IMG/VR virus record: IMGVR_UViG_3300020042_013559 | Direction: 5' to 3' (one strand) | Length of the DNA stretch: 60,463 nt | Source of the DNA: an uncultured virus (IMG/VR IMGVR_UViG_3300020042_013559) | Lineage: Duplodnaviria; Heunggongvirae; Uroviricota; Caudoviricetes | Part shown: positions 1-60,463 of the stretch, one piece after another | How the letters are laid out: every line of letters begins with the position of its first letter | Position numbering within the stretch: position 1 is the stretch's first letter | The notes under the pieces: model-generated | What the model was told of the DNA's origin: nothing | The model's database searches: none | The model's input: only the letters and a program-made list of their open reading frames with translations | Translations under genes and position numbers: made by a program

Positions 1-2
1 TC

Positions 3-311
3 AATCGAATCAGTAATGGTGTGGTTCCAAACATTTCTCCTTTCCAAAATGGAAACAACTTTACCAACCAGAATTTACCCAAGACAGGATTACCCGGTGC
101 TTTCTTCTGCTGGGTTGCTCGTGAAGTTTATGGTCAGGATAATCCAAAATGGCTGTTGTTCCGCCAATGGATGCTGACCAAATCACCAAAATGGTTCATG
201 CATTTGTACATTGCATTTGGTGCATCGTTTGCTAAGATGATTCGAAATCGTACTTTTATTAAGAATTTGATAAAAAAATGGATGGATTCAAAAATAAAAG
301 AGATTTTTTAA
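3..311 (+). CDS. 3' end of a gene running in from outside the window; C-terminal CWVAREVYG-type domain, probably virion-associated
   Basis: Frame is open back to base 3; ends in CWVAREVYGQDNPKWLLFRQWM...YIAFG; lies directly upstream of the baseplate hub genes. Confidence 0.6.
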   Translation, partial: NRISNGVVPNISPFQNGNNFTNQNLPKTGLPGAFFCWVAREVYGQDNPKWLLFRQWMLTKSPKWFMHLYIAFGASFAKMIRNRTFIKNLIKKWMDSKIKEIF

Positions 312-314
312 TCC

Positions 315-1187
315 ATGAACAATTTTTACTGTAGGATATTCGTTCCTTCAACAGGAACATACGAATATTTTAAAGAAATAAATTTTGTTGCATCCAAAAG
401 CATATCCAAATTCATTCAAAACAATGATTTAAAAGGTTTAGCATTGTTTTTGGAAACTGTTGTAAGGGATAATTGCTATAATAAAGACGTAAATTTTAAT
501 ATACTGGACCTTTTGAGTATTCTTTGTCAGTTACGCAGCTATTGTTATGGTAATGTCATAACTTTTAACTTAAAAAATGAAAATAATGCAAAAATTTCAT
601 TCAAACACAATGTGCAAAGGGTTATTGAATTTGAAGAATTGTTTAAAAAATCATTTGAAACTGTAATACACCATAAAAATATTGAAATTAAATTGGATCT
701 GCCAAGTCATTTAATGGTATTGGACGATTCTGACATGATTTCTGAAAATATAAAATATATTAGTATTGAGTCAGAGAAGGTTCCGTTCTCAAATTTAACA
801 AAAAATGAAAAAGAATCTGTATTAAATTTGTTAACTGCCAATTTTTCTAATAAAATAATGGATTATATACAAGAAAACGTAAAATTTTTGTCAAATTATG
901 AATTTTTTGAAAAAATAAACATTAACACTTTTCAAAATATTACATTAAACCCTTATAATAATTCATTTATAGAATATCTTAAAATTATTTTCAACTATGA
1001 TTTGATGAGTTTGTATGAAATAGAATACTTATTGATAAGAAAGCTTAAATTTTCTCTTTTGGATTTGGAAAATATATCTCTAAATGAAGCTGAATTGCAT
1101 CTTAATTTATATAAAAAAGAATTAAAATCTATGGAGGAACAAAATAGCAAATCTGGTGTTGCAAAAGGTATTGGTCCGGATAATTAA
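315..1187 (+). CDS. Baseplate hub assembly protein, gp26-like N-terminus with gp51-like C-terminus
   Basis: N-terminal VPST...FKEI and DLLSILCQLRSYCYGN resemble gp26; C-terminal LMSLYEIEYLLIRKLKFSLLDLENISLNEAELHLNL resembles gp51; upstream of tape measure. Confidence 0.6.
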   Translation: MNNFYCRIFVPSTGTYEYFKEINFVASKSISKFIQNNDLKGLALFLETVVRDNCYNKDVNFNILDLLSILCQLRSYCYGNVITFNLKNENNAKISFKHNVQRVIEFEELFKKSFETVIHHKNIEIKLDLPSHLMVLDDSDMISENIKYISIESEKVPFSNLTKNEKESVLNLLTANFSNKIMDYIQENVKFLSNYEFFEKININTFQNITLNPYNNSFIEYLKIIFNYDLMSLYEIEYLLIRKLKFSLLDLENISLNEAELHLNLYKKELKSMEEQNSKSGVAKGIGPDN

Positions 1188-1192
1188 TCTAT

Positions 1193-1972
1193 ATGAGTCA
1201 ACCCAACTTAGATAATGTATTATCAAAATTAAAAGAGATTTCATCATCAGAACGCATACAAGTACAGGTTCTGTCCAAGAACAGCAAAGTACCGTTTAAA
1301 CCCATTACAGCAAAGCAACAAAAGGATTTAATTGAAGCTGCTTCATCAGGACCCAAAGCTGCTTTCCTTTATCCAAAAGTTGTCAACAGCATCATTTTGG
1401 AAAACTCTGAAGAAAAAAATATTTTAACCAGTGATCGTTCTCTTATTCTTATGGAGCTGAAAGTTAATTCTTTTGGACCTGTTCATAAGATTGAAAAGGA
1501 AGGCAAAACATATGAATTGGATCTGCAAAAGATACTGAATGAGTTTGATCCATCCACTGTAGCTTTTAATAAGCAAGATTCCTTTTCTCAAGGAGGAATT
1601 ACAATAAACTGTGTGGTTCCTTCACTGGATTATGAGAATCAAATCATAGATGGATTTTTAAAATCTTTTGGTTCTGATTTTGAAAACGAATCAAAACTTC
1701 AAAAAATCATAAGTGATGTGTATATTTTGGAAATTGTAAAATATATAGACACTATAGTGATAAAAGATACTGAATCTGCAACCATAGATTTGAAAACCTT
1801 GAATATTCTTCAAAAAATCAAGGCGGTTGAATCTATTACAGCCAATCTTGTACAAAAAGCTATTGAATTTGTTTCAAAATCCAAGCAAGTGGAAAACAAG
1901 CTTACTTCACAAAAGATTGGTGATGAAACTGTTGATATAAACCTAGATACATCATTCTTTTCAGGTTCATAA
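1193..1972 (+). CDS. gp26: Baseplate hub subunit, gp26-like
   Basis: KVPFKPITAKQQKDLI, DRSLILMELKVNSFG and C-terminal INLDTSFF follow the gp26 pattern; context. Confidence 0.6.
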   Translation: MSQPNLDNVLSKLKEISSSERIQVQVLSKNSKVPFKPITAKQQKDLIEAASSGPKAAFLYPKVVNSIILENSEEKNILTSDRSLILMELKVNSFGPVHKIEKEGKTYELDLQKILNEFDPSTVAFNKQDSFSQGGITINCVVPSLDYENQIIDGFLKSFGSDFENESKLQKIISDVYILEIVKYIDTIVIKDTESATIDLKTLNILQKIKAVESITANLVQKAIEFVSKSKQVENKLTSQKIGDETVDINLDTSFFSGS

Positions 1973-1986
1973 TTGATTTATTTTGA

Positions 1987-1992
1987 TAAATA
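1987..1992 (+). promoter_or_regulatory. T4-type late promoter core TAAATA (tape measure gene)
   Basis: 6 nt before ATG 1999. Confidence 0.7.
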
Positions 1993-1998
1993 TTTGGG

Positions 1999-4900
1999 AT
2001 GACCAGTGAGGAAAGCATCCTATTTTTAGGCAAAACCGCACAAAAGCTTGACCAGCTAGCTTCTGCCTTTTTGGAGGTGAAGCTCAGACAAGAGGAAGCA
2101 TCAGAAAAAGATCGTAAAGCCAAGGAAAAAAAGCCATCAAGAAAAGATGGTAAAGAAATGGCTCGGGATGAAAAGGGTAGATTTCAAAGAAAAGAAATAA
2201 AAATTTCTGAACCTTCTCAAAATTTAAAAATGTTGGCTGAAATTGAAAAAGAATCTAAAAAGCAAAATAAGCTAAATCTACAAGAAAAAGCACCTAAAGT
2301 TGCTGAAAATTTAACATCGACTGAAAGAAAACGATGGGAAAACATAGGTACCATCCTGGGAACAGCTTTCAAAAAAATCTTTGAAGGGCGGCAAAAGGTA
2401 ACACGGCAAAAAGGAACTGGAAAAGAGATTCAAGATCTGGAATTTATTGAAAATGAAAAATTAGAAAAGAAAAAGACAAGTTTCTTTAAAATATTATTAG
2501 CAGCTTTGGCATTTTTAACAGGATTTATTGCAGGATTTATTTCGGAAGTAATTGTAAAATTAAAACAAATATTTGTATTAGTTAAAAGCTTTTTAGCAGG
2601 TTTTAGGGGAAATTTTTTAAAATTACTAGAAGCAATCAAAAACTCAAAACTGGGAAGGTTTGTAGCCCAAACGTTTGAAGCTTTAAAAAGTAAATTCTTT
2701 GGGATTATTGAGGAAATAAAAAACTCAAAACTGGGAAAGTTTGTAGCCCAAACATTTGAAGCTTTAAAAAGTAAATTCTTTGGGATTATTGAGGAAATTA
2801 AAAACTCAAAACTAGGAAGGTTTGTAGCTCAAACGTTTGAAGCTTTAAAAAGCAAGTTCACTAACATTATAAACCAAATCAACAATTCCAAATTGGGAAG
2901 ATTTGTAACCGAAACATTTGAAGCTTTAAAAAATAAATTCTTTGGGATTATGCAGGAAATCAAAAATTCAAAACTAGGAAACATAGTTGCTGACATTTTT
3001 CAAGCTTTAAAAAATAAATTCACAAGCATTGCATCAGCTGTGGGAGATATTAAAATAGGTGAGGTTGTGGGTGGTATATTCAAGGGTATATCAACAAAAA
3101 TTTTACAAATATTTAAAACTATAGGAGGATTTTTCTCAAAAATAGGAAGAATTTTGGATGTGTTTGCTGCTGGAAAGGGTCCTTTATTATTTTTGGAAAA
3201 AATGCTGGCACCATTTCCTAAATTTTTACAATTTATTATCAAAGGTCCTTTAAAAATGCTTTTGCAAGTTTTTGGAGCAGGTGCGGCTTTTGGTAAATTC
3301 TTGCTAGAAAAATTTCCTATAATTTATTTTGTCATTGAAACTATCATCGGACTGTTTAATGCATTTACTGATAAATTAATGGAAGGTAAATCATTTATCC
3401 AAAAACTATTAACAGGAATCATATACGGAATAACAAGTTTTGTTAATTTTTTTGAATTCATAGGACTTAAATTGGTAGATTTTGAAGAAGTTCGGGATCG
3501 TGTGGATAAAGTTTTTTCAGCATTTAAGGATGGATTTTTTAAAGGTTTATTAGAAATAATAAATCAAGTCGTTACTTTTGTTCTTGGAATGGGTCCAAAA
3601 GTTGGTGCTTGGATAGTTGGTTGGTTTGATAAGAAATGGGGTGAAGCTCTTTATGATATAGCTAAAACTGCAAAAAATCCTATGGATATGTTTGTTAAAT
3701 GGTGGGATTTAACAAAAACTAAAGTGGTTGAATATATTACAGAACCATTCAAAAAAATGATAGATTATATAAAAGGTTTATTCACTCAACCATTTGAAGT
3801 TGTAAAGAATTTCTTCTCTGGTGCTATTGAAGGTTTAACCGGTGCTTTTCAACCAGTTTTAAATATTTTAAAAGACACGGTAACATTTATTCCTAATTTT
3901 TTTGGCAATCTTTTTAATAAAGTTAAAAGTTTATTTGATGGTCTGGATCCATCCAGCATTCTTTCAACATTAAAAGATATTGTGGGTTTCCCTGTTCATT
4001 TTATAGGTAACATGTTTAATAAAGTTAAAAGTTTATTTGATGGTCTGGATCCATCCAGCATTCTTTCAACATTAAAAGATATTGTGGGTTTCCCTGTTCA
4101 TTTTATAGGTAACATGATTGATTATATCAAGGGATTCTTTAGCAACATTAATATGGATTCTGTTGTTAATGGAATCAAAACCTTCTTCAAGTATACCCCA
4201 GTAGGACTGATTTTGGACAATATTGATCGTATTAAAGCATTCTTTACCAACATCAGTATGGATAGTATCGTCTCAGGTTTCAAAACCTTCTTCAAGTATA
4301 CTCCCGTAGGAATGATTCTGGACAATATTGATCGTATTAAAGGATTCTTTACCAACCTTAGTATGGATAGTATCGTCTCAGGTTTCAAAACCTTCTTCAA
4401 GTATACTCCCGTAGGAATGATTCTGGATAATATTGATCGTATCAAAGGATTCTTCGCCAACATTAATATGGATTCTGTTGTTAATGGAATCAAAACCTTC
4501 TTCAAGTATACTCCCGTAGGAATGATTCTGGATAATATTGATCGTATCAAAGGATTCTTCGCCAACATTAATATGGATTCTGTTGTTAATGGAATCAAAA
4601 CCTTCTTCAAATACACTCCAATAGGAATGATTCTGGATGGAATAGATTATATCAAGGGATTCTTTAGCAATCTGAATATAGACAGTGTTATTAAAGGTAT
4701 TAAACAATTTTTCGATTACACTCCAATAGGAATGTTGATTAATAATTTTGAAACTATTAAAAATTTCTTTGGAGATACCTTCGGTAAGGTTAAGAATTTC
4801 TTTACTTTCGTACAGCAAAAATTCGATAGTATTTTTGGTTTTATAGGCGATTTGTTATCAAAAATTTTCAACTTTATAAGAGATAAAGCAAAAAAAATTC

Positions 4901-5397
4901 CTTTAATAGGAAAACTTTTTGAAGGTGAAGACACAGGAGCCAAACAAGAAACCTATGTAGAAAATAAAAATGAAAAAATACCTTTGCTTCAAAATCCTTT
5001 TGAAGCTTCACAAGAACAACCAAATCAGTTCATGCAATCGTTTCAATCACCAGAAAATCAAGATTTTCAATCACAATCCATGTTTCAAGTTCCGGAAATG
5101 GTTCAACCAAATGAAGCCAATAATTTATTCTCCATGGAAAAGGAATCATCGTCACCTGAAGGTTTTGGTGATGTTAAAACAGGAATCGAAGATTTAAACA
5201 AAAATTCATCTGTAAATTCAAAGATAGCAGTTGATCAACTGCGTGAAATAAAGGAATTAAACAAAAAAATGGAACAACTTGTTGCACAATTAGCATCTAG
5301 TAGAGCCATGGTTGTTAATAACGTTAGAAACAGTTCTGTTAATTCATTCCTTCAACCATCCACAATAAATAGTTTCAGAAGCTCATTCAGAGAATAA
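1999..5397 (+). CDS. Tail tape-measure-like protein (gp29 position)
   Basis: 1132 aa, amphipathic helical, hydrophobic segment LLAALAFLTGFIAGFISEVIV, three tandem repeat families; between hub genes and a gp48-like gene. Confidence 0.75.
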   Translation: MTSEESILFLGKTAQKLDQLASAFLEVKLRQEEASEKDRKAKEKKPSRKDGKEMARDEKGRFQRKEIKISEPSQNLKMLAEIEKESKKQNKLNLQEKAPKVAENLTSTERKRWENIGTILGTAFKKIFEGRQKVTRQKGTGKEIQDLEFIENEKLEKKKTSFFKILLAALAFLTGFIAGFISEVIVKLKQIFVLVKSFLAGFRGNFLKLLEAIKNSKLGRFVAQTFEALKSKFFGIIEEIKNSKLGKFVAQTFEALKSKFFGIIEEIKNSKLGRFVAQTFEALKSKFTNIINQINNSKLGRFVTETFEALKNKFFGIMQEIKNSKLGNIVADIFQALKNKFTSIASAVGDIKIGEVVGGIFKGISTKILQIFKTIGGFFSKIGRILDVFAAGKGPLLFLEKMLAPFPKFLQFIIKGPLKMLLQVFGAGAAFGKFLLEKFPIIYFVIETIIGLFNAFTDKLMEGKSFIQKLLTGIIYGITSFVNFFEFIGLKLVDFEEVRDRVDKVFSAFKDGFFKGLLEIINQVVTFVLGMGPKVGAWIVGWFDKKWGEALYDIAKTAKNPMDMFVKWWDLTKTKVVEYITEPFKKMIDYIKGLFTQPFEVVKNFFSGAIEGLTGAFQPVLNILKDTVTFIPNFFGNLFNKVKSLFDGLDPSSILSTLKDIVGFPVHFIGNMFNKVKSLFDGLDPSSILSTLKDIVGFPVHFIGNMIDYIKGFFSNINMDSVVNGIKTFFKYTPVGLILDNIDRIKAFFTNISMDSIVSGFKTFFKYTPVGMILDNIDRIKGFFTNLSMDSIVSGFKTFFKYTPVGMILDNIDRIKGFFANINMDSVVNGIKTFFKYTPVGMILDNIDRIKGFFANINMDSVVNGIKTFFKYTPIGMILDGIDYIKGFFSNLNIDSVIKGIKQFFDYTPIGMLINNFETIKNFFGDTFGKVKNFFTFVQQKFDSIFGFIGDLLSKIFNFIRDKAKKIPLIGKLFEGEDTGAKQETYVENKNEKIPLLQNPFEASQEQPNQFMQSFQSPENQDFQSQSMFQVPEMVQPNEANNLFSMEKESSSPEGFGDVKTGIEDLNKNSSVNSKIAVDQLREIKELNKKMEQLVAQLASSRAMVVNNVRNSSVNSFLQPSTINSFRSSFRE
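2635..3040 (+). repeat. Five tandem 81-bp (27-aa) coding repeats
   Basis: NSKLG codons start at 2641, 2722, 2803, 2884 and 2965; unit IKNSKLGRFVAQTFEALKSKFFGIIEE. Confidence 0.95.
3913..4116 (+). repeat. Perfect 102-bp (34-aa) tandem duplication
   Basis: 3913-4014 reads identical to 4015-4116 (FNKVKSLFDGLDPSSILSTLKDIVGFPVHFIGNM). Confidence 0.95.
4120..4770 (+). repeat. About six tandem 105-bp (35-aa) coding repeats
   Basis: ccttcttcaa recurs at 4181, 4286, 4391, 4496 and 4601, with a diverged copy near 4706; unit FFKYTPVGMILDNIDRIKGFFxNxxMDSxVxGxKT. Confidence 0.95.
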
Positions 5398-5403
5398 TAT
5401 TTT

Positions 5404-6714
5404 ATGCCAGATCTAATAGGAAATATTTGGAAATTTACAAAGAACACTTCTGATAATATTTCACAAGGTTCAAGTGCTCCGCCCATCTTGGTTCCTGCTA
5501 AATTTTCATCTATAGGGTCTTCAACTTCACCTAAAGATGGAAGCAAAGTAAATCCCATACGTAGTCTTGGTATTAATTCAAATACAGGAATGGTAGATGT
5601 TATAAATGATCTTTATTGGACACATACTCCTTTTGGAAAACGAGAAGAAGTTCCAGTTTTATATCTTTCTGAGAAACGATTAATGACAAATGCTTTGGTT
5701 GCTCAAGCATTTTATAGTGCTGCCACGGTTGGATTTCAAGGCGGTCTTTTAAGTAGAGCTGTTAATGCCAGTCAAAATATTGCCCAAAATTTTGGAATAA
5801 ACTTTTTAGATGATATAACACAAAAATTGCAAAACAGTTTGGGTAATTTTGAAAATCTTTTTTCTAAATTAGGAGGTACAATATCTAATGCTCAAAAAGA
5901 TCAAACAACTTTTTTACAAACTGCAGGAAATTCTAGTATATTAAAGTCTTCTGATCAGGTATTGAAAGTATATAATGGAATATACATCACAGAACCTACG
6001 GGATGGAATTATAAACTACCATATTTTCAAGATCGCCATACTGGAATCTCTAATAATTTTTCAGACGAAAACCAAGGTATAGGACAGGGTCCTTTATCAT
6101 TAGGAGCGTCAGATCTTGTGGAAGGAATGGCAGAAGCAACAAAAGGAGCTGCTGGTGCAGTTAATATGTTTCAACCCGGAACTTTTATTGAACGTCCTAA
6201 ATTTTACCAATTTCCAAGCAATGGAGAAACATTTAATGTTAAATTTCCTTTAATCAATACAGGTCATGCAACATTTGATGATGTTATAAGAAATTGGCAG
6301 TTTGTGTTTCTTCTCATTTATCAAAACCGTCCTTCTAGGTTTACCCGAGATCTGATTGAACCTCCTGTCATTTATGAATTGGAATTGCCCGGACAAAAAT
6401 ATATGCCTTTTGCATACATTTCTAAACTGGAAGTTCAATTTTTAGGATCTCGTCGAATAATGGATATTCCTTACATTGACGAATCAGGTTTGGGACAATC
6501 CTCAAGCAAAATAACTACAATCATTCCTGATGGATATCTTATTGATATAGATTTCCAAGGATTGGTGGGTGATAGCAGAAACTTTGACTATGCATCTTTA
6601 AGTACTTCCATAGACATAAGAAGCCAACAAAATGGACAAATATCTTCACCCACTTCTAATCCATCTCAAAACATAAATCCACCTAACGTACCAAACCCTG
6701 GACAAGGAAGATAA
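5404..6714 (+). CDS. Baseplate/tail-tube junction protein, gp48/gp54-like
   Basis: ETFNVKFPL and PPVIYELELPGQKYMPFAYISKLEVQF fit tube-initiator family patterns; lies between tape measure and gp53. Confidence 0.55.
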   Translation: MPDLIGNIWKFTKNTSDNISQGSSAPPILVPAKFSSIGSSTSPKDGSKVNPIRSLGINSNTGMVDVINDLYWTHTPFGKREEVPVLYLSEKRLMTNALVAQAFYSAATVGFQGGLLSRAVNASQNIAQNFGINFLDDITQKLQNSLGNFENLFSKLGGTISNAQKDQTTFLQTAGNSSILKSSDQVLKVYNGIYITEPTGWNYKLPYFQDRHTGISNNFSDENQGIGQGPLSLGASDLVEGMAEATKGAAGAVNMFQPGTFIERPKFYQFPSNGETFNVKFPLINTGHATFDDVIRNWQFVFLLIYQNRPSRFTRDLIEPPVIYELELPGQKYMPFAYISKLEVQFLGSRRIMDIPYIDESGLGQSSSKITTIIPDGYLIDIDFQGLVGDSRNFDYASLSTSIDIRSQQNGQISSPTSNPSQNINPPNVPNPGQGR

Positions 6715-6720
6715 TATTTT

Positions 6721-7092
6721 ATGATTGATCTAGGAAAATATCAGAACGACATAACAAAACTGGGATCATTATCACCTTCTCGTTATGAAAATATTTTTAA
6801 ATTATATCTTGACGGTAATAATAATTATTTTTATAATATATTAAACTCCATAAACATACCTGAAGAAATAGATAAAACTTATTATTATGTGGTTGTTGTT
6901 AACCGCCGCGTACCATGGACAACCATAAGTTATGAACAATATCAAAATATTGATTTATGGTGGCTTATTTGTTTAATAAATAATATAAAAAATCCTATAA
7001 AATTTGCAGAACCAGGCAAGGAGCTTAAGATAATACGACAAGAATTTGTTCCTTTAATTTTAAACAATATTAAAAATACTATTACGTTATGA
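6721..7092 (+). CDS. gp53: Baseplate wedge protein gp53-like (LysM-like)
   Basis: WTTISYEQYQNIDLWWLICLINNIKNP...PGKELKI motif. Confidence 0.8.
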   Translation: MIDLGKYQNDITKLGSLSPSRYENIFKLYLDGNNNYFYNILNSINIPEEIDKTYYYVVVVNRRVPWTTISYEQYQNIDLWWLICLINNIKNPIKFAEPGKELKIIRQEFVPLILNNIKNTITL

Positions 7093-8708
7093 GCATGCTT
7101 CCATCAACAATTACAAATATTGATGATCATTCCGATAAAGTTGTAAGAATAAATGATGACGGTCTTTATTATTATAATATTGTTCTTTTTAATCCGGACG
7201 GTGATGTGGTTCGGATTAAGCAATCCGCAATAAAAGCTTTGGTTTTGGAAGACACGATCAGTAATTTTTATCATGAGGGATATTTAATTTATGAAAATCG
7301 TTTCGATGTTTTAGAATCTATTAATGGAATTGCCAATCCAGGTTCAGATAAAAATGAGTATTTTGCGCAAAATAAAAATGATTCTTTTGTGGGTTATAGA
7401 TTCCGGGGAGATTGTAGAGATTTCCTTTATATTGACATTATGCCTGATGTTAAAGGTAAAGGAACATCAGTACAACAAGGAAATTTTGATGAACAGGATA
7501 AGCGTACTTTTAATTTAAAATTTGCTTTTTCAATTTATAATACTGAAGATGTTTTAGGTGATAGTCCTGAATTAAAATATAAAAAGCTTTATTTTCATGA
7601 TACTAGCTATCAAATCATGAATGAAAAACAGGTTTATTTTTCAACTTCTGATTTGATAAAAAACGATCAAATTATATTGCTAAACAACCAAGATCGAGGC
7701 GCACAAACCGGAATAGCCATTAAAGAATTATTAAAAAAAACATTTACACCTGATGAAAATTATAATATAAAATTTTCAGACATATGGGATGAAGGTGGTA
7801 GTTCACTTTTTTACAGTAGTCCTGCTCAATCAAAAGCCATAGATGATTTGCAATATCTTTTGGATTACCATGTCAGCACAGTGGAATCCAATTATGATAA
7901 TTGTTTTTTAAGAATACAAAGATATACAGATGAATGGAGTTTAACTAGTTATAGTGATCTTTTCAAAAGAGCATATCAATCCTCATCATTTTTACAAAAT
8001 GAAGGCATTACAGGTTTGGGTGGTTCAGACATGATAGAAACCTTTTATTTGGCATTTCCTAGCGATAATTCCTCACCTAAAGACGTTGAAACAAGAATAC
8101 CTGAATTTCAAAACAATCTAGTCACCTTTAACAATTCTAGTATTCTTGATCAATATGAATTCACTACCATGTCAGGAATGGATTCACAAAATGATATCGT
8201 ATCTCACCTTGTTCATAGCCATAATTTTGCAACTCATACATTTCGTATAGATTTTACAAATAATAACATAGAAAGGGCGCAGGAGATATATTATCAAAAT
8301 TATGTTCAAAACATGAAAGGACAAAACGGAAAATCACCAGCAAGTAATTTAACTTTAAACAAATATAGAGAACAGCAAAAAAATATTAAAAACATTTTTT
8401 CTGTAAGTAGTGAAAGTCAAAATCAAAGATTTTCATTTGGAAGAAATCAAATTTTAAAATCTTCTTTGTTTTTAAACAATTGCATAAAATTCAAAACCAA
8501 AGGAAATACCATTCGTCAAGCAGGCAAATTTATTAATATCCAAAGAAACAATCCAGTTCCTAACAATCCTTTTGATGACAAGTATCTGGGAATATATCTG
8601 ATAGTTAAATGCAATCACCTTTTCACTGATACCACCTATAACACAGAAATACTTGCAATCAAAACCTACAATTTTAATGATCTCAAATTAACAAAAGAAG
8701 GATTATGA
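7089..8708 (+). CDS. Baseplate hub protein, gp27/gpD-like
   Basis: C-terminal KGNTIRQAGKFINI...KYLGIYLIVKCNHLF...YNTEI; follows gp53 with ATGA overlap. Confidence 0.65.
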   Translation: MSMLPSTITNIDDHSDKVVRINDDGLYYYNIVLFNPDGDVVRIKQSAIKALVLEDTISNFYHEGYLIYENRFDVLESINGIANPGSDKNEYFAQNKNDSFVGYRFRGDCRDFLYIDIMPDVKGKGTSVQQGNFDEQDKRTFNLKFAFSIYNTEDVLGDSPELKYKKLYFHDTSYQIMNEKQVYFSTSDLIKNDQIILLNNQDRGAQTGIAIKELLKKTFTPDENYNIKFSDIWDEGGSSLFYSSPAQSKAIDDLQYLLDYHVSTVESNYDNCFLRIQRYTDEWSLTSYSDLFKRAYQSSSFLQNEGITGLGGSDMIETFYLAFPSDNSSPKDVETRIPEFQNNLVTFNNSSILDQYEFTTMSGMDSQNDIVSHLVHSHNFATHTFRIDFTNNNIERAQEIYYQNYVQNMKGQNGKSPASNLTLNKYREQQKNIKNIFSVSSESQNQRFSFGRNQILKSSLFLNNCIKFKTKGNTIRQAGKFINIQRNNPVPNNPFDDKYLGIYLIVKCNHLFTDTTYNTEILAIKTYNFNDLKLTKEGL

Positions 8709-9568
8709 ACAATATAAAAACCATAGATCCAGAAATGGTTTCTTTAAATCTTTTCTTTAAAAAAGATTTTTACAAGTCAGCATCAAATTATCTTGATGTT
8801 ATTGGAAATTTTCAAAATGAATTGGATGTTTCAATCAATTGGCAAAAATCATATATGGCCAATGATCCAATTACCTCAAAAACTAATTTCTTTAAAAATC
8901 TGGAAAAAGAAGGTTTTGCAAAATTAAAAACTGATTTTGTGGTTTTTTGGTTAGATCAATACAAAACATCTTTGACCGAAGTACAGGATAAATTAAAATT
9001 TGAAATTGGTGGAAATGGTGTTTATTTCAGAAATACTTCTGATTGTGTAGGTTTATTAACAAGAATGACCAATTACGCAGATTCTTCTACAGAATTGCTT
9101 TCAGATCGTGATATTAAAAACCTGCCCACCCCAGTTTTGTATGGATCCACATTAGATAATAAAGTCAGTCCAAATGCAAAAGTTGTTAATGCATCCTTGT
9201 CAAAATCTACAAACACTTTGTTTAGGTATTCCTGCTTTAATATACAAGAAAAAATATCCAACAACACTCTTCCACACGGCCAAAATTTAATTCCAGATTA
9301 TAATCATTATGAAAGAATGATGAATGCAGTTAATAATTTAACTCAAAAAATACGCCAGGAATATAAAGACTTTTATAGAGTTCTTGAATTTTATGCATCT
9401 TATAATGCATCAGATCCTCAAAGTAATATTCAGGTGGTTCCTCCCACAGTTATTACAACTCTAATCGAAGGTAATCCTCAATATCAAACACAATTGAGAT
9501 CAAGAGCAACAGATATTTTAACTTCGTTTACCAATCAAAGAGCATTGGATGTTATTCCGATTTCTTAA
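8705..9568 (+). CDS. Hypothetical protein, probably baseplate-associated
   Basis: 287-aa ORF coupled by ATGA overlap to the hub gene. Confidence 0.6.
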   Translation: MNNIKTIDPEMVSLNLFFKKDFYKSASNYLDVIGNFQNELDVSINWQKSYMANDPITSKTNFFKNLEKEGFAKLKTDFVVFWLDQYKTSLTEVQDKLKFEIGGNGVYFRNTSDCVGLLTRMTNYADSSTELLSDRDIKNLPTPVLYGSTLDNKVSPNAKVVNASLSKSTNTLFRYSCFNIQEKISNNTLPHGQNLIPDYNHYERMMNAVNNLTQKIRQEYKDFYRVLEFYASYNASDPQSNIQVVPPTVITTLIEGNPQYQTQLRSRATDILTSFTNQRALDVIPIS

Positions 9569-10019
9569 TATTTGAATCTATTGTAACAGATTCTATAGAC
9601 ACAGAAGATTCCATAAGTTTCTTTAGAATATCTTCCCGAGTAAACGTGACTCGATGTTCTGATTCTGTGTTTTTAAGTTCTTTTTTGGATTCAATATCCA
9701 TGATTTTAATCTCTTTGGCTGTTTTATTTTTCTGTTCAGCCAGATTTATTTTATTTAAAGTATCTATGGCAGAAGTACTTGCTTTGACCAATTCAGAAAG
9801 AGCTATTATTTCTTTGCTTTCTGGGCTGTGGGATATATAATCCTTCATTGCCAATATGAGATCATTTGTTTCCCGTATTAATCTTGCCGATTGTTGTATG
9901 ACAAATTCTTCAACTTCTTCTTTTTTAAGTTTTTTATCTTCAACCACTGCAGGACTAGCCAATGCCTGTACTTCATGCAATTGGTCTAAAAGACTCTTGA
10001 CTTCTATTTTTTGATCCAT
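9552..10019 (-). CDS. gp16: Terminase small subunit, gp16-like
   Basis: 155 aa with helix-turn-helix core LIRETNDLILAMKDYISHSPESKEIIALSELVKASTSAIDTLNK and TREDILKKL; late promoter upstream. Confidence 0.6.
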   Translation of the reverse strand: MDQKIEVKSLLDQLHEVQALASPAVVEDKKLKKEEVEEFVIQQSARLIRETNDLILAMKDYISHSPESKEIIALSELVKASTSAIDTLNKINLAEQKNKTAKEIKIMDIESKKELKNTESEHRVTFTREDILKKLMESSVSIESVTIDSNIKKSE

Positions 10020-10024
10020 ATCAT
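9997..10024 (+). promoter_or_regulatory. Sigma70-like early/middle promoter for gp44
   Basis: TTGACT-N16-TATCAT. Confidence 0.55.
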
Positions 10025-10027
10025 ATA

Positions 10028-10033
10028 TATTTA
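10028..10033 (-). promoter_or_regulatory. Late promoter core TAAATA (small terminase)
   Basis: 8 nt before ATG 10019. Confidence 0.65.
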
Positions 10034-10042
10034 GGTTAATAA

Positions 10043-10978
10043 ATGACTATTGCAAACAATCTATGGGTCGAAAAGTATCGTCCAGCATGTTTGGATGATA
10101 TTATTTTAGATGAAAAAACAAAAGAGTTTGTAAAAAAATGTCTAGATAAAAAAACTATTACCCACCTTTTGCTTCACGGAAAGCAGGGAATGGGTAAAAC
10201 ATCACTGGCAAAAATTATAGTTAAAGAACTTGATTGTGACCATCTTTATATCAATGCATCCGATACACGAGGTATAGATACTGTTCGGGATGAAATCAAA
10301 AATTTCGTTCAGCTTATGCCAAGTAACGGAAGCATTCAGGTAGTTATTCTTGATGAGTTTGACGGGTTTACACCAGATGCTATGCGGGCATTACGGAATA
10401 TGCTTGAAGAGTATTCAGAAACAAATCGTTTTATTTTTACATGTAATGACATTAATCGTATTATCGAACCAATACGCAGCCGGGTTTATGAAATAAACAT
10501 AACAAATCCTCCTATCAAAAAGTGTGTGGAACGATGTGTTTTCATCTTAAAAAATGAAAAGATAGCTTTAAACGAAGAAAATAAAAATATAATTTCCAAA
10601 AAAGTTAAAACATTTTATCCGGACATACGTAAAATAATATTTGAACTTCAAACTTCATTAGATCTTTCCATCAATTTAAACGATAGTATTGAAAATGTTG
10701 ATTCGTTTTCATCTAATCTTTTAAACAAAATCAAATCTAGTGATTTTGTTGAACTAAGAAAATATATAATTGAAAATGAAAAGAATTTCGATTCTAATTA
10801 TTATTCCGTTTTAAGAAAAATGTGTGAAATTATTTTCTATTCAGATATAGGCATAGAAAAGATAAAAAAATGCTTTGTGGAATTGTCGGAAGCAATTTAT
10901 CGTAGCAAAAATACCTCTGATCAGGAGATTAATTTCAGTTCCTGTATGTGCAAATTACAGGATATAATTAAGACTTAG
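10043..10978 (+). CDS. gp44: Clamp loader AAA+ ATPase subunit
   Basis: LWVEKYRP, Walker A GKQGMGKT, INASD, Walker B ILDEFD, IRSR. Confidence 0.95.
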   Translation: MTIANNLWVEKYRPACLDDIILDEKTKEFVKKCLDKKTITHLLLHGKQGMGKTSLAKIIVKELDCDHLYINASDTRGIDTVRDEIKNFVQLMPSNGSIQVVILDEFDGFTPDAMRALRNMLEEYSETNRFIFTCNDINRIIEPIRSRVYEINITNPPIKKCVERCVFILKNEKIALNEENKNIISKKVKTFYPDIRKIIFELQTSLDLSINLNDSIENVDSFSSNLLNKIKSSDFVELRKYIIENEKNFDSNYYSVLRKMCEIIFYSDIGIEKIKKCFVELSEAIYRSKNTSDQEINFSSCMCKLQDIIKT

Positions 10979-11576
10979 GAAGATAAGCGTAAGTATAAGA
11001 AGCTACGCTAGGGTTCTTATTACCTTCAGCTGGACTGGAAGGTATCTTTACATTGGTGTTCTTTAAGTCAATTTCAGAAGCAGTATTCTTTCCATTACCA
11101 CGATCAGTATTTGAAGTTTGATAAGCAGGATTTGCATATTGAGGATCGTTGCTTTTTTCCTCTTCAATTTCTTTTGGTTTGATATTGCTATTATTGGGTC
11201 TCCTTAAACCTTCTGGAACTTCGGGCAGATTTGGATAATAATCCTTATACTCAAGAATAGCAGCAGGCAAGGTTATAAAATCCTTATAACACCCTGGAGC
11301 CAGTTCCAGAGTAATATCACAATAAAAATCATCAGCATTGTTTGCTTCGACAAATCCTGGTTGAGTGCTTGGGCGATTCGTTTTTACAGCACTTATTCTC
11401 ATTAAAAGACCACTTTCAGCGAACTGTTTTGCTTTCTCAAGGATGGCAGATCCTTGTTTTTTAAACCAATCACTCTTTAATGCATCATCTTTGAATTTGA
11501 CAATATCCCCAGTCAAAAAACCACCTCGTGTATATCTGCTAATAAAAGATTCGTATAAGCTTATAAATTTTCTCAT
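10968..11576 (-). CDS. Hypothetical late protein, possible internal head protein
   Basis: 202 aa; TAAATA 6 nt upstream; N-terminus MRKFISLYE. Confidence 0.65.
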   Translation of the reverse strand: MRKFISLYESFISRYTRGGFLTGDIVKFKDDALKSDWFKKQGSAILEKAKQFAESGLLMRISAVKTNRPSTQPGFVEANNADDFYCDITLELAPGCYKDFITLPAAILEYKDYYPNLPEVPEGLRRPNNSNIKPKEIEEEKSNDPQYANPAYQTSNTDRGNGKNTASEIDLKNTNVKIPSSPAEGNKNPSVASYTYAYLPKS

Positions 11577-11582
11577 CTAGAT

Positions 11583-11617
11583 TATTTACCCTGAAAAACA
11601 AACTTTTATAATAAATA
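11583..11617. promoter_or_regulatory. Divergent late promoters
   Basis: TAAATA on - at 11583-11588 (6 nt before ATG 11576) and on + at 11612-11617 (10 nt before gp25). Confidence 0.7.
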
Positions 11618-11627
11618 TTTTAAAAAT

Positions 11628-12101
11628 ATGGCAACTCCTAGTCTTCAATTTTTAAAAAAAGGTAAACTTGTTAGTGATCATATCTATAAAGATATTCAGC
11701 TAGATTTAGAAAAAAATTACACCCAAGGTCTTCAATTACGTAAAATACGTGAAATCAAGGACTTAAGACCTGATTATGACTTGGAAGCTATAAAAAACAG
11801 TTTGTTTAATCTTTTCACAACTCTTCCAGGTCAAAAAATCCTAAATCCTCCGTATGGATTGAATTTAATGCAATATGTTTTTACAAATTTAACTGAAAAT
11901 AATGCACGTTTAATGGCCCAAACCGTTCTGCAAGGGGTAAAAATATTTGAACCGAGGGTCTCCATTTTAAATATAAGTGTGATTGTTAATTTTGACGAAA
12001 GCCAATATGATATAAATTTGCGAATTTCAGTACCCTCACTAAATCTAGAGAATGTTTCTCTTAAAGGAGTACTTAGAGATAGTGGATATTACTTTATATA
12101 A
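11628..12101 (+). CDS. gp25: Baseplate wedge protein gp25
   Basis: AIKNSLFNLFTTLPGQKILNPPYG...FEPRV motif. Confidence 0.92.
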   Translation: MATPSLQFLKKGKLVSDHIYKDIQLDLEKNYTQGLQLRKIREIKDLRPDYDLEAIKNSLFNLFTTLPGQKILNPPYGLNLMQYVFTNLTENNARLMAQTVLQGVKIFEPRVSILNISVIVNFDESQYDINLRISVPSLNLENVSLKGVLRDSGYYFI

Positions 12102-12106
12102 AATAT

Positions 12107-13945
12107 ATGTCAAACGAAATTAGCAAAACAGATTTTCCTTTAAATCAAAATGCATATGTTGCTTTTGATGCCCAAAGTTTAAAAGCATTGATGTTGGATC
12201 AATTGAATCGGGGAGGTGTATTCACCGATCAAATATTTGAAGGCAGTAATTTCAATAGTTTGTTGGATGTTATTGCTTATAGCTATCACACTCTTTTGTA
12301 TTATTTGAATCAAACATCGTCTGAAAGCATGTTTACTCAATCCCAAATTTTTGAAAACATGAACAGAATTGTTAAATTAATTGATTATAAGCCATTAGGA
12401 TATCAAACTTGTGTTCTTTCATTTAATTCTATCGCAAACCAGCAGCTTCCTGTAGGCACATATACCATACCTCGTTACTCGTATTTTATTGTTAATGGAA
12501 TTAACTATTCTTTCAAAGAGGATATAACATTTACAAAATCATTGTCTGGTACTGTTTCCTTGGATCAGTTGAGCAATAACAATCTTTTATATCAAGGATC
12601 ATTTGTTGAGTATCCGATTTATTTCGCCACAGGAGAAGCATTTGAAGTTATCAGACTTGTTTTAAGAGATCAAAACGGAAATTCTCCATTTGTGGATAAT
12701 TTTGCTTTTGATGTGTATGTAAAAGACAATAGAACTTCAGTATGGACCATGTGGAATCGTGTTCCTAATTTATTTTTAAGCAATAATCAAGATTCTGTTT
12801 ATGAATTGAGATTCAACGAAAATGGCCGCTATGAAGTTAAATTCGGAAATAATATTACTGGAAGACAATTAAACCCTAGTGATCAAGTTTTAATTTATTA
12901 TCTAAGAAGTGATGGAACATCAGGTCAAATAAGTCCAAATATTTTGGATGGTAACAGTCTATTCCTTTTCTCTAGCACCAATTATTCTGCTGTTGTGAAT
13001 GATACCAAGAGTGATAATCTTGCATATTTAACTCCTTTACAGATTCAATTGTTAAGTTTTACAAATGACAAACCTTCCACTATTTTCGGAGATCCTGAAA
13101 CAGTAAATGATATCAGAAAGAATGCACCGAATACATTTAAACGTCAATATCGTCTCATCACTGCAGAAGATTTTAAAAGCTATATTTTCACCAATTTCAG
13201 AAATATTATTCAAGATCTTCAGGTTGTGAATAATCAGGATTATTTGAATACACACATAAAGTATCTGTATCAAATAGGTTTGAAAGCACCTTCATTGGAA
13301 AGTCGTCTTTTGGCAAACCAGATAACATTTGCCGATACATGTAATTTTAACAATATATATGTTTATCTTGTTCCCCGCATATATGAATCCAATTCTATTA
13401 AATTTAACAATAATTTCGCAACAGATGCACAAAAACAATATATCGATAGTTTTGTAAACAACATAAAATTAACAACATCTGAAGTTGTTTATATGGATCC
13501 TGTTTATATGGCATTTAATCTTGGAATTTCGTTGCCAATTGAAACATTGGATAAGGACATTTATAAACAAACAAAACTTGTTATAGTAAAAAGGGCAGAT
13601 TCTAGAATCAATGATGATGAAATTCAAAATTCTATCATTAGAATTTTTGAAAATTATTTCAATCCAAATAATTGTGTATTGGCTCAAACTATCAGTTTAA
13701 CAGAACTTAACAATTCGATTGGTGAAACAAAAGGTGTTAGAAGCTTTTATACTCAAAGAACTACAGAAGACGGTAGAATTCTTACAACAGATGGTTTAAG
13801 TGTTTTGGTTTGGAACCCGGTTTATGACAGAGAAGATATCATTGTAACAACTCAAAATTATAATCTTGCGTATTTTCAATTTCCTTATCTTTATGATAAA
13901 GAAAACTTCTTACAAAGGATTGAAATAATATCTGAAACAATTTAA
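12107..13945 (+). CDS. gp6: Baseplate wedge protein gp6
   Basis: FTDQIFEGSNFNSLLDVIAY, YEVKFGNNITG, ETVNDIRKNAP...RLITAEDF. Confidence 0.92.
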   Translation: MSNEISKTDFPLNQNAYVAFDAQSLKALMLDQLNRGGVFTDQIFEGSNFNSLLDVIAYSYHTLLYYLNQTSSESMFTQSQIFENMNRIVKLIDYKPLGYQTCVLSFNSIANQQLPVGTYTIPRYSYFIVNGINYSFKEDITFTKSLSGTVSLDQLSNNNLLYQGSFVEYPIYFATGEAFEVIRLVLRDQNGNSPFVDNFAFDVYVKDNRTSVWTMWNRVPNLFLSNNQDSVYELRFNENGRYEVKFGNNITGRQLNPSDQVLIYYLRSDGTSGQISPNILDGNSLFLFSSTNYSAVVNDTKSDNLAYLTPLQIQLLSFTNDKPSTIFGDPETVNDIRKNAPNTFKRQYRLITAEDFKSYIFTNFRNIIQDLQVVNNQDYLNTHIKYLYQIGLKAPSLESRLLANQITFADTCNFNNIYVYLVPRIYESNSIKFNNNFATDAQKQYIDSFVNNIKLTTSEVVYMDPVYMAFNLGISLPIETLDKDIYKQTKLVIVKRADSRINDDEIQNSIIRIFENYFNPNNCVLAQTISLTELNNSIGETKGVRSFYTQRTTEDGRILTTDGLSVLVWNPVYDREDIIVTTQNYNLAYFQFPYLYDKENFLQRIEIISETI

Positions 13946-13947
13946 AA

Positions 13948-16900
13948 ATGGCATGTACATACGTAAATTTATCTTTGACAGATTATACCAATACCCAGGT
14001 TGCTTCAACCTACACATTGGATATAACACCTCTTACTTTTGTTGCAACATTATCATCTAGTAGCACATTTTTAAGCGATAGAAGAGGGTTATGGAATTTT
14101 GGAGATGGTTCATATTCTGAATCTTTATCCACAAAACATGCATATAGGTGGCCCGGAATATATGATGTTTCTTTTTTTGCATATACAAGCGCAGGCGATT
14201 CAATACAAGCATGCCAAACATTTAAGATTTCAGCATATAACTACATTGGTAATTTTCTAAAAACAACTTATTTAGGAGATGATCAAATCGCATCATATCC
14301 TTCTGGACAACCGACAGATGACATTATCATATCAAGATTCAATTCTTGGCAGTCATATCCTGCCCTTTCAGCAGATGGTTATACACTTTATTTTTATGCA
14401 AGTGGAAGTAATTCAGATTATTTGGATTTAGATACATATTCAAAAGATCCTTGGGCACATCTTCAATCTTATTTCTTTTTTGTAAAAAAAGAAAACAATC
14501 GTTTTGAAATCTTAAGCTCTGCAAAAACAACAATTGAGCCAATTTATGTTTCTTTATCAAATGGATCTTTGGTTGAAAGTTCAATTTCAGTTGATGGTTC
14601 AGTGTTGGCCGGAACTAGTGGAATTGCAATTGTGAATTATATAGATCAAAAACCAAAAAATTTAACTTCAGAACAACCCGTAATACTGTTCACTCAATTA
14701 GACATATCAAAGTTTCCCACAGAAAATAATGTTTTGAATGATACTCAAAAAGATTTTATTAGTTTACCTATTGAAAATTTCTCATCATTAGAAATACCTG
14801 TAAAAATACGTTATAACGCTGCTACTTCATTAAAAATTTCTTCTAATGGAATTGATGGAGAAGGAAATCAAGATGATTCATTTATTATAAATCCAATAAA
14901 ATGGCAAAATTATCCAATTTCTTTCTTTATAAAATTAAAAGATTCATTTAATTATTCTACAAAACATTATCCTAAACTTAATTTTAACAGAACAAATAAT
15001 TTTTTTGATATTACTTGTGATCTTATTTCTTTATCAACACAAAAAGTCATTTCAAATATTCATTTTTATGAAAATACAAATATAAAAAATGTCACACGAA
15101 CTGGAGGATTTTATGCCGGATATTTTGTAAGTGATAATACTCTTGAAAATGTAGCCCTTACAGCATCTGTTAGAGTTTTTGATAATCCTTATTATTTCAA
15201 GGATTCTCCTTATGCATGGTTGGGACAGGGACTGGATTATTATTCTTATTCAATTTCTTCAAGTGATGCTGTCGCATCCAAATTGTTCAGATATGGAAAA
15301 TCAAGAATTTATAATGCATGTGGTCCTACGTTGTCCATGATTTTATCATCATCATTAAATTCTCCTACCATTTTTTCTGGAATTCTAAAAAATCCTTTTT
15401 CAATTGCTGTCAGTCCGTCTGAAGATGATTCAGTTTGGTTTGCAGATGCAGACCGAGATATAATTTATAAACTTACAAAAGACGGATCTGTTATATTCAA
15501 CATAAATCTTTCGAATGCTCCTGTTTTAACGGGTTCTGGTATTGCTTATATGAACTTAACTGGTCCTCTTTCAGGTGCCACACCATCTTCAATTGCTTTG
15601 GATGGAGATGCAAATGCGTGGGTTACACTATATACAGCAGGTTCCTGCTTAAAAATAGATAAAGATACTGGATATATTATAAAATCAGCATATCCAACAT
15701 ATCCTGATGTTGATTTTTCAATTTTGCACACATTTGGAGGATCTCCATTAGCAACAATTTCAGGTATTCCTATGGAAGTATTTTTGGATTACAGCTTCTC
15801 ACCTCTTAGCGGTATGTATGCCACAGAATCCACCATGTTACCTTCTTGTGTTGAAACTGATTTAAACAACAATATATGGGTTAGCTATTCAAATCCATTT
15901 AAAGGGTATCTTGTTAAGTTTGATTCAAACGGAACATTTATAGAGGCAAAAGAATACCCAACATTATACAGTCCACAACAATTAATTATTGATAGAAACA
16001 ATAAAGTGTATTTGACAGTTTCAACATACATGAAACCTTTTTCAAGTGTTTTAGATAGAAATGATTTCATATACAAATATGATTCAGAAACTAGATTGTT
16101 AGAAACCGGATTTCCTTTGAGTGGTTATAGCAGTTTTGGTCCGCTTGCCGTGGATTCGGATCAATATGTTTATGCTCTTTATAATAAAGAAAGCATTTTA
16201 AGATTAAAAACTTATAATGATCTTACATCATTCCAAATTGGACTTGGAACAAATCTTACCAATGAATATCAAAGCATAGATGCATTGGCTTGCGATACTG
16301 AAAACAATCTGTGGGCAGTTAATGGATTTGATAAAAAGATCTATTTGTATCCTTTACAAAATCCTTTCATTATTTCAAACATTCAGAATGTAAGTCAAAT
16401 CGACACACAAGATATAAATCCTAACAATCTTCGTGCATATGGTGATTGGACTGGCATGCGATGGATTAACAAATATTATTTCAATACAAGAACAAGAACT
16501 ATCACTGGTCAGAGTAATTCTTTTAACATTTATCCATTAAGTGGAAAATATGGAATTGCTAAAATTAATGAAGATTTTGATATGATTGGAAATATAAAAT
16601 CATATATTTTACAAGAATCACTACAAAATAGTCCAGCATTTTTCAATAATTTTCTTGGACAGATTGTAGGAGATTCTAATTCTCCTTTGAATATTCTTGG
16701 AAAAAGAATATATGAAAAAATAGCAAATTTCACAATGAATAATGTAGATCCTGATGCATGTGGATTGGCACAATTGAAAAGTATGGAGGAAACTATAGGT
16801 GTAATATTACAGGATTATAATTTTCCATTTCCTTCTGATTTACAAAGATTAGTTGATTTATTTTCTTGTAAAGAATCTGTTTTAAGAGGTCAAGGAAATG

Positions 16901-17388
16901 AATTTTCTTCTAATTATGACAAAAGACAAACATTAAACAATCCAAACTATGGACGAAATTTAGGTTATCTTCTTCCAATCGAAACAACCATATTACCAAC
17001 ATCAGGTCAGGTTGTTTTATTTGAAAAGTTTGGACAAGTATATTCAGAAGGAAACTTAACAAATTTCGGAGTTGTAAAGAATAGTTTTCTATCTGGGGGA
17101 ACCCAAGTGGTTCGATTGAGCGATATTAATACTGATTGGGGTTGGACATTGGTTCTTGGTGATGGAATAAGCGGAACTGAAGTATCCAGATATTATGAAA
17201 TTTACAGCTACAAACCTGGCTCAGATGAAATTTTTTATGATAATGTAATAGACTGGGATAGCAAATTTACAACAATAACAAAAAACCAAAGCTCATATTA
17301 TTCATGGTTCGGTGATGATCAACTGACCGATAATATGATAAATTATCAACTCTCTGTAGGGTTGGGGATATTAAGTTCAGGTAATTAA
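13948..17388 (+). CDS. Large baseplate protein, gp7-like, with PKD domain and NHL-type beta-propeller
   Basis: WNFGDGS...HAYRWPGIYDV (PKD); repeats such as SIALDGDANAWV, CVETDLNNNIWV, LACDTENNLWAV; follows gp6. Confidence 0.7.
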   Translation: MACTYVNLSLTDYTNTQVASTYTLDITPLTFVATLSSSSTFLSDRRGLWNFGDGSYSESLSTKHAYRWPGIYDVSFFAYTSAGDSIQACQTFKISAYNYIGNFLKTTYLGDDQIASYPSGQPTDDIIISRFNSWQSYPALSADGYTLYFYASGSNSDYLDLDTYSKDPWAHLQSYFFFVKKENNRFEILSSAKTTIEPIYVSLSNGSLVESSISVDGSVLAGTSGIAIVNYIDQKPKNLTSEQPVILFTQLDISKFPTENNVLNDTQKDFISLPIENFSSLEIPVKIRYNAATSLKISSNGIDGEGNQDDSFIINPIKWQNYPISFFIKLKDSFNYSTKHYPKLNFNRTNNFFDITCDLISLSTQKVISNIHFYENTNIKNVTRTGGFYAGYFVSDNTLENVALTASVRVFDNPYYFKDSPYAWLGQGLDYYSYSISSSDAVASKLFRYGKSRIYNACGPTLSMILSSSLNSPTIFSGILKNPFSIAVSPSEDDSVWFADADRDIIYKLTKDGSVIFNINLSNAPVLTGSGIAYMNLTGPLSGATPSSIALDGDANAWVTLYTAGSCLKIDKDTGYIIKSAYPTYPDVDFSILHTFGGSPLATISGIPMEVFLDYSFSPLSGMYATESTMLPSCVETDLNNNIWVSYSNPFKGYLVKFDSNGTFIEAKEYPTLYSPQQLIIDRNNKVYLTVSTYMKPFSSVLDRNDFIYKYDSETRLLETGFPLSGYSSFGPLAVDSDQYVYALYNKESILRLKTYNDLTSFQIGLGTNLTNEYQSIDALACDTENNLWAVNGFDKKIYLYPLQNPFIISNIQNVSQIDTQDINPNNLRAYGDWTGMRWINKYYFNTRTRTITGQSNSFNIYPLSGKYGIAKINEDFDMIGNIKSYILQESLQNSPAFFNNFLGQIVGDSNSPLNILGKRIYEKIANFTMNNVDPDACGLAQLKSMEETIGVILQDYNFPFPSDLQRLVDLFSCKESVLRGQGNEFSSNYDKRQTLNNPNYGRNLGYLLPIETTILPTSGQVVLFEKFGQVYSEGNLTNFGVVKNSFLSGGTQVVRLSDINTDWGWTLVLGDGISGTEVSRYYEIYSYKPGSDEIFYDNVIDWDSKFTTITKNQSSYYSWFGDDQLTDNMINYQLSVGLGILSSGN

Positions 17389-17392
17389 TCTT

Positions 17393-20164
17393 ATGTCACA
17401 TTTAGATCAAACATACATACCAAACAATTCAGTTTTGAATCCTGAAAATACACTGGTTCCAGGTGATTTTGAAGCGCCATATACACTAATTTCATGGTTA
17501 GAAAACATGAATATATTAAGCACAGATTCTTCTGCGTATTTTTTTACATACACACGCTATTTGAATGCCTGGTTTGACTACAATAAATTTTCAAAAAATA
17601 GCACAACTGAATATACACGTATAATTTATATAAATTTATTAAAAGAAATTGCTTTAAAATATTCAACTTTTGATGAAAAAAGATTTTTAAGCAATCTAAA
17701 TTTTAATGATAATCAATCATTAGATGTGGCTATACCTTTCTTTTCTAAAAAAATAAAAAGAATATGTCAATATTATGCTCAAAACAGAGATAAAGTACAA
17801 ACTGGAGTAATACGTGCTAATTTAAAAGGAAGTAATTTTGGAACAGAAACGCTAATTAAAAAATCAATTATCGAGATACTTGAAAATAATGAATTTGAAC
17901 CTACTGGCATAAATTTACCATCTCTTTCATCAGTTATAAATGATCTGCATGTTCAAATAGAAGAAAAATTTGACACACAACAATATTATTTTGATATTGT
18001 TCCAGATTCTTCATATGTAAAATACGGAATAACAGATCCAGAAAGACAAAAATTCTTTAGTTTGGACTCTGTAAATGTTAATGATAAAGGATTGTATGAT
18101 TTAAACGCAGCAATTCAAGATGCAATCCGAGCTTATCCATTATTTCTTAATGAATTGGGAACCACAAATTTCTCAATAAATTATTTTCTTTCTGGAGTTG
18201 ACTATGGCTTTTTAAGTTCAAGAGATTTTCAATTATACACGAATGATTCGATTGCAGAACATACAAACGTTTATAATTACGGAAAATATTATGAAAAAAA
18301 TATGGGGTCTGACCTTTATCTGTTGTCAGGCACAGCTGATTTTAACACATTAAGTTCAAAAATATTAGAATCTGCAACTCCTTATCAAAATTTATTAAAC
18401 CGTAGATATCCGACTGTTTCTCATATTTCAGAAGAAACATCCGCAAAACGTGAAAAATATCTGGGTAAGTTTTTCACAAATAATAATCTAGGAATTTCGT
18501 ATTGGAATACTTTCAAAAAAGAGTTTACAATTTCAAATTCACTTTCTTCAAATCAAACAATTGTAATACCAGATCCTGAAGTCGGATTTGATGCAATAGG
18601 ATTATCATTACAGGAACAATCTTTAAGTGGTATTGGATATTTACGTGATGTACAATGGAATCGTTACGATTGGTCAAATGATTATGCATTTGGTAGTATA
18701 TATTCTGATCCAAAAAAACAAAAATTTTATTCCTATACTAACAAAAGCGAATTAGATTATAATACTGATGAAGGTGTTTCTAGAATAAGCGATTATCAGG
18801 ATTTTTGGAATGAGCAACTGATATGGAGAAATAAGGATATTTTTGATTTCAAAAATGATGATTTTTACCCTGTAATTGATAGATCTGATTATCTTTTATA
18901 CAATCAAGGAATATTGATAAAACACAAAACAGATATTTTCGGAAACCATTTTGGTTTCTTTAAGAATTCTTTAAAAAGGGCATATGAACAAACATCACTA
19001 TCAGCATACCCATCAGAAACTATTATCAATAATTCTTCCACAGAACCTTTATCTTCATTTTATGATACAGAAAACTATCAAAAAGGAACTGTGTTTATAC
19101 GTTATTATGATGATTCAAATATAGTTCCTTTAAGTGCAGCCCTAAGTGCGGTGTTTATAAAGTACCCTGAAAATGTTAGAAATGAAATGCAAAATTCAAT
19201 CATTAATTTTGATTTAATTTTCAACACAATAATAATAGAAACTCCAAAATATATAATTTTTGATAAATTAAATTTTGATTTTCAAACTAAAATTTTCGAT
19301 TCAAACTATGTTAAAACCACATATTTTACAAAATATACATCTTCATCTGCTTTGGAAAACAGTTCTAATTTTTGGTATGATGAAGAATATAAAAACATTA
19401 TAGTTTCATTTTTAACACTTTTCAACGAAAATTCATCTTCAAATAACAAGATTTTATATCCTAGAATATATGCAGCAAATATTCATGATTTGGATTTTGA
19501 TTTGCTTTTCCCAACAGTTTCCGATTACAATACTTTAAGCTCATTTGCATTTGATTTGGGTTTGGAATCATTTAATGCTGTCGTTTGCGATAAAAGTCTT
19601 TTAAATTATAATCACGAATCACAAGTTTTAGGTCAAATTGTAAAATGTTATGATAAAACAGGTGTTTCATTACTTTTAAATTATAAATTAATAAGATCTT
19701 TTAATGATCTTAAATTAGATAACGTAATAGCTTTTAAGCCGTGCGGATTCATTTATGACAAAAATTATTCTGATATAACAAACGATCAAACTGTTCGTCA
19801 TACTGGATTAGTCACAGGAATTGTTGGTTCCCAACCATATTTTTCAAGTTTTATTGCATCAAATATTTCATATGCCGGTTATAATTATTATTACATTTCA
19901 ACTGGTTCATTGAGTATAGCTCCTAATGTTTCTGCATTTGTTTTTTGTGATAATACGGTATCCAATACATTTGATGTAAGCATTGATGTGTATAATTTAA
20001 ATCTAAGAGATGTTTATGGTACTTTGGTTTATGATTTTTCCGGACCAAATGAACATTATTTTACAACTATTAACGAATCAATAACTGCACAATTTGGTTC
20101 TTTAATTTTTTCATTAACATATGTTGCCAGTGGACAACATGTATTAAAAACAGAACTCACATGA
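17393..20164 (+). CDS. Large virion structural protein (peripheral baseplate), function unknown
   Basis: 923-aa ORF within the structural operon; no recognisable catalytic motif. Confidence 0.6.
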   Translation: MSHLDQTYIPNNSVLNPENTLVPGDFEAPYTLISWLENMNILSTDSSAYFFTYTRYLNAWFDYNKFSKNSTTEYTRIIYINLLKEIALKYSTFDEKRFLSNLNFNDNQSLDVAIPFFSKKIKRICQYYAQNRDKVQTGVIRANLKGSNFGTETLIKKSIIEILENNEFEPTGINLPSLSSVINDLHVQIEEKFDTQQYYFDIVPDSSYVKYGITDPERQKFFSLDSVNVNDKGLYDLNAAIQDAIRAYPLFLNELGTTNFSINYFLSGVDYGFLSSRDFQLYTNDSIAEHTNVYNYGKYYEKNMGSDLYLLSGTADFNTLSSKILESATPYQNLLNRRYPTVSHISEETSAKREKYLGKFFTNNNLGISYWNTFKKEFTISNSLSSNQTIVIPDPEVGFDAIGLSLQEQSLSGIGYLRDVQWNRYDWSNDYAFGSIYSDPKKQKFYSYTNKSELDYNTDEGVSRISDYQDFWNEQLIWRNKDIFDFKNDDFYPVIDRSDYLLYNQGILIKHKTDIFGNHFGFFKNSLKRAYEQTSLSAYPSETIINNSSTEPLSSFYDTENYQKGTVFIRYYDDSNIVPLSAALSAVFIKYPENVRNEMQNSIINFDLIFNTIIIETPKYIIFDKLNFDFQTKIFDSNYVKTTYFTKYTSSSALENSSNFWYDEEYKNIIVSFLTLFNENSSSNNKILYPRIYAANIHDLDFDLLFPTVSDYNTLSSFAFDLGLESFNAVVCDKSLLNYNHESQVLGQIVKCYDKTGVSLLLNYKLIRSFNDLKLDNVIAFKPCGFIYDKNYSDITNDQTVRHTGLVTGIVGSQPYFSSFIASNISYAGYNYYYISTGSLSIAPNVSAFVFCDNTVSNTFDVSIDVYNLNLRDVYGTLVYDFSGPNEHYFTTINESITAQFGSLIFSLTYVASGQHVLKTELT

Positions 20165-20181
20165 CAAATAAATTTTTAAAA

Positions 20182-20187
20182 TAAATA
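20182..20187 (+). promoter_or_regulatory. Late promoter core TAAATA
   Basis: 5 nt before ATG 20193. Confidence 0.7.
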
Positions 20188-20192
20188 CAAAT

Positions 20193-22157
20193 ATGCAATT
20201 CTCAAGAATATACAACGAAAAACCTTTTGATAGTCGGCATGATATTGCCGTGTCTATGGTTTTTTCCGTGTTCAACCCATCCGGTGCATGTTCAGGTGGA
20301 TTGACGATTGCATTTTATGAGGATTCTTTAATTTCACCTTTTGGAGGAGGAATTGCTGGATCATTGGGATATGCTCCTTATGCAAATCCTTCTTTGGGTT
20401 TATCATATGAAGGTCTTGGAGGTGCACATGTGGGAGTTGGTTTGGATATTACTGGTGAATTCTCTAAAAGAGGAGACGGAAGAACTACTGGTGATTTTAA
20501 AATTAATCCAAATACAATTGCATTTCGTGATTCACAATCAAATAATTATAATTTTTTAAGCTATTCTGAAAACTTAACAAATTTTGATATCAATTTGGGA
20601 CAGAATTCAACATCAGAATCAAATGCAAAAGATATATCAATACGGATAATTTTAAGTGAACAGGGACGTAAAATTAAAGTTCAAAAAATTATTAATCAAG
20701 ATGAATTTGTTACTATAGCTGAACAATCATTTTTAGAACAAAAAGAAACTGCTTATCGTGTATCTTGTACATTTGTTTCTCCTGATAATACAACAAAATG
20801 CAAAATAAAACAATTTAATGTTTATGGATTTTCAAATGAATATGCATTGAATAGAGATGCTGAAATAGATTCGAGTTTACCGATTTGTTATCAAAATATT
20901 AAAAAAAGCCCTTTTAATACAGGTCAAAGCAGAAAAATATTTTTAGGATCAAATAATTTATTTGTTGAAGAAACAAATAATCTTAATTTTTCAAATTATG
21001 TTCTAACAAGATCAGAAACAGCTCCATATGATTTTCGTCAAACAATCAATTACGACCCAGTTACAACACCACTTACAACTTATGAAATTTTTCAGGATAC
21101 TGATAATAACAATCTTTTAATCACAAAAAACATAGATAATAACAATCTTAGCATTTATAGAAATTTGGGACGAAGTGTTGTTAAAGAATATTCAATAACA
21201 AATGATAGTTCTCCTGGTTTTGGAAATAGTTCTAGTATAGATGGAAATCTTTTGTTTGTTTCAACTGTTTCTGCAGTAAAAATGTATAAAAGAAGTGGAT
21301 ACGATTGGAATTACACATCCACATTTGAAAATTTAAGTTCGCAACAACCATATAACATAAGTTTCAAAAATAATAACGGTATTGTGTCTTATTATGATGG
21401 TTCGGTTCAAATATTCGAAAATGATGGATATGACAATTATTCAAGCGTGTATTTCTTGTCTGCAATCGGTTCCACATCTGAAGGATTTGGAAACAGTATA
21501 GATATTTCTGAAAATTTTGCTGTTGTTGGTGCGCCTTATAAAGATTCATATTATACTGACGAAGGTGCTGTATACGTTTTTTCTAAAACTGCATCTTGGA
21601 ATTTTACTGAAATTCTTTCAGGTGGTGAAATACCTGAAGCATATTTTGGAAATAGTGTCTCACTATTTGGTGGTGTTTTGGCAGTTGGAGTTCCCAGAAA
21701 ATCAGTAGCATTAAATGCCAGAGCAGGTGTTGTTAACATTTATGATTTGGGTACAACTGGATCTTCAATTCTTAGAAGCATATATACTCCAATTAATTTA
21801 GCTCCAAATGTAAACATGGGAACTGAAGTTGATTTAAAAAATTCAATTTTAGCTGCTCGTACCCATGATAGTGTTGCAGTTTTTAGTTTAAGTTGCCCTC
21901 CTATTTTCATTCCTCCAAGCATAGTTCCTCCTTGTGCCATTCAATTGATTTCCAATATAGCATTTGGTTTTATAAAGAAAATAGACCAAACCGGATATGT
22001 TTTAACAATACAATGTCCAAAACCACCACTTACACCTCTAAGCTCACTTTGTGCATTAGTTACTATTCTAACCGGCTATCCAATTTATTCCGTAAATGGC
22101 TTTGATGTATTGAGCCCAATTTTCTGTCCTATTACAGGAATTAACATAGGATTTTAA
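20193..22157 (+). CDS. Putative receptor-binding protein: legume-lectin-like domain plus FG-GAP beta-propeller
   Basis: GGLTIAF...GGSLGY...VGVGLD (L-type lectin); FGNSIDISENFAVVGAPY...GAVYVF and FGNSVSLFGGVLAVGVP...GVVNIY (FG-GAP). Confidence 0.75.
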   Translation: MQFSRIYNEKPFDSRHDIAVSMVFSVFNPSGACSGGLTIAFYEDSLISPFGGGIAGSLGYAPYANPSLGLSYEGLGGAHVGVGLDITGEFSKRGDGRTTGDFKINPNTIAFRDSQSNNYNFLSYSENLTNFDINLGQNSTSESNAKDISIRIILSEQGRKIKVQKIINQDEFVTIAEQSFLEQKETAYRVSCTFVSPDNTTKCKIKQFNVYGFSNEYALNRDAEIDSSLPICYQNIKKSPFNTGQSRKIFLGSNNLFVEETNNLNFSNYVLTRSETAPYDFRQTINYDPVTTPLTTYEIFQDTDNNNLLITKNIDNNNLSIYRNLGRSVVKEYSITNDSSPGFGNSSSIDGNLLFVSTVSAVKMYKRSGYDWNYTSTFENLSSQQPYNISFKNNNGIVSYYDGSVQIFENDGYDNYSSVYFLSAIGSTSEGFGNSIDISENFAVVGAPYKDSYYTDEGAVYVFSKTASWNFTEILSGGEIPEAYFGNSVSLFGGVLAVGVPRKSVALNARAGVVNIYDLGTTGSSILRSIYTPINLAPNVNMGTEVDLKNSILAARTHDSVAVFSLSCPPIFIPPSIVPPCAIQLISNIAFGFIKKIDQTGYVLTIQCPKPPLTPLSSLCALVTILTGYPIYSVNGFDVLSPIFCPITGINIGF

Positions 22158-22159
22158 TT

Positions 22160-22885
22160 ATGAATTATAATACGGCAATCATATATCTAACAGCAAATGA
22201 AAACTTCATATCATTTTCAACAATTGATGGTTATGTTTATAGAGATCCTTTGTTAGGTTTTTCATTTACATATAATAATATATTAAGTTCCGCAACATTT
22301 TTAGGTCTCAGTGGTTCTCCTGCTTTGTCTGCATTACCATTATCTGCTTATACTAATACCTCCACATTTTTATCATCAAACAATATTGTTGTTCGTAGAC
22401 ATGAGTTTAATGAGTTTATATTCACAGGACCAGTTGTCATAAATTATTCTTTAAAAAATGTTCAACAAAGTTTATATAAAATAGAAAAAATAATAGGATA
22501 CTTAAACGGTAATATTATTGAAAATAATATTGATCTTTTAAATTCATCCACGTCATTTTTAAACGGTATAACCGCCACTTATGAAACACCGTCTGAATTT
22601 TCAAAAACCTATAATGAGTCAATAAGCTGTTACCGAGAAAATTTTTATGTGGATGTTTTTGATATATCATTCAGAATCAATCAACCCAGTCTTTTTGATA
22701 TAACTTCAAAATACAAAATAATAAATTATCAAATATTGGATGATAATCATTCATATCTTTTAACTCTTCAGGGTTATGAGGATAGAAACATTCATTATGC
22801 CGTTTTAGGTACAGATTCAACAATTTTTGTATCACCATCTTCAATTACCCGAACTTACCCCAACCTTAATTTTTTAATATCATAA
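22160..22885 (+). CDS. Hypothetical virion protein
   Basis: 241-aa ORF in the structural operon. Confidence 0.6.
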   Translation: MNYNTAIIYLTANENFISFSTIDGYVYRDPLLGFSFTYNNILSSATFLGLSGSPALSALPLSAYTNTSTFLSSNNIVVRRHEFNEFIFTGPVVINYSLKNVQQSLYKIEKIIGYLNGNIIENNIDLLNSSTSFLNGITATYETPSEFSKTYNESISCYRENFYVDVFDISFRINQPSLFDITSKYKIINYQILDDNHSYLLTLQGYEDRNIHYAVLGTDSTIFVSPSSITRTYPNLNFLIS

Positions 22886-22919
22886 AGCATGTAACCCCAA
22901 CACTTTAATAAGTATTTTT

Positions 22920-25900
22920 ATGATTGTAAAAGAATTTAACACAAATAACTGGTCTGAATTGGATCCTCAATATCAACCAGATATGGATTTTGTTACAAAA
23001 AAACAAAAAGTTTATTCTGATTCTTGCTTGGTTTTTTCGTTTCCACAGTTTTTAAAAAGCAATTATGATCAAAAAACAAATAATTTTTCAACTTTGGCAC
23101 TCACATCTTCACTTCAAATAAGCGATGCTTTTCAAATTGATATACCAGAATCGATTGGAAATGGATTTGTAACTGTAATAAGTAACGGAATAGACTCAAT
23201 AACTAACACGGCTCAAAGATATTGGTTAGCAATTCCTTCTTCTTCAAAAAAATATCTTGAAATAGATACAAACAATTCGTTTGGAGAAAAAAATCCTGAT
23301 TTTTATTTTGAAATAGATTTTTTAAACGACAACACATGTAGGGTATCGCATAATTATTACAATATAAAATATTATTTAAATTTTAATCTGCTTTCCAATC
23401 AAGTTGTTTTTCTTTCAGCCGACAATGACATATTTTCTCCAAATAGTTTGGAAAAGCAAAAATTTGAATATATTTTTGATCAAGTCAACAAACTTATTGC
23501 ATTCTTTTATAGAAAAAATAATAATGTTTATACTTTAACAAAAATTGCATCCTCCCTTTCTTTTAGTCCGCTCACTGGTTCAAATATACAATTCACAGAG
23601 AATAATGTTTTTAATTTGCATCCCATAAAATTTACCTTGCTAGATTCAATTTCTTCGTTTTGGTTTGAATATACTAAACAATTTGATACAAACAATTTAA
23701 ATGTTAATTGCTCTGTGACTGAAAAAGATTCCAATCAGTTGGTTTTTCATACTGAATATAATAATATAAACTCAGTCGAAATGCCTTTTAATATTATCAA
23801 TCAAAAAACTTCTTTAACACCATCTTCAAATAATATATCTTCTGCGGATAATAAGAAACAAAGAAATTATGTTTCTTTGAATACAGGTTCAAATCAACAA
23901 ACAGGAAATATTAAATTTTCAGCAAATTATCAAAGTAGTATAAATGAATATTCATTCTTACCTGAAAAAATAACATATTTTCATACACCCGTGCAAATGG
24001 GTCCTCATCAAATGATTAATATCAATGATACAAATCTTGTTGAATCTGGTTCTATTTTTTCAAATACTCCTGAATTTTCTGATAAAGTTTGGAAAAAAAT
24101 GTCGAATTACAGTTTAACATCCAAGTTCGGAAATCCTTTTGGTGAAGTAAACGGAACATGGTTATGCTCCTGGTTGAGCGGTTCTTCCGATCCTAATATT
24201 TTGCCGGTATGGTATGATCGGTATTTTATTCCTAACAAAACAACACGCGAATCAGCATTTTCTGCTTCAAACGTTTATACATATACTAGCCATTATGATT
24301 GTGTTACTAATCTATCCAATTCAAATAATGAAATTTTCGATGTTCTTAGTAATTTGACATTCGATCCATATACACTGTATGCATATTACAGAACTGGAAA
24401 AAATGATATTTTAAATCTTAAAAAGCAAAATGCTAATAATCTTCTTTTTGAACAAATTAATCAATATTTTGATGTAAATGGAACAATATTAACAACTGAA
24501 AATGGAAATTATTCATTTTTTGGAAATCAATATGGATTATGTGAAACTATCAATAGCAAATCTTTCAATAATCAATTCACCATCCTATTTTCTCTGTTTT
24601 CAAGAGATTTTTCTCAACCGTTTGGACACCAATTAATAGGAAATTATAAAAATAGGGGATTAGGAATTTATTCCGACCGATCAGTTACTCCATTTTTAAG
24701 AATAATAAAAGATAAAAGTATACTCATTTATGATACAAAAATGAACCAAATTGATCAGGTGGATTTTCAAAACCAGATCATACAAATTATTCAATTGGAA
24801 AGTTTGGATGATTATTTTGTTTTAGATAATCAAGGTGAATTATTTCAATTAGATTCAAAAAATACAATTTTTGACAGCACATTTTTTGGACCTCTTTCCA
24901 CTACCATATCACACGTTTCTGATGATTTTTATACTCACTTTTTAGTTTCATCTGCAGGTGATGTTGTTTCTTACAATAGAAACACAGAAGATATAACCTA
25001 CAACACATTCTCCCGAGCATTTTCAGTCTCTCCAATGACAAAAGCCGGTGATTTAAAAAAGATAGGAAATAGTTTGTATGTAATAGATGGAAAAAATGCT
25101 CAAAAATATGATGAATATAGAATTTTTTATATTAAAAATGGTCAGATTGTGGAATGGAATATTTCTTCAAACAACATTGAGACTCGAATGTTTAACAGTA
25201 GTGGAACCATTTTAACATATAAATTAGATGACAATAATAATTTTTATATTTTTGATAACAATTCCACTTGTTATGTTCACAATTCTGCAGGATTTGTTGT
25301 AACTACACTTCAAATGCCAATTTCTTCCAGCACGGTTATTGCAAGTGATTATTCAAAAATATATTCGAATGGTCAAAAAATTGAAACCATTTATGCGGTG
25401 TGTTCTTCAAACAATTCAAATTTAGTTGTAGCTATAAATCCTGAAAAAATATCAGTATTCGATTCCACAATTTATTCTTTTGATTATAATTTGTCGGGTG
25501 TGAGATATTCCGGCTTTTCTAATTCAAATTACAATAAAGAATTTTTGGATCTGAATTATCCTTCTCATACCATTTCTGTTAGATTAGGACTTCCTAATTT
25601 ATATGCATATAATAGTTTTGATGAAATTAATTTAAAATTTAACGCTACTCAATTGAATTATGGATATCATGAATTTGCTTTAAGTGTAGATTCAATCGAA
25701 GGTATAGCCAAACTTATAGTAAATGGAAACATCGTCGACACAAAAAACATAAGTCCAGGAAAATATACGTTTAGTAATATTATAACCGAACCTTTGTCAT
25801 TTGGTTCCACGCAATATTTTGCAGGTACAGAATTGTTTCAAACATTAAATAAAATACAAAATGCATTTTTAGTAGGAAATGTGATGATGCGAGATGTGTT

Positions 25901-26204
25901 TTTCTTTACAAAACCTTTAAATTATTATGAAATTCGTCTATTGCAGAAGCTTTCTAAAGATATAAAACCTATCAATTTTATTCTTCCTTCAGAAACCAGA
26001 AATTATACAGAGACTGTACAGCAATTTTTCCGCCAAAGAGTTCCTTATCACAAGTCGCCTTTTGTGGACATATCTATAAATAATTCTAAAATTTTAAATG
26101 AACAGGCAAGAAATTATATTAGGGAAAATTTAAATCTAGTTCTTATGAATAACCTTCCATATTATACAAAAATCAGCAATCTTATTTGGAGGGAAAATTT
26201 ATGA
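22920..26204 (+). CDS. Large virion protein with LamG/concanavalin-like and beta-propeller-like segments
   Basis: NQFTILFSL early and YHEFALSVD...AKLIVNG...PLSFGS...DVFFFTKPLN late, resembling a LamG domain interrupted by beta-rich repeats. Confidence 0.6.
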   Translation: MIVKEFNTNNWSELDPQYQPDMDFVTKKQKVYSDSCLVFSFPQFLKSNYDQKTNNFSTLALTSSLQISDAFQIDIPESIGNGFVTVISNGIDSITNTAQRYWLAIPSSSKKYLEIDTNNSFGEKNPDFYFEIDFLNDNTCRVSHNYYNIKYYLNFNLLSNQVVFLSADNDIFSPNSLEKQKFEYIFDQVNKLIAFFYRKNNNVYTLTKIASSLSFSPLTGSNIQFTENNVFNLHPIKFTLLDSISSFWFEYTKQFDTNNLNVNCSVTEKDSNQLVFHTEYNNINSVEMPFNIINQKTSLTPSSNNISSADNKKQRNYVSLNTGSNQQTGNIKFSANYQSSINEYSFLPEKITYFHTPVQMGPHQMININDTNLVESGSIFSNTPEFSDKVWKKMSNYSLTSKFGNPFGEVNGTWLCSWLSGSSDPNILPVWYDRYFIPNKTTRESAFSASNVYTYTSHYDCVTNLSNSNNEIFDVLSNLTFDPYTLYAYYRTGKNDILNLKKQNANNLLFEQINQYFDVNGTILTTENGNYSFFGNQYGLCETINSKSFNNQFTILFSLFSRDFSQPFGHQLIGNYKNRGLGIYSDRSVTPFLRIIKDKSILIYDTKMNQIDQVDFQNQIIQIIQLESLDDYFVLDNQGELFQLDSKNTIFDSTFFGPLSTTISHVSDDFYTHFLVSSAGDVVSYNRNTEDITYNTFSRAFSVSPMTKAGDLKKIGNSLYVIDGKNAQKYDEYRIFYIKNGQIVEWNISSNNIETRMFNSSGTILTYKLDDNNNFYIFDNNSTCYVHNSAGFVVTTLQMPISSSTVIASDYSKIYSNGQKIETIYAVCSSNNSNLVVAINPEKISVFDSTIYSFDYNLSGVRYSGFSNSNYNKEFLDLNYPSHTISVRLGLPNLYAYNSFDEINLKFNATQLNYGYHEFALSVDSIEGIAKLIVNGNIVDTKNISPGKYTFSNIITEPLSFGSTQYFAGTELFQTLNKIQNAFLVGNVMMRDVFFFTKPLNYYEIRLLQKLSKDIKPINFILPSETRNYTETVQQFFRQRVPYHKSPFVDISINNSKILNEQARNYIRENLNLVLMNNLPYYTKISNLIWRENL

Positions 26205-27955
26205 TTTCCATATCCAAATCATTTGATGAGAGTCCTTTTTTGTTTGATCGTGTCACAGGTGATTTCATAAAATTACCTTATGATTTTTCTAAAATACAAA
26301 TTCCTGTAAACGAATTAGCAGTATCTGGTGCAATTAATTTGAAACTAGATTATTTCTTTGAAAATTTGATTTACCTATATTCTCAAAGCAAAATTTTAAC
26401 AAATCAAATTCCTTATCAATTTTTAAGTTGGCTAGGTGTTGTTTCCGGTAAAAATAATGTGTCATGGAACCAAAATACAGTTCCGAATACAAGTGCCGCA
26501 CCATTTGCCAATGCAGGTCTTTCTGCTTTGGATTTTCTGCAAGATTTAGTTACAGTAAAAACTGAAAATGATGAAATTTTGTTCATAGGAACTCAAGGTC
26601 AACATATCGTTTATGCGGTTACAGATCAAAATTATACATCATTCACAGTAATTTTATCATCTCCATTTGTTGATGAATTTACCCAGCTTAGAAACGGTAA
26701 TGTAACAGATTTAATAGTGGATGGATACAATCTGTATTCAATCGATTATACAAATAACAATGTTATTCTTTACGATATTGAAGGATTCATTGGTGGTGAA
26801 AATATAAAAAGGAATAAACGTTACATCAGAAAAATTATTGGTGGTCAAGGAGGAAGATACGATAACGGTGCGTTTAAAAATCCATTTGCTGCAGATTTTT
26901 ACAATTCAACTCTTGTTGTCATGGACAGCGGAAATGCTTGTTTGAAATTTTATGATTCTGATTTGAATTGGCGTTATTCCCTGGTTGTGAATCGAATTTT
27001 TAGAAATTATGAAATTGTAGATATAAAACTTCATAAAAATAAACTAACAGGAAATACAGATATTTTCATGCTGTCCAAAAATAATAAAATAATAATTTTA
27101 AAAATTATGGATTCATCATTTGATGTTATAGATTTTTCAGAAGAAACAACAACAGGAGAAATTGGTGTTAAATTTGTTTTTAGTAAAAATAACACAAACA
27201 TTTTTTATATTCTGACAAACAAATCAATTTATAAAAAATTCTTTACGCGACCTCAAACAAGAATTGGAAAATTTGATTTGCAAAGAGATGGTGTTTTAAA
27301 TTATGATTTAAAAGCTCTTGATATTATATTGGAAAATGAAAATGACATATTATTTGCTTTTTCCAGAACATCATTGTCCCCATCTCTTTCATGTGGGCAA
27401 TTTTTAAAATTTATTGAACCTAATTTTACAAATAATATGCTATATTCATATGATTTTGACATTTATAATAAAGATCAAATTGATATTAAAGATGAAGAAT
27501 ACTCACAGGCTCTTACTTTTAACAAAACAATTATTAAATTGATAAACAATAATTACACACTTTTGAATCAAGCCCGACAAAGATTCAAGTTTGATTTAGA
27601 TTCTTACCTGCCTTTATCGGCGGTTGATATACAAATGACAAACAACGACATTTATCAAAGTTATAGATTTATAAGAGACATCTATATTGATGATTCAGTT
27701 TTAAACGACCAGAATTTGTTAATAAATTGTAATAATTTTATTGGAAATAATGAAAATTTCCAAAGTGACGTTATAAATCGCTGTCTTTATAGAATATATT
27801 TGCAACAATTAGCTCTTTTAAACATATTCCAGGGGGATACACCATTACCGTTACCTTTGTTTCTTTTCAATTGTAATATTATTACAATAGCAAATGACGA
27901 CCTTATGCAAGGAGTTGGAGATGGTGCATTTTTAATCAGCATATTGTGCAATTGA
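26201..27955 (+). CDS. Virion protein with NHL-like beta-propeller
   Basis: LYSIDYTNNNVILYD and FKNPFAADFYNSTLVVMDSGNACLKFYD; ATG at 26201 overlaps upstream TGA, preferred over 26186. Confidence 0.65.
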   Translation: MISISKSFDESPFLFDRVTGDFIKLPYDFSKIQIPVNELAVSGAINLKLDYFFENLIYLYSQSKILTNQIPYQFLSWLGVVSGKNNVSWNQNTVPNTSAAPFANAGLSALDFLQDLVTVKTENDEILFIGTQGQHIVYAVTDQNYTSFTVILSSPFVDEFTQLRNGNVTDLIVDGYNLYSIDYTNNNVILYDIEGFIGGENIKRNKRYIRKIIGGQGGRYDNGAFKNPFAADFYNSTLVVMDSGNACLKFYDSDLNWRYSLVVNRIFRNYEIVDIKLHKNKLTGNTDIFMLSKNNKIIILKIMDSSFDVIDFSEETTTGEIGVKFVFSKNNTNIFYILTNKSIYKKFFTRPQTRIGKFDLQRDGVLNYDLKALDIILENENDILFAFSRTSLSPSLSCGQFLKFIEPNFTNNMLYSYDFDIYNKDQIDIKDEEYSQALTFNKTIIKLINNNYTLLNQARQRFKFDLDSYLPLSAVDIQMTNNDIYQSYRFIRDIYIDDSVLNDQNLLINCNNFIGNNENFQSDVINRCLYRIYLQQLALLNIFQGDTPLPLPLFLFNCNIITIANDDLMQGVGDGAFLISILCN

Positions 27956-27960
27956 TTTAT

Positions 27961-27966
27961 TAAATA
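27961..27966 (+). promoter_or_regulatory. Late promoter core TAAATA
   Basis: 5 nt before ATG 27972. Confidence 0.7.
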
Positions 27967-27971
27967 ATTAT

Positions 27972-28787
27972 ATGGCTGGAAATTACCCTTTTCACGGAAA
28001 ACTGCACAGATCAACACACCATACTGATCCTACACCTGGTGTGACAGAAAGCGGTACAGATCCCGTTGCTGCACCATCAGCACCGTTTAAAGGAATTTTC
28101 CATACTGTTTTAGAAGGTAATAGTTATGAATGGTACAACGCTTATACCTATATTAAAACAAACAGCGCCAATTTTGCTCGTGTAGATACAGACAATACTT
28201 TTCAGAAAAATATCACAATTTTAGGAAATTTAAGTGCACTTGGCAATTCCGTATTTAGGAATACCATAATTACAACAACAAGTGCTCTTAGTGTAGTGAA
28301 TGTTGGAGTTGGACCTGCACTTTATGTTGCACAAGCACCGGGAGTTTATGATATTGCCAATTTCTATGATTTGGATGGAATCGAAGTTCTTCACGTAGGA
28401 AATGCTCTTACAACAGGATCTCTTGGAAAAGTAGGCATAAACACAAGTTTTCCCACAGTAGAATTTACAGTAAACGGATCTATTAGCAGTAATGGTATTA
28501 TTACTGTAGCAAATGGTAATAGTAATAATTGGAATAACACTTATACCAATCTGATTAATAATAGTTCAGCTTATCTTTCTGGAGGAACTGCAGCAGCAAT
28601 TGGATTTACTCCGATTACAAATACAAATTATTTTTCAGCAAGAATAGAACCATTACAGCTTCTTGCAACATCAGTACAAAGTGCAATTTCTGCTTTGAAT
28701 GAACGTATCAATACAATTTATGCATTATTGGAAGGTCTAACCGCAAACAAAGGAACCGTTTTTGTTTCCATAAGCAGCACACTATGA
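27972..28787 (+). CDS. Fibre/whisker-like virion protein
   Basis: GKVGINTSFPTVEFTVNGSISSNG fibre motif and C-terminal coiled coil; directly before the neck gene, where T4 has wac. Confidence 0.6.
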   Translation: MAGNYPFHGKLHRSTHHTDPTPGVTESGTDPVAAPSAPFKGIFHTVLEGNSYEWYNAYTYIKTNSANFARVDTDNTFQKNITILGNLSALGNSVFRNTIITTTSALSVVNVGVGPALYVAQAPGVYDIANFYDLDGIEVLHVGNALTTGSLGKVGINTSFPTVEFTVNGSISSNGIITVANGNSNNWNNTYTNLINNSSAYLSGGTAAAIGFTPITNTNYFSARIEPLQLLATSVQSAISALNERINTIYALLEGLTANKGTVFVSISSTL

Positions 28788-29800
28788 GCCTGAGTTGCAC
28801 AGTTACAGAAAGCGTGAGTACTTTTTACAGTACCAATTTGAATAGCCGTATCAAAGCGTTCAATGATCTGGGTGTTCGTATCAGCCGTCAATTGGGCGCT
28901 CCTCTCGTAAACGTTGAAATTCATCAAGATCAATTGTATGAGAACATCAGTATTGCCGTTGAAATGTTTAGTAAATTTGCAGGTTATACAGAAGAATATT
29001 TGGTATTTGATAGTAATCTTTATGAGGATGGTAAGGGTGTAAGATTAGACACTCTTTTTAGTCTTACTCGAGATTTTAATTTTAGAGTTGATGTTCGCAA
29101 TACTGAAATCAATAGCATGTATAACATTGGAAATATGGTTATTGGTGATCCATCAAATCCTATGGCATTTCAAGTTTCAGAAGATGATCCCAGAGGAAAT
29201 CTTCCGGATCAACTTTCCATTTTAAACAGCTATGATTATCTTATTGGTGATTATAGAAAAGTTATTGATATTCGTGAATTTGAGGAAGGTAGCAATAATG
29301 GAGTAAACACATTGTTCACCATTGAACAAACTCTTGCTCAACAAACTTATTTTAGTTACGCCATGGGAAACTATGGGTTTGATTTGATCAGCTGGTATAT
29401 TCTTAAAGATTGGCTGGAAACTCGAGAAAAACTTTTGGCTATTCGTCGTTCCATTAAATTCGATGAACGAACACAATATCTGCAGATGTATCCACCACCC
29501 CGTACTCCAGGATCAGGAACCAGATTTTATGGTATAATTTCATGTTTTGTTGAGCGTCCTGTTTATCAATTGATCCAGGAACAGTGGGTTCAACAATATG
29601 CATTGGCTTTGACAAAAATTGCCGTGGGCCATGTCCGAGGAAAATACACTGCTGTCAATCTTTTCGGGGGTGGACAGATCAATTATAACGATATGTTGTC
29701 CCAAGGATTGCGTGAAAAAGAAGAACTGGAAAAGAGATTGTATGAAGGTTCAGCTCCTGGATTAGGAGATGCCAGTCCGGTAACTTTCATGGTTGGTTAA
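28784..29800 (+). CDS. gp13: Neck protein gp13
   Basis: RQLGAPLVNVEIHQDQL, WVQQYALALTK...G...GKY...GGGQINY, C-terminal FMVG. Confidence 0.92.
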   Translation: MSLSCTVTESVSTFYSTNLNSRIKAFNDLGVRISRQLGAPLVNVEIHQDQLYENISIAVEMFSKFAGYTEEYLVFDSNLYEDGKGVRLDTLFSLTRDFNFRVDVRNTEINSMYNIGNMVIGDPSNPMAFQVSEDDPRGNLPDQLSILNSYDYLIGDYRKVIDIREFEEGSNNGVNTLFTIEQTLAQQTYFSYAMGNYGFDLISWYILKDWLETREKLLAIRRSIKFDERTQYLQMYPPPRTPGSGTRFYGIISCFVERPVYQLIQEQWVQQYALALTKIAVGHVRGKYTAVNLFGGGQINYNDMLSQGLREKEELEKRLYEGSAPGLGDASPVTFMVG

Positions 29801-29805
29801 TTTTA

Positions 29806-30279
29806 ATGATACCTCTTCAAAAAAATTCCCGATTCATACAGGGAGTTTTTAGTCCTAAAAATGAAAAAAAATATGTTGGTAAAAAACCCATCATTTACAG
29901 ATCATCCTATGAATTGAAATTTTTTCGTTTTTGTGATGATAATCCAAATGTTTCTCGCTGGGCAAGTGAAAGCATAAAGATTCCTTATTTTCATCCTTTT
30001 GCAAAAACCAGTCGGTTGTATCATGTGGACCTTAACATGGTGATAAAAGAAGGAGATGTTTACAAAAAATATCTTGTGGAAATAAAACCTGAAAAACAAA
30101 CTCAAAAACCAGATTTTACAAACAGCAAGTGTAGAAAATCCACAATTCTCTATGAACAAATGACTTATGTAACAAATTGTGCAAAATGGGAAGCAGCCAA
30201 ATTTTTTGCAAAAACCCATGATATGCAGTTCATTATCCTTACTGAAAAAGATTTAAAAATAAATAACTCGAAAAAATAG
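29806..30279 (+). CDS. gp4: Head completion nuclease (T4 gp4, TnsA-like fold)
   Basis: PKNEKKYVG...IIYRSSYELKFFRFCD...WASE...LVEIKP...NCAKWEAA...LTEKDL. Confidence 0.92.
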   Translation: MIPLQKNSRFIQGVFSPKNEKKYVGKKPIIYRSSYELKFFRFCDDNPNVSRWASESIKIPYFHPFAKTSRLYHVDLNMVIKEGDVYKKYLVEIKPEKQTQKPDFTNSKCRKSTILYEQMTYVTNCAKWEAAKFFAKTHDMQFIILTEKDLKINNSKK

Positions 30280-30287
30280 ATAAAATA

Positions 30288-30295
30288 TATAAATA
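30288..30295 (+). promoter_or_regulatory. Late promoter TATAAATA (gp21)
   Basis: Full T4 consensus 7 nt before ATG 30303. Confidence 0.8.
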
Positions 30296-30302
30296 ATTAA
30301 AC

Positions 30303-30983
30303 ATGAGCGATGGATTAAAACTTATTGTAGAAAAGCCTGCTTCTAATGAAGACTTCGAATATGTGTTAGAAGAGAAAAATCCGAATCAACCTGCCACTCT
30401 TTTCATCAAAGGTCCTTACATGATGGCAGAACAAGCCAATCGTAATCGTAGAATTTACAATTTGGAAGAAATGGCAAAAGAAGTTAATCGCTATACTGGT
30501 GAAATGATTAAAAATCATCGCAGCATGGGCGAATTGAATCATCCTCAAACTCCTGAAGTTAATTTGGAACGGGTTTGTCATATGGTTACTGAACTTCGCC
30601 AAGATGGAAATGTTTTTTATGGCAAAAGCAAGGTTCTTAGCACTCCTATGGGAATGATTGTTAAGAGTTTAATTCAAGATGGTGTTAAGGTAGGAATGAG
30701 CAGCCGTGCTCTGGGTAAACTTTCAGAAAGTTCAAATGGAATTAACAAAGTTTCCGATTTTCGTTTGGTTGCTATTGATTGTGTTGCTGATCCGTCGTTC
30801 CCCAAAGCTTTTGTTGACGGAATTTTGGAAAGTAAACAATTCGTTCTTAAGGAAAGCGGACATTATGAAGAAATTTATGACAGCTTTGGAGATGCTCTTC
30901 GCAATCTTCCCCGGCATGATGTTGAATCATTTTTGAAAGAACAGGTGGTTCTTTTCTTTAGAAAACTAAGCTCAAAAAGCTAA
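30303..30983 (+). CDS. gp21: Prohead protease
   Basis: NRNRRIY, GELNHP, VGMSSRALG, DCVADPS. Confidence 0.95.
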   Translation: MSDGLKLIVEKPASNEDFEYVLEEKNPNQPATLFIKGPYMMAEQANRNRRIYNLEEMAKEVNRYTGEMIKNHRSMGELNHPQTPEVNLERVCHMVTELRQDGNVFYGKSKVLSTPMGMIVKSLIQDGVKVGMSSRALGKLSESSNGINKVSDFRLVAIDCVADPSFPKAFVDGILESKQFVLKESGHYEEIYDSFGDALRNLPRHDVESFLKEQVVLFFRKLSSKS

Positions 30984-30994
30984 ATATAAAGACA

Positions 30995-31144
30995 ATGGAC
31001 AATATTCAAAAGTCTCTTATCAACAATTTTCTTAAGTGTCTTACTGAAAAAGATTATAATAATGCTAAAAAAGCTCTTAATTCAGTGATGGATATTAAAT
31101 TACAAAATCGTATACAAAACGCAGTTAAGGACTTAAAAAAATAA
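30995..31144 (+). CDS. gp67: Small prohead core protein, gp67-like (not in the ORF track)
   Basis: 49 aa MDNIQKSLINNFLKCLTEKDYNNAKKALNSVMDIKLQNRIQNAVKDLKK; helix pattern like gp67; TAAATA at 30981. Confidence 0.6.
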   Translation: MDNIQKSLINNFLKCLTEKDYNNAKKALNSVMDIKLQNRIQNAVKDLKK

Positions 31145-31173
31145 AAAAATCAAAAAAATTAGGACAAAATAAA

Positions 31174-31179
31174 TAAATA
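31174..31179 (+). promoter_or_regulatory. Late promoter core TAAATA (gp22-gp23)
   Basis: 5 nt before ATG 31185. Confidence 0.7.
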
Positions 31180-31184
31180 ATTCT

Positions 31185-32063
31185 ATGAGCAAAAACGTTG
31201 TTGATGTACTTAAAGAAGCCACAAGGGATATTCTTAGCGAACAAACTTTGAATGAGATACAACAATCATTCGAAGCTTCTGTTAACGAAAAAGTTAAAAT
31301 ACACGTTGAAAAAGCTCTTGCTGAACAAGACGAAGATCACAGCAAAAAGCTAGAATCTCTTGTCGAAGCAATCGATAAAGATCATGTTGCCAAGCTGAAT
31401 AAAGTTGTTGCTGCTATCGATGAAAATCATAGCGGAAAGCTGAAATCTATTGTTGAAAAATATACAAAAGCTCTTAACAGCGAAGCCAAAAATTTCAAAA
31501 ATGAAACCGTCAATGATATCAGCACCTATTTGGAAGCTTATCTTGATGAAGTTGTTCCTACCGAAGACATCAAAAAAGCAGTGGCTAATCGCCGTGCTGT
31601 TGATATTCTCGGAAAGGTTCGTAATCTTCTCGCCGTTGATGCCGCGACTGCCCAAGAAAGCATTCGTGAAGCAGTAATGGACGGAAAGAAACAATTAGAT
31701 GAAGCTCGTAAAGAGCTTGAAAGCGCAAAAGAGCGCGGAGTAGTTCTTGAAAAAGAACTCAATAAGACACAAGCATCACTTCTTCTTGAAAAGAAGACAC
31801 GTGAGCTTCCTGAAAACAAGAAGAAGTATATCCAAAAACTTCTTGGAAATAAGGACGTTGAGTTCATCAAGGAAAACTTCGATTACACTCTTAAACTCTT
31901 TAATACAACTGAAGAGGAGCGTCTTTCAACAATTCGCGACGAAGCTGTAGAGCAAACTGAAACAGTTGATCGTGTCGTAGTAGAGGAAGCTGCTTATGAA
32001 AAGCCTGCTTCTGAATCCGACTCATCCACTTCAAGTTATCTCAACGAGCTTGGTCGTTGGTAA
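31185..32063 (+). CDS. gp22: Prohead core scaffold protein
   Basis: Acidic coiled coil, FEASVNEKV, between protease and major capsid gene. Confidence 0.88.
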   Translation: MSKNVVDVLKEATRDILSEQTLNEIQQSFEASVNEKVKIHVEKALAEQDEDHSKKLESLVEAIDKDHVAKLNKVVAAIDENHSGKLKSIVEKYTKALNSEAKNFKNETVNDISTYLEAYLDEVVPTEDIKKAVANRRAVDILGKVRNLLAVDAATAQESIREAVMDGKKQLDEARKELESAKERGVVLEKELNKTQASLLLEKKTRELPENKKKYIQKLLGNKDVEFIKENFDYTLKLFNTTEEERLSTIRDEAVEQTETVDRVVVEEAAYEKPASESDSSTSSYLNELGRW

Positions 32064-32064
32064 T

Positions 32065-32129
32065 TTCTGAGGTCTAAGACCTGAGAATTTTTGGTAGCAC
32101 TTGTGCTATCGGTCGATATTTTAAAGGAG
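32065..32129 (+). promoter_or_regulatory. Two stem-loops and a Shine-Dalgarno site in the capsid gene leader
   Basis: ttctgaggtc-taa-gacctgagaa (32065-32087), ggtagca-cttg-tgctatc (32093-32110), AAGGAG at 32124-32129. Confidence 0.7.
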
Positions 32130-32139
32130 AATGTAATAA

Positions 32140-33636
32140 ATGAGTAAGCGTATCGCTCCTCCCACGAGTTACATCAATCAGAGTCGTGCTAAGACTCTTC
32201 TAGAAAAATGGGCACCCGTTCTCGATTATACCTCGGATTCTGTCCGGGCTATCGAAGACGATCATACCCGTCTTAACACCGCCATGCTTTTGGAAAACCA
32301 AGAGCAATGGTGCCAAGTTAACGAAGACAATTCCGCCGGTAACGGTGGTGTTTTCGGTTCTGGAGCTAGCATTGGTGCAGCGTTCAATCCCCCTGGCCAG
32401 ATCACCTCGCGTGATTCTTATGCCACTGGTGATGCTCGTCTGCCCAAGATTCTGATCCCGATGATTCGTCGTACATTCCCCGAACTAATCACCAACGAGA
32501 TCGTAGGCGTACAACCTATGAGTGGCCCAGTTGGTCTTGCTTTCGCTCTTCGCTACAAGTACCTTGCTAAACAGCTTGGTAACGATGGCGTGGACGGCAG
32601 CGGAACCAACGCTAATGGCGCTCTACCGAATCCTCAAGCCCTTGCTAACGGTGCTGAACTTGGTTATCAGCTACTTGACACAAGGTATACAGGCACTTCG
32701 TCTTCTCAGTTGTCTGGTGCTGCAGCCTCTCAACCCTATTCCAACGTGTTCAACATGTTGGGATCGGATCAGGGTGTTGCCCAGATTCTGAGCCAATTCG
32801 AACTTACCGGTAAGATTCCCCAGATTGAAGTTTCTTTCGAGAAAACTGCAGTCGAAGCAGGAACACGTAGGCTCGCCGCTCGCTGGTCCGTAGAGCTTGA
32901 ACAAGACTTGAAGAATATGAATGGTATCGACATCGACACAGAGTTGACCAATGCTATGAGCTATGAGCTACAGGCAGAAATCGACCGTGAGATGATCATT
33001 CGTATGGTTCAGGTTGCGCTCAATGCTGGATACGGCTCCGGATATTCCGTATGGTCCCCTGCTTCCGCTGACGGTCGCTGGCTAGTTGAACGTAATCGTG
33101 ACTTCTACCAGAGACTCATCATCGAAGCTAACCGTATTGCGGTTCGTAATCGCCGTGGTGCTGCCAACTTTATTGTTGCCACACCTCGCGTTTGCGCAAT
33201 CTTGGAAATGCTTCCTGAGTTCCAGTGGGTTCCCGTCCAAGGTAATGTCAACACTCAACCTGTTGGCGTTGCTAAGGTTGGTAATCTCGGTGGTCGGTTC
33301 AACGTGTATCGTGATACCCGCACAGACGCGCAGGCTGAGAATCTTGGAGCATATCCAGGTTCTTACACAAACCCGCAGCGTTCTACCCGCGTCGAGTATG
33401 CACTACTCGGCTACAAGGGGCCGGAGTATTATGATACCGGAATTATCTACTGCCCATACATCCCAGTTCTCGTTCAACGCACGATTGGTCCTAACGACTT
33501 CTCGCCTCGCGTTGGATTGATGACTCGGTATGGTGTTGTTGATAATATATTCGGGGCAAACCTGTACTACCACGTAATTCTTTGCGTTGGTCTGGGTCAA
33601 GCCTTCACACCTGCCACACAGAGCGTCTACTTCTAA
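32140..33636 (+). CDS. gp23: Major capsid protein
   Basis: LLEKWAPVL, LLENQ, GVQPMSGPVGLAFALR, ELEQDLKNMNGID, YCPYIP, PRVGLMTRYG. Confidence 0.98.
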   Translation: MSKRIAPPTSYINQSRAKTLLEKWAPVLDYTSDSVRAIEDDHTRLNTAMLLENQEQWCQVNEDNSAGNGGVFGSGASIGAAFNPPGQITSRDSYATGDARLPKILIPMIRRTFPELITNEIVGVQPMSGPVGLAFALRYKYLAKQLGNDGVDGSGTNANGALPNPQALANGAELGYQLLDTRYTGTSSSQLSGAAASQPYSNVFNMLGSDQGVAQILSQFELTGKIPQIEVSFEKTAVEAGTRRLAARWSVELEQDLKNMNGIDIDTELTNAMSYELQAEIDREMIIRMVQVALNAGYGSGYSVWSPASADGRWLVERNRDFYQRLIIEANRIAVRNRRGAANFIVATPRVCAILEMLPEFQWVPVQGNVNTQPVGVAKVGNLGGRFNVYRDTRTDAQAENLGAYPGSYTNPQRSTRVEYALLGYKGPEYYDTGIIYCPYIPVLVQRTIGPNDFSPRVGLMTRYGVVDNIFGANLYYHVILCVGLGQAFTPATQSVYF

Positions 33637-33696
33637 AAAAAGTAGATTCTGGCAAGTAAAAGAAAACTTTTCACACGGTATGTCCCGTGAACTTTT

Positions 33697-33733
33697 AAAA
33701 GAGGGGGGGATCGAAAGATCCCCCTCTTTTTTT
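33697..33733 (+). terminator. Rho-independent terminator after gp23
   Basis: aaaagagggggggatc-gaaa-gatccccctc followed by a T run; GAAA tetraloop. Confidence 0.9.
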
Positions 33734-33809
33734 ATTTAAAAAACTAACGAAAAATTACAAATTATGTCTAAATTATAACACTATAAACAGTAAATATTTA
33801 AAACTTATT

Positions 33810-34022
33810 ATGCCTTATCAAGATGATATATTAGATGTGCGTGAACGAATTGTGCGCATGGAAACCAAAATTGACCATATAATTGACAAAATGGACGATC
33901 ATCATGATCGTTTAACAAATATTGAAAAATTTAAAACAAAAATTGTAGGTGGAGCCATAACAATATCAGCATTAGCAACTTTCATATGGGACGTATTAAA
34001 AACAAAAATAGGAATGTTTTAA
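33810..34022 (+). CDS. Small coiled-coil membrane protein, XhlA/holin-like
   Basis: RIVRMETKIDHI...HDRLTNIE then hydrophobic IVGGAITISALATFIW; TAAATA upstream. Confidence 0.6.
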   Translation: MPYQDDILDVRERIVRMETKIDHIIDKMDDHHDRLTNIEKFKTKIVGGAITISALATFIWDVLKTKIGMF

Positions 34023-34041
34023 AAAAAAATTAAAAAAAGAA

Positions 34042-34047
34042 TAAATA
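34042..34047 (+). promoter_or_regulatory. Late promoter core TAAATA
   Basis: 6 nt before ATG 34054. Confidence 0.7.
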
Positions 34048-34053
34048 TATTAT

Positions 34054-34473
34054 ATGGCAATTATATCTTTCCCCAATCAAGTTTTGGATCCAAACAGCGT
34101 AACACCTTCTTATATTCCAACACAAAATTATAGTTTGAGCGCAAGTGGAAAAAATGTTGATTTAATCAGTGCAGGCTCAAATATTGAACTAGTTACTTTT
34201 AATGACACAACAATTGCTTTGACAAATACATATGCAACTCTTTCTGCAAATGCAACTCCCAATTCACAAACTCTTTCTGCAGCAAATGCAGTAAGATTGC
34301 GAGTGGATCGTGCTTATAATGGTGTACAATTCTCCGTTGTGTACAAGGATCGTAGCAGCAGCTTGTTTACCGCTGCTACTGCCACACAATCGCCCAATGG
34401 TCAAACATTGACAGATAATGGTTTTGAAACAGTATCACCTAATTTGCGACGTTTGGTGAATCTTGGATATTAA
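34054..34473 (+). CDS. Small late virion protein (possible decoration protein)
   Basis: 139 aa, S/T/A/N-rich, TAAATA 6 nt upstream. Confidence 0.55.
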   Translation: MAIISFPNQVLDPNSVTPSYIPTQNYSLSASGKNVDLISAGSNIELVTFNDTTIALTNTYATLSANATPNSQTLSAANAVRLRVDRAYNGVQFSVVYKDRSSSLFTAATATQSPNGQTLTDNGFETVSPNLRRLVNLGY

Positions 34474-35026
34474 TTTCTTTTAATACTTTTGCAGTTCTAT
34501 CCTGCAAAGAACCGGTTAAACGAACCAATTTTTTAAAAGGAGCAACATGCTCTTTCATATAATTCTCAAAAATTGAAGTTATTATATTTCGATATTCCAA
34601 GTCTACGTTCCTATAATTGTCATTTTCCACCGGTATTCCATTTGGGTCACAATAAAAAACAATATCAATTTCTGTGCATAACATTCTTAGCATGAGCAAA
34701 CCATAATCAAAAACCCAAGGTTTATTTTTTCCAATGCTTGTGCTCCATTCACTGTAAACCACACCATCCATCAACCATCGATCATAAATGAAATTCTTTG
34801 TATTATATTGTTTTGGTTTGATAACCAAATCATCAATATAATTGTTGAAAAGAAGAACCTGAGAAAGATCATCCCCTTTTTCATTTATTTCAAAACCAAG
34901 ATCTTTTAATTTACGAGCACCTCCTTTTATAAAAGTATAATCCTGTTTGTTTAAATGATTATCCAAAAGATTCTTTATAATAGTACTTTTACCTGAAGCT
35001 TGAGGACCAGAAAATGCAATTTTCAA
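34439..35026 (-). CDS. P-loop nucleotide kinase (AAA_28/NadR-like or dNMP kinase-like)
   Basis: IAFSGPQASGKST, IYDRWLMDGVVY, ENDNYR; TTG start. Confidence 0.8.
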   Translation of the reverse strand: MKIAFSGPQASGKSTIIKNLLDNHLNKQDYTFIKGGARKLKDLGFEINEKGDDLSQVLLFNNYIDDLVIKPKQYNTKNFIYDRWLMDGVVYSEWSTSIGKNKPWVFDYGLLMLRMLCTEIDIVFYCDPNGIPVENDNYRNVDLEYRNIITSIFENYMKEHVAPFKKLVRLTGSLQDRTAKVLKEINIQDSPNVAN

Positions 35027-35033
35027 GGTATTT

Positions 35034-35061
35034 TATATAACATAAATAATCAATTTTTCAA
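35034..35061 (-). promoter_or_regulatory. Sigma70-like promoter for the kinase gene
   Basis: TTGAAA-N16-TATATA with TG extension, 7 nt before TTG; -10 box imperfect. Confidence 0.45.
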
Positions 35062-35087
35062 CTAATTGCAAAAAAAGGTTCTTTTTC

Positions 35088-35093
35088 TAAATA
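35088..35093 (+). promoter_or_regulatory. Late promoter core TAAATA (muralytic protein and gp5)
   Basis: 10 nt before ATG 35104. Confidence 0.65.
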
Positions 35094-35103
35094 ATTGTAG
35101 GTT

Positions 35104-36813
35104 ATGGCAAATGATATTTCTCCCGCATTATTATCAAAATTGGCACCAGAAATGAATTTGCAATTATTGCAAAAAGTAACTTCCACTCCCAATTTTGATC
35201 AAACATCCCAACAAATAAGCCAATTAAATCCTGAAAATTTAACAGCTTTGGTTCAACAAGTTCCGGCTGCTTTTGGTTTTACAAGTATTTTGGATAGTAT
35301 TCCAACGCTTCCATCAAGCAAAATATTAAACGGCCAGGTAAATCAAATAACCCAAGGTATTGATATTGTTAATCAATTTTTGGGTGCTGTAAATTCAATT
35401 CAGGGCAACGTGCAAATTCCGGATTTTGCAGCAGGAGATGTAAACATTGATTCCATTTTCGAAAATACTTTCAATCAATTAGCTCAAAGATCAGCTTCAA
35501 GTTTTTCATCATCTCAATCACAAGTAGGTTCAGTATTTCAAACTTTTCAAAATGTTTCAAATATAAGTTCTGTTTTGAATTCCATTCAAACTTCACTTCC
35601 TTCCAATATTTCACCCAAGCAAATTAGAGATTTAAATGCTTCTCCACAAAACCTTAATAATTTTGTCAATACAACTGCACAAAAAGCCAATTCGAATGTT
35701 CAAACTCAGGCAATAAGTAATGCAGTAACTTACACAAACAATGCTGCTGGAGCAAATACAACTCAGGCACAATCATCCCCAATTGTTCCAAATGCATCCT
35801 CTGGTGAGGATTTTAAAGTAAAAGCAGTTGTTACCACATATGGAAAAGGAGAAAAGGTAGGAAGTGGGGGAGACAAATGGACAGCTCGAGGTGATAGTGC
35901 AACAGGACAAGGGAACCTTGTGGAAGGAATCAGTTGTGCAGTGGATCCTTCAATCATTCCTTATGGATCTAAAATAGTTTTTGAGGATCCTCGACTGGGA
36001 ACTCGTGTTGCCATGGATACAGGTTCTGCCGTGGTTTCTCAGCAAGCAGCCAGATCCAGGGGAATATCATTGGGTAATGAAAATAATGCTCCAGTACCTT
36101 ATGAAGCAGGTAGTGGGGCAGCATCAACCGATCAAACTGTAAGAACAGGTGGAAGAGGTTCAAAATTATCAGGAAATCTGATTCTTAAAGATACAGATGG
36201 TACAATTTTAGGAAAATATAAATTTGTTAATGGTGGATCAGGACGAGGAAATATTCCTTTTGGTACATATACAGTATCCAATTATATGACTGCTCAACAA
36301 CGTCAGCAAGCAGGCAGAAGTCAAAGAGGTTCTTTAAGAGGTCAGGATACATTTGATCTTAATGATGTGTACGATCCTGTTTATAGTGATACACGTTCCG
36401 GTTTATTGATTCATCCTGCAGCAAATGCAACAGAAGGATGTATAGGAATTCAGGAAAATTGGCCGGATTTTCGTGAAAAAATGAAATATCTTATGTCCAA
36501 AAATGGAGGAAATTACAAGATTGAATTTGGTCCGGATGCAAATACGGTAAACAATCGTAATCCTGAAAGGGTTGTAACTATTGATGTTTATTTCGAAACA
36601 GAAAAGTCCCGACAAGCTTTTGAAAAAGTGATACAGAATATAGGTGGAGGAGGAACTGTTGCAGCCACAGTTCAACCTCCAAGAAACGGTGTAATTGGAA
36701 AAAATGTTCGTTCTCCTTCTGGAAGAACAACAGTAGCATATTATCCAAAAGGATATGAACGTTTTAAAAACCCTAGCAGTGAACAATTGCTTAAAGCTGC
36801 AGGATTAATATAA
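35104..36813 (+). CDS. Tail-associated muralytic protein: 3D domain interrupted by a Tlde1/DUF2778-like L,D-transpeptidase-fold domain
   Basis: TTYG...CAVDPSIIPYGS...AMDTGSAV, then GNIPFGTYTV...RSGLLIHPAANATEGCIGI, then TIDVYF; directly before gp5. Confidence 0.75.
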   Translation: MANDISPALLSKLAPEMNLQLLQKVTSTPNFDQTSQQISQLNPENLTALVQQVPAAFGFTSILDSIPTLPSSKILNGQVNQITQGIDIVNQFLGAVNSIQGNVQIPDFAAGDVNIDSIFENTFNQLAQRSASSFSSSQSQVGSVFQTFQNVSNISSVLNSIQTSLPSNISPKQIRDLNASPQNLNNFVNTTAQKANSNVQTQAISNAVTYTNNAAGANTTQAQSSPIVPNASSGEDFKVKAVVTTYGKGEKVGSGGDKWTARGDSATGQGNLVEGISCAVDPSIIPYGSKIVFEDPRLGTRVAMDTGSAVVSQQAARSRGISLGNENNAPVPYEAGSGAASTDQTVRTGGRGSKLSGNLILKDTDGTILGKYKFVNGGSGRGNIPFGTYTVSNYMTAQQRQQAGRSQRGSLRGQDTFDLNDVYDPVYSDTRSGLLIHPAANATEGCIGIQENWPDFREKMKYLMSKNGGNYKIEFGPDANTVNNRNPERVVTIDVYFETEKSRQAFEKVIQNIGGGGTVAATVQPPRNGVIGKNVRSPSGRTTVAYYPKGYERFKNPSSEQLLKAAGLI

Positions 36814-39116
36814 TGAAAAAGCGATTTGATGGTCAATATTTGGGAATTGTTGTACAAAACAACGATCCGGAAAAGCGTGGACGGTTAAAGGTATTTGTTC
36901 CGCATGTGACTCCTACCGTTTATAACAAATGGAATGAAGTAAAAATAGACAAACAATTTAATTTTGTAGGAGAAAATCTTACAAGCAGCATTAATAGCAT
37001 TATTGATGATTTGAAAAAAATACTTCCTTGGGCTGATTGTGCCATGCCTCTTTTTGGAGGATCCAGTGGAGGAAGATACAATGCCACGGAAAAAACAGGC
37101 AGCATAAGTGACAGCAGCTTGTTGGAAACAACCAAACCGAACAATGATTTTTCCACCACAGATTCCAGTCAAAATATTGATGGAATAGGAGAAAAACCCG
37201 GTAATTTGATAGAAAAAACAGGAGTTAGAGTTTCTGATGCTTTTTATTCCAGTCCAAATAACAATACAAACAGAATCAATCCAAATTCATATGCATATGT
37301 TCCCAGCAGTTATAGTAATCGGGCAAAAGGATTGTTTTGCATACCAAACGTGGGCGCACATCTATGGGTTTTCTTTTTAGACGGAAATCCTCTCCGACCT
37401 GTTTATTGGGCGGCAAGCTATGGACAATCTGATTGGCAAGGAATATATGATGATGATTATGGTGTGGCCGAAGATTATCCAGGAACTTATGAAAATATTG
37501 ATGAGAACAACAAAGCTTTAAAAGGTCAAAGAAGCGATGTAGAAACATATCGAAACAAGATGGTCATGAGTCAAAAGGGTGGTGCTTTAGAGATTGTTAA
37601 TACAGACATGAAGGAAACAATTAAACTTACACATTATTCTGGTTCTTTCCTTGAATTTAATAATGCAACAATAACAAAATTGGCCACAAAGAATGATCAA
37701 TCTTTGATAATGGCCGATCAATTTTTAACAGTTAAAGGTTATCAAAACCTTTTTGTTGGAAGAGATATGGACAATGTCATTTCCGGAGATGTTTACTGGA
37801 AGATTGGTAATTTAAACACAAATGCTCAACAACAATGGAAAAGTTTAGTAGATCCTATAGCAGATATCAAACAGCTTTTTGAAATTAATCGCACAAATAA
37901 AAAAGAAGGAGATCCCAATCGAACCAGTTCTTTGAATCAAAAACAAAGTGGAAGTTTTGGTTCCTGTCCTGTTTGTTCCAAAGGAAGAAAATATTTTGCA
38001 CTCAATAATCAATTTAAAACTGTGGTCATTCCTGTTGTCACAATCAGCAGCAATGGTGTAGACAAATACGAAACTGTAGATCCCAAAGGAAAGTCTTCTT
38101 CTGCACAATCCATTGCATTTCCTCCCACATCCAGATGTCCAGTATGTGGAAAGAGTGGAAAAAGCCCAAGCAGCATGGATGGTAATTGGGAAAAAAATGC
38201 TGAAAAGAAAAGATTGGAACAATTATATCAAAGCAAAATTGTTGATTTGGCTAAAATAGAGGAAAATATTGGATTAGGCGGATGTCTTATCACTGAAGTT
38301 GCCAAACATAAAATTGATACTGTGGGCATGGTCATGAATGATTTTGGATCTATAAGGATAGATCCTTCTGGAAAAATATATAATTATAAAGTTCAAATTG
38401 ACGAACAAGGAGTATATGAAAATCAAAAAAGCAGTCCTTTGATTGAACCTGTTCATGTGGATGATCTGCCCGGTGGAAATTATACAATAAATGCATGTAA
38501 CAGATACACACTGCAGGTTGGTGCCGGAGGAATTAGTGTAAAAACTCTTGGACCCATTGAAATGAGCGGAACTATTACAAGTATTGCCGGTCAACAAGTG
38601 AATATAGGTGCTCAATATGAATTGAATATTGATGGCGGTCAAAGAACAGTCATTACCAGTGATATTTTGGTATTACGTCAAAGAAATTATGATCAGGTCA
38701 TGGTGGATTCCAGCCTGGGAGTAAGCCGAAATCTTGTGGTTGCAGGAGGTGCTCATATTGAAGGAGAACTTACCGTTCAACACATCACAGCTCCAGTGGA
38801 AATACAAGAAACAGAAAAAACTTTTGTTTATGGTGAAACGGTCAATGGAAAACGCATAGGAACTGCCTTTATCACAGGCGGATCTTCTCGTGGAAATTAC
38901 GCAGTTTACGGTGATTCACACGATCCTGATTGTTTATTCACATACAGTCACAGTCATTTGTTTAAAAATCTTCCTCTTAATCTTCTGCCCAAGAACAATG
39001 ATGTTAGAAAAGTTGCCCAAAGCAGCAACAATATTGATCGATTTGTTGCAGATCCTCAGAACAATGCTTATAATATAAAAGGAAGCACACCCCCTCAGAA
39101 TCCAATTGTTCGTTAA
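36813..39116 (+). CDS. gp5: Baseplate spike/hub protein, gp5/VgrG-like, without a lysozyme domain
   Basis: YLGIVVQNNDPEKRGRLKVFVP, IPNVGAHLWVFFLDGNPLRPVYW (OB fold), LTHYSGSFLEF, beta-helix repeats, C-terminal HSH. Confidence 0.85.
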   Translation: MKKRFDGQYLGIVVQNNDPEKRGRLKVFVPHVTPTVYNKWNEVKIDKQFNFVGENLTSSINSIIDDLKKILPWADCAMPLFGGSSGGRYNATEKTGSISDSSLLETTKPNNDFSTTDSSQNIDGIGEKPGNLIEKTGVRVSDAFYSSPNNNTNRINPNSYAYVPSSYSNRAKGLFCIPNVGAHLWVFFLDGNPLRPVYWAASYGQSDWQGIYDDDYGVAEDYPGTYENIDENNKALKGQRSDVETYRNKMVMSQKGGALEIVNTDMKETIKLTHYSGSFLEFNNATITKLATKNDQSLIMADQFLTVKGYQNLFVGRDMDNVISGDVYWKIGNLNTNAQQQWKSLVDPIADIKQLFEINRTNKKEGDPNRTSSLNQKQSGSFGSCPVCSKGRKYFALNNQFKTVVIPVVTISSNGVDKYETVDPKGKSSSAQSIAFPPTSRCPVCGKSGKSPSSMDGNWEKNAEKKRLEQLYQSKIVDLAKIEENIGLGGCLITEVAKHKIDTVGMVMNDFGSIRIDPSGKIYNYKVQIDEQGVYENQKSSPLIEPVHVDDLPGGNYTINACNRYTLQVGAGGISVKTLGPIEMSGTITSIAGQQVNIGAQYELNIDGGQRTVITSDILVLRQRNYDQVMVDSSLGVSRNLVVAGGAHIEGELTVQHITAPVEIQETEKTFVYGETVNGKRIGTAFITGGSSRGNYAVYGDSHDPDCLFTYSHSHLFKNLPLNLLPKNNDVRKVAQSSNNIDRFVADPQNNAYNIKGSTPPQNPIVR

Positions 39117-39616
39117 TAATTGGTTAGTAAAAACAATTGAAATGATGAGATTGTATGATGCAAGGGTAATTCATTATCCCTGATTAGCATATCTGAATAT
39201 GAAACAATGTTTTTAAATGGTTTATTTTTAAAGAATCTGTGCGCATAAAATGTATTGATCGGATACAAATTACGGCTCAGAAACAAATAATTTTCACTAC
39301 ATTCAACTTCCATAGGATTTAAAACAGCTTCATACTGTTCCCTATTCAAATTTGGATTGTGTTGAATTGGATAAATGTTTGGCAGGATATTCTGTTCAAC
39401 CGGGCTTGTGATTCCATACAGAAAAAGCATTTCTTCTTGCTTGGTTCCATATTTGTGGAAAATATATTTTGGTGAAAATTCTTCTTTTATTTGTAATCTT
39501 TTTTGGTCATATTGATTTCGTATAATGAATCCGAAAAAGAATGTAGGATAGGTTATGGTTTCAAATTTTTCGAAGTCGGCGGGCTTCTCTGTTTGACCGA
39601 ATGTTAGTGTCATCAT
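39113..39616 (-). CDS. Hypothetical protein
   Basis: 167-aa ORF with sigma70-like promoter just upstream. Confidence 0.65.
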   Translation of the reverse strand: MMTLTFGQTEKPADFEKFETITYPTFFFGFIIRNQYDQKRLQIKEEFSPKYIFHKYGTKQEEMLFLYGITSPVEQNILPNIYPIQHNPNLNREQYEAVLNPMEVECSENYLFLSRNLYPINTFYAHRFFKNKPFKNIVSYSDMLIRDNELPLHHTISSFQLFLLTNY

Positions 39617-39623
39617 GAAACCT

Positions 39624-39651
39624 ATCGTAAATGATAGATCTCAATTTTCAA
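39624..39651 (-). promoter_or_regulatory. Sigma70-like promoter
   Basis: TTGAAA-N16-TACGAT, 7 nt before ATG 39616. Confidence 0.55.
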
Positions 39652-39890
39652 GATACATTAAAAGAAAAAGTTTGGCTAAGTGAGGGTAAATTGAAAATAT
39701 AACCTTTTTGTTTGCCGGATGTGCCTTGCAAAATAATGGTGGCTTTGTTTCCAACCACCACCGGACTGGAAGATATTCTACCGCTTAATTTCAAGCTACG
39801 TTTGATTTCCCCAGTGCTGGCATCAATGCATTTGATGGTATTAAGACCAGTTGCTATAACAGAATACATTTTTTTGTTCTTATCTTGCAT
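39648..39890 (-). CDS. Small late protein with a PQQ-repeat-like beta motif
   Basis: IKCIDASTGEIKRS...GRISSSPVVVGN; TAAATA 6 nt upstream. Confidence 0.6.
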   Translation of the reverse strand: MQDKNKKMYSVIATGLNTIKCIDASTGEIKRSLKLSGRISSSPVVVGNKATIILQGTSGKQKGYIFNLPSLSQTFSFNVS

Positions 39891-39896
39891 ATATCT

Positions 39897-39951
39897 TATT
39901 TATCATAAATATTTTTGAAATAATTGTATAAATTAATATTATATATAAATA
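39897..39951. promoter_or_regulatory. Divergent late promoters
   Basis: TAAATA on - at 39897-39902 (6 nt before ATG 39890) and TATAAATA on + at 39944-39951 (6 nt before ATG 39958). Confidence 0.75.
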
Positions 39952-39957
39952 ATAGAA

Positions 39958-41115
39958 ATGGCTGTTGAAATTAGAAAAATAATACTTCGGCAAGGTACTG
40001 AGGCTGAACGAAAACAGATAACATTAGATTCAGGCGAGCCTGGTTTTTGCACAGACAGCAACCGTCTTTACATAGGCAACGGAACAGGTGGGGGTGTGCC
40101 TGTGGGCACAAATAATCTGGGATTCGTAACATTTACAGGAAATGATACCAACATTTCATCATCACTAGCCCCTGTTAGCGGTGATTTTGTTTTTGATACA
40201 GCTTCCAATTTGACATACATGTTGACAGGAACAAATTTTGCAAAAACCAGTGCTTTTGCAGCTTTTGGAAGTCAATTCACAGTGGACAATAATACAATTG
40301 TTTTGCAATCAAATAAAGCAACAGTTGCTGATGACAGTCTATTTCCTGTAAAATTAAGAGCATCTTCGATTGGTGCTGGTCTAGAACGAGTCAGTTTCAA
40401 TACTGTTTTAAAAACAAAAGTCGGCAGCAGCATCACTTATGATGCAGGTGGAAATATGATTGTTGCAAACAATAGCTTGGCCAATGCAACTTTTGTAAAT
40501 GCACCGGCCAATACTGTTAAGGGTCGTTTGAACAGCGTGGGTCCTGTTCAGGATCTTACATTAAGTGATTTGGCTACTCTTTTAACAGGTATTTTCACAA
40601 CTGTTCCAATCGGAACATTGATTGATTGGGCAGGTGCAAGCACCAGCATACCTGCAACATATCTGGAATGTAATGGCCAAGAAATTTCTCGAACAACATA
40701 CGTAACGCTTTTCAATGTTTTAAGCACAACATGGGGAGCTGGAAATGGAACATCAACATTCAATCTTCCAGATCTGCGCAGAAAAGTTACAGCAGGAGCC
40801 GGAGGTTCATCCTCTGCCACATTGTTGAACACAGTAGGAAGCACTGGCGGATCTGAAACACATGTTTTGTCAGCCAATGAAGGAAAATGTGAATTTGGTG
40901 TCAGCGCAACTTTCCAACAGGTTCAAGCAGGAAGCACATCTTCCGGATTCCTGGGTGGTTTGACGATTACAAACAAAGGAAATATCGACTTTACAGCAGG
41001 TCCCACTGCGCCTATTGCCACAGTAACAGGAACAGTAGGATCAGCTGAAGCAGATCCTCATAACATAGTGCAACCCACCGCAATTGTTCGAAAACTTATC
41101 AAAGCCACTGCTTGA
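39958..41115 (+). CDS. Short tail fibre with Mtd-N-like N-terminus and phage tail collar domain
   Basis: IILRQGT...LDSGEPGFCTDSNRLYIGNG; VPIGTLIDWAG...YLECNGQEISRTTYVTLF...GNGTSTFNLPDLR; PHNIVQP. Confidence 0.88.
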   Translation: MAVEIRKIILRQGTEAERKQITLDSGEPGFCTDSNRLYIGNGTGGGVPVGTNNLGFVTFTGNDTNISSSLAPVSGDFVFDTASNLTYMLTGTNFAKTSAFAAFGSQFTVDNNTIVLQSNKATVADDSLFPVKLRASSIGAGLERVSFNTVLKTKVGSSITYDAGGNMIVANNSLANATFVNAPANTVKGRLNSVGPVQDLTLSDLATLLTGIFTTVPIGTLIDWAGASTSIPATYLECNGQEISRTTYVTLFNVLSTTWGAGNGTSTFNLPDLRRKVTAGAGGSSSATLLNTVGSTGGSETHVLSANEGKCEFGVSATFQQVQAGSTSSGFLGGLTITNKGNIDFTAGPTAPIATVTGTVGSAEADPHNIVQPTAIVRKLIKATA

Positions 41116-41372
41116 TGAAATTCAACGATACCATCCAAAAGCTTTTGGAAGATTTTAATATATATCCTCAACCAAAAATTCCTGGAACATATCAAGGCAA
41201 AAATATTGATTGGGGTCGGAGTGGAGCCACTCCTTCTGGATTTAAAGGAGACAGTTTCAACACAAGCAGCAGTCAGATAATATTCTCTTTGCCTGTTAAA
41301 AACAAAAAGAAAAAGAAAAAATCACTTAATATTCGTAAAAAACGTGTGTCGACCAATCGTGTTGGTCGCTGA
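41115..41372 (+). CDS. Small protein with basic C-terminus, possible internal head protein
   Basis: ATG at 41115 overlaps upstream TGA; MKFNDTIQKLLE N-terminus; poly-Lys tail. Confidence 0.55.
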   Translation: MKFNDTIQKLLEDFNIYPQPKIPGTYQGKNIDWGRSGATPSGFKGDSFNTSSSQIIFSLPVKNKKKKKKSLNIRKKRVSTNRVGR

Positions 41373-41867
41373 AGCTTCTCTATTTTTACCTCCAAATTTA
41401 GGATTGCTCCATTTTGGTGAAACTTTGCTGGGTCCACTTGTGACATGATAATGAGTTGCTCCTCCTGTCAAATCCTGTAATTTTCCACGCATTCCAACAA
41501 TTGCCAGTTCTTTTGCTTGTGCCCAATATGGATGTTTTGCCGCTTTATTTATAATATCCTGCATTTGCTCTTTTCCGTCATTATATTCATTAAAAAAACT
41601 AAATTGTTTTGGTTTTAAAACAACATTAACTGCACCTCGAAATGGATCACCACCTTTTACCCTGTTCATGATCACATTCATAACTGCTTGCATGCCTTTC
41701 TCACCTTCACCTCCTGCCTCGCCAATAAGGGCAGCTGCCACAATGTCACTGTAATGAATAGGTGCCTTTTGCTGCTGTATATAAGCTGCTGGCGGTGCTG
41801 GTATTGGCGGGGGAGGGGGTAGATCAGCTTCGTTTAAAAGCTCTTTTACACGGTCATTAAACTGCAT
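41322..41867 (-). CDS. Cell wall hydrolase, SleB/Hydrolase_2 family lytic transglycosylase
   Basis: LIGEAGGEGEKGMQAVMNVIMNR, QFSFFN, DLTGGATHYH, IGRHTFF. Confidence 0.9.
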   Translation of the reverse strand: MQFNDRVKELLNEADLPPPPPIPAPPAAYIQQQKAPIHYSDIVAAALIGEAGGEGEKGMQAVMNVIMNRVKGGDPFRGAVNVVLKPKQFSFFNEYNDGKEQMQDIINKAAKHPYWAQAKELAIVGMRGKLQDLTGGATHYHVTSGPSKVSPKWSNPKFGGKNREASATNTIGRHTFFTNIK

Positions 41868-41869
41868 TT

Positions 41870-42355
41870 TTAATATTTATAAACACTGACAGTAACAATT
41901 TTAGGATTATTATATGCAAAAATCATGGCATCGCTCTTTTTTTCAAAAAATACATCTATAACAGGCAATTTTCCACCACTTGCCTTTTTACCTTTGACTG
42001 CTGTTCCTGTGTCATGAGCTACTCTAAGCCCTAAATTTGGTATGTATAAACGCTTAAAAAAGGGTATCAAACGAGGATCTACTGCTACGCTCACACCTTC
42101 TTTTAATGTGGCTCCTGTATAACTTCTTTTCTTTGCACTATCTTTGTCTGTATCGCCTCCTTTTGCCCAATATGTTGTTAATCGTACTTTTACAGTTCTT
42201 TCAACAATCAATTTTTTTACAAAATTATCCATCATTTTATCCATTGTGAAGCAAACAAACTTATCAACTGGATTGGTTGTTGTCTTTTCTTTGCTTTGCA
42301 GAATAATATTATATAATATTCCAGCAATGAGTATCAAATATGCTATTTTCTTCAT
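41870..42355 (-). CDS. Exported or membrane-anchored 3D-domain protein (MltA-like lytic transglycosylase core)
   Basis: N-terminal hydrophobic stretch; LTTY, VAVDPRLIP, AHDTGTAV, VIDVFF give the three aspartates. Confidence 0.85.
   Translation of the reverse strand: MKKIAYLILIAGILYNIILQSKEKTTTNPVDKFVCFTMDKMMDNFVKKLIVERTVKVRLTTYWAKGGDTDKDSAKKRSYTGATLKEGVSVAVDPRLIPFFKRLYIPNLGLRVAHDTGTAVKGKKASGGKLPVIDVFFEKKSDAMIFAYNNPKIVTVSVYKY
41874..41881 (-). promoter_or_regulatory. Late promoter TATAAATA (SleB-like hydrolase)
   Basis: 6 nt before ATG 41867, embedded in the end of the upstream gene. Confidence 0.7.
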
Positions 42356-42948
42356 GTTCGTGTGTCCTCTCTTATAGGATAATAAAAGTCCACTTGTTTA
42401 TAAAGCTTATTGCAAAAAAACATGGGTTTGTCAAGCTTATCTGAAGCTGCATATAATCTATTATTTCTTTTAAAAATAACTTCTATATGTCCAGGTCTGC
42501 CTGAACTTTTTGGTTGATAAACAGCAATGACCAATGTGTTTTCAGGCAAATTTAAAACATCATTTTTGCTTATCTTTTCAAAATCTTTACGACTTTGAAA
42601 CACTGTTTTGTAGTTTTTGGCATAAAGTATCTCGTTGCTGGATGTGGTGATTGGATATGTTTGCCTTCCAGCTCTTCCTTTAACAATTCCACCTTCCCTC
42701 AGATCCAATTGAGGAAAAGCTTTTTCATTGCGTTCATGCAGATTGTCTAAAAGAGCAGTGGTGAATTTGGCGCATACGCCACTGCTATAGTTTCTGGTAA
42801 GTTTATTCACGTCCATCATGAATGTTTTAAATTCATTTGATGTTAGATTTGGCTGCAAACCTTTTTTTGTTGGAATTTGAACTGAAATATCATGAAACCC
42901 ATTTACTAGGCTCAGGGCTAAAGCTGTGGCTAAGATGGTTTTTTTCAT
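42352..42948 (-). CDS. Secreted CHAP/NlpC-P60-like cysteine amidase or peptidase
   Basis: Signal peptide MKKTILATALALSLVNG; SGVCAKFTTALL (Cys) and PGHIEV (His). Confidence 0.65.
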   Translation of the reverse strand: MKKTILATALALSLVNGFHDISVQIPTKKGLQPNLTSNEFKTFMMDVNKLTRNYSSGVCAKFTTALLDNLHERNEKAFPQLDLREGGIVKGRAGRQTYPITTSSNEILYAKNYKTVFQSRKDFEKISKNDVLNLPENTLVIAVYQPKSSGRPGHIEVIFKRNNRLYAASDKLDKPMFFCNKLYKQVDFYYPIREDTRT

Positions 42949-42962
42949 AATAAAGAGATCTG

Positions 42963-42989
42963 ATTATAACAGATCAAAAGGTTTGTAAA
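42963..42989 (-). promoter_or_regulatory. Sigma70-like promoter for the exported hydrolases
   Basis: TTTACA-N15-TATAAT with TG extension. Confidence 0.65.
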
Positions 42990-43049
42990 GAATATCTTTA
43001 CAAAATAAAATTTTTTTTGTTAATAATATTTATCTTTAGCAAACAAATC

Positions 43050-43583
43050 TCAAGCAGTTTTAAGAAGATTTTGAATATAATTGCGTAGATTGTTATTTCT
43101 ATTGGTCCAACCTTTGAGAAATACTGCCAATTTTGGACGATTTTCTGCCAAATTATTATAAAAAGTCTGGCGTTGATCAATTATGCCATATGCAACATCA
43201 ACAGAATCTTTTTTACTCAACAGACTGCGTGTATAAGGACCAACAATACCATCAGCAGTTGCACCCACCACACGTTGCAGAAACTTATTGGCCTGCTTTC
43301 TGCCTGTGTTCACAACGCTATCAAAAAAGCTAATGTATGCAGGATAAGGTATCAGATAAGCACTGCTTTTCAGCCAATAATCTTGCCAGAAAATTTCATC
43401 TGCCTGTTCCCTTGTTAAATTTTTTATGTCTAGCAACGGATAATCACGTTTGGTAATTCCGAATTGGGTTTCTCCCCCAGGATCCGCAACGTGATTATAA
43501 TATCCGCCTTCAGCTTCCCGCACAAACTTCATGGCCGTTTCAAACTCTGAACTTTTGTCCGGAGTTATTTTAAAATCGTTCAT
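43050..43583 (-). CDS. Endolysin, glycoside hydrolase family 108 with PG-binding domain
   Basis: EGGYYNHVADPGGETQFGIT, FDSVVNTG, LQRVVGATADGIVGP, FLKGWTNR. Confidence 0.93.
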   Translation of the reverse strand: MNDFKITPDKSSEFETAMKFVREAEGGYYNHVADPGGETQFGITKRDYPLLDIKNLTREQADEIFWQDYWLKSSAYLIPYPAYISFFDSVVNTGRKQANKFLQRVVGATADGIVGPYTRSLLSKKDSVDVAYGIIDQRQTFYNNLAENRPKLAVFLKGWTNRNNNLRNYIQNLLKTA

Positions 43584-43840
43584 AAATCAAGAGTATCTAG
43601 TATTTCTTTAATCTTTTTCAATGCCTGCCGCAGCTTGATTTCTTTTCCGTCCTTCTCACCTTCTTCATTTTCACCAACACGATAGTCGTTGGGAGTATAA
43701 AAATTCTGACTAACACCGCTATCCCGATTGATTCCTGGGCTGATTTTGCTGGCATCTGGAGCACTCATGATGCCAGTGTTGACCACTTGGCTTTCATAAA
43801 TCTCTTTTATGTCCATATCTTTTTGATAGCTTTTTCTCAT
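43580..43840 (-). CDS. Hypothetical late protein, possible internal head protein
   Basis: 86 aa; TAAATA 9 nt upstream; KDMDIKEIYE N-terminus. Confidence 0.6.
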   Translation of the reverse strand: MRKSYQKDMDIKEIYESQVVNTGIMSAPDASKISPGINRDSGVSQNFYTPNDYRVGENEEGEKDGKEIKLRQALKKIKEILDTLDL

Positions 43841-44037
43841 CAGTTATAATATTTATCAAAATCCTTTGGTATGATCAGATATTGATTGAGTTTTTTTGAA
43901 AATAATTCAAGCTTTAGCTTCATTTCTTTTTTCTTTTCAACGTTTTTTTCTTTTTTAAATTTTTCGTATATGTCCAATATGAAATCAGCAGTGATTTTTT
44001 GTTTTACAATACCCTCTACCTTTTCTTCCCTTTGCAT
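43840..44037 (-). CDS. Hypothetical small late protein
   Basis: 65 aa; TAAATA 5 nt upstream. Confidence 0.55.
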   Translation of the reverse strand: MQREEKVEGIVKQKITADFILDIYEKFKKEKNVEKKKEMKLKLELFSKKLNQYLIIPKDFDKYYN

Positions 44038-44038
44038 G

Positions 44039-44048
44039 TAAATATTTA
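44039..44048. promoter_or_regulatory. Palindromic bidirectional late promoter TAAATATTTA
   Basis: TAAATA on both strands between divergent starts at 44037 and 44056. Confidence 0.65.
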
Positions 44049-44055
44049 ACTAGGC

Positions 44056-44268
44056 GTGAATAATAAAAGAAAACGCATGTATCAAGATATTAAAAAATAT
44101 CCATATTTTTATAAAATATGTGAAGCTTGTGACAATATGAATCCAAAAGAATCACCATTCTGCATGTATTGCAGCAATTATAGATTCGAGGACAATATAA
44201 ACAAAGTCAGCAAACGTGCAGATGAACTATTGACACTAGAAGACGATCCTTTACAATTCGAAACGTGA
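44056..44268 (+). CDS. Small zinc-ribbon protein
   Basis: CEACD...CMYC; GTG start. Confidence 0.65.
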   Translation: MNNKRKRMYQDIKKYPYFYKICEACDNMNPKESPFCMYCSNYRFEDNINKVSKRADELLTLEDDPLQFET

Positions 44269-44393
44269 GCAAACTGAACACAGTTCAAAATGGTAAAGGA
44301 AGCAAACCTCGCAATATTAGCGAGAAGTTTCGGCAAAATTATGAAAAAATCCGTTGGGATGGAACCAAACGGAAAAAGACCAAATCAGTTTGA
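44265..44393 (+). CDS. Small basic phage protein (not in the ORF track)
   Basis: 42 aa MSKLNTVQNGKGSKPRNISEKFRQNYEKIRWDGTKRKKTKSV; GTGA overlap with upstream stop; fills the intergenic gap. Confidence 0.6.
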   Translation: MSKLNTVQNGKGSKPRNISEKFRQNYEKIRWDGTKRKKTKSV

Positions 44394-44630
44394 TGCCTGT
44401 TGCTGACGAGCCCGATCATTCAACTCTTTGTTGAGGCGAATGACCCTGTTAGGAATCACATCAATCTTGTTCATCACACTTCCACCACTGATAATGGTGG
44501 TAGGAACAATGGTCAGATCATTCAGCTTGAGCAAAGCATCCAGCTTTGTCAACACCTCTTGAATCTTTTCCTGTTCATCATTTGTGGGTTCGAACTGTTT
44601 TGGGTCAATATCAGAAGGTAGTTTATTCAT
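44385..44630 (-). CDS. Hypothetical protein
   Basis: 81-aa ORF at the end of the glycosyltransferase operon. Confidence 0.6.
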   Translation of the reverse strand: MNKLPSDIDPKQFEPTNDEQEKIQEVLTKLDALLKLNDLTIVPTTIISGGSVMNKIDVIPNRVIRLNKELNDRARQQQASN

Positions 44631-44638
44631 GTATAGAT

Positions 44639-45301
44639 TTATTTTCTTGTTTGGTTTGTCAAGCTATCATAATAGCTTTTTTTCACAAAAGTAAGATCGC
44701 CACCATCCTTGAAACTGCTGGCACTGTCAAAAAGAAGAGCAAATCCGCTTTTTTCCAAAAAATCAACGTATTCAGGCGTGAGCATGTTTCCTTCATAACT
44801 TTCAGTATTGTGTGTTTCAGTGTGAATAAAATTGGCCATTTTTAAAACATTTGGACTATCTTTCAAAACAATCGGTTCATAACCTTGCATGTCCAGCCAC
44901 ATATAATCAATTTTATTTATATTTTCATTTTTTACAAAATCATCCAATCTTACAGTTTTTACATTTATTTTTTCATCAAAAGTTATTCTTTGGTAATATT
45001 CCAAATGCAGCTTGGGATTCAAAAGACTGCTGCTGCCACAATTTTTGCCATATTCAAACGCCACATGCATCTGCTGTTCACCATTATTATCAGACAATGC
45101 CATATTATATAATTTTACGTTCTTTTTGTTTTTAATTTTTCTTAAAGTCTTTTCATAAAGAGCAGGTACTGGTTCAAAGCTGTATATCATGCCGTTGGGA
45201 AACATGTTGCTCATCATTACCGTATCCTCTCCATCACAAGATCCTGCCTCAATGATCACAGGATCTTTGAGATATTTGTACATGAACTGATGTGGTGTCA
45301 T
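44639..45301 (-). CDS. FkbM family SAM-dependent methyltransferase
   Basis: IIEAGSCDGED, YSFEPVP, NMALSD, GSSSLL, LDDF, WLDMQGYE. Confidence 0.92.
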   Translation of the reverse strand: MTPHQFMYKYLKDPVIIEAGSCDGEDTVMMSNMFPNGMIYSFEPVPALYEKTLRKIKNKKNVKLYNMALSDNNGEQQMHVAFEYGKNCGSSSLLNPKLHLEYYQRITFDEKINVKTVRLDDFVKNENINKIDYMWLDMQGYEPIVLKDSPNVLKMANFIHTETHNTESYEGNMLTPEYVDFLEKSGFALLFDSASSFKDGGDLTFVKKSYYDSLTNQTRK

Positions 45302-46680
45302 TTTTTTAACATTTTAAGCCAAAGATTAAAATTACCATTCCACTTTTTGGTTCCCACATGCGAACAGGTCATTTCATCATCCAGATATATTTTCTCGCCA
45401 CTATCCTGCCATTTTTTGCAAAAATAAACATCTTCACTATAAAAGTTGCCATCCACTATTTTTGTTTCAAAAACATTACGATTATCCTTGTCTTTTTCAC
45501 TATCATATTTTTCGCTCATGTTCCACATTTTATCAATAGCACGGCGGCTCAAACGCATGAATCCGGTTCCAATGCTGTCCACTTCAAGCAGTCCAGTATT
45601 TTTATCCCGGGGAATGGGCCATTTCAAGCATTTTATATTATAACTTTCAGCATCTCCTTTTTTGACCACAGGACAACCTGCAAAATCAACAGGATGCATC
45701 AACAATCGAAGAAACTGTTCAGGTTGCCATTCCTGATCGCTATCCACAAAAACCAGATCATCAATATGGCTCATGTATGCTGTTTTAAAAATATCGTTCC
45801 TGGATATTTGCAATAAACTTTCATAACAGATGTGAAAAGGCAAAACTTCAATACCATTTTGAGCACACAATTTGATGGTATTGATAACCGAGTGCAGGTA
45901 CACAACTTCCACTTTTCCGTCATGACTGGGAGTTCCCAGCATCACCCGACGGGGTCTGTTTTGATCAGATTGTGCTGGAGCAGATTGTTGCGGATTATCA
46001 AAAATCTCTACATATTTTTCCCAATGTGTTGCTTTTAAATTGTTGATGGCATCCTTATGCATTTGTTCATAATTTTCAGTGTTGGTTTGTTCACCCACAT
46101 GATGCACATATGCACGAGAAGCAAATAATTTATATCCATGATTCAGCATTTCTGAACATATGATATTGTCGCTGTACCAGTTAGTAGGAGGAAAACCTTT
46201 TGTTTTTTGAAAAGCTTCCCGGTCTATAAGAAGAAAAGCTGGACCAATCACTTCCACTGGTTTAACAGAATATTCACTGTTCCATTTTAGATTTTTTATA
46301 AAATCATTTGGAGCAGGAAATCTAATGTTATAAGAAGGCAAACAATAATCAGATCGGGCTCCCAGCATTCCCACATTCTCTTTTTTAAGACTGAACCAAT
46401 CTTCTGTTAATAATTTGAAACAATCAGGAGTCAAAACCACATCATCATTGACCAATATGGCTTTGTTATATTTTTCAAAAACACTGTTTAATATCAGATT
46501 GAATGATTCGCCTGCATTTTTTCCAGTGTTGGGAATGATTTGTTTGATCAGTTTTGAATCATATTTTTCATTGCTGCAAAGATATACTTCAGCGTTGGGA
46601 ACATACTTTTCAACACTTTTCAAAAAAACCTCAAAATGAGGTTTGATTTTTGTAACACAAACAGCAATAGGAATGTTCAT
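45298..46680 (-). CDS. Two-domain glycosyltransferase (two fused GT-A/GT2-like domains)
   Basis: Domain 1: LVNDDVV...YSDNIIC...VHHVG; domain 2: VMLGTP...SRN...FVDSDQ...IGTGFM...SEDVYFC...CSHVG. Confidence 0.88.
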   Translation of the reverse strand: MNIPIAVCVTKIKPHFEVFLKSVEKYVPNAEVYLCSNEKYDSKLIKQIIPNTGKNAGESFNLILNSVFEKYNKAILVNDDVVLTPDCFKLLTEDWFSLKKENVGMLGARSDYCLPSYNIRFPAPNDFIKNLKWNSEYSVKPVEVIGPAFLLIDREAFQKTKGFPPTNWYSDNIICSEMLNHGYKLFASRAYVHHVGEQTNTENYEQMHKDAINNLKATHWEKYVEIFDNPQQSAPAQSDQNRPRRVMLGTPSHDGKVEVVYLHSVINTIKLCAQNGIEVLPFHICYESLLQISRNDIFKTAYMSHIDDLVFVDSDQEWQPEQFLRLLMHPVDFAGCPVVKKGDAESYNIKCLKWPIPRDKNTGLLEVDSIGTGFMRLSRRAIDKMWNMSEKYDSEKDKDNRNVFETKIVDGNFYSEDVYFCKKWQDSGEKIYLDDEMTCSHVGTKKWNGNFNLWLKMLKK

Positions 46681-47567
46681 GAAAGCTTTTCTAAATGATG
46701 AATAATTTCATCTGCATTAAACAATTTTTCAGTGTTGTAATTGCTGGGACAAGCATAATTGGGTCCTTGCAAACCAAAGCTGTCCAGATAACCTTCATAA
46801 TTGCTTTCACTAAACAGATCTAGTTTTGTGGTGATGTTGTCGTGCAAATCATAACCAAAAACCTTGGGAGTATTGCCCACCCAACAAACCACACTGGGCG
46901 TGTCCATGGCTGCAGATGCATGCTGGGCAAATGAATCAATAAACAAACGTTTTTGTGTTAACGGAATCAATCCGAATATGTTGCGCAAACTGAGTGCAGG
47001 ATCAATGGTGTTGGGCAATGAAAATTGTTCTTTGTATTTCAAATGAAAAATAGCATATCTTTTGTGAAAATGATTCACAATCTTTTCTGCCAAGTTGTGA
47101 GGCAAATCCCGGAACCATGAAAAAGGAAATTGATTGTTTTGCACAGCTCCTCCGCATGTTTGCAAAAGCATGATGGGACGACCCACATTTTTAACGTACA
47201 TGTATATCTCTTCCCGTTCCAACGTGGTCAAATATATGCGAGGACTGGTGGCAATATAAGGAATATCAAACATTTCACACCAAACCTGAGAAAGAAACAT
47301 ATTTTTTTTAAAATATCTGCCGTTGCTGTAAGGTTCATCTTTTAATACAAGTGTGTCCTTGTCTTTGATAAAATCATCATGAAAATAAGGAGTGTTTCCT
47401 ATCCTATAAAATCTATGAATATGTGGATTATGCAACCAAACATCTGGCCATGAAGCAATTACAATAAGTTTACTATCGGGATATTTTAATTTTATATTTT
47501 CTGCAACAACAGTGGCTTGTATATTTTTTCCAATACCACCCTCCACATGAAAAACGATATATTCCAT
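46677..47567 (-). CDS. GT-B glycosyltransferase, GT9/heptosyltransferase-like
   Basis: GGIGKNI, IKLKYPDSKLIV, FIDSFAQHASAAMDTPSVVCW, FGYDLHDNI. Confidence 0.8.
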   Translation of the reverse strand: MEYIVFHVEGGIGKNIQATVVAENIKLKYPDSKLIVIASWPDVWLHNPHIHRFYRIGNTPYFHDDFIKDKDTLVLKDEPYSNGRYFKKNMFLSQVWCEMFDIPYIATSPRIYLTTLEREEIYMYVKNVGRPIMLLQTCGGAVQNNQFPFSWFRDLPHNLAEKIVNHFHKRYAIFHLKYKEQFSLPNTIDPALSLRNIFGLIPLTQKRLFIDSFAQHASAAMDTPSVVCWVGNTPKVFGYDLHDNITTKLDLFSESNYEGYLDSFGLQGPNYACPSNYNTEKLFNADEIIHHLEKLS

Positions 47568-47572
47568 TCCTT

Positions 47573-47599
47573 ATTTTACAAAGGAAAATGAAAAGTAAA
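47573..47599 (-). promoter_or_regulatory. Sigma70-like promoter for the glycosyltransferase operon
   Basis: TTTACT-N15-TAAAAT, 5 nt before ATG 47567. Confidence 0.6.
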
Positions 47600-47602
47600 G
47601 GG

Positions 47603-50600
47603 TTAAATCTTGCTGCTCAGTTCTTTAACCAGACTGTATAGTTCTTGTACTGATTTGATAAGAGGAGCGATAAATTGGGCATGACCAATTGCTTGTTGAT
47701 CGATACCACCTTTCACAGTGAAATCCTGATAGCCACCAAAATCCACTCCAGTTTCATCAATAACCTGTTTAACTTGTTGAGCAACTACACCATGATGATA
47801 ACGAGTACGAATCTTGCTGCCATCCTTGGCTATTGGTACGCGACGGGTACGTTCCACCTTGCGTGTTTTGGTAACAGGAGTGCGTATTTCTTTTTGACGA
47901 GTTTTATTAACATCCACCAAACCATAAACAGGTTCTTGACGAGTACGGGTAACATTCACCAAACCATAAACAGGTTCTTGATGGGTACGGGTCACATCCA
48001 CTAAACCAAATACAGGTTCTTTAAACGTTACACCTTCTCCTAAATCTTTATCGTTATAATCAATAATTCGATTTTCTTTTTCAACATATTCTACATTTTT
48101 ATAACTAACGATTTGATTTTCTTTTTCAACATATTCTTCAGTTTTATAACTAACGATTTGATTTTCTTTTTCAGTATATTCTTCAGTTTCATGGCTGATT
48201 TGGTAATCGGTGTATTCCTCATCCTCCACAAATGTTTCTTCCACGCTATAATCTTCACGAATATCCCATTTATAATCCACTGGTTGTACTTTATTAATGA
48301 AATTAAGACCAAGTACTGTAGGACGAATGCAAGCTTTGTCGCGACAATCAGAAACACTTACAGTTCCAGATTGAGTGTAAACCGTCACGGCGGTGTTACC
48401 AAGACGAAGTTGATTGTTACCTCCGGGTTGAGCGTTATAACCAAAACCACCGCTATTACAATAATTACTAGCATTACAATGAGCATTGACTCCAAAAGCA
48501 GTGTTACAGGCTCCTGTGGTGTTGCAAAGAAGGGCTTGTTGTCCAACAGCAGTGTTGAAGTTTCCTATGGTGTTGAAATAATTAGCTTCACCTCCAACAG
48601 CAGTGTTACAGCATCCCGTTTGGTTGCAGAACAATGCCCGATATCCAATAGCAGTGTTTTCACATCCACTGGTGCTGGAAAACAATGCTTCTGCACCCAC
48701 AGCAACGTTTTCAAGACCACGGGTGTTGCAAGACAAAGCTTCATCACCCACAGCAGTGTTGTCACGACCTATGGTGTTTTGATACAAAGCTGAAGCACCC
48801 ACAGCCACGTTTTCGGTGCCAGTTGTGTTATTTTGTAAAGCTCCAAATCCCACTGCAACCAACGAAGATCCAATGGTGTTCTGATAGAGAGCATTAGTTC
48901 CAACAGCAGTATTACAAATACCAAAAGTATTTTCACGCAAAGAACCTGCACCTATTGCAGTGTTACATATGCCTCCGATATTACACACAAGACCTTCCAT
49001 TCCAAAAGCAGTGTTAGAACTTCCTGTAATGTTGTTGTACAAAGCCGTGTATCCAACAGCAGTGTTAAAAAATCCTGTTGTGTTGTAACGCATAGCAGCA
49101 AATCCAACAGCAGTGTTGTCTTCTCCTGTGGTGTTGCTAGTGAGGGCATAAGATCCAACAGCAATGTTACAGCTTCCCACGGTGTTTTCACACAAACTAC
49201 CAACTCCTATAGCAACATTGTCATTTGCTAAAGTGTTGTTATATAAAGATTTGTATCCCATGGATATGTTACAAACTCCCGTTGTATTGCAGAACAAAGC
49301 AGCAGCTCCTATGGCAGTATTATACGCTCCTGTGGTGTTGCACTCGATGGCAGAAAATCCAACAGCAGTGTTGTTAGCTCCTGTGGTGTTGAAACGCAGA
49401 GCTTCTGTTCCAACAGCAGTGTTGCTTCCTGCTATGGTGTTGCAAAATAGAGCACCTGTTCCAACAGCAGTGTTGTAGCTTCCTGTGGTGTTGCAAGTGA
49501 GGGCATTAACTCCAACAGCAGTGTTACAGGTTCCTGTAGTGTTGCAAATTAGGGAATTGGTTCCAACAGCAACGTTTTGATTTCCATAGGTGTTGCAACA
49601 GAGGGCACCAAATCCAACAGCAACGTTGTAGCGTCCTGTGGTGTTGGAGCAAAGGGAATCAGTTCCAACAGCAGTGTTATAGTCTCCTGTGGTGTTGCTA
49701 CAAAGTGATGAAAATCCCAAAGCTGTATTTCGAATGCCTGTGGTGTTAAGAGCGAGGGCATCAGTTCCAACAGCAGTGTTATTAAGTCCAGTGGTGTTGC
49801 ACTCGAGGGCATTGACTCCAACAGCAACATTTCTGGTTCCATAGGTGTTGCACTGAAGGGCATCGACTCCAATAGCAATATTAAAAAATCCTGTAGTGTT
49901 GCAACGTAGAGCATCATCTCCAATGGCAGTGTTGTTGTATCCTAAACTGTTGCACAGGAGGGCATTAGCTCCAACAGCAACGTTTTGGGTTCCTGTGGTG
50001 TTGCAATAGAGAGCATTAGGTCCAACAGCAACGTTGTATTCTCCTCCACAATTGCTGTACAAACTATATGCGCCCACTGCCGTGTTATAGTTACCGCTGA
50101 CAGCACAAACCATGCTAAATGCACCCATTGCAGTGTTGAATTGATAATTTGATCCACCACTAGCAACAGCCATGTTTGAGGCATATCCTACTGCAGTATT
50201 ATACAGGGCATGAGTATTTATGCCATTAGGAAAAGACGCATTAATGATTGCATCTCCTGCTAATGCTCTATAACCAACAGCAACATTACCTGTTGCACTT
50301 AATACTTCTCTTAAAGAGTTAGTTCCTAAACCAGTGTTTGCATTTGCATATTCATTGAGTCGCATACTTCCTTGACCCATTGTAGTGTTATCGCATGCAA
50401 ATTTGTTGTTTTCCAAAAAATTTCGGTGTCCAATAACAACATTAGAACCTGCGCTAATGGTATTAAGCATTGTAACGTTTCCGATTATTGTATTTTGTGA
50501 CAATGCACCTGTAATTTGATTTTTAGATACATCAAAACTACTAATTCCTATAACTAGGCTACGTCCAGCGGGACCTTGACGAAAGGGATTATCGTTATTT

Positions 50601-50641
50601 GCCCCGCTGCCCAGATTTGCCAATTTGCTTGCGTTGCTCAT
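47603..50641 (-). CDS. Long Cys-rich beta-solenoid tail fibre with C-terminal S74 intramolecular chaperone
   Basis: About 32 tandem 17-aa repeats NTTGxxNTAVGxxALxx; SDCRDK cleavage motif, LGLNFINKVQPVDYKW, GVVAQQV, FIAPLIKSVQEL. Confidence 0.9.
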   Translation of the reverse strand: MSNASKLANLGSGANNDNPFRQGPAGRSLVIGISSFDVSKNQITGALSQNTIIGNVTMLNTISAGSNVVIGHRNFLENNKFACDNTTMGQGSMRLNEYANANTGLGTNSLREVLSATGNVAVGYRALAGDAIINASFPNGINTHALYNTAVGYASNMAVASGGSNYQFNTAMGAFSMVCAVSGNYNTAVGAYSLYSNCGGEYNVAVGPNALYCNTTGTQNVAVGANALLCNSLGYNNTAIGDDALRCNTTGFFNIAIGVDALQCNTYGTRNVAVGVNALECNTTGLNNTAVGTDALALNTTGIRNTALGFSSLCSNTTGDYNTAVGTDSLCSNTTGRYNVAVGFGALCCNTYGNQNVAVGTNSLICNTTGTCNTAVGVNALTCNTTGSYNTAVGTGALFCNTIAGSNTAVGTEALRFNTTGANNTAVGFSAIECNTTGAYNTAIGAAALFCNTTGVCNISMGYKSLYNNTLANDNVAIGVGSLCENTVGSCNIAVGSYALTSNTTGEDNTAVGFAAMRYNTTGFFNTAVGYTALYNNITGSSNTAFGMEGLVCNIGGICNTAIGAGSLRENTFGICNTAVGTNALYQNTIGSSLVAVGFGALQNNTTGTENVAVGASALYQNTIGRDNTAVGDEALSCNTRGLENVAVGAEALFSSTSGCENTAIGYRALFCNQTGCCNTAVGGEANYFNTIGNFNTAVGQQALLCNTTGACNTAFGVNAHCNASNYCNSGGFGYNAQPGGNNQLRLGNTAVTVYTQSGTVSVSDCRDKACIRPTVLGLNFINKVQPVDYKWDIREDYSVEETFVEDEEYTDYQISHETEEYTEKENQIVSYKTEEYVEKENQIVSYKNVEYVEKENRIIDYNDKDLGEGVTFKEPVFGLVDVTRTHQEPVYGLVNVTRTRQEPVYGLVDVNKTRQKEIRTPVTKTRKVERTRRVPIAKDGSKIRTRYHHGVVAQQVKQVIDETGVDFGGYQDFTVKGGIDQQAIGHAQFIAPLIKSVQELYSLVKELSSKI
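47895..48019 (-). repeat. Three 42-bp (14-aa) repeats inside the S74 domain
   Basis: cacYaaacc at 47915, 47957, 47999; unit EPVYGLVxVTRTxQ. Confidence 0.9.
48061..48195 (-). repeat. Three 45-bp (15-aa) repeats inside the S74 domain
   Basis: gattttcttttt at 48070, 48115, 48160; unit EEYVEKENQIVSYKT. Confidence 0.9.
48473..50104 (-). repeat. About 32 tandem 51-bp (17-aa) coding repeats
   Basis: ccaacagcagtgtt core recurs with 51-bp period (for example 49461, 49512). Confidence 0.92.
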
Positions 50642-50829
50642 TTGCGCTTAACTTCCTCTACGCTAATGATTCCCCGGTGAAAAATGTTGCCGCTGGACGG
50701 ACATATCCATTGTGCCTCCCGCATAAGATTGTTGCCCACTTGACGATCCACAATCTTGGGTTTGGTCATTTCACCAGAATATGGACTGGCAATGGATTTG
50801 GGCGTAACAAATGGAATATTCTTGATCAT
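50638..50829 (-). CDS. Small late protein coupled to the fibre gene
   Basis: 63 aa; TATAAATA 5 nt upstream; stop overlaps fibre ATG. Confidence 0.65.
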   Translation of the reverse strand: MIKNIPFVTPKSIASPYSGEMTKPKIVDRQVGNNLMREAQWICPSSGNIFHRGIISVEEVKRK

Positions 50830-50834
50830 ATTAC

Positions 50835-50851
50835 TATTTATAATATTTATA
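50835..50851 (-). promoter_or_regulatory. Tandem late promoters TATAAATA (fibre operon)
   Basis: tatttata at 50835-50842 and 50844-50851; proximal copy 5 nt before ATG 50829. Confidence 0.75.
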
Positions 50852-50853
50852 TA

Positions 50854-51153
50854 TTATTTCGCGCTTTTGTACTGTTCTTGACAAACTTTAAACACCTTAC
50901 CTGGAATATTTTGTATAAAATCAATAATTTTACAATTAATTCCAATATCCAATTTATCAAAAGGAGCACTTCTTTTTTTAAGATCTGGAAGCGAAAGAAA
51001 ATGATATTCTTTTTCGTCCAGTTCAATCAAAACCCAGAATTCACCAGCAAACTTGCCTTTTAATATTGCAAAAAAATCACCTTTTCGATGTTTTTTAAGC
51101 TTGATTGTTTGAAATATTTTTGAGAGCATAACTGAAGTTTTTGATGCATTCAT
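50854..51153 (-). CDS. Hypothetical protein (start may be 51129)
   Basis: 99-aa ORF in the - strand operon. Confidence 0.6.
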   Translation of the reverse strand: MNASKTSVMLSKIFQTIKLKKHRKGDFFAILKGKFAGEFWVLIELDEKEYHFLSLPDLKKRSAPFDKLDIGINCKIIDFIQNIPGKVFKVCQEQYKSAK

Positions 51154-51988
51154 ATAGTTCTTCCCTTACCTTTTTGCTTTTATAACCCAGACTTTCAATT
51201 TTCATATTGCTCAACATGCAATTGCTTCGATGCACCCGGAAATTCATTTCATCATATGTTTTAATCTGCCAGTTGGGATTTTTAAGTCCATGTTCAGCCA
51301 TCATTTCAGATACTTCTCCGCCTCTTACTATTCCTTCGTTGCAAACATTATATGCACCATATTCCGGCTTTTTTTCCAATTTCATGAAAAAGTTGGTAAA
51401 ATCTCCCAGCATGTCCAATCCTGTTATGCTGTTTTTTTCATTTATAAGATTGTCATATTTGATTAATTTATAAAGATAGTTTTTGCTGACCACTTCGCTA
51501 TTGAAAGGAATTCTTATGCGAAATGTGTATGCATGATGATCCTCTAGCTTTTCCTCGCAAAGATGTTTGGTTTTACTGTAAAAGCTGCTGCGGTTGCTGA
51601 AAATGCCAAAATTAGGCATGTCATATTCACTATAAATTTTATCTTGATTATCATAAATGCATCCGCTTCCAATATTGATGAAAGGTATATCCAGTTCCTT
51701 ACAAACTTTGGCAATACGAACAGGAACCACCACATTCATCCAATAACAATCTTGCCAATTGTTTTCACAACCTTCCACGTTGGGACTGCCAGTATAACCT
51801 GATGCATTAATCAGATAGTTGGGTTTGCCTTTGATTAGATATTCTCGCAGTTTGTCTTCATCTTTGTAATTGAGAAAAGCTTGACGAACATTCTCAACAC
51901 TTTTAATATCACCCAATGAAATGAGTTTGCTGGTCAGATTTTTGCCTATATAACCTGATCCAAGAATAAGAACATTATCAATCATCAT
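51095..51988 (-). CDS. NDP-4-keto-6-deoxyglucose epimerase/reductase (RmlD superfamily, NRS/ER-like)
   Basis: ILGSGYIG, NASGYTGSPNVEGCE, GSGCIY, FYSKTK (YxxxK), RIRIPF, GAYNVCNEG. Confidence 0.85.
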   Translation of the reverse strand: MMIDNVLILGSGYIGKNLTSKLISLGDIKSVENVRQAFLNYKDEDKLREYLIKGKPNYLINASGYTGSPNVEGCENNWQDCYWMNVVVPVRIAKVCKELDIPFINIGSGCIYDNQDKIYSEYDMPNFGIFSNRSSFYSKTKHLCEEKLEDHHAYTFRIRIPFNSEVVSKNYLYKLIKYDNLINEKNSITGLDMLGDFTNFFMKLEKKPEYGAYNVCNEGIVRGGEVSEMMAEHGLKNPNWQIKTYDEMNFRVHRSNCMLSNMKIESLGYKSKKVREELYECIKNFSYALKNISNNQA

Positions 51989-52340
51989 TGCTGGGTCTTA
52001 TGTTGTTTTGCGACTGATAAAAAAAGCGATTAATGGCAGAGCTAAGTGCATCCGCATCTTTTTGGTCTTTGGCATGCACAAAATTAATTTGGCTGTTGCT
52101 CATATCATAACCAATCAAGATGAAACAATCCAAATATTCGCTGATGATTCCATCCAGATGGCTAAGATCAACAGTCCTTTCACTTTTCAGATTGATTTTT
52201 TGCTGGGCATAATTATGTAAAGCACTTTTGATTATGCTTTCCATATTTTCTGCAGAAATAAACTTTTTGGAAAGATCTTTGGAAGAAAGACTATGCGACT
52301 GGGTGTGGTTTTTGTTGCTTTTCTTGCGAGGACTTTTCAC
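51978..52340 (-). CDS. Hypothetical late protein
   Basis: 120 aa; GTG start with TAAATA 6 nt upstream. Confidence 0.65.
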   Translation of the reverse strand: MKSPRKKSNKNHTQSHSLSSKDLSKKFISAENMESIIKSALHNYAQQKINLKSERTVDLSHLDGIISEYLDCFILIGYDMSNSQINFVHAKDQKDADALSSAINRFFYQSQNNIRPSNDD

Positions 52341-52695
52341 TTGAACTATTTATCCGTGTTTTAAAAAATCTACTATTCTTTGCATTATTCTGAATTCCCT
52401 TTTCCAGTAAAAGCAAAACCACACTTTCAATGCTGTCAGTTCTCAGGCTGAAATTTCTAATGAAACGGATTCCACCATCATTTAATTCGAACATGATGTC
52501 TCCGTCAAAATCCTTGTTGCGATAGCACGTGATAAAAACACTGCTGTATCCAGGGTCCACAAGAATGGTCCAAAGACGAGGATCGTTTTTGTTGTATTCC
52601 TGAAATGTTTTCCAGACAATAAAACCATTGTCTTTGAGACGTTTCACAAAATAACTGGGTGTTCGTATCTTGTTTTTGCTTATTCTTTTATTCAT
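52291..52695 (-). CDS. Hypothetical protein
   Basis: 134-aa ORF coupled to the sliding clamp gene. Confidence 0.65.
   Translation of the reverse strand: MNKRISKNKIRTPSYFVKRLKDNGFIVWKTFQEYNKNDPRLWTILVDPGYSSVFITCYRNKDFDGDIMFELNDGGIRFIRNFSLRTDSIESVVLLLLEKGIQNNAKNSRFFKTRINSSSEKSSQEKQQKPHPVA
52347..52352 (-). promoter_or_regulatory. Late promoter core TAAATA
   Basis: 6 nt before GTG 52340. Confidence 0.65.
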
Positions 52696-53426
52696 TTTGT
52701 TAAACAGGGTATGACATAAGATACGTTGATTCCATCGTTTTCATATATTACATTTACAATGCTGCTGTTTTTTTCAAATCGAAACTGCAATTTGTCTATC
52801 TTATTTGCCAAAATAATACGAAAAGCATCCAAAGGAAGTATGAAATTAAAGCTGCTTCCGTCACAATTCAGATTTTCCACTGTACGAGTAAATCCGTCAC
52901 AGTTGGTTTTTGTATGGTCGGAAAGCTCTATTTTTAAAATATTATCTTTAAAATAAAAATATAATTTATTTAAATCAGGATATATGCCACCAGCTTTGAA
53001 TATTTCAAAAAATACATTTGTTGCAAAATCCAAATTAAGATCAAAATTAAGTTTGTTTATTTTTTCAAAACTGATACGTGATTTTGGAACAACTTTTGGA
53101 TCATATGTGTGCAATATAAAATGATTGCTGTTGTCTTTATAAGTTAAAACATTTTTATCCATATTGAAACTGACCACATCTTTTTGAATAAAATCCAAAG
53201 TTTTGATGAATCTGGTCAAATCAACAAATGCCAATTCCATAGCATCTGTAACATCCGTATCAATACTGGAACTTGCTTCAAGAAAAAGTGATCCGTCTGT
53301 GTAATTTGTTTTAGCCTGAATCTTATCTTTTTCTATTTTAAGAACACATTTTGGATTCAAACGAGCCAAAGGTTCCAAAAAATATTTTGAGAACTTGTTT
53401 TTATTCTCAATAGTAAATCTATTCAT
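52692..53426 (-). CDS. gp45: Sliding clamp, gp45-like
   Basis: 244 aa, alternating beta/alpha clamp-like pattern, DLTRFIKTL...HTYDPKVV; in the replication cluster. Confidence 0.6.
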   Translation of the reverse strand: MNRFTIENKNKFSKYFLEPLARLNPKCVLKIEKDKIQAKTNYTDGSLFLEASSSIDTDVTDAMELAFVDLTRFIKTLDFIQKDVVSFNMDKNVLTYKDNSNHFILHTYDPKVVPKSRISFEKINKLNFDLNLDFATNVFFEIFKAGGIYPDLNKLYFYFKDNILKIELSDHTKTNCDGFTRTVENLNCDGSSFNFILPLDAFRIILANKIDKLQFRFEKNSSIVNVIYENDGINVSYVIPCLTK

Positions 53427-53820
53427 TCAGTATGTTCTTGATATTGGTTAATGCAATTATTATATTATCAATTTCCTTTCCAACTCTTTTGTCATGAATT
53501 GGAATACTGGATTGAACCATTGCATTTGCAACAAACTCAGGAGGAGCTGCCACTGTTGTTGCCTGTGGATGGGGTTGAACCATTGGCATTGCAGGTGGTT
53601 GAGGTGTCATTTGCGGAGGATTGATAGACATTGGAGAATCTGGAAGCAACTCTGTACCGGCATCTGCATTAACCCGAAAAACATTCTTCGGATCTGTTTT
53701 GACGGCTTTTAAACTGCTTCCTCCAACATTATGTTTATCAATTTCATTTAGCTGGGCGAGTGTGGTACCCAGAAAATTATAAACAATATTGGCGATGTTC
53801 GGATCAGGAATTTGATTCAT
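53419..53820 (-). CDS. Hypothetical protein with Pro/Gln-rich linker
   Basis: ATG at 53820 preferred over 53835; lies between gp32 and the clamp gene. Confidence 0.6.
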   Translation of the reverse strand: MNQIPDPNIANIVYNFLGTTLAQLNEIDKHNVGGSSLKAVKTDPKNVFRVNADAGTELLPDSPMSINPPQMTPQPPAMPMVQPHPQATTVAAPPEFVANAMVQSSIPIHDKRVGKEIDNIIIALTNIKNILNE

Positions 53821-54682
53821 TTGGTTCCAGACCATCCAAGAGATTCTTGATCAAATCTTCTTCGTTGTCATCTTTCTTTTTGCTAACAGGATTGGACTTT
53901 ACAACAGTTTTTTTCTCAACAAGATCGCTGTTGGTTTCTGCTGCATCCTTCTTCTGCTTGCTGAAAGATGTTGATGCTGCCACATTACAGAAAAAATGCT
54001 CATCCAAAAGCTTCTGCAGTTCATCTGCATTCTTCTTGGCATATACATTTTCCAGATCATAAATTCCTTCATAAATCTGTTCCTGCTTTTTGTTGTCTAG
54101 ACCTTCAATCTCTTTTGGAGATGTGAAGCGACTACTTCCGTAATAAGGATAATCTCCCTGCTTTTCCACTTTGATTTTCAGGTTACATCCTTTTTCACTC
54201 AGATCGAAAATGCGTTCGCCATATTCGTCAGAATCACTCATGGCATCATCAATAACCTTTTTTAGTTGTGTGCCATATCGCAGAATCATGATTTTTCCGT
54301 TATTGATCTTGTTGACAGGATCATCAACAACCAAAACATTTACAAGCCACTTTTCACTACGTTTGATTTCTGCACCCTTTACACGGTCAGCATCATTGCT
54401 GCTCTTGTAAAGCATTTTGTAGCGGGTTTGGCCAATTGGATCATATTCACCCTTTGGCAAAGAAAGGGCACTGACAAATTGACCTGTAGCAAAACTGTTC
54501 CAACCATGCTGAACATGATGGAAAAAAGTTTTGTTAATGTCATTTAGATTTGGAATCATGCGAACAACATATGTGTTGCCGATTTCAAGTTTCATGATGT
54601 TCTTATAAAGACCACCATTCTCATTCTTTTTGGAAAGAGATTCCTTCAGGGTTTCAAACATTGATGATGTGAATTTACTCAT
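53804..54682 (-). CDS. gp32: Single-stranded DNA-binding protein
   Basis: VVRMIP, HGW, NVLVVDDP...NNGKIMILRYG, IFDLSEKGCNLKIK, YGSSRF, acidic tail. Confidence 0.9.
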   Translation of the reverse strand: MSKFTSSMFETLKESLSKKNENGGLYKNIMKLEIGNTYVVRMIPNLNDINKTFFHHVQHGWNSFATGQFVSALSLPKGEYDPIGQTRYKMLYKSSNDADRVKGAEIKRSEKWLVNVLVVDDPVNKINNGKIMILRYGTQLKKVIDDAMSDSDEYGERIFDLSEKGCNLKIKVEKQGDYPYYGSSRFTSPKEIEGLDNKKQEQIYEGIYDLENVYAKKNADELQKLLDEHFFCNVAASTSFSKQKKDAAETNSDLVEKKTVVKSNPVSKKKDDNEEDLIKNLLDGLEPNESNS

Positions 54683-54688
54683 TGAGTT

Positions 54689-54715
54689 ATCTTAACATAC
54701 GAAATTATAAGTCAA
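54689..54715 (-). promoter_or_regulatory. Sigma70-like promoter for gp32
   Basis: TTGACT-N15-TAAGAT with TG extension, 6 nt before ATG 54682. Confidence 0.6.
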
Positions 54716-55341
54716 CTAAAAATCTTTTTATTTAAAATACTTTTTACAAAAAGACGGGCATTTTTACTGGTCAGGAACTTTTTATTATACAACTCATAAT
54801 TGTCATAAATGTCTGGTATTATGAATTTTGTCAAACCCGAATCAAATGCGAAAAAAGCATTTTGAAAACCTTCTAATCCCAATAAAAAATATATTGAAAC
54901 ATTTCGATTTTTTAAATGTGTAATAAAAGAAGGAACTTTCTCTTTCAAGTGATTTAGATATTCTGAAAAAGATATTTTTTCATTTTCACAAAATTTTTTC
55001 AAAAATACCACACTGTTTCTCATTTTTATCAAATTTCTCATATCATCTGGACCCTGCATAAGAATGTCTTTTTGATAATCTGCATATGTACGAATCGCTT
55101 TTCTGGTCAGATAATAATCAAAAGGAAAATATTTGGTGTCTTTGTAAAGCGAATAAGGTGCTTCAAAAAATTCATCCACGTTCAGATTATTGGAATCAAA
55201 AAACAGCTTGATACGTTCCACTTTATTTTTTACTTCCTGTGGAAGTGTGTCATAATTTTTTCTGGATCGATAAGGTGCATTGTTGGCGGTTCGATAAGAC
55301 CGCACAAATGAATTATAAATATTGAGCAAATCTGAACTCAC
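54712..55341 (-). CDS. Putative helicase loader (gp59-like) or hypothetical protein
   Basis: 209 aa, basic and aromatic, immediately upstream of gp32 as gene 59 is in T4; sequence resemblance weak. Confidence 0.45.
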   Translation of the reverse strand: MSSDLLNIYNSFVRSYRTANNAPYRSRKNYDTLPQEVKNKVERIKLFFDSNNLNVDEFFEAPYSLYKDTKYFPFDYYLTRKAIRTYADYQKDILMQGPDDMRNLIKMRNSVVFLKKFCENEKISFSEYLNHLKEKVPSFITHLKNRNVSIYFLLGLEGFQNAFFAFDSGLTKFIIPDIYDNYELYNKKFLTSKNARLFVKSILNKKIFS

Positions 55342-55610
55342 AGAAGTTTCAGCTTTTTATTTTTATTAAGATATTTTGTGATGTACTTGCTTTTATAAAG
55401 ATTCGGATCAAACTGTATGAACATTCTTATACATTCTTCATCTGTATCAATGTTCATCATTTCTTTAAACAGACATCTGTAGTTTTTATTTTTCAAAAAC
55501 ATTATAAAAACATTAGGTAGATTAAGCTTTTTTTCTGCCAAAATACACACCAGACTACAAAAACACAGAAAATAGTATTCTGTTTCTTTTTCTATGATTG
55601 TTTTGTCCAT
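55338..55610 (-). CDS. Hypothetical protein
   Basis: ATG at 55610 follows the upstream stop and avoids the long overlap of the 55727 start. Confidence 0.6.
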   Translation of the reverse strand: MDKTIIEKETEYYFLCFCSLVCILAEKKLNLPNVFIMFLKNKNYRCLFKEMMNIDTDEECIRMFIQFDPNLYKSKYITKYLNKNKKLKLL

Positions 55611-55611
55611 A

Positions 55612-56466
55612 TTAGATCTTATCGAAATTCTTTGATAAATCAACAAATGCTTCCGTAATCTTTCCTGATCCAAAATTTTTAAAACCATGACCACCCAAAT
55701 ACATTTTGGAAAAAATTCCACAATCAAATTCTGTGTTTTTTGCTCTGTTTATTCTTATCCATGCTGAAAGGGTGTTTTTCTTTATGGCAATTGCAGCATC
55801 ACAATCGTATTTTTTTGTAAATTCTGCACACAATTCATTTATTGCAAAATCCGCATAAAATATTATTATATTAAATTTTTTGGTTTTATAAATGTGCGGT
55901 TCGCTATTTTTGGCTGTTTCTGCCATTTTATTCACATAAAGACGAATCATGTTCTTTTCTTGATCTGTAAATTCACGGTCTCCGTGTTCAAAAGCAGAAA
56001 CAAACTTTTCAATCTTGTTTCCGGTAAACGACCAGAACAGCATGTTCAGAAACAATGACTTTTTATATTTTAAATCATAACAATCATAGTCATCAATATA
56101 ATTTAAAATATTTTTTTGTTCCATGGTCAAATTCACATTTTTGAAAATTTGTTGCAATAACTTGGTACAGGAAGTTTCTGATCGGTATATGATTTTGCAT
56201 TTTTTGCTGGTTATGGTTGTTATTGGATCATGATGATGAACAAAAAGCACATTGCTTCTATCAGCAAGATCAACATGTTTTTGTTCGAAAAGAACATCAT
56301 AAATTAAAAGAGGAGCTGTTGGATCTGCGTTTTTCAGTTCATTTTCCAAACCATCTTCATTTGTGCCAACAAACTCATATTCACGATTTGATGATGACCA
56401 TTTTGTAACAAGACAGCATCCTGCTCCATCCAAATCAAAATCACAGATAATCCTTGTCTTTTTCAT
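55612..56466 (-). CDS. DHH/DHHA1-family phosphoesterase
   Basis: DFDLDG, IYD, VHHH in place of DHH, IDDYD, GGH. Confidence 0.8.
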   Translation of the reverse strand: MKKTRIICDFDLDGAGCCLVTKWSSSNREYEFVGTNEDGLENELKNADPTAPLLIYDVLFEQKHVDLADRSNVLFVHHHDPITTITSKKCKIIYRSETSCTKLLQQIFKNVNLTMEQKNILNYIDDYDCYDLKYKKSLFLNMLFWSFTGNKIEKFVSAFEHGDREFTDQEKNMIRLYVNKMAETAKNSEPHIYKTKKFNIIIFYADFAINELCAEFTKKYDCDAAIAIKKNTLSAWIRINRAKNTEFDCGIFSKMYLGGHGFKNFGSGKITEAFVDLSKNFDKI

Positions 56467-57794
56467 TCCATTATTTCATTAAGGGTTGCTTCTGTGCTTA
56501 CCACGGCATCAATATTTTGAGTTTTTGCTTCTTCCCGAATTCTCATGGTAGTATAATCAATTGCAAAACTTGCAGTTCCAAATGCAGGTCCTTGGCGGTT
56601 TTTCTGAACACTAAGATTGATACGTCCAAGTTCTTCATCTTCTTTTTCACGCCATATGCTGAAAATACAATCGGCAGTCATGGCCAATCCCAAGCTTTCA
56701 CTCATGGTTTCCAATCCAGGATTGCTTTGATTAATGGCATTCCGGTTTAATTGTGTTGCAGTAATAACAGGAACATTGAAAATGTAGCTTACCGCACGAA
56801 GAAGTTCTGTGATATGCTTGACCTGTTCGTATGAATTGTTTCCAAAATTTGTGGCAAAAAGATTCACATAATCCACAATAATTGCATCTGGCTTGATTCC
56901 ACTTTGAACCAGCTTTTTAATATAAGCCGTAAGATTAGACACTGAAATTGTTTTAGGAGCAAATTCCTTAATGATCAACTGAGATTTGGGATTTTCCCTT
57001 ACATATTTTGCAATTTCATCCCTCAATTCATCTAATTTATGTTTTAATGAAAATGCAGGAATATTGGCAAAATTACCACAAAGACGTTTGGCATATACAA
57101 TTTCACTCATTTCCAAACTGACCAGAAGAACAGTTTTTCCCTGGGCACATATGTTACTGGCCATATTTCCAAGAACAATGCTTTTTCCCACATTGGTTTG
57201 ACCGCTGAAAACATAAAGAGCTTTTCCTTCTTGGAGAAAACCACCCCCAAGTACTTCATCAATCCATTTATATCCACTGGATATGTAATTTTCTGTCTTG
57301 GTTATTTCTGTGATAAATTTTTCAATATCTTGCAAATAGTTAAGACCCAAATCATGAGTCAAACTTATGCTGCATGCATTTTGAAATTTTTCCAGAAGTT
57401 CCGAGGTATTGATACCAGCTTTTTCACTCTGTTCAATAACTTCCATGATGGTGTTACCAACAGCTTTTTCTTGAAGAAATAGTTCTGTATTTTCATATAA
57501 TTCTTTTATGTTTAAATTTTTGTCTATTTCATTGAAACTTTCAACGACACTTTTCCAAGATTGTTTTTGTTTGTCTGTTACAAGATATGTTTTTATTTCT
57601 GTTATGGTTGGTGATTCATTTGTTTTTTTATAAAAATCAGTAATAATTTCAATTATATTTTTTATATTTTCATTGCTGAAATATTCTGGCTTCAGATATT
57701 CAACAATCGTTCCAAGATATGAAGCATCTAACAGACACTTGTATATGATAAGTGGCTCGAATGCATTATGATCGATTTTTTTTATTTTGACCAT
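56463..57794 (-). CDS. gp41: Replicative DNA helicase (DnaB-like)
   Basis: GQTNVGKS, SLEMSE, IIKEF, IVDYVNL, TATQLNR, SESLGLAMTAD, KNRQG; ATG at 57794 preferred. Confidence 0.95.
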   Translation of the reverse strand: MVKIKKIDHNAFEPLIIYKCLLDASYLGTIVEYLKPEYFSNENIKNIIEIITDFYKKTNESPTITEIKTYLVTDKQKQSWKSVVESFNEIDKNLNIKELYENTELFLQEKAVGNTIMEVIEQSEKAGINTSELLEKFQNACSISLTHDLGLNYLQDIEKFITEITKTENYISSGYKWIDEVLGGGFLQEGKALYVFSGQTNVGKSIVLGNMASNICAQGKTVLLVSLEMSEIVYAKRLCGNFANIPAFSLKHKLDELRDEIAKYVRENPKSQLIIKEFAPKTISVSNLTAYIKKLVQSGIKPDAIIVDYVNLFATNFGNNSYEQVKHITELLRAVSYIFNVPVITATQLNRNAINQSNPGLETMSESLGLAMTADCIFSIWREKEDEELGRINLSVQKNRQGPAFGTASFAIDYTTMRIREEAKTQNIDAVVSTEATLNEIME

Positions 57795-58495
57795 TTTTGT
57801 AAAAACCACTTTTGACCATTTTGCCAAACCGGATCATTATAATCGCGCAATCCTGGGCTGGCATGCATAACCCATATGGGCCAAATTCCTATTTTATAGG
57901 AATACTTTTTAGCCTGTAAACATATGTCCAAATCAGTATAATGGGTATGACATGGATTTGTTTCATCAAACCTGAAATTTGAATTGATTTTAAACAGCTT
58001 TGTACGAAATGCCATGAAAAGGTTGTCAATCAGATCCACTTCATACGGAGTGGCACCAAAACTGGTCATGAAAATGCTTTTGCCATGGGGATGAGCAACT
58101 GCGCCTCTAAGATTTTCCCTGTCACACATTAAATGCCACAATGCAGGAGATCGAATCACAGGATTGATACCTCCTGCCAATCCTATAACATCATAATTGT
58201 TTTCTCGAGTGGCTTTATGAAGCTTATGAATGATTCTTAAATCATCAATATAAACGTCATCATGGATAAAACATATAATATCATGGCTATCCATGTATTT
58301 TTGGACTGCACGATTATAAACAACACACAATTTATCGGTGTTGTTTTCGATTATCTCATACTCAGCGTCTGGGACTTTGCTTATGCTTTTTAGAAATGAA
58401 GTGCCTTCTTTGCTTCCACGAGTAGCGCTAATGAAAATGACTTTTTCATTCTTTTGCTGCTTCTGTATCTGCGTCTGCGTATTTGTAGGCGACAT
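57782..58495 (-). CDS. GT-A glycosyltransferase-like protein
   Basis: VVYNRAV, CFIHDDV, IGLAG, RFDE, HYTDLDICL, HASPG. Confidence 0.8.
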   Translation of the reverse strand: MSPTNTQTQIQKQQKNEKVIFISATRGSKEGTSFLKSISKVPDAEYEIIENNTDKLCVVYNRAVQKYMDSHDIICFIHDDVYIDDLRIIHKLHKATRENNYDVIGLAGGINPVIRSPALWHLMCDRENLRGAVAHPHGKSIFMTSFGATPYEVDLIDNLFMAFRTKLFKINSNFRFDETNPCHTHYTDLDICLQAKKYSYKIGIWPIWVMHASPGLRDYNDPVWQNGQKWFLQKWSK

Positions 58496-59522
58496 TTAAT
58501 TTCTCCTGGAGATTAGGTATAACATATTCTTCCCAAAAAGATATATCATTTTTAAAACTTTTTCCATAACCCAATTTTGTTCCATCTGCTTTAGTATAGG
58601 TTGGTCCATTTTGAATAATAATTCCATGATTTACTGCCATTTCCAAAAGTCCACTATATTTGTCCAATCCAGTTCTATAATTCAAATAAATTGGAACTTC
58701 CAGAAAAGGTGGTAAAAACCTGTTCTTGGTTGTCATGGCACGAAGAGTCACTCCTGAATATTGCTTGGCTTCAGGAAGCATTTTATCTTCTTCATTCTTA
58801 TCATCTTGTTTTTCATTTCTGCGAGCCAACTGAACAATGATACTGCTCATATACAAAGGACCACTTCCTCCGCTTTGGTTTTTAACCAAGCTGGGATACA
58901 TGCTAGCAGGATCTGCATATGTATGATTGCTACAAAGAATAGTCACACCTGCTTTGGCAGCTTTATAAGTCAAAATACGCAGCATGCTCTTCAAGTTTTT
59001 GGCACGAAGACCCATATCTGCAACACTTTTATCTTTTTCAATGTCAGCTACTTCTTTCGAACCTGCAAGATTGCCAAGACTGTCCACGCTGATAATGAAT
59101 TTGCCTTGAGCTTTTTTCTCTATGACATTATCCAAAAATTTAGATATCTGGTTTTTAGCTTCATCAACAGTATAAACAGGACAATACTTGGTTTTTTCTG
59201 GATCAAGTCCAACAGTTTTACCGCTTTCTGCATCAACACTCATCTCACTATCAAAAATCACAGGATACATTCCCTGTTTTTGTGCAAGACCTAAGATTTT
59301 ATTGATAAGAAGTGTTTTACCCGTTTGTGATTCTCCTGTAAAGACAATGATTCGTCCTTTTGGAACACCACCTTCACGGATTTTTCCGCTAATAATGGCA
59401 TTTAGAGCATAACAACCGGTATCATACCAAGTATCAACATTGCTTAGTGTGTTGTCTGACAAATAAGCAGCTTCTGGATTGATATCATCCAGGCAACTTA
59501 GAATTTTATCCAGATCGCTCAT
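58446..59522 (-). CDS. uvsX: RecA-like recombinase
   Basis: DTGCYALNAIISG, GESQTGKT, FDSE, VDSLGNL, DMGLRAK, NHTY, SGGSG, KNRF. Confidence 0.95.
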   Translation of the reverse strand: MSDLDKILSCLDDINPEAAYLSDNTLSNVDTWYDTGCYALNAIISGKIREGGVPKGRIIVFTGESQTGKTLLINKILGLAQKQGMYPVIFDSEMSVDAESGKTVGLDPEKTKYCPVYTVDEAKNQISKFLDNVIEKKAQGKFIISVDSLGNLAGSKEVADIEKDKSVADMGLRAKNLKSMLRILTYKAAKAGVTILCSNHTYADPASMYPSLVKNQSGGSGPLYMSSIIVQLARRNEKQDDKNEEDKMLPEAKQYSGVTLRAMTTKNRFLPPFLEVPIYLNYRTGLDKYSGLLEMAVNHGIIIQNGPTYTKADGTKLGYGKSFKNDISFWEEYVIPNLQEKLNVAYKYADADTEAAKE

Positions 59523-59524
59523 GT

Positions 59525-59869
59525 TTAGTCATCAAACAATTTTACAACGTCTGGTGAAGAGGTCACAGCCGGGGGTGTGAATATCCGCTTGTATTGTTCG
59601 CAGATACGCTCTTCCAACTGAATATCAGTTGTTGTAACGATCTTGTCCTTGGGGAAAAGCCAAGTACCAGCAGAGTCACGAACACCCGGTGTAATAAATT
59701 CCTTGAAGAACAAAGGAACGGTCTGGATGCTCAGTTGACCTGTTTGTTGATTCGGCTGAACCAGCAGAATAGCGGGGTTTTTTACCTTTAGGTGTCCGTT
59801 CTCCTCGCCAAGAACTTCGCCTATGATTGTGCGACCTACATGGTCAATGAATGGTTGAATTGAACTCAT
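59525..59869 (-). CDS. Small beta-barrel (Sm/SH3-like) protein
   Basis: GRTIIGEV...LKVKNPAIL...; QYKRIF near C-terminus; heads the uvsX operon. Confidence 0.55.
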   Translation of the reverse strand: MSSIQPFIDHVGRTIIGEVLGEENGHLKVKNPAILLVQPNQQTGQLSIQTVPLFFKEFITPGVRDSAGTWLFPKDKIVTTTDIQLEERICEQYKRIFTPPAVTSSPDVVKLFDD

Positions 59870-59908
59870 ACCACCATTTATTAATGGCTTTTAGAAATGC
59901 AACTATAA

Positions 59909-59914
59909 TAAATA
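59909..59914 (+). promoter_or_regulatory. Late promoter core TAAATA
   Basis: 5 nt before ATG 59920. Confidence 0.7.
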
Positions 59915-59919
59915 ATAAT

Positions 59920-60463
59920 ATGCATAAAGACTCGCATAACATATTTGAAGCTTATGTTCTTGCCAAAAGTGTTGAAAAACAACAACTTAACGAAGGTCTT
60001 TTTGGCGATTTTTTCAAAAATAGAGAAATAGAAAAACAAAATAAAGAAAGATTTCAAACATATAAAGATCTTTGGACTCGTTTTTGGTATCCTAGATTTG
60101 CCAATAAAAAAGAAATAAACACGAATTCTGAAAAAGCCATTGAAGTATTTGAAGACTTTTTGAACGAACGTCAATGGGCACCAAACATAGAAAAGAATAA
60201 AGAAAAAGCATTCGAATATTTCAAGCAGAATCATGGTGATTTGAATTTTGAACGTCTACAAAACGATGCAATTGAAATTCTTCTTTTCGGACGTGCTTCT
60301 GATGATCCCTATGCTCAAAGAGTTTCCGATAAACCTAAAACAAAATTAATAAGCAAAGAAGGTCCTGCTGTAAAAATGCCCGCTTATAAAGGAATGCCCA
60401 AAGACGAATACGATAAATTGTCGCCCGATGAAAAATCAAAAGGTTTTGAAAAACCTGCTGATT
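59920..60463 (+). CDS. 5' part of a late gene running off the window (not in the ORF track)
   Basis: MHKDSHNIFEAYVLAKSVEKQQLNEGLFG... open to the end; TAAATA 5 nt upstream. Confidence 0.75.
   Translation, partial: MHKDSHNIFEAYVLAKSVEKQQLNEGLFGDFFKNREIEKQNKERFQTYKDLWTRFWYPRFANKKEINTNSEKAIEVFEDFLNERQWAPNIEKNKEKAFEYFKQNHGDLNFERLQNDAIEILLFGRASDDPYAQRVSDKPKTKLISKEGPAVKMPAYKGMPKDEYDKLSPDEKSKGFEKPAD

Follow-up and report, generated by a model that had tools for sequence, protein, structure and literature searches.

Organisation of the locus

The window is a 60,463-nucleotide stretch of DNA from an uncultured virus of the Caudoviricetes (IMG/VR IMGVR_UViG_3300020042_013559), the genome of this T4-like phage being 58% complete. 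The six open reading frames that an earlier note named in this DNA were confirmed together with their coordinates, all on the minus strand. Four of them follow one another on that strand, as described: genes for a 1012-residue fibre (47603–50641), a GT9-fold (GT-B) transferase of 296 residues (46677–47567), a fusion of two GT-A domains (460 residues; 45298–46680) and an FkbM-family O-methyltransferase (220 residues; 44639–45301). The fifth, for a 297-residue 3,5-epimerase/4-reductase of the NRS/ER type, which would catalyse the last step to NDP-L-rhamnose (51095–51988), does precede the fibre gene but does not adjoin it, as two small core ORFs (50854–51153 and 50638–50829, minus strand) intervene. 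The sixth, for a GT-A enzyme of 237 residues (57782–58495), lies outside the fibre slot, between uvsX and a helicase gene.

These genes are of two kinds, lineage core genes and genes of a swappable fibre slot, a 6-kb island beside the replication genes. The left border of the slot is the 63-residue core ORF at 50638–50829, whose stop codon overlaps the fibre start. Two T4-type late-promoter-like boxes (TATAAATA; 50835–50849, minus strand) head this ORF, the fibre gene and the enzyme block, and a late-promoter-like TAAATA at 52347–52352 (minus strand) precedes a 120-residue ORF that overlaps the epimerase gene; both sites are kept in all 12 near relatives. Across the genome, 29 of 117 ORF starts have a TAAATA no more than 22 nt away, including those of sheath, tube and head-assembly genes, so that boxes of this kind are common to the fibre block and to virion genes; the GT gene at 57782 has none upstream. 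The fibre-to-FkbM block is a swappable cassette behind a late-promoter-like box and is predicted to be expressed late in infection. An 81-residue ORF of no family (44385–44630, minus strand; no Pfam match) travels with the cassette, being found behind FkbM in two relatives, L217 and L218, and not seen in the other islands listed.

The fibre and its cysteine-rich repeats

The fibre, the proposed acceptor, begins with a short motif common to the fibres of the slot and carries 35 motif-anchored repeats (about 36 of 17 residues), with a spacing of exactly 17 residues in 31 of 34 cases. Cysteine makes up 5.1% of the repeat region. At the C-terminus is a Peptidase_S74 chaperone domain (E 4e-6, 27.4 bits against a cut-off of 22), with a motif at residue 764 (window position 48352) that we take to be the S74 cleavage site. 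Homologues are annotated as tail fibres or spikes. The sequence has no match in the PDB; its repeat, together with Atlas neighbours that have S74 or YadA-head families, leads us to infer a β-solenoid. A second Cys-rich fibre, a paralogue 54% identical to the first, is encoded about 60 kb away with no glycosyltransferase gene adjoining.

The 17-residue repeat family comprises a Cys-free class (96 ORFs, 4 Cys in 694 repeats) and a Cys-rich class (12 ORFs, 154 Cys in 250 repeats). The cysteines occupy variable positions within the repeat and, judging from this variability, are probably surface-exposed. Stacked Cys neighbours are not in excess (46, compared with 51.8 after shuffling). The fibre also has 30 NxS/T sequons; the NTT motif does not, however, track the enzyme described below, since it is equally frequent in the Cys-free family.

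The GT9-like enzyme

The GT9-like protein, our proposed priming enzyme, had been described as a GT-B enzyme resembling heptosyltransferases, and its predicted structure (pLDDT 84) bears this out: the best fold matches are GT9 structures, WaaC/WaaF and 3TOV (Z 23.9, 21.1 and 19.6; identity 8–14%). It has no Pfam match at E 0.01, and hence none to PF01075, and the RfaQ model gives E 0.021, with 13.7 bits against a cut-off of 467. Where WaaF keeps a conserved Asp this enzyme has Lys14, an equivalence drawn from weak HMM alignments with WaaF and 3TOV and not from residue-level superposition. Among 61 distinct hits of the family this position is Lys in 54, Arg in one and Asp in none, and six are without the motif. 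The donor-binding residues Asp211, Ser212 and His216 are invariant in all 19 aligned family sequences, and Cys97 is the only invariant cysteine. In TibC the candidate catalytic base is Asp-110 (PMC4358343), whereas SenB, a GT-B enzyme with a selenol acceptor, is proposed to need no base (PMC10891094).

The slot might instead be a recombination hot spot in which late cargo accumulates, and the Lys-type protein might bind or chaperone Cys-rich fibres without acting as a catalyst. Chains with the GT9 fold are present in plant NDH complexes, where they are presumably non-catalytic, and tandem paralogues that have lost the motif occur in the present family. We regard this as very unlikely, given the invariant donor-binding residues and the constant pairing of the gene with sulfotransferase or methyltransferase genes (sulfotransferase at 44 of 47 loci).

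The double GT-A, FkbM and core sugar enzymes

Both domains of the GT-A fusion (about residues 1–232 and 240–460), to which we assign chain extension, occur elsewhere as stand-alone proteins. A good model of the C-domain matches GT-A folds, and the domain has a DxD motif, Asp313-Ser-Asp315, that is invariant in 66 of 66 sequences. Its best fold match is STIV A197 (2.9e-9), a protein with a role in capsid glycosylation, followed by LH3, COLGALT1 and GalNAc-T; A197 (PDB 2C0N) is also its best sequence-profile match (E 0.0035). The N-domain is poorly modelled (pLDDT below 50 over residues 77–152) and is tentatively assigned to GT-A by an Asp79-Asp80 motif that never varies (9 of 9) and by a profile matching that of the C-domain at 91.6%, so that the double GT-A described earlier stands on fold for one half and on motif and profile for the other. 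The C-domain stands alone among metabolic genes in the close relative L052 (78%) and lies next to Cys-free fibres in four contigs; both observations weigh against the fibre reading. The methyltransferase, which would cap the glycan, is an FkbM enzyme as had been proposed (PF05050, E 2e-19, 70.6 bits against a cut-off of 22.7; TIGR01444, 80.6 against 37.7).

The nearest matches of the epimerase/reductase are plant NRS/ER (4QQR, 5e-27) and a mimivirus enzyme (7JID, 1.5e-13), those to bacterial RmlD being weaker (5e-7 and 2e-4), and the enzyme is predicted to be of the bifunctional NRS/ER type. Its placement in the rhamnose pathway is thus upheld by sequence, but it is a lineage core gene and not part of the fibre block. 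Both it and the GT at 57782, a GT-A as first described (PF13712, E 5e-12), are retained in relatives that have different fibres or none, and the idea of a single system with four GT domains built on this fibre finds no support in that form. No match to the heptose pathway, RmlA or RmlB was found in the 58%-complete genome.

Hypermodification of phage DNA by the glycosyltransferases, epimerase and methyltransferase has a precedent in phage GT-A and GT-B enzymes that, with epimerases, put sugars on 5hmC (bioRxiv 10.1101/2023.12.21.572611). The GT at 57782 and a second core gene, a GT-B, both sit in the replication module, and for these two such a role is possible. For the set as a whole it is most improbable: a thymidylate-synthase family is present in only one of 29 records, a distant genome, the cassette is tied to fibres and missing from 9 of 12 islands, and T4 β-glucosyltransferase is absent among the fold matches listed. 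TET/JBP matched none of the 29 records, and the positive control likewise matched nowhere.

Association with cysteine-rich proteins

Relatives of the phage carry unrelated fibres, and unrelated GT/methyltransferase cassettes adjoin the fibre genes. Complete islands contain enzymes in 3 of 12 cases and none in the other nine; pooled fibre Cys is 2.2–3.4% in the three enzyme-bearing islands compared with 0.75–1.34% in the nine enzyme-free ones. In L217 the window's enzymes, at 97–99% identity, follow a different fibre allele that is itself 3.2% Cys. The slot in relative G001 holds propeller fibres with FkbM, GT9, GT25-like and GT8-like genes unrelated to those of the window (best BLAST E 0.77). 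A third cassette, with a TPR-GT9-like gene first, lies at the second fibre site in all nine relatives that have 72–75% primase identity and upstream DNA visible, two of which show the first gene only. The earlier note had asked, as a check, whether related phages keep such GTs linked to fibre genes, and this linkage is supported.

Of 17 viral groups in which a fibre is visible near the GT9-like enzyme, 14 have one with at least 2% Cys; among control contigs the figure is 7 of 66 (nominal p 2e-8, with kinship ignored and controls mostly from smaller phages). The enzyme is also beside Cys-rich repeat proteins at 11 of 15 cellular loci, some in archaeal, Saccharibacteria and Chloroflexota bins that may be contaminated; these 11 loci are scattered among several branches in a quick tree. 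Three viral groups and four cellular loci fall below 2%. Four cultured phages were chosen by their fibres. In HTVC111P (31.6 kb) the fibre gp52 has Cys-bearing repeats and the next gene, gp53, encodes a Lys-type member (E 2e-28), whereas Venkman, CRP-1 and SPO1, whose strict repeats contain 0, 0 and 1 Cys, have no member of the family. S-CAM3 and P-SSM2 encode an Arg version immediately after, or two genes after, proteins of 8–12% Cys. P-SSM2 also counts against the link, in that a Cys-poor 17-mer fibre lies 9 kb from the enzyme. The reverse search gave weak support: the enzyme was found on one of 7 Cys-rich contigs and none of 40 Cys-free contigs, only four contigs being at least 90% complete; in G037 and G034 the Cys-rich fibres lie close to GTs of other families, with no member of the enzyme family in the fragment. 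Asp-type TPR-GT9 enzymes adjoin fibres of 0.5–1.4% Cys, but the Asp-type enzyme of G001 adjoins fibres of 2.2% Cys, which counts against a Lys/Cys rule.

The cassette might attach its sugar to Ser, Thr or Asn, whether of the fibre or of another virion protein, and the cysteines might then serve for cross-linking, metal binding or some other modification. Such a role shares the evidence of fibre linkage and late boxes; TibC modifies Ser of a repetitive β-helix (PMC4358343), the fibre has its sequons, and the low Cys content of fibres beside Asp-type cassettes implies that fibre-linked glycosyltransferases can do without Cys. Cys richness tracks the Lys/Arg-type enzyme over unrelated repeat types, however, and NTT does not; stacked Cys pairs show no excess, and we consider modification of these residues unlikely, if worth keeping in view.

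Slightly less probable again is remodelling of host LPS or capsule, which would block other phages or keep progeny from sticking to debris and would co-vary with receptor-binding fibres. None of the enzymes has a membrane segment (highest 19-residue hydropathy 1.21); the earlier remark on membrane anchors holds, but it is no argument against LPS because WaaC/WaaF-type enzymes of the LPS core are likewise soluble, without a membrane anchor. GT9, GT8 and GT25 are LPS-core families, and a host-surface role is the published view both of fibre-island glycosyltransferases in SAR11 myophages (PMC7029224) and of cyanophage cell-wall genes (PMC12801897). Against it, the window's family is without the WaaF Asp, the boxes are of late type, and the link to Cys is left unexplained. 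The cellular bins noted above, moreover, carry the gene by Cys-rich repeat genes and not in waa clusters, and to our knowledge archaea, Saccharibacteria and Chloroflexota lack LPS.

Proposed mechanism

The claim that the cassette glycosylates the virion draws support from fibre linkage, from late boxes shared with virion genes and from a GT-A fold closest to viral and protein-glycosylating enzymes; some virion-linked glycosylation, whatever the linkage, is probable. Glycosylation of the fibres by the phage itself, with cysteine as the probable acceptor, we put at about an even chance. Fibre and enzymes would be co-produced from the box motif at 50835–50849, and glycosylation would take place in the host cytoplasm. 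The Lys-type enzyme would add the first sugar to variable, probably exposed repeat cysteines, a chemistry suggested by the observed fold, Lys and co-occurrence; a thiol acceptor may dispense with the Asp base. The two GT-A domains would then lengthen the sugar before methylation by FkbM, an order suggested by analogy to chlorovirus A064R. The core epimerase may provide NDP-L-rhamnose. S74 chaperones fold fibres and are cleaved away, as the motif at residue 764 would allow here, and the second Cys-rich fibre would be served in trans.

More broadly, and with somewhat less confidence, the Lys/Arg-for-Asp branch of GT9 may be a widespread protein S-glycosyltransferase. Its substrates would be the Cys-studded repeat fibres of aquatic phages and of certain bacteria and archaea, and the glycans coating them would be capped, by methyl in this phage and by sulfate in most relatives. 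The lineage would swap whole fibre-plus-glycan cassettes as a virion 'serotype' system, Asp-type for low-Cys and Lys-type for Cys-rich fibres. Fibre-island glycosyltransferases of aquatic T4-like phages are usually taken, without test, for host-surface or DNA modifiers. The present locus yields a sequence rule: where a Lys/Arg-type GT9 accompanies Cys-rich repeat proteins, the target indicated is the virion itself, with an S-linked sugar. This rule singles out the cultured phages HTVC111P, S-CAM3 and P-SSM2; we found no report of such a sugar for any virus in the open-licence literature. If true, it would alter the counting of such genes as 'LPS' auxiliary genes and would provide an enzyme that glycosylates proteins densely on cysteine.

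Comparison with known systems

The locus resembles the pelagimyophage host recognition cluster and the cyanomyophage cell-wall sets in being a hypervariable fibre and GT region of T4-like aquatic phages; the accounts in PMC7029224 and PMC12801897 read the glycosyltransferases as host O-chain or DNA modifiers, whereas the evidence here points to the fibre. With WaaC/WaaF and 3TOV the enzyme has in common the fold and the C-terminal donor-binding motif, and it differs in the Lys for Asp, the missing PF01075 match and the absence of an LPS cluster.

TibC/AAH, with TibA/AIDA-I (PDB 4RAP), has the same GT9-type fold (Z 19.6, rmsd 2.9, 261 residues aligned) and is likewise encoded beside a repetitive β-rich protein (PMC4358343). 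The TibC N-terminal β-barrel (residues 1–97) is missing here, however, our 296-residue model aligning with TibC 94–387 from its first residue. Also missing are the four-Cys iron finger and, in the partial genome, any match to the pathway for the ADP-heptose that the dodecameric TibC/AAH enzymes transfer to Ser; Asp-110 is replaced by Lys14 (by way of the WaaF/3TOV alignment, not superposition on TibC). The likeness drawn earlier to AAH/TibC does not, then, amount to membership. No HMW1C-like enzyme is among the fold matches listed, and the fibre sequons belong to the repeat everywhere.

Among viral systems, PBCV-1 A064R is, like the window's set, a virus-encoded soluble GT-GT-methyltransferase combination that caps a virion glycan, and mimivirus L780 is an NRS/ER-type rhamnose enzyme matched here through 7JID (PMC9614988). 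Both come from eukaryotic viruses with N- or O-linked glycans, as described in that source, and the likeness to A064R is drawn from the gene set. STIV A197 is from an archaeal virus and is a single domain, whereas the window's GT-A is fused. In mycobacteriophages, phage-encoded glycosyltransferases glycosylate virion proteins, as proposed here; there the C-termini of capsid and tail tube proteins are modified (Freeman 2023, as cited in PMC12619734), whereas the present system would act on repeat fibres, from a swappable cassette and possibly through an S-link.

Fibre and adjoining enzymes

The ORFs from which an earlier note built a phage-encoded system for glycosylating a Cys-rich fibre are present as it described them. 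The fibre gene (47603–50641, minus strand) encodes 1012 residues with 35 motif-anchored repeats, 31 of the 34 spacings between them being 17 residues. Cys makes up 5.1% of the repeat region, and 33 of the 35 Cys residues precede the motif of an S74 chaperone at the C-terminus. Its homologues carry tail-fibre or spike annotations, and a PDB search with the fibre sequence gave no match. Within the chaperone is a long nested-repeat insert (window 47800–48250, residues about 800–945), in which three units running out are paired with three running back; the equivalent insert has two plus two units in a paralogue of the fibre and three plus three in the fibre of a relative, L217. Judged from sequence, it looks like a hairpin whose two arms have lengthened in step.

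PDB sequence searches with the neighbouring 296-residue GT9-like protein (46677–47567), and with its alignment, gave nothing useful; a fold search succeeded instead. Its structure model is good and matches the GT9 structures 3TOV (Z 23.9), WaaF (21.1), and TibC and WaaC (both 19.6), with Foldseek likewise returning GT9. The 460-residue protein (45298–46680) is a fusion of two domains, each found as a stand-alone protein elsewhere. Its C-terminal domain is a GT-A fold whose best match is STIV A197, followed by protein-glycosylating enzymes; the N-terminal domain, with no PDB match and a poor structure model, is probably also GT-A. The FkbM methyltransferase (44639–45301) passes its Pfam cut-off, as does a further GT-A enzyme at 57782–58495.

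Active site of the GT9-like enzyme

Lys14 is invariant in the family alignment and aligns with the Asp of the Gly-Asp motif in WaaF, 3TOV, the GT9 enzyme of the relative G001 and the TPR-GT9-like enzymes found at a second fibre site in other relatives. Among 61 distinct hits this residue is Lys in 54 (one of which escaped the search pattern and was assigned by eye), Arg in one and Asp in none, the motif being missing in six. In TibC, Asp-110 is described as the candidate base in passages of PMC4358343, and base-free glycosylation of a selenol is proposed for the GT-B enzyme SenB in part of PMC10891094. Loss of the Asp, together with the Cys-rich neighbours, would fit a thiol acceptor. Although membership tests place the enzyme outside both TibC and PF01075, it likely acts in the TibC manner. 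A non-catalytic role is very improbable.

Tandem pairs of GT9-like genes occur in Saccharibacteria-type and Chitinophagaceae-type bins (L311:4865–6921, L313:5067–6903, L316:41–1850, L304:4305–6975 and L310:4278–7020); in three of these pairs the Gly-Lys motif has disappeared from the first copy.

Co-occurrence of Cys-rich fibres and the enzyme

When 2 of the 64 parts of the collection were scanned with a pattern indifferent to Cys at the variable positions, the repeat family fell into two classes: 96 ORFs are Cys-free, with 4 Cys residues across 694 repeats, and 12 are Cys-rich, with 154 across 250. The Cys residues occupy variable repeat positions and stack no more often than chance, leaving a stacked-disulfide reading unsupported.

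The GT9-like family is present at 47 viral loci, which form 20 groups. A fibre with at least 2% Cys lies beside the gene in 14 of the 17 viral groups with a fibre in view, compared with 7 of 66 control contigs, these counts being uncorrected for kinship and excluding 8 duplicate loci, the enzyme-bearing control L124 and 3 enzyme groups in which no fibre is visible. In cellular records a Cys-rich neighbour is seen at 11 of 15 loci, with none in view at 7 further loci; the cellular enzymes fall on several branches of a quick tree, and their repeat types vary. A sulfotransferase gene is present at 44 of the 47 viral loci, following the GT9-like gene in most, and was dropped as the Cys-tracking enzyme since it is missing from the window and from L040, and one copy adjoins a Cys-free fibre.

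Among cultured and single-cell phages picked by fibre similarity, a Lys-type family member accompanies Cys-bearing repeat fibres in HTVC111P and AG-345-L05, whereas Venkman, CRP-1 and SPO1 have no member and almost no Cys in their repeats. The repeat fibre of P-SSM2 is Cys-poor, yet this phage encodes an Arg-type member immediately behind a protein with 10% Cys, and S-CAM3 similarly has an Arg-type member behind a Cys-rich protein. The reverse search counts against the link: among 47 searchable loci, from 50 taken of 135 pattern loci, one of the 7 Cys-rich fragments carried the enzyme, and none of the 40 Cys-free ones did. Negative sequence searches are soft because tblastn overlooked the true members in HTVC111P and P-SSM2. 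O- or N-linked virion glycans are possible but unlikely.

A genome with a similar capsid, G037 (L212:6402–19272, L213–L214), encodes three giant fibres (1572–2533 residues, 5–6% Cys) together with roughly a dozen successive GT-like and sugar genes; its 51-kb fragment contains no Lys-type GT9.

Fibre sites and their cassettes

The fibre and its enzymes occupy a swappable slot beyond a 63-residue ORF (50638–50829), for which 12 complete islands were compared. That of L218 is the same as the window's, and that of L217 has another Cys-rich fibre allele with enzymes 97–99% identical. In G001 the island comprises three propeller fibres with FkbM, GT9, GT25-like and GT8-like genes unrelated to those of the window, and the remaining nine islands have low-Cys fibres and no enzymes. 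Reading these nine as phages without fibre-linked GTs was abandoned, since in their part of the lineage the second fibre site holds another cassette.

This second site lies directly before the primase gene. In the window's genome (G000:C1:42509–48927, outside the window) it holds a 1095-residue fibre, an assembly chaperone and an 899-residue Cys-rich paralogue, 54% identical to the fibre, with no GT; a search of the genome for genes of the TPR-GT9-like cassette found no match. In relatives with 72–75% primase identity, all 9 loci that extend upstream carry here a TPR-GT9-like gene, a GT2 gene and two genes with a methyltransferase, one of these also with GT17, just the first gene of the cassette being in view at two of the loci. 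Since the two sites never share a contig in relatives with enzyme-free islands, slot and second-site cassettes are left unpaired phage by phage. The cassettes of the window, G001 and the second site differ, and thus three unrelated GT and methyltransferase cassettes adjoin fibre genes in one lineage. In distant relatives the 63-residue ORF is found shortly ahead of primase, and the two fibre sites may therefore be the ends of an old rearrangement.

Genome setting and core genes

The source virus record is 122,463 bases long and 58% complete, and the window forms its second half. The gene content includes T4-like capsid, sheath and baseplate genes and a replication set, with capsid identity to any cultured phage of at most 34%. 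The window also contains a tape-measure-like protein of 1132 residues containing two groups of nearly identical internal repeats (1999–5397), three successive wall-hydrolase-type genes (Hydrolase_2, 3D domain and GH108; 41322–43583) and a further 3D domain (35104–36813). Elsewhere in the record are two tandem LCIB-type carbonic anhydrase genes (PF18599; G000:C1:26438–28293).

In relatives, which were collected by way of helicase, epimerase and primase, two genes are fixed members of the replication module: the 57782 GT and the epimerase/reductase (51095–51988), the latter of the plant/mimivirus NRS/ER type by sequence comparison. Distant relatives with no fibre following still keep both, with RmlA/RmlB adjoining in some. 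The two core GTs, which are the 57782 GT and a GT-B enzyme of the replication module, may act on another target. We consider DNA modification by the cassette, for which part of bioRxiv 10.1101/2023.12.21.572611 may be compared, most improbable. In one distant relative (L061:5897–9988) a QueC-like gene, a glutamine amidotransferase domain and a GNAT gene lie between uvsX and the core GT-A gene, and perhaps tailor its product. An intein with a LAGLIDADG domain interrupts a gene of G001 and G003 (L069:6026–7567; 513 residues, compared with 172 in G002).

A TAAATA box, which we take to be a predicted T4-type late promoter, lies within 22 nt of the start in 29 of 117 ORFs, including sheath, tube and head-assembly genes. 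It is kept in 12 of 12 near relatives before the 63-residue ORF and before the ORF leading into the epimerase, and precedes TPR-GT in 5 of 5 cases; none lies upstream of the 57782 GT. A sigma-70 scan was at chance (26 against 28.3), and we therefore claim no early promoter. In many late genes (window 31185, 30303, 39958 and others) the box is just 3–15 bases ahead of the start codon, with no space for a ribosome-binding site, and such transcripts may be leaderless.

Proposed pathway and comparison with known systems

Decoration of the phage's own fibres by the cassette is the most likely reading, and we give its Cys-linked form an even chance. The Lys-type enzyme would prime the fibre, the two GT-A domains would extend the glycan and FkbM would cap it. 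Searches of the partial (58%) genome for heptose-pathway, RmlA and RmlB genes, which might point to a donor, gave no match. Host-surface remodelling by the cassette, the reading given in parts of PMC7029224 and PMC12801897, is unlikely.

Searches of the open-licence literature yielded nothing on this GT9-like family or on S-linked virion glycans. Virion glycosylation is known in giant viruses. It is also known in mycobacteriophages, as cited in a portion of PMC12619734, and fibre-island GTs are already in print. The present locus extends this record by a series of three cassettes within one lineage, an FkbM version that lacks the sulfotransferase, cases from cellular records and a small test phage in culture. 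Its putative priming, extension and capping set can be likened to the GT-GT-methyltransferase A064R of chlorovirus, as described in sections of PMC9614988.
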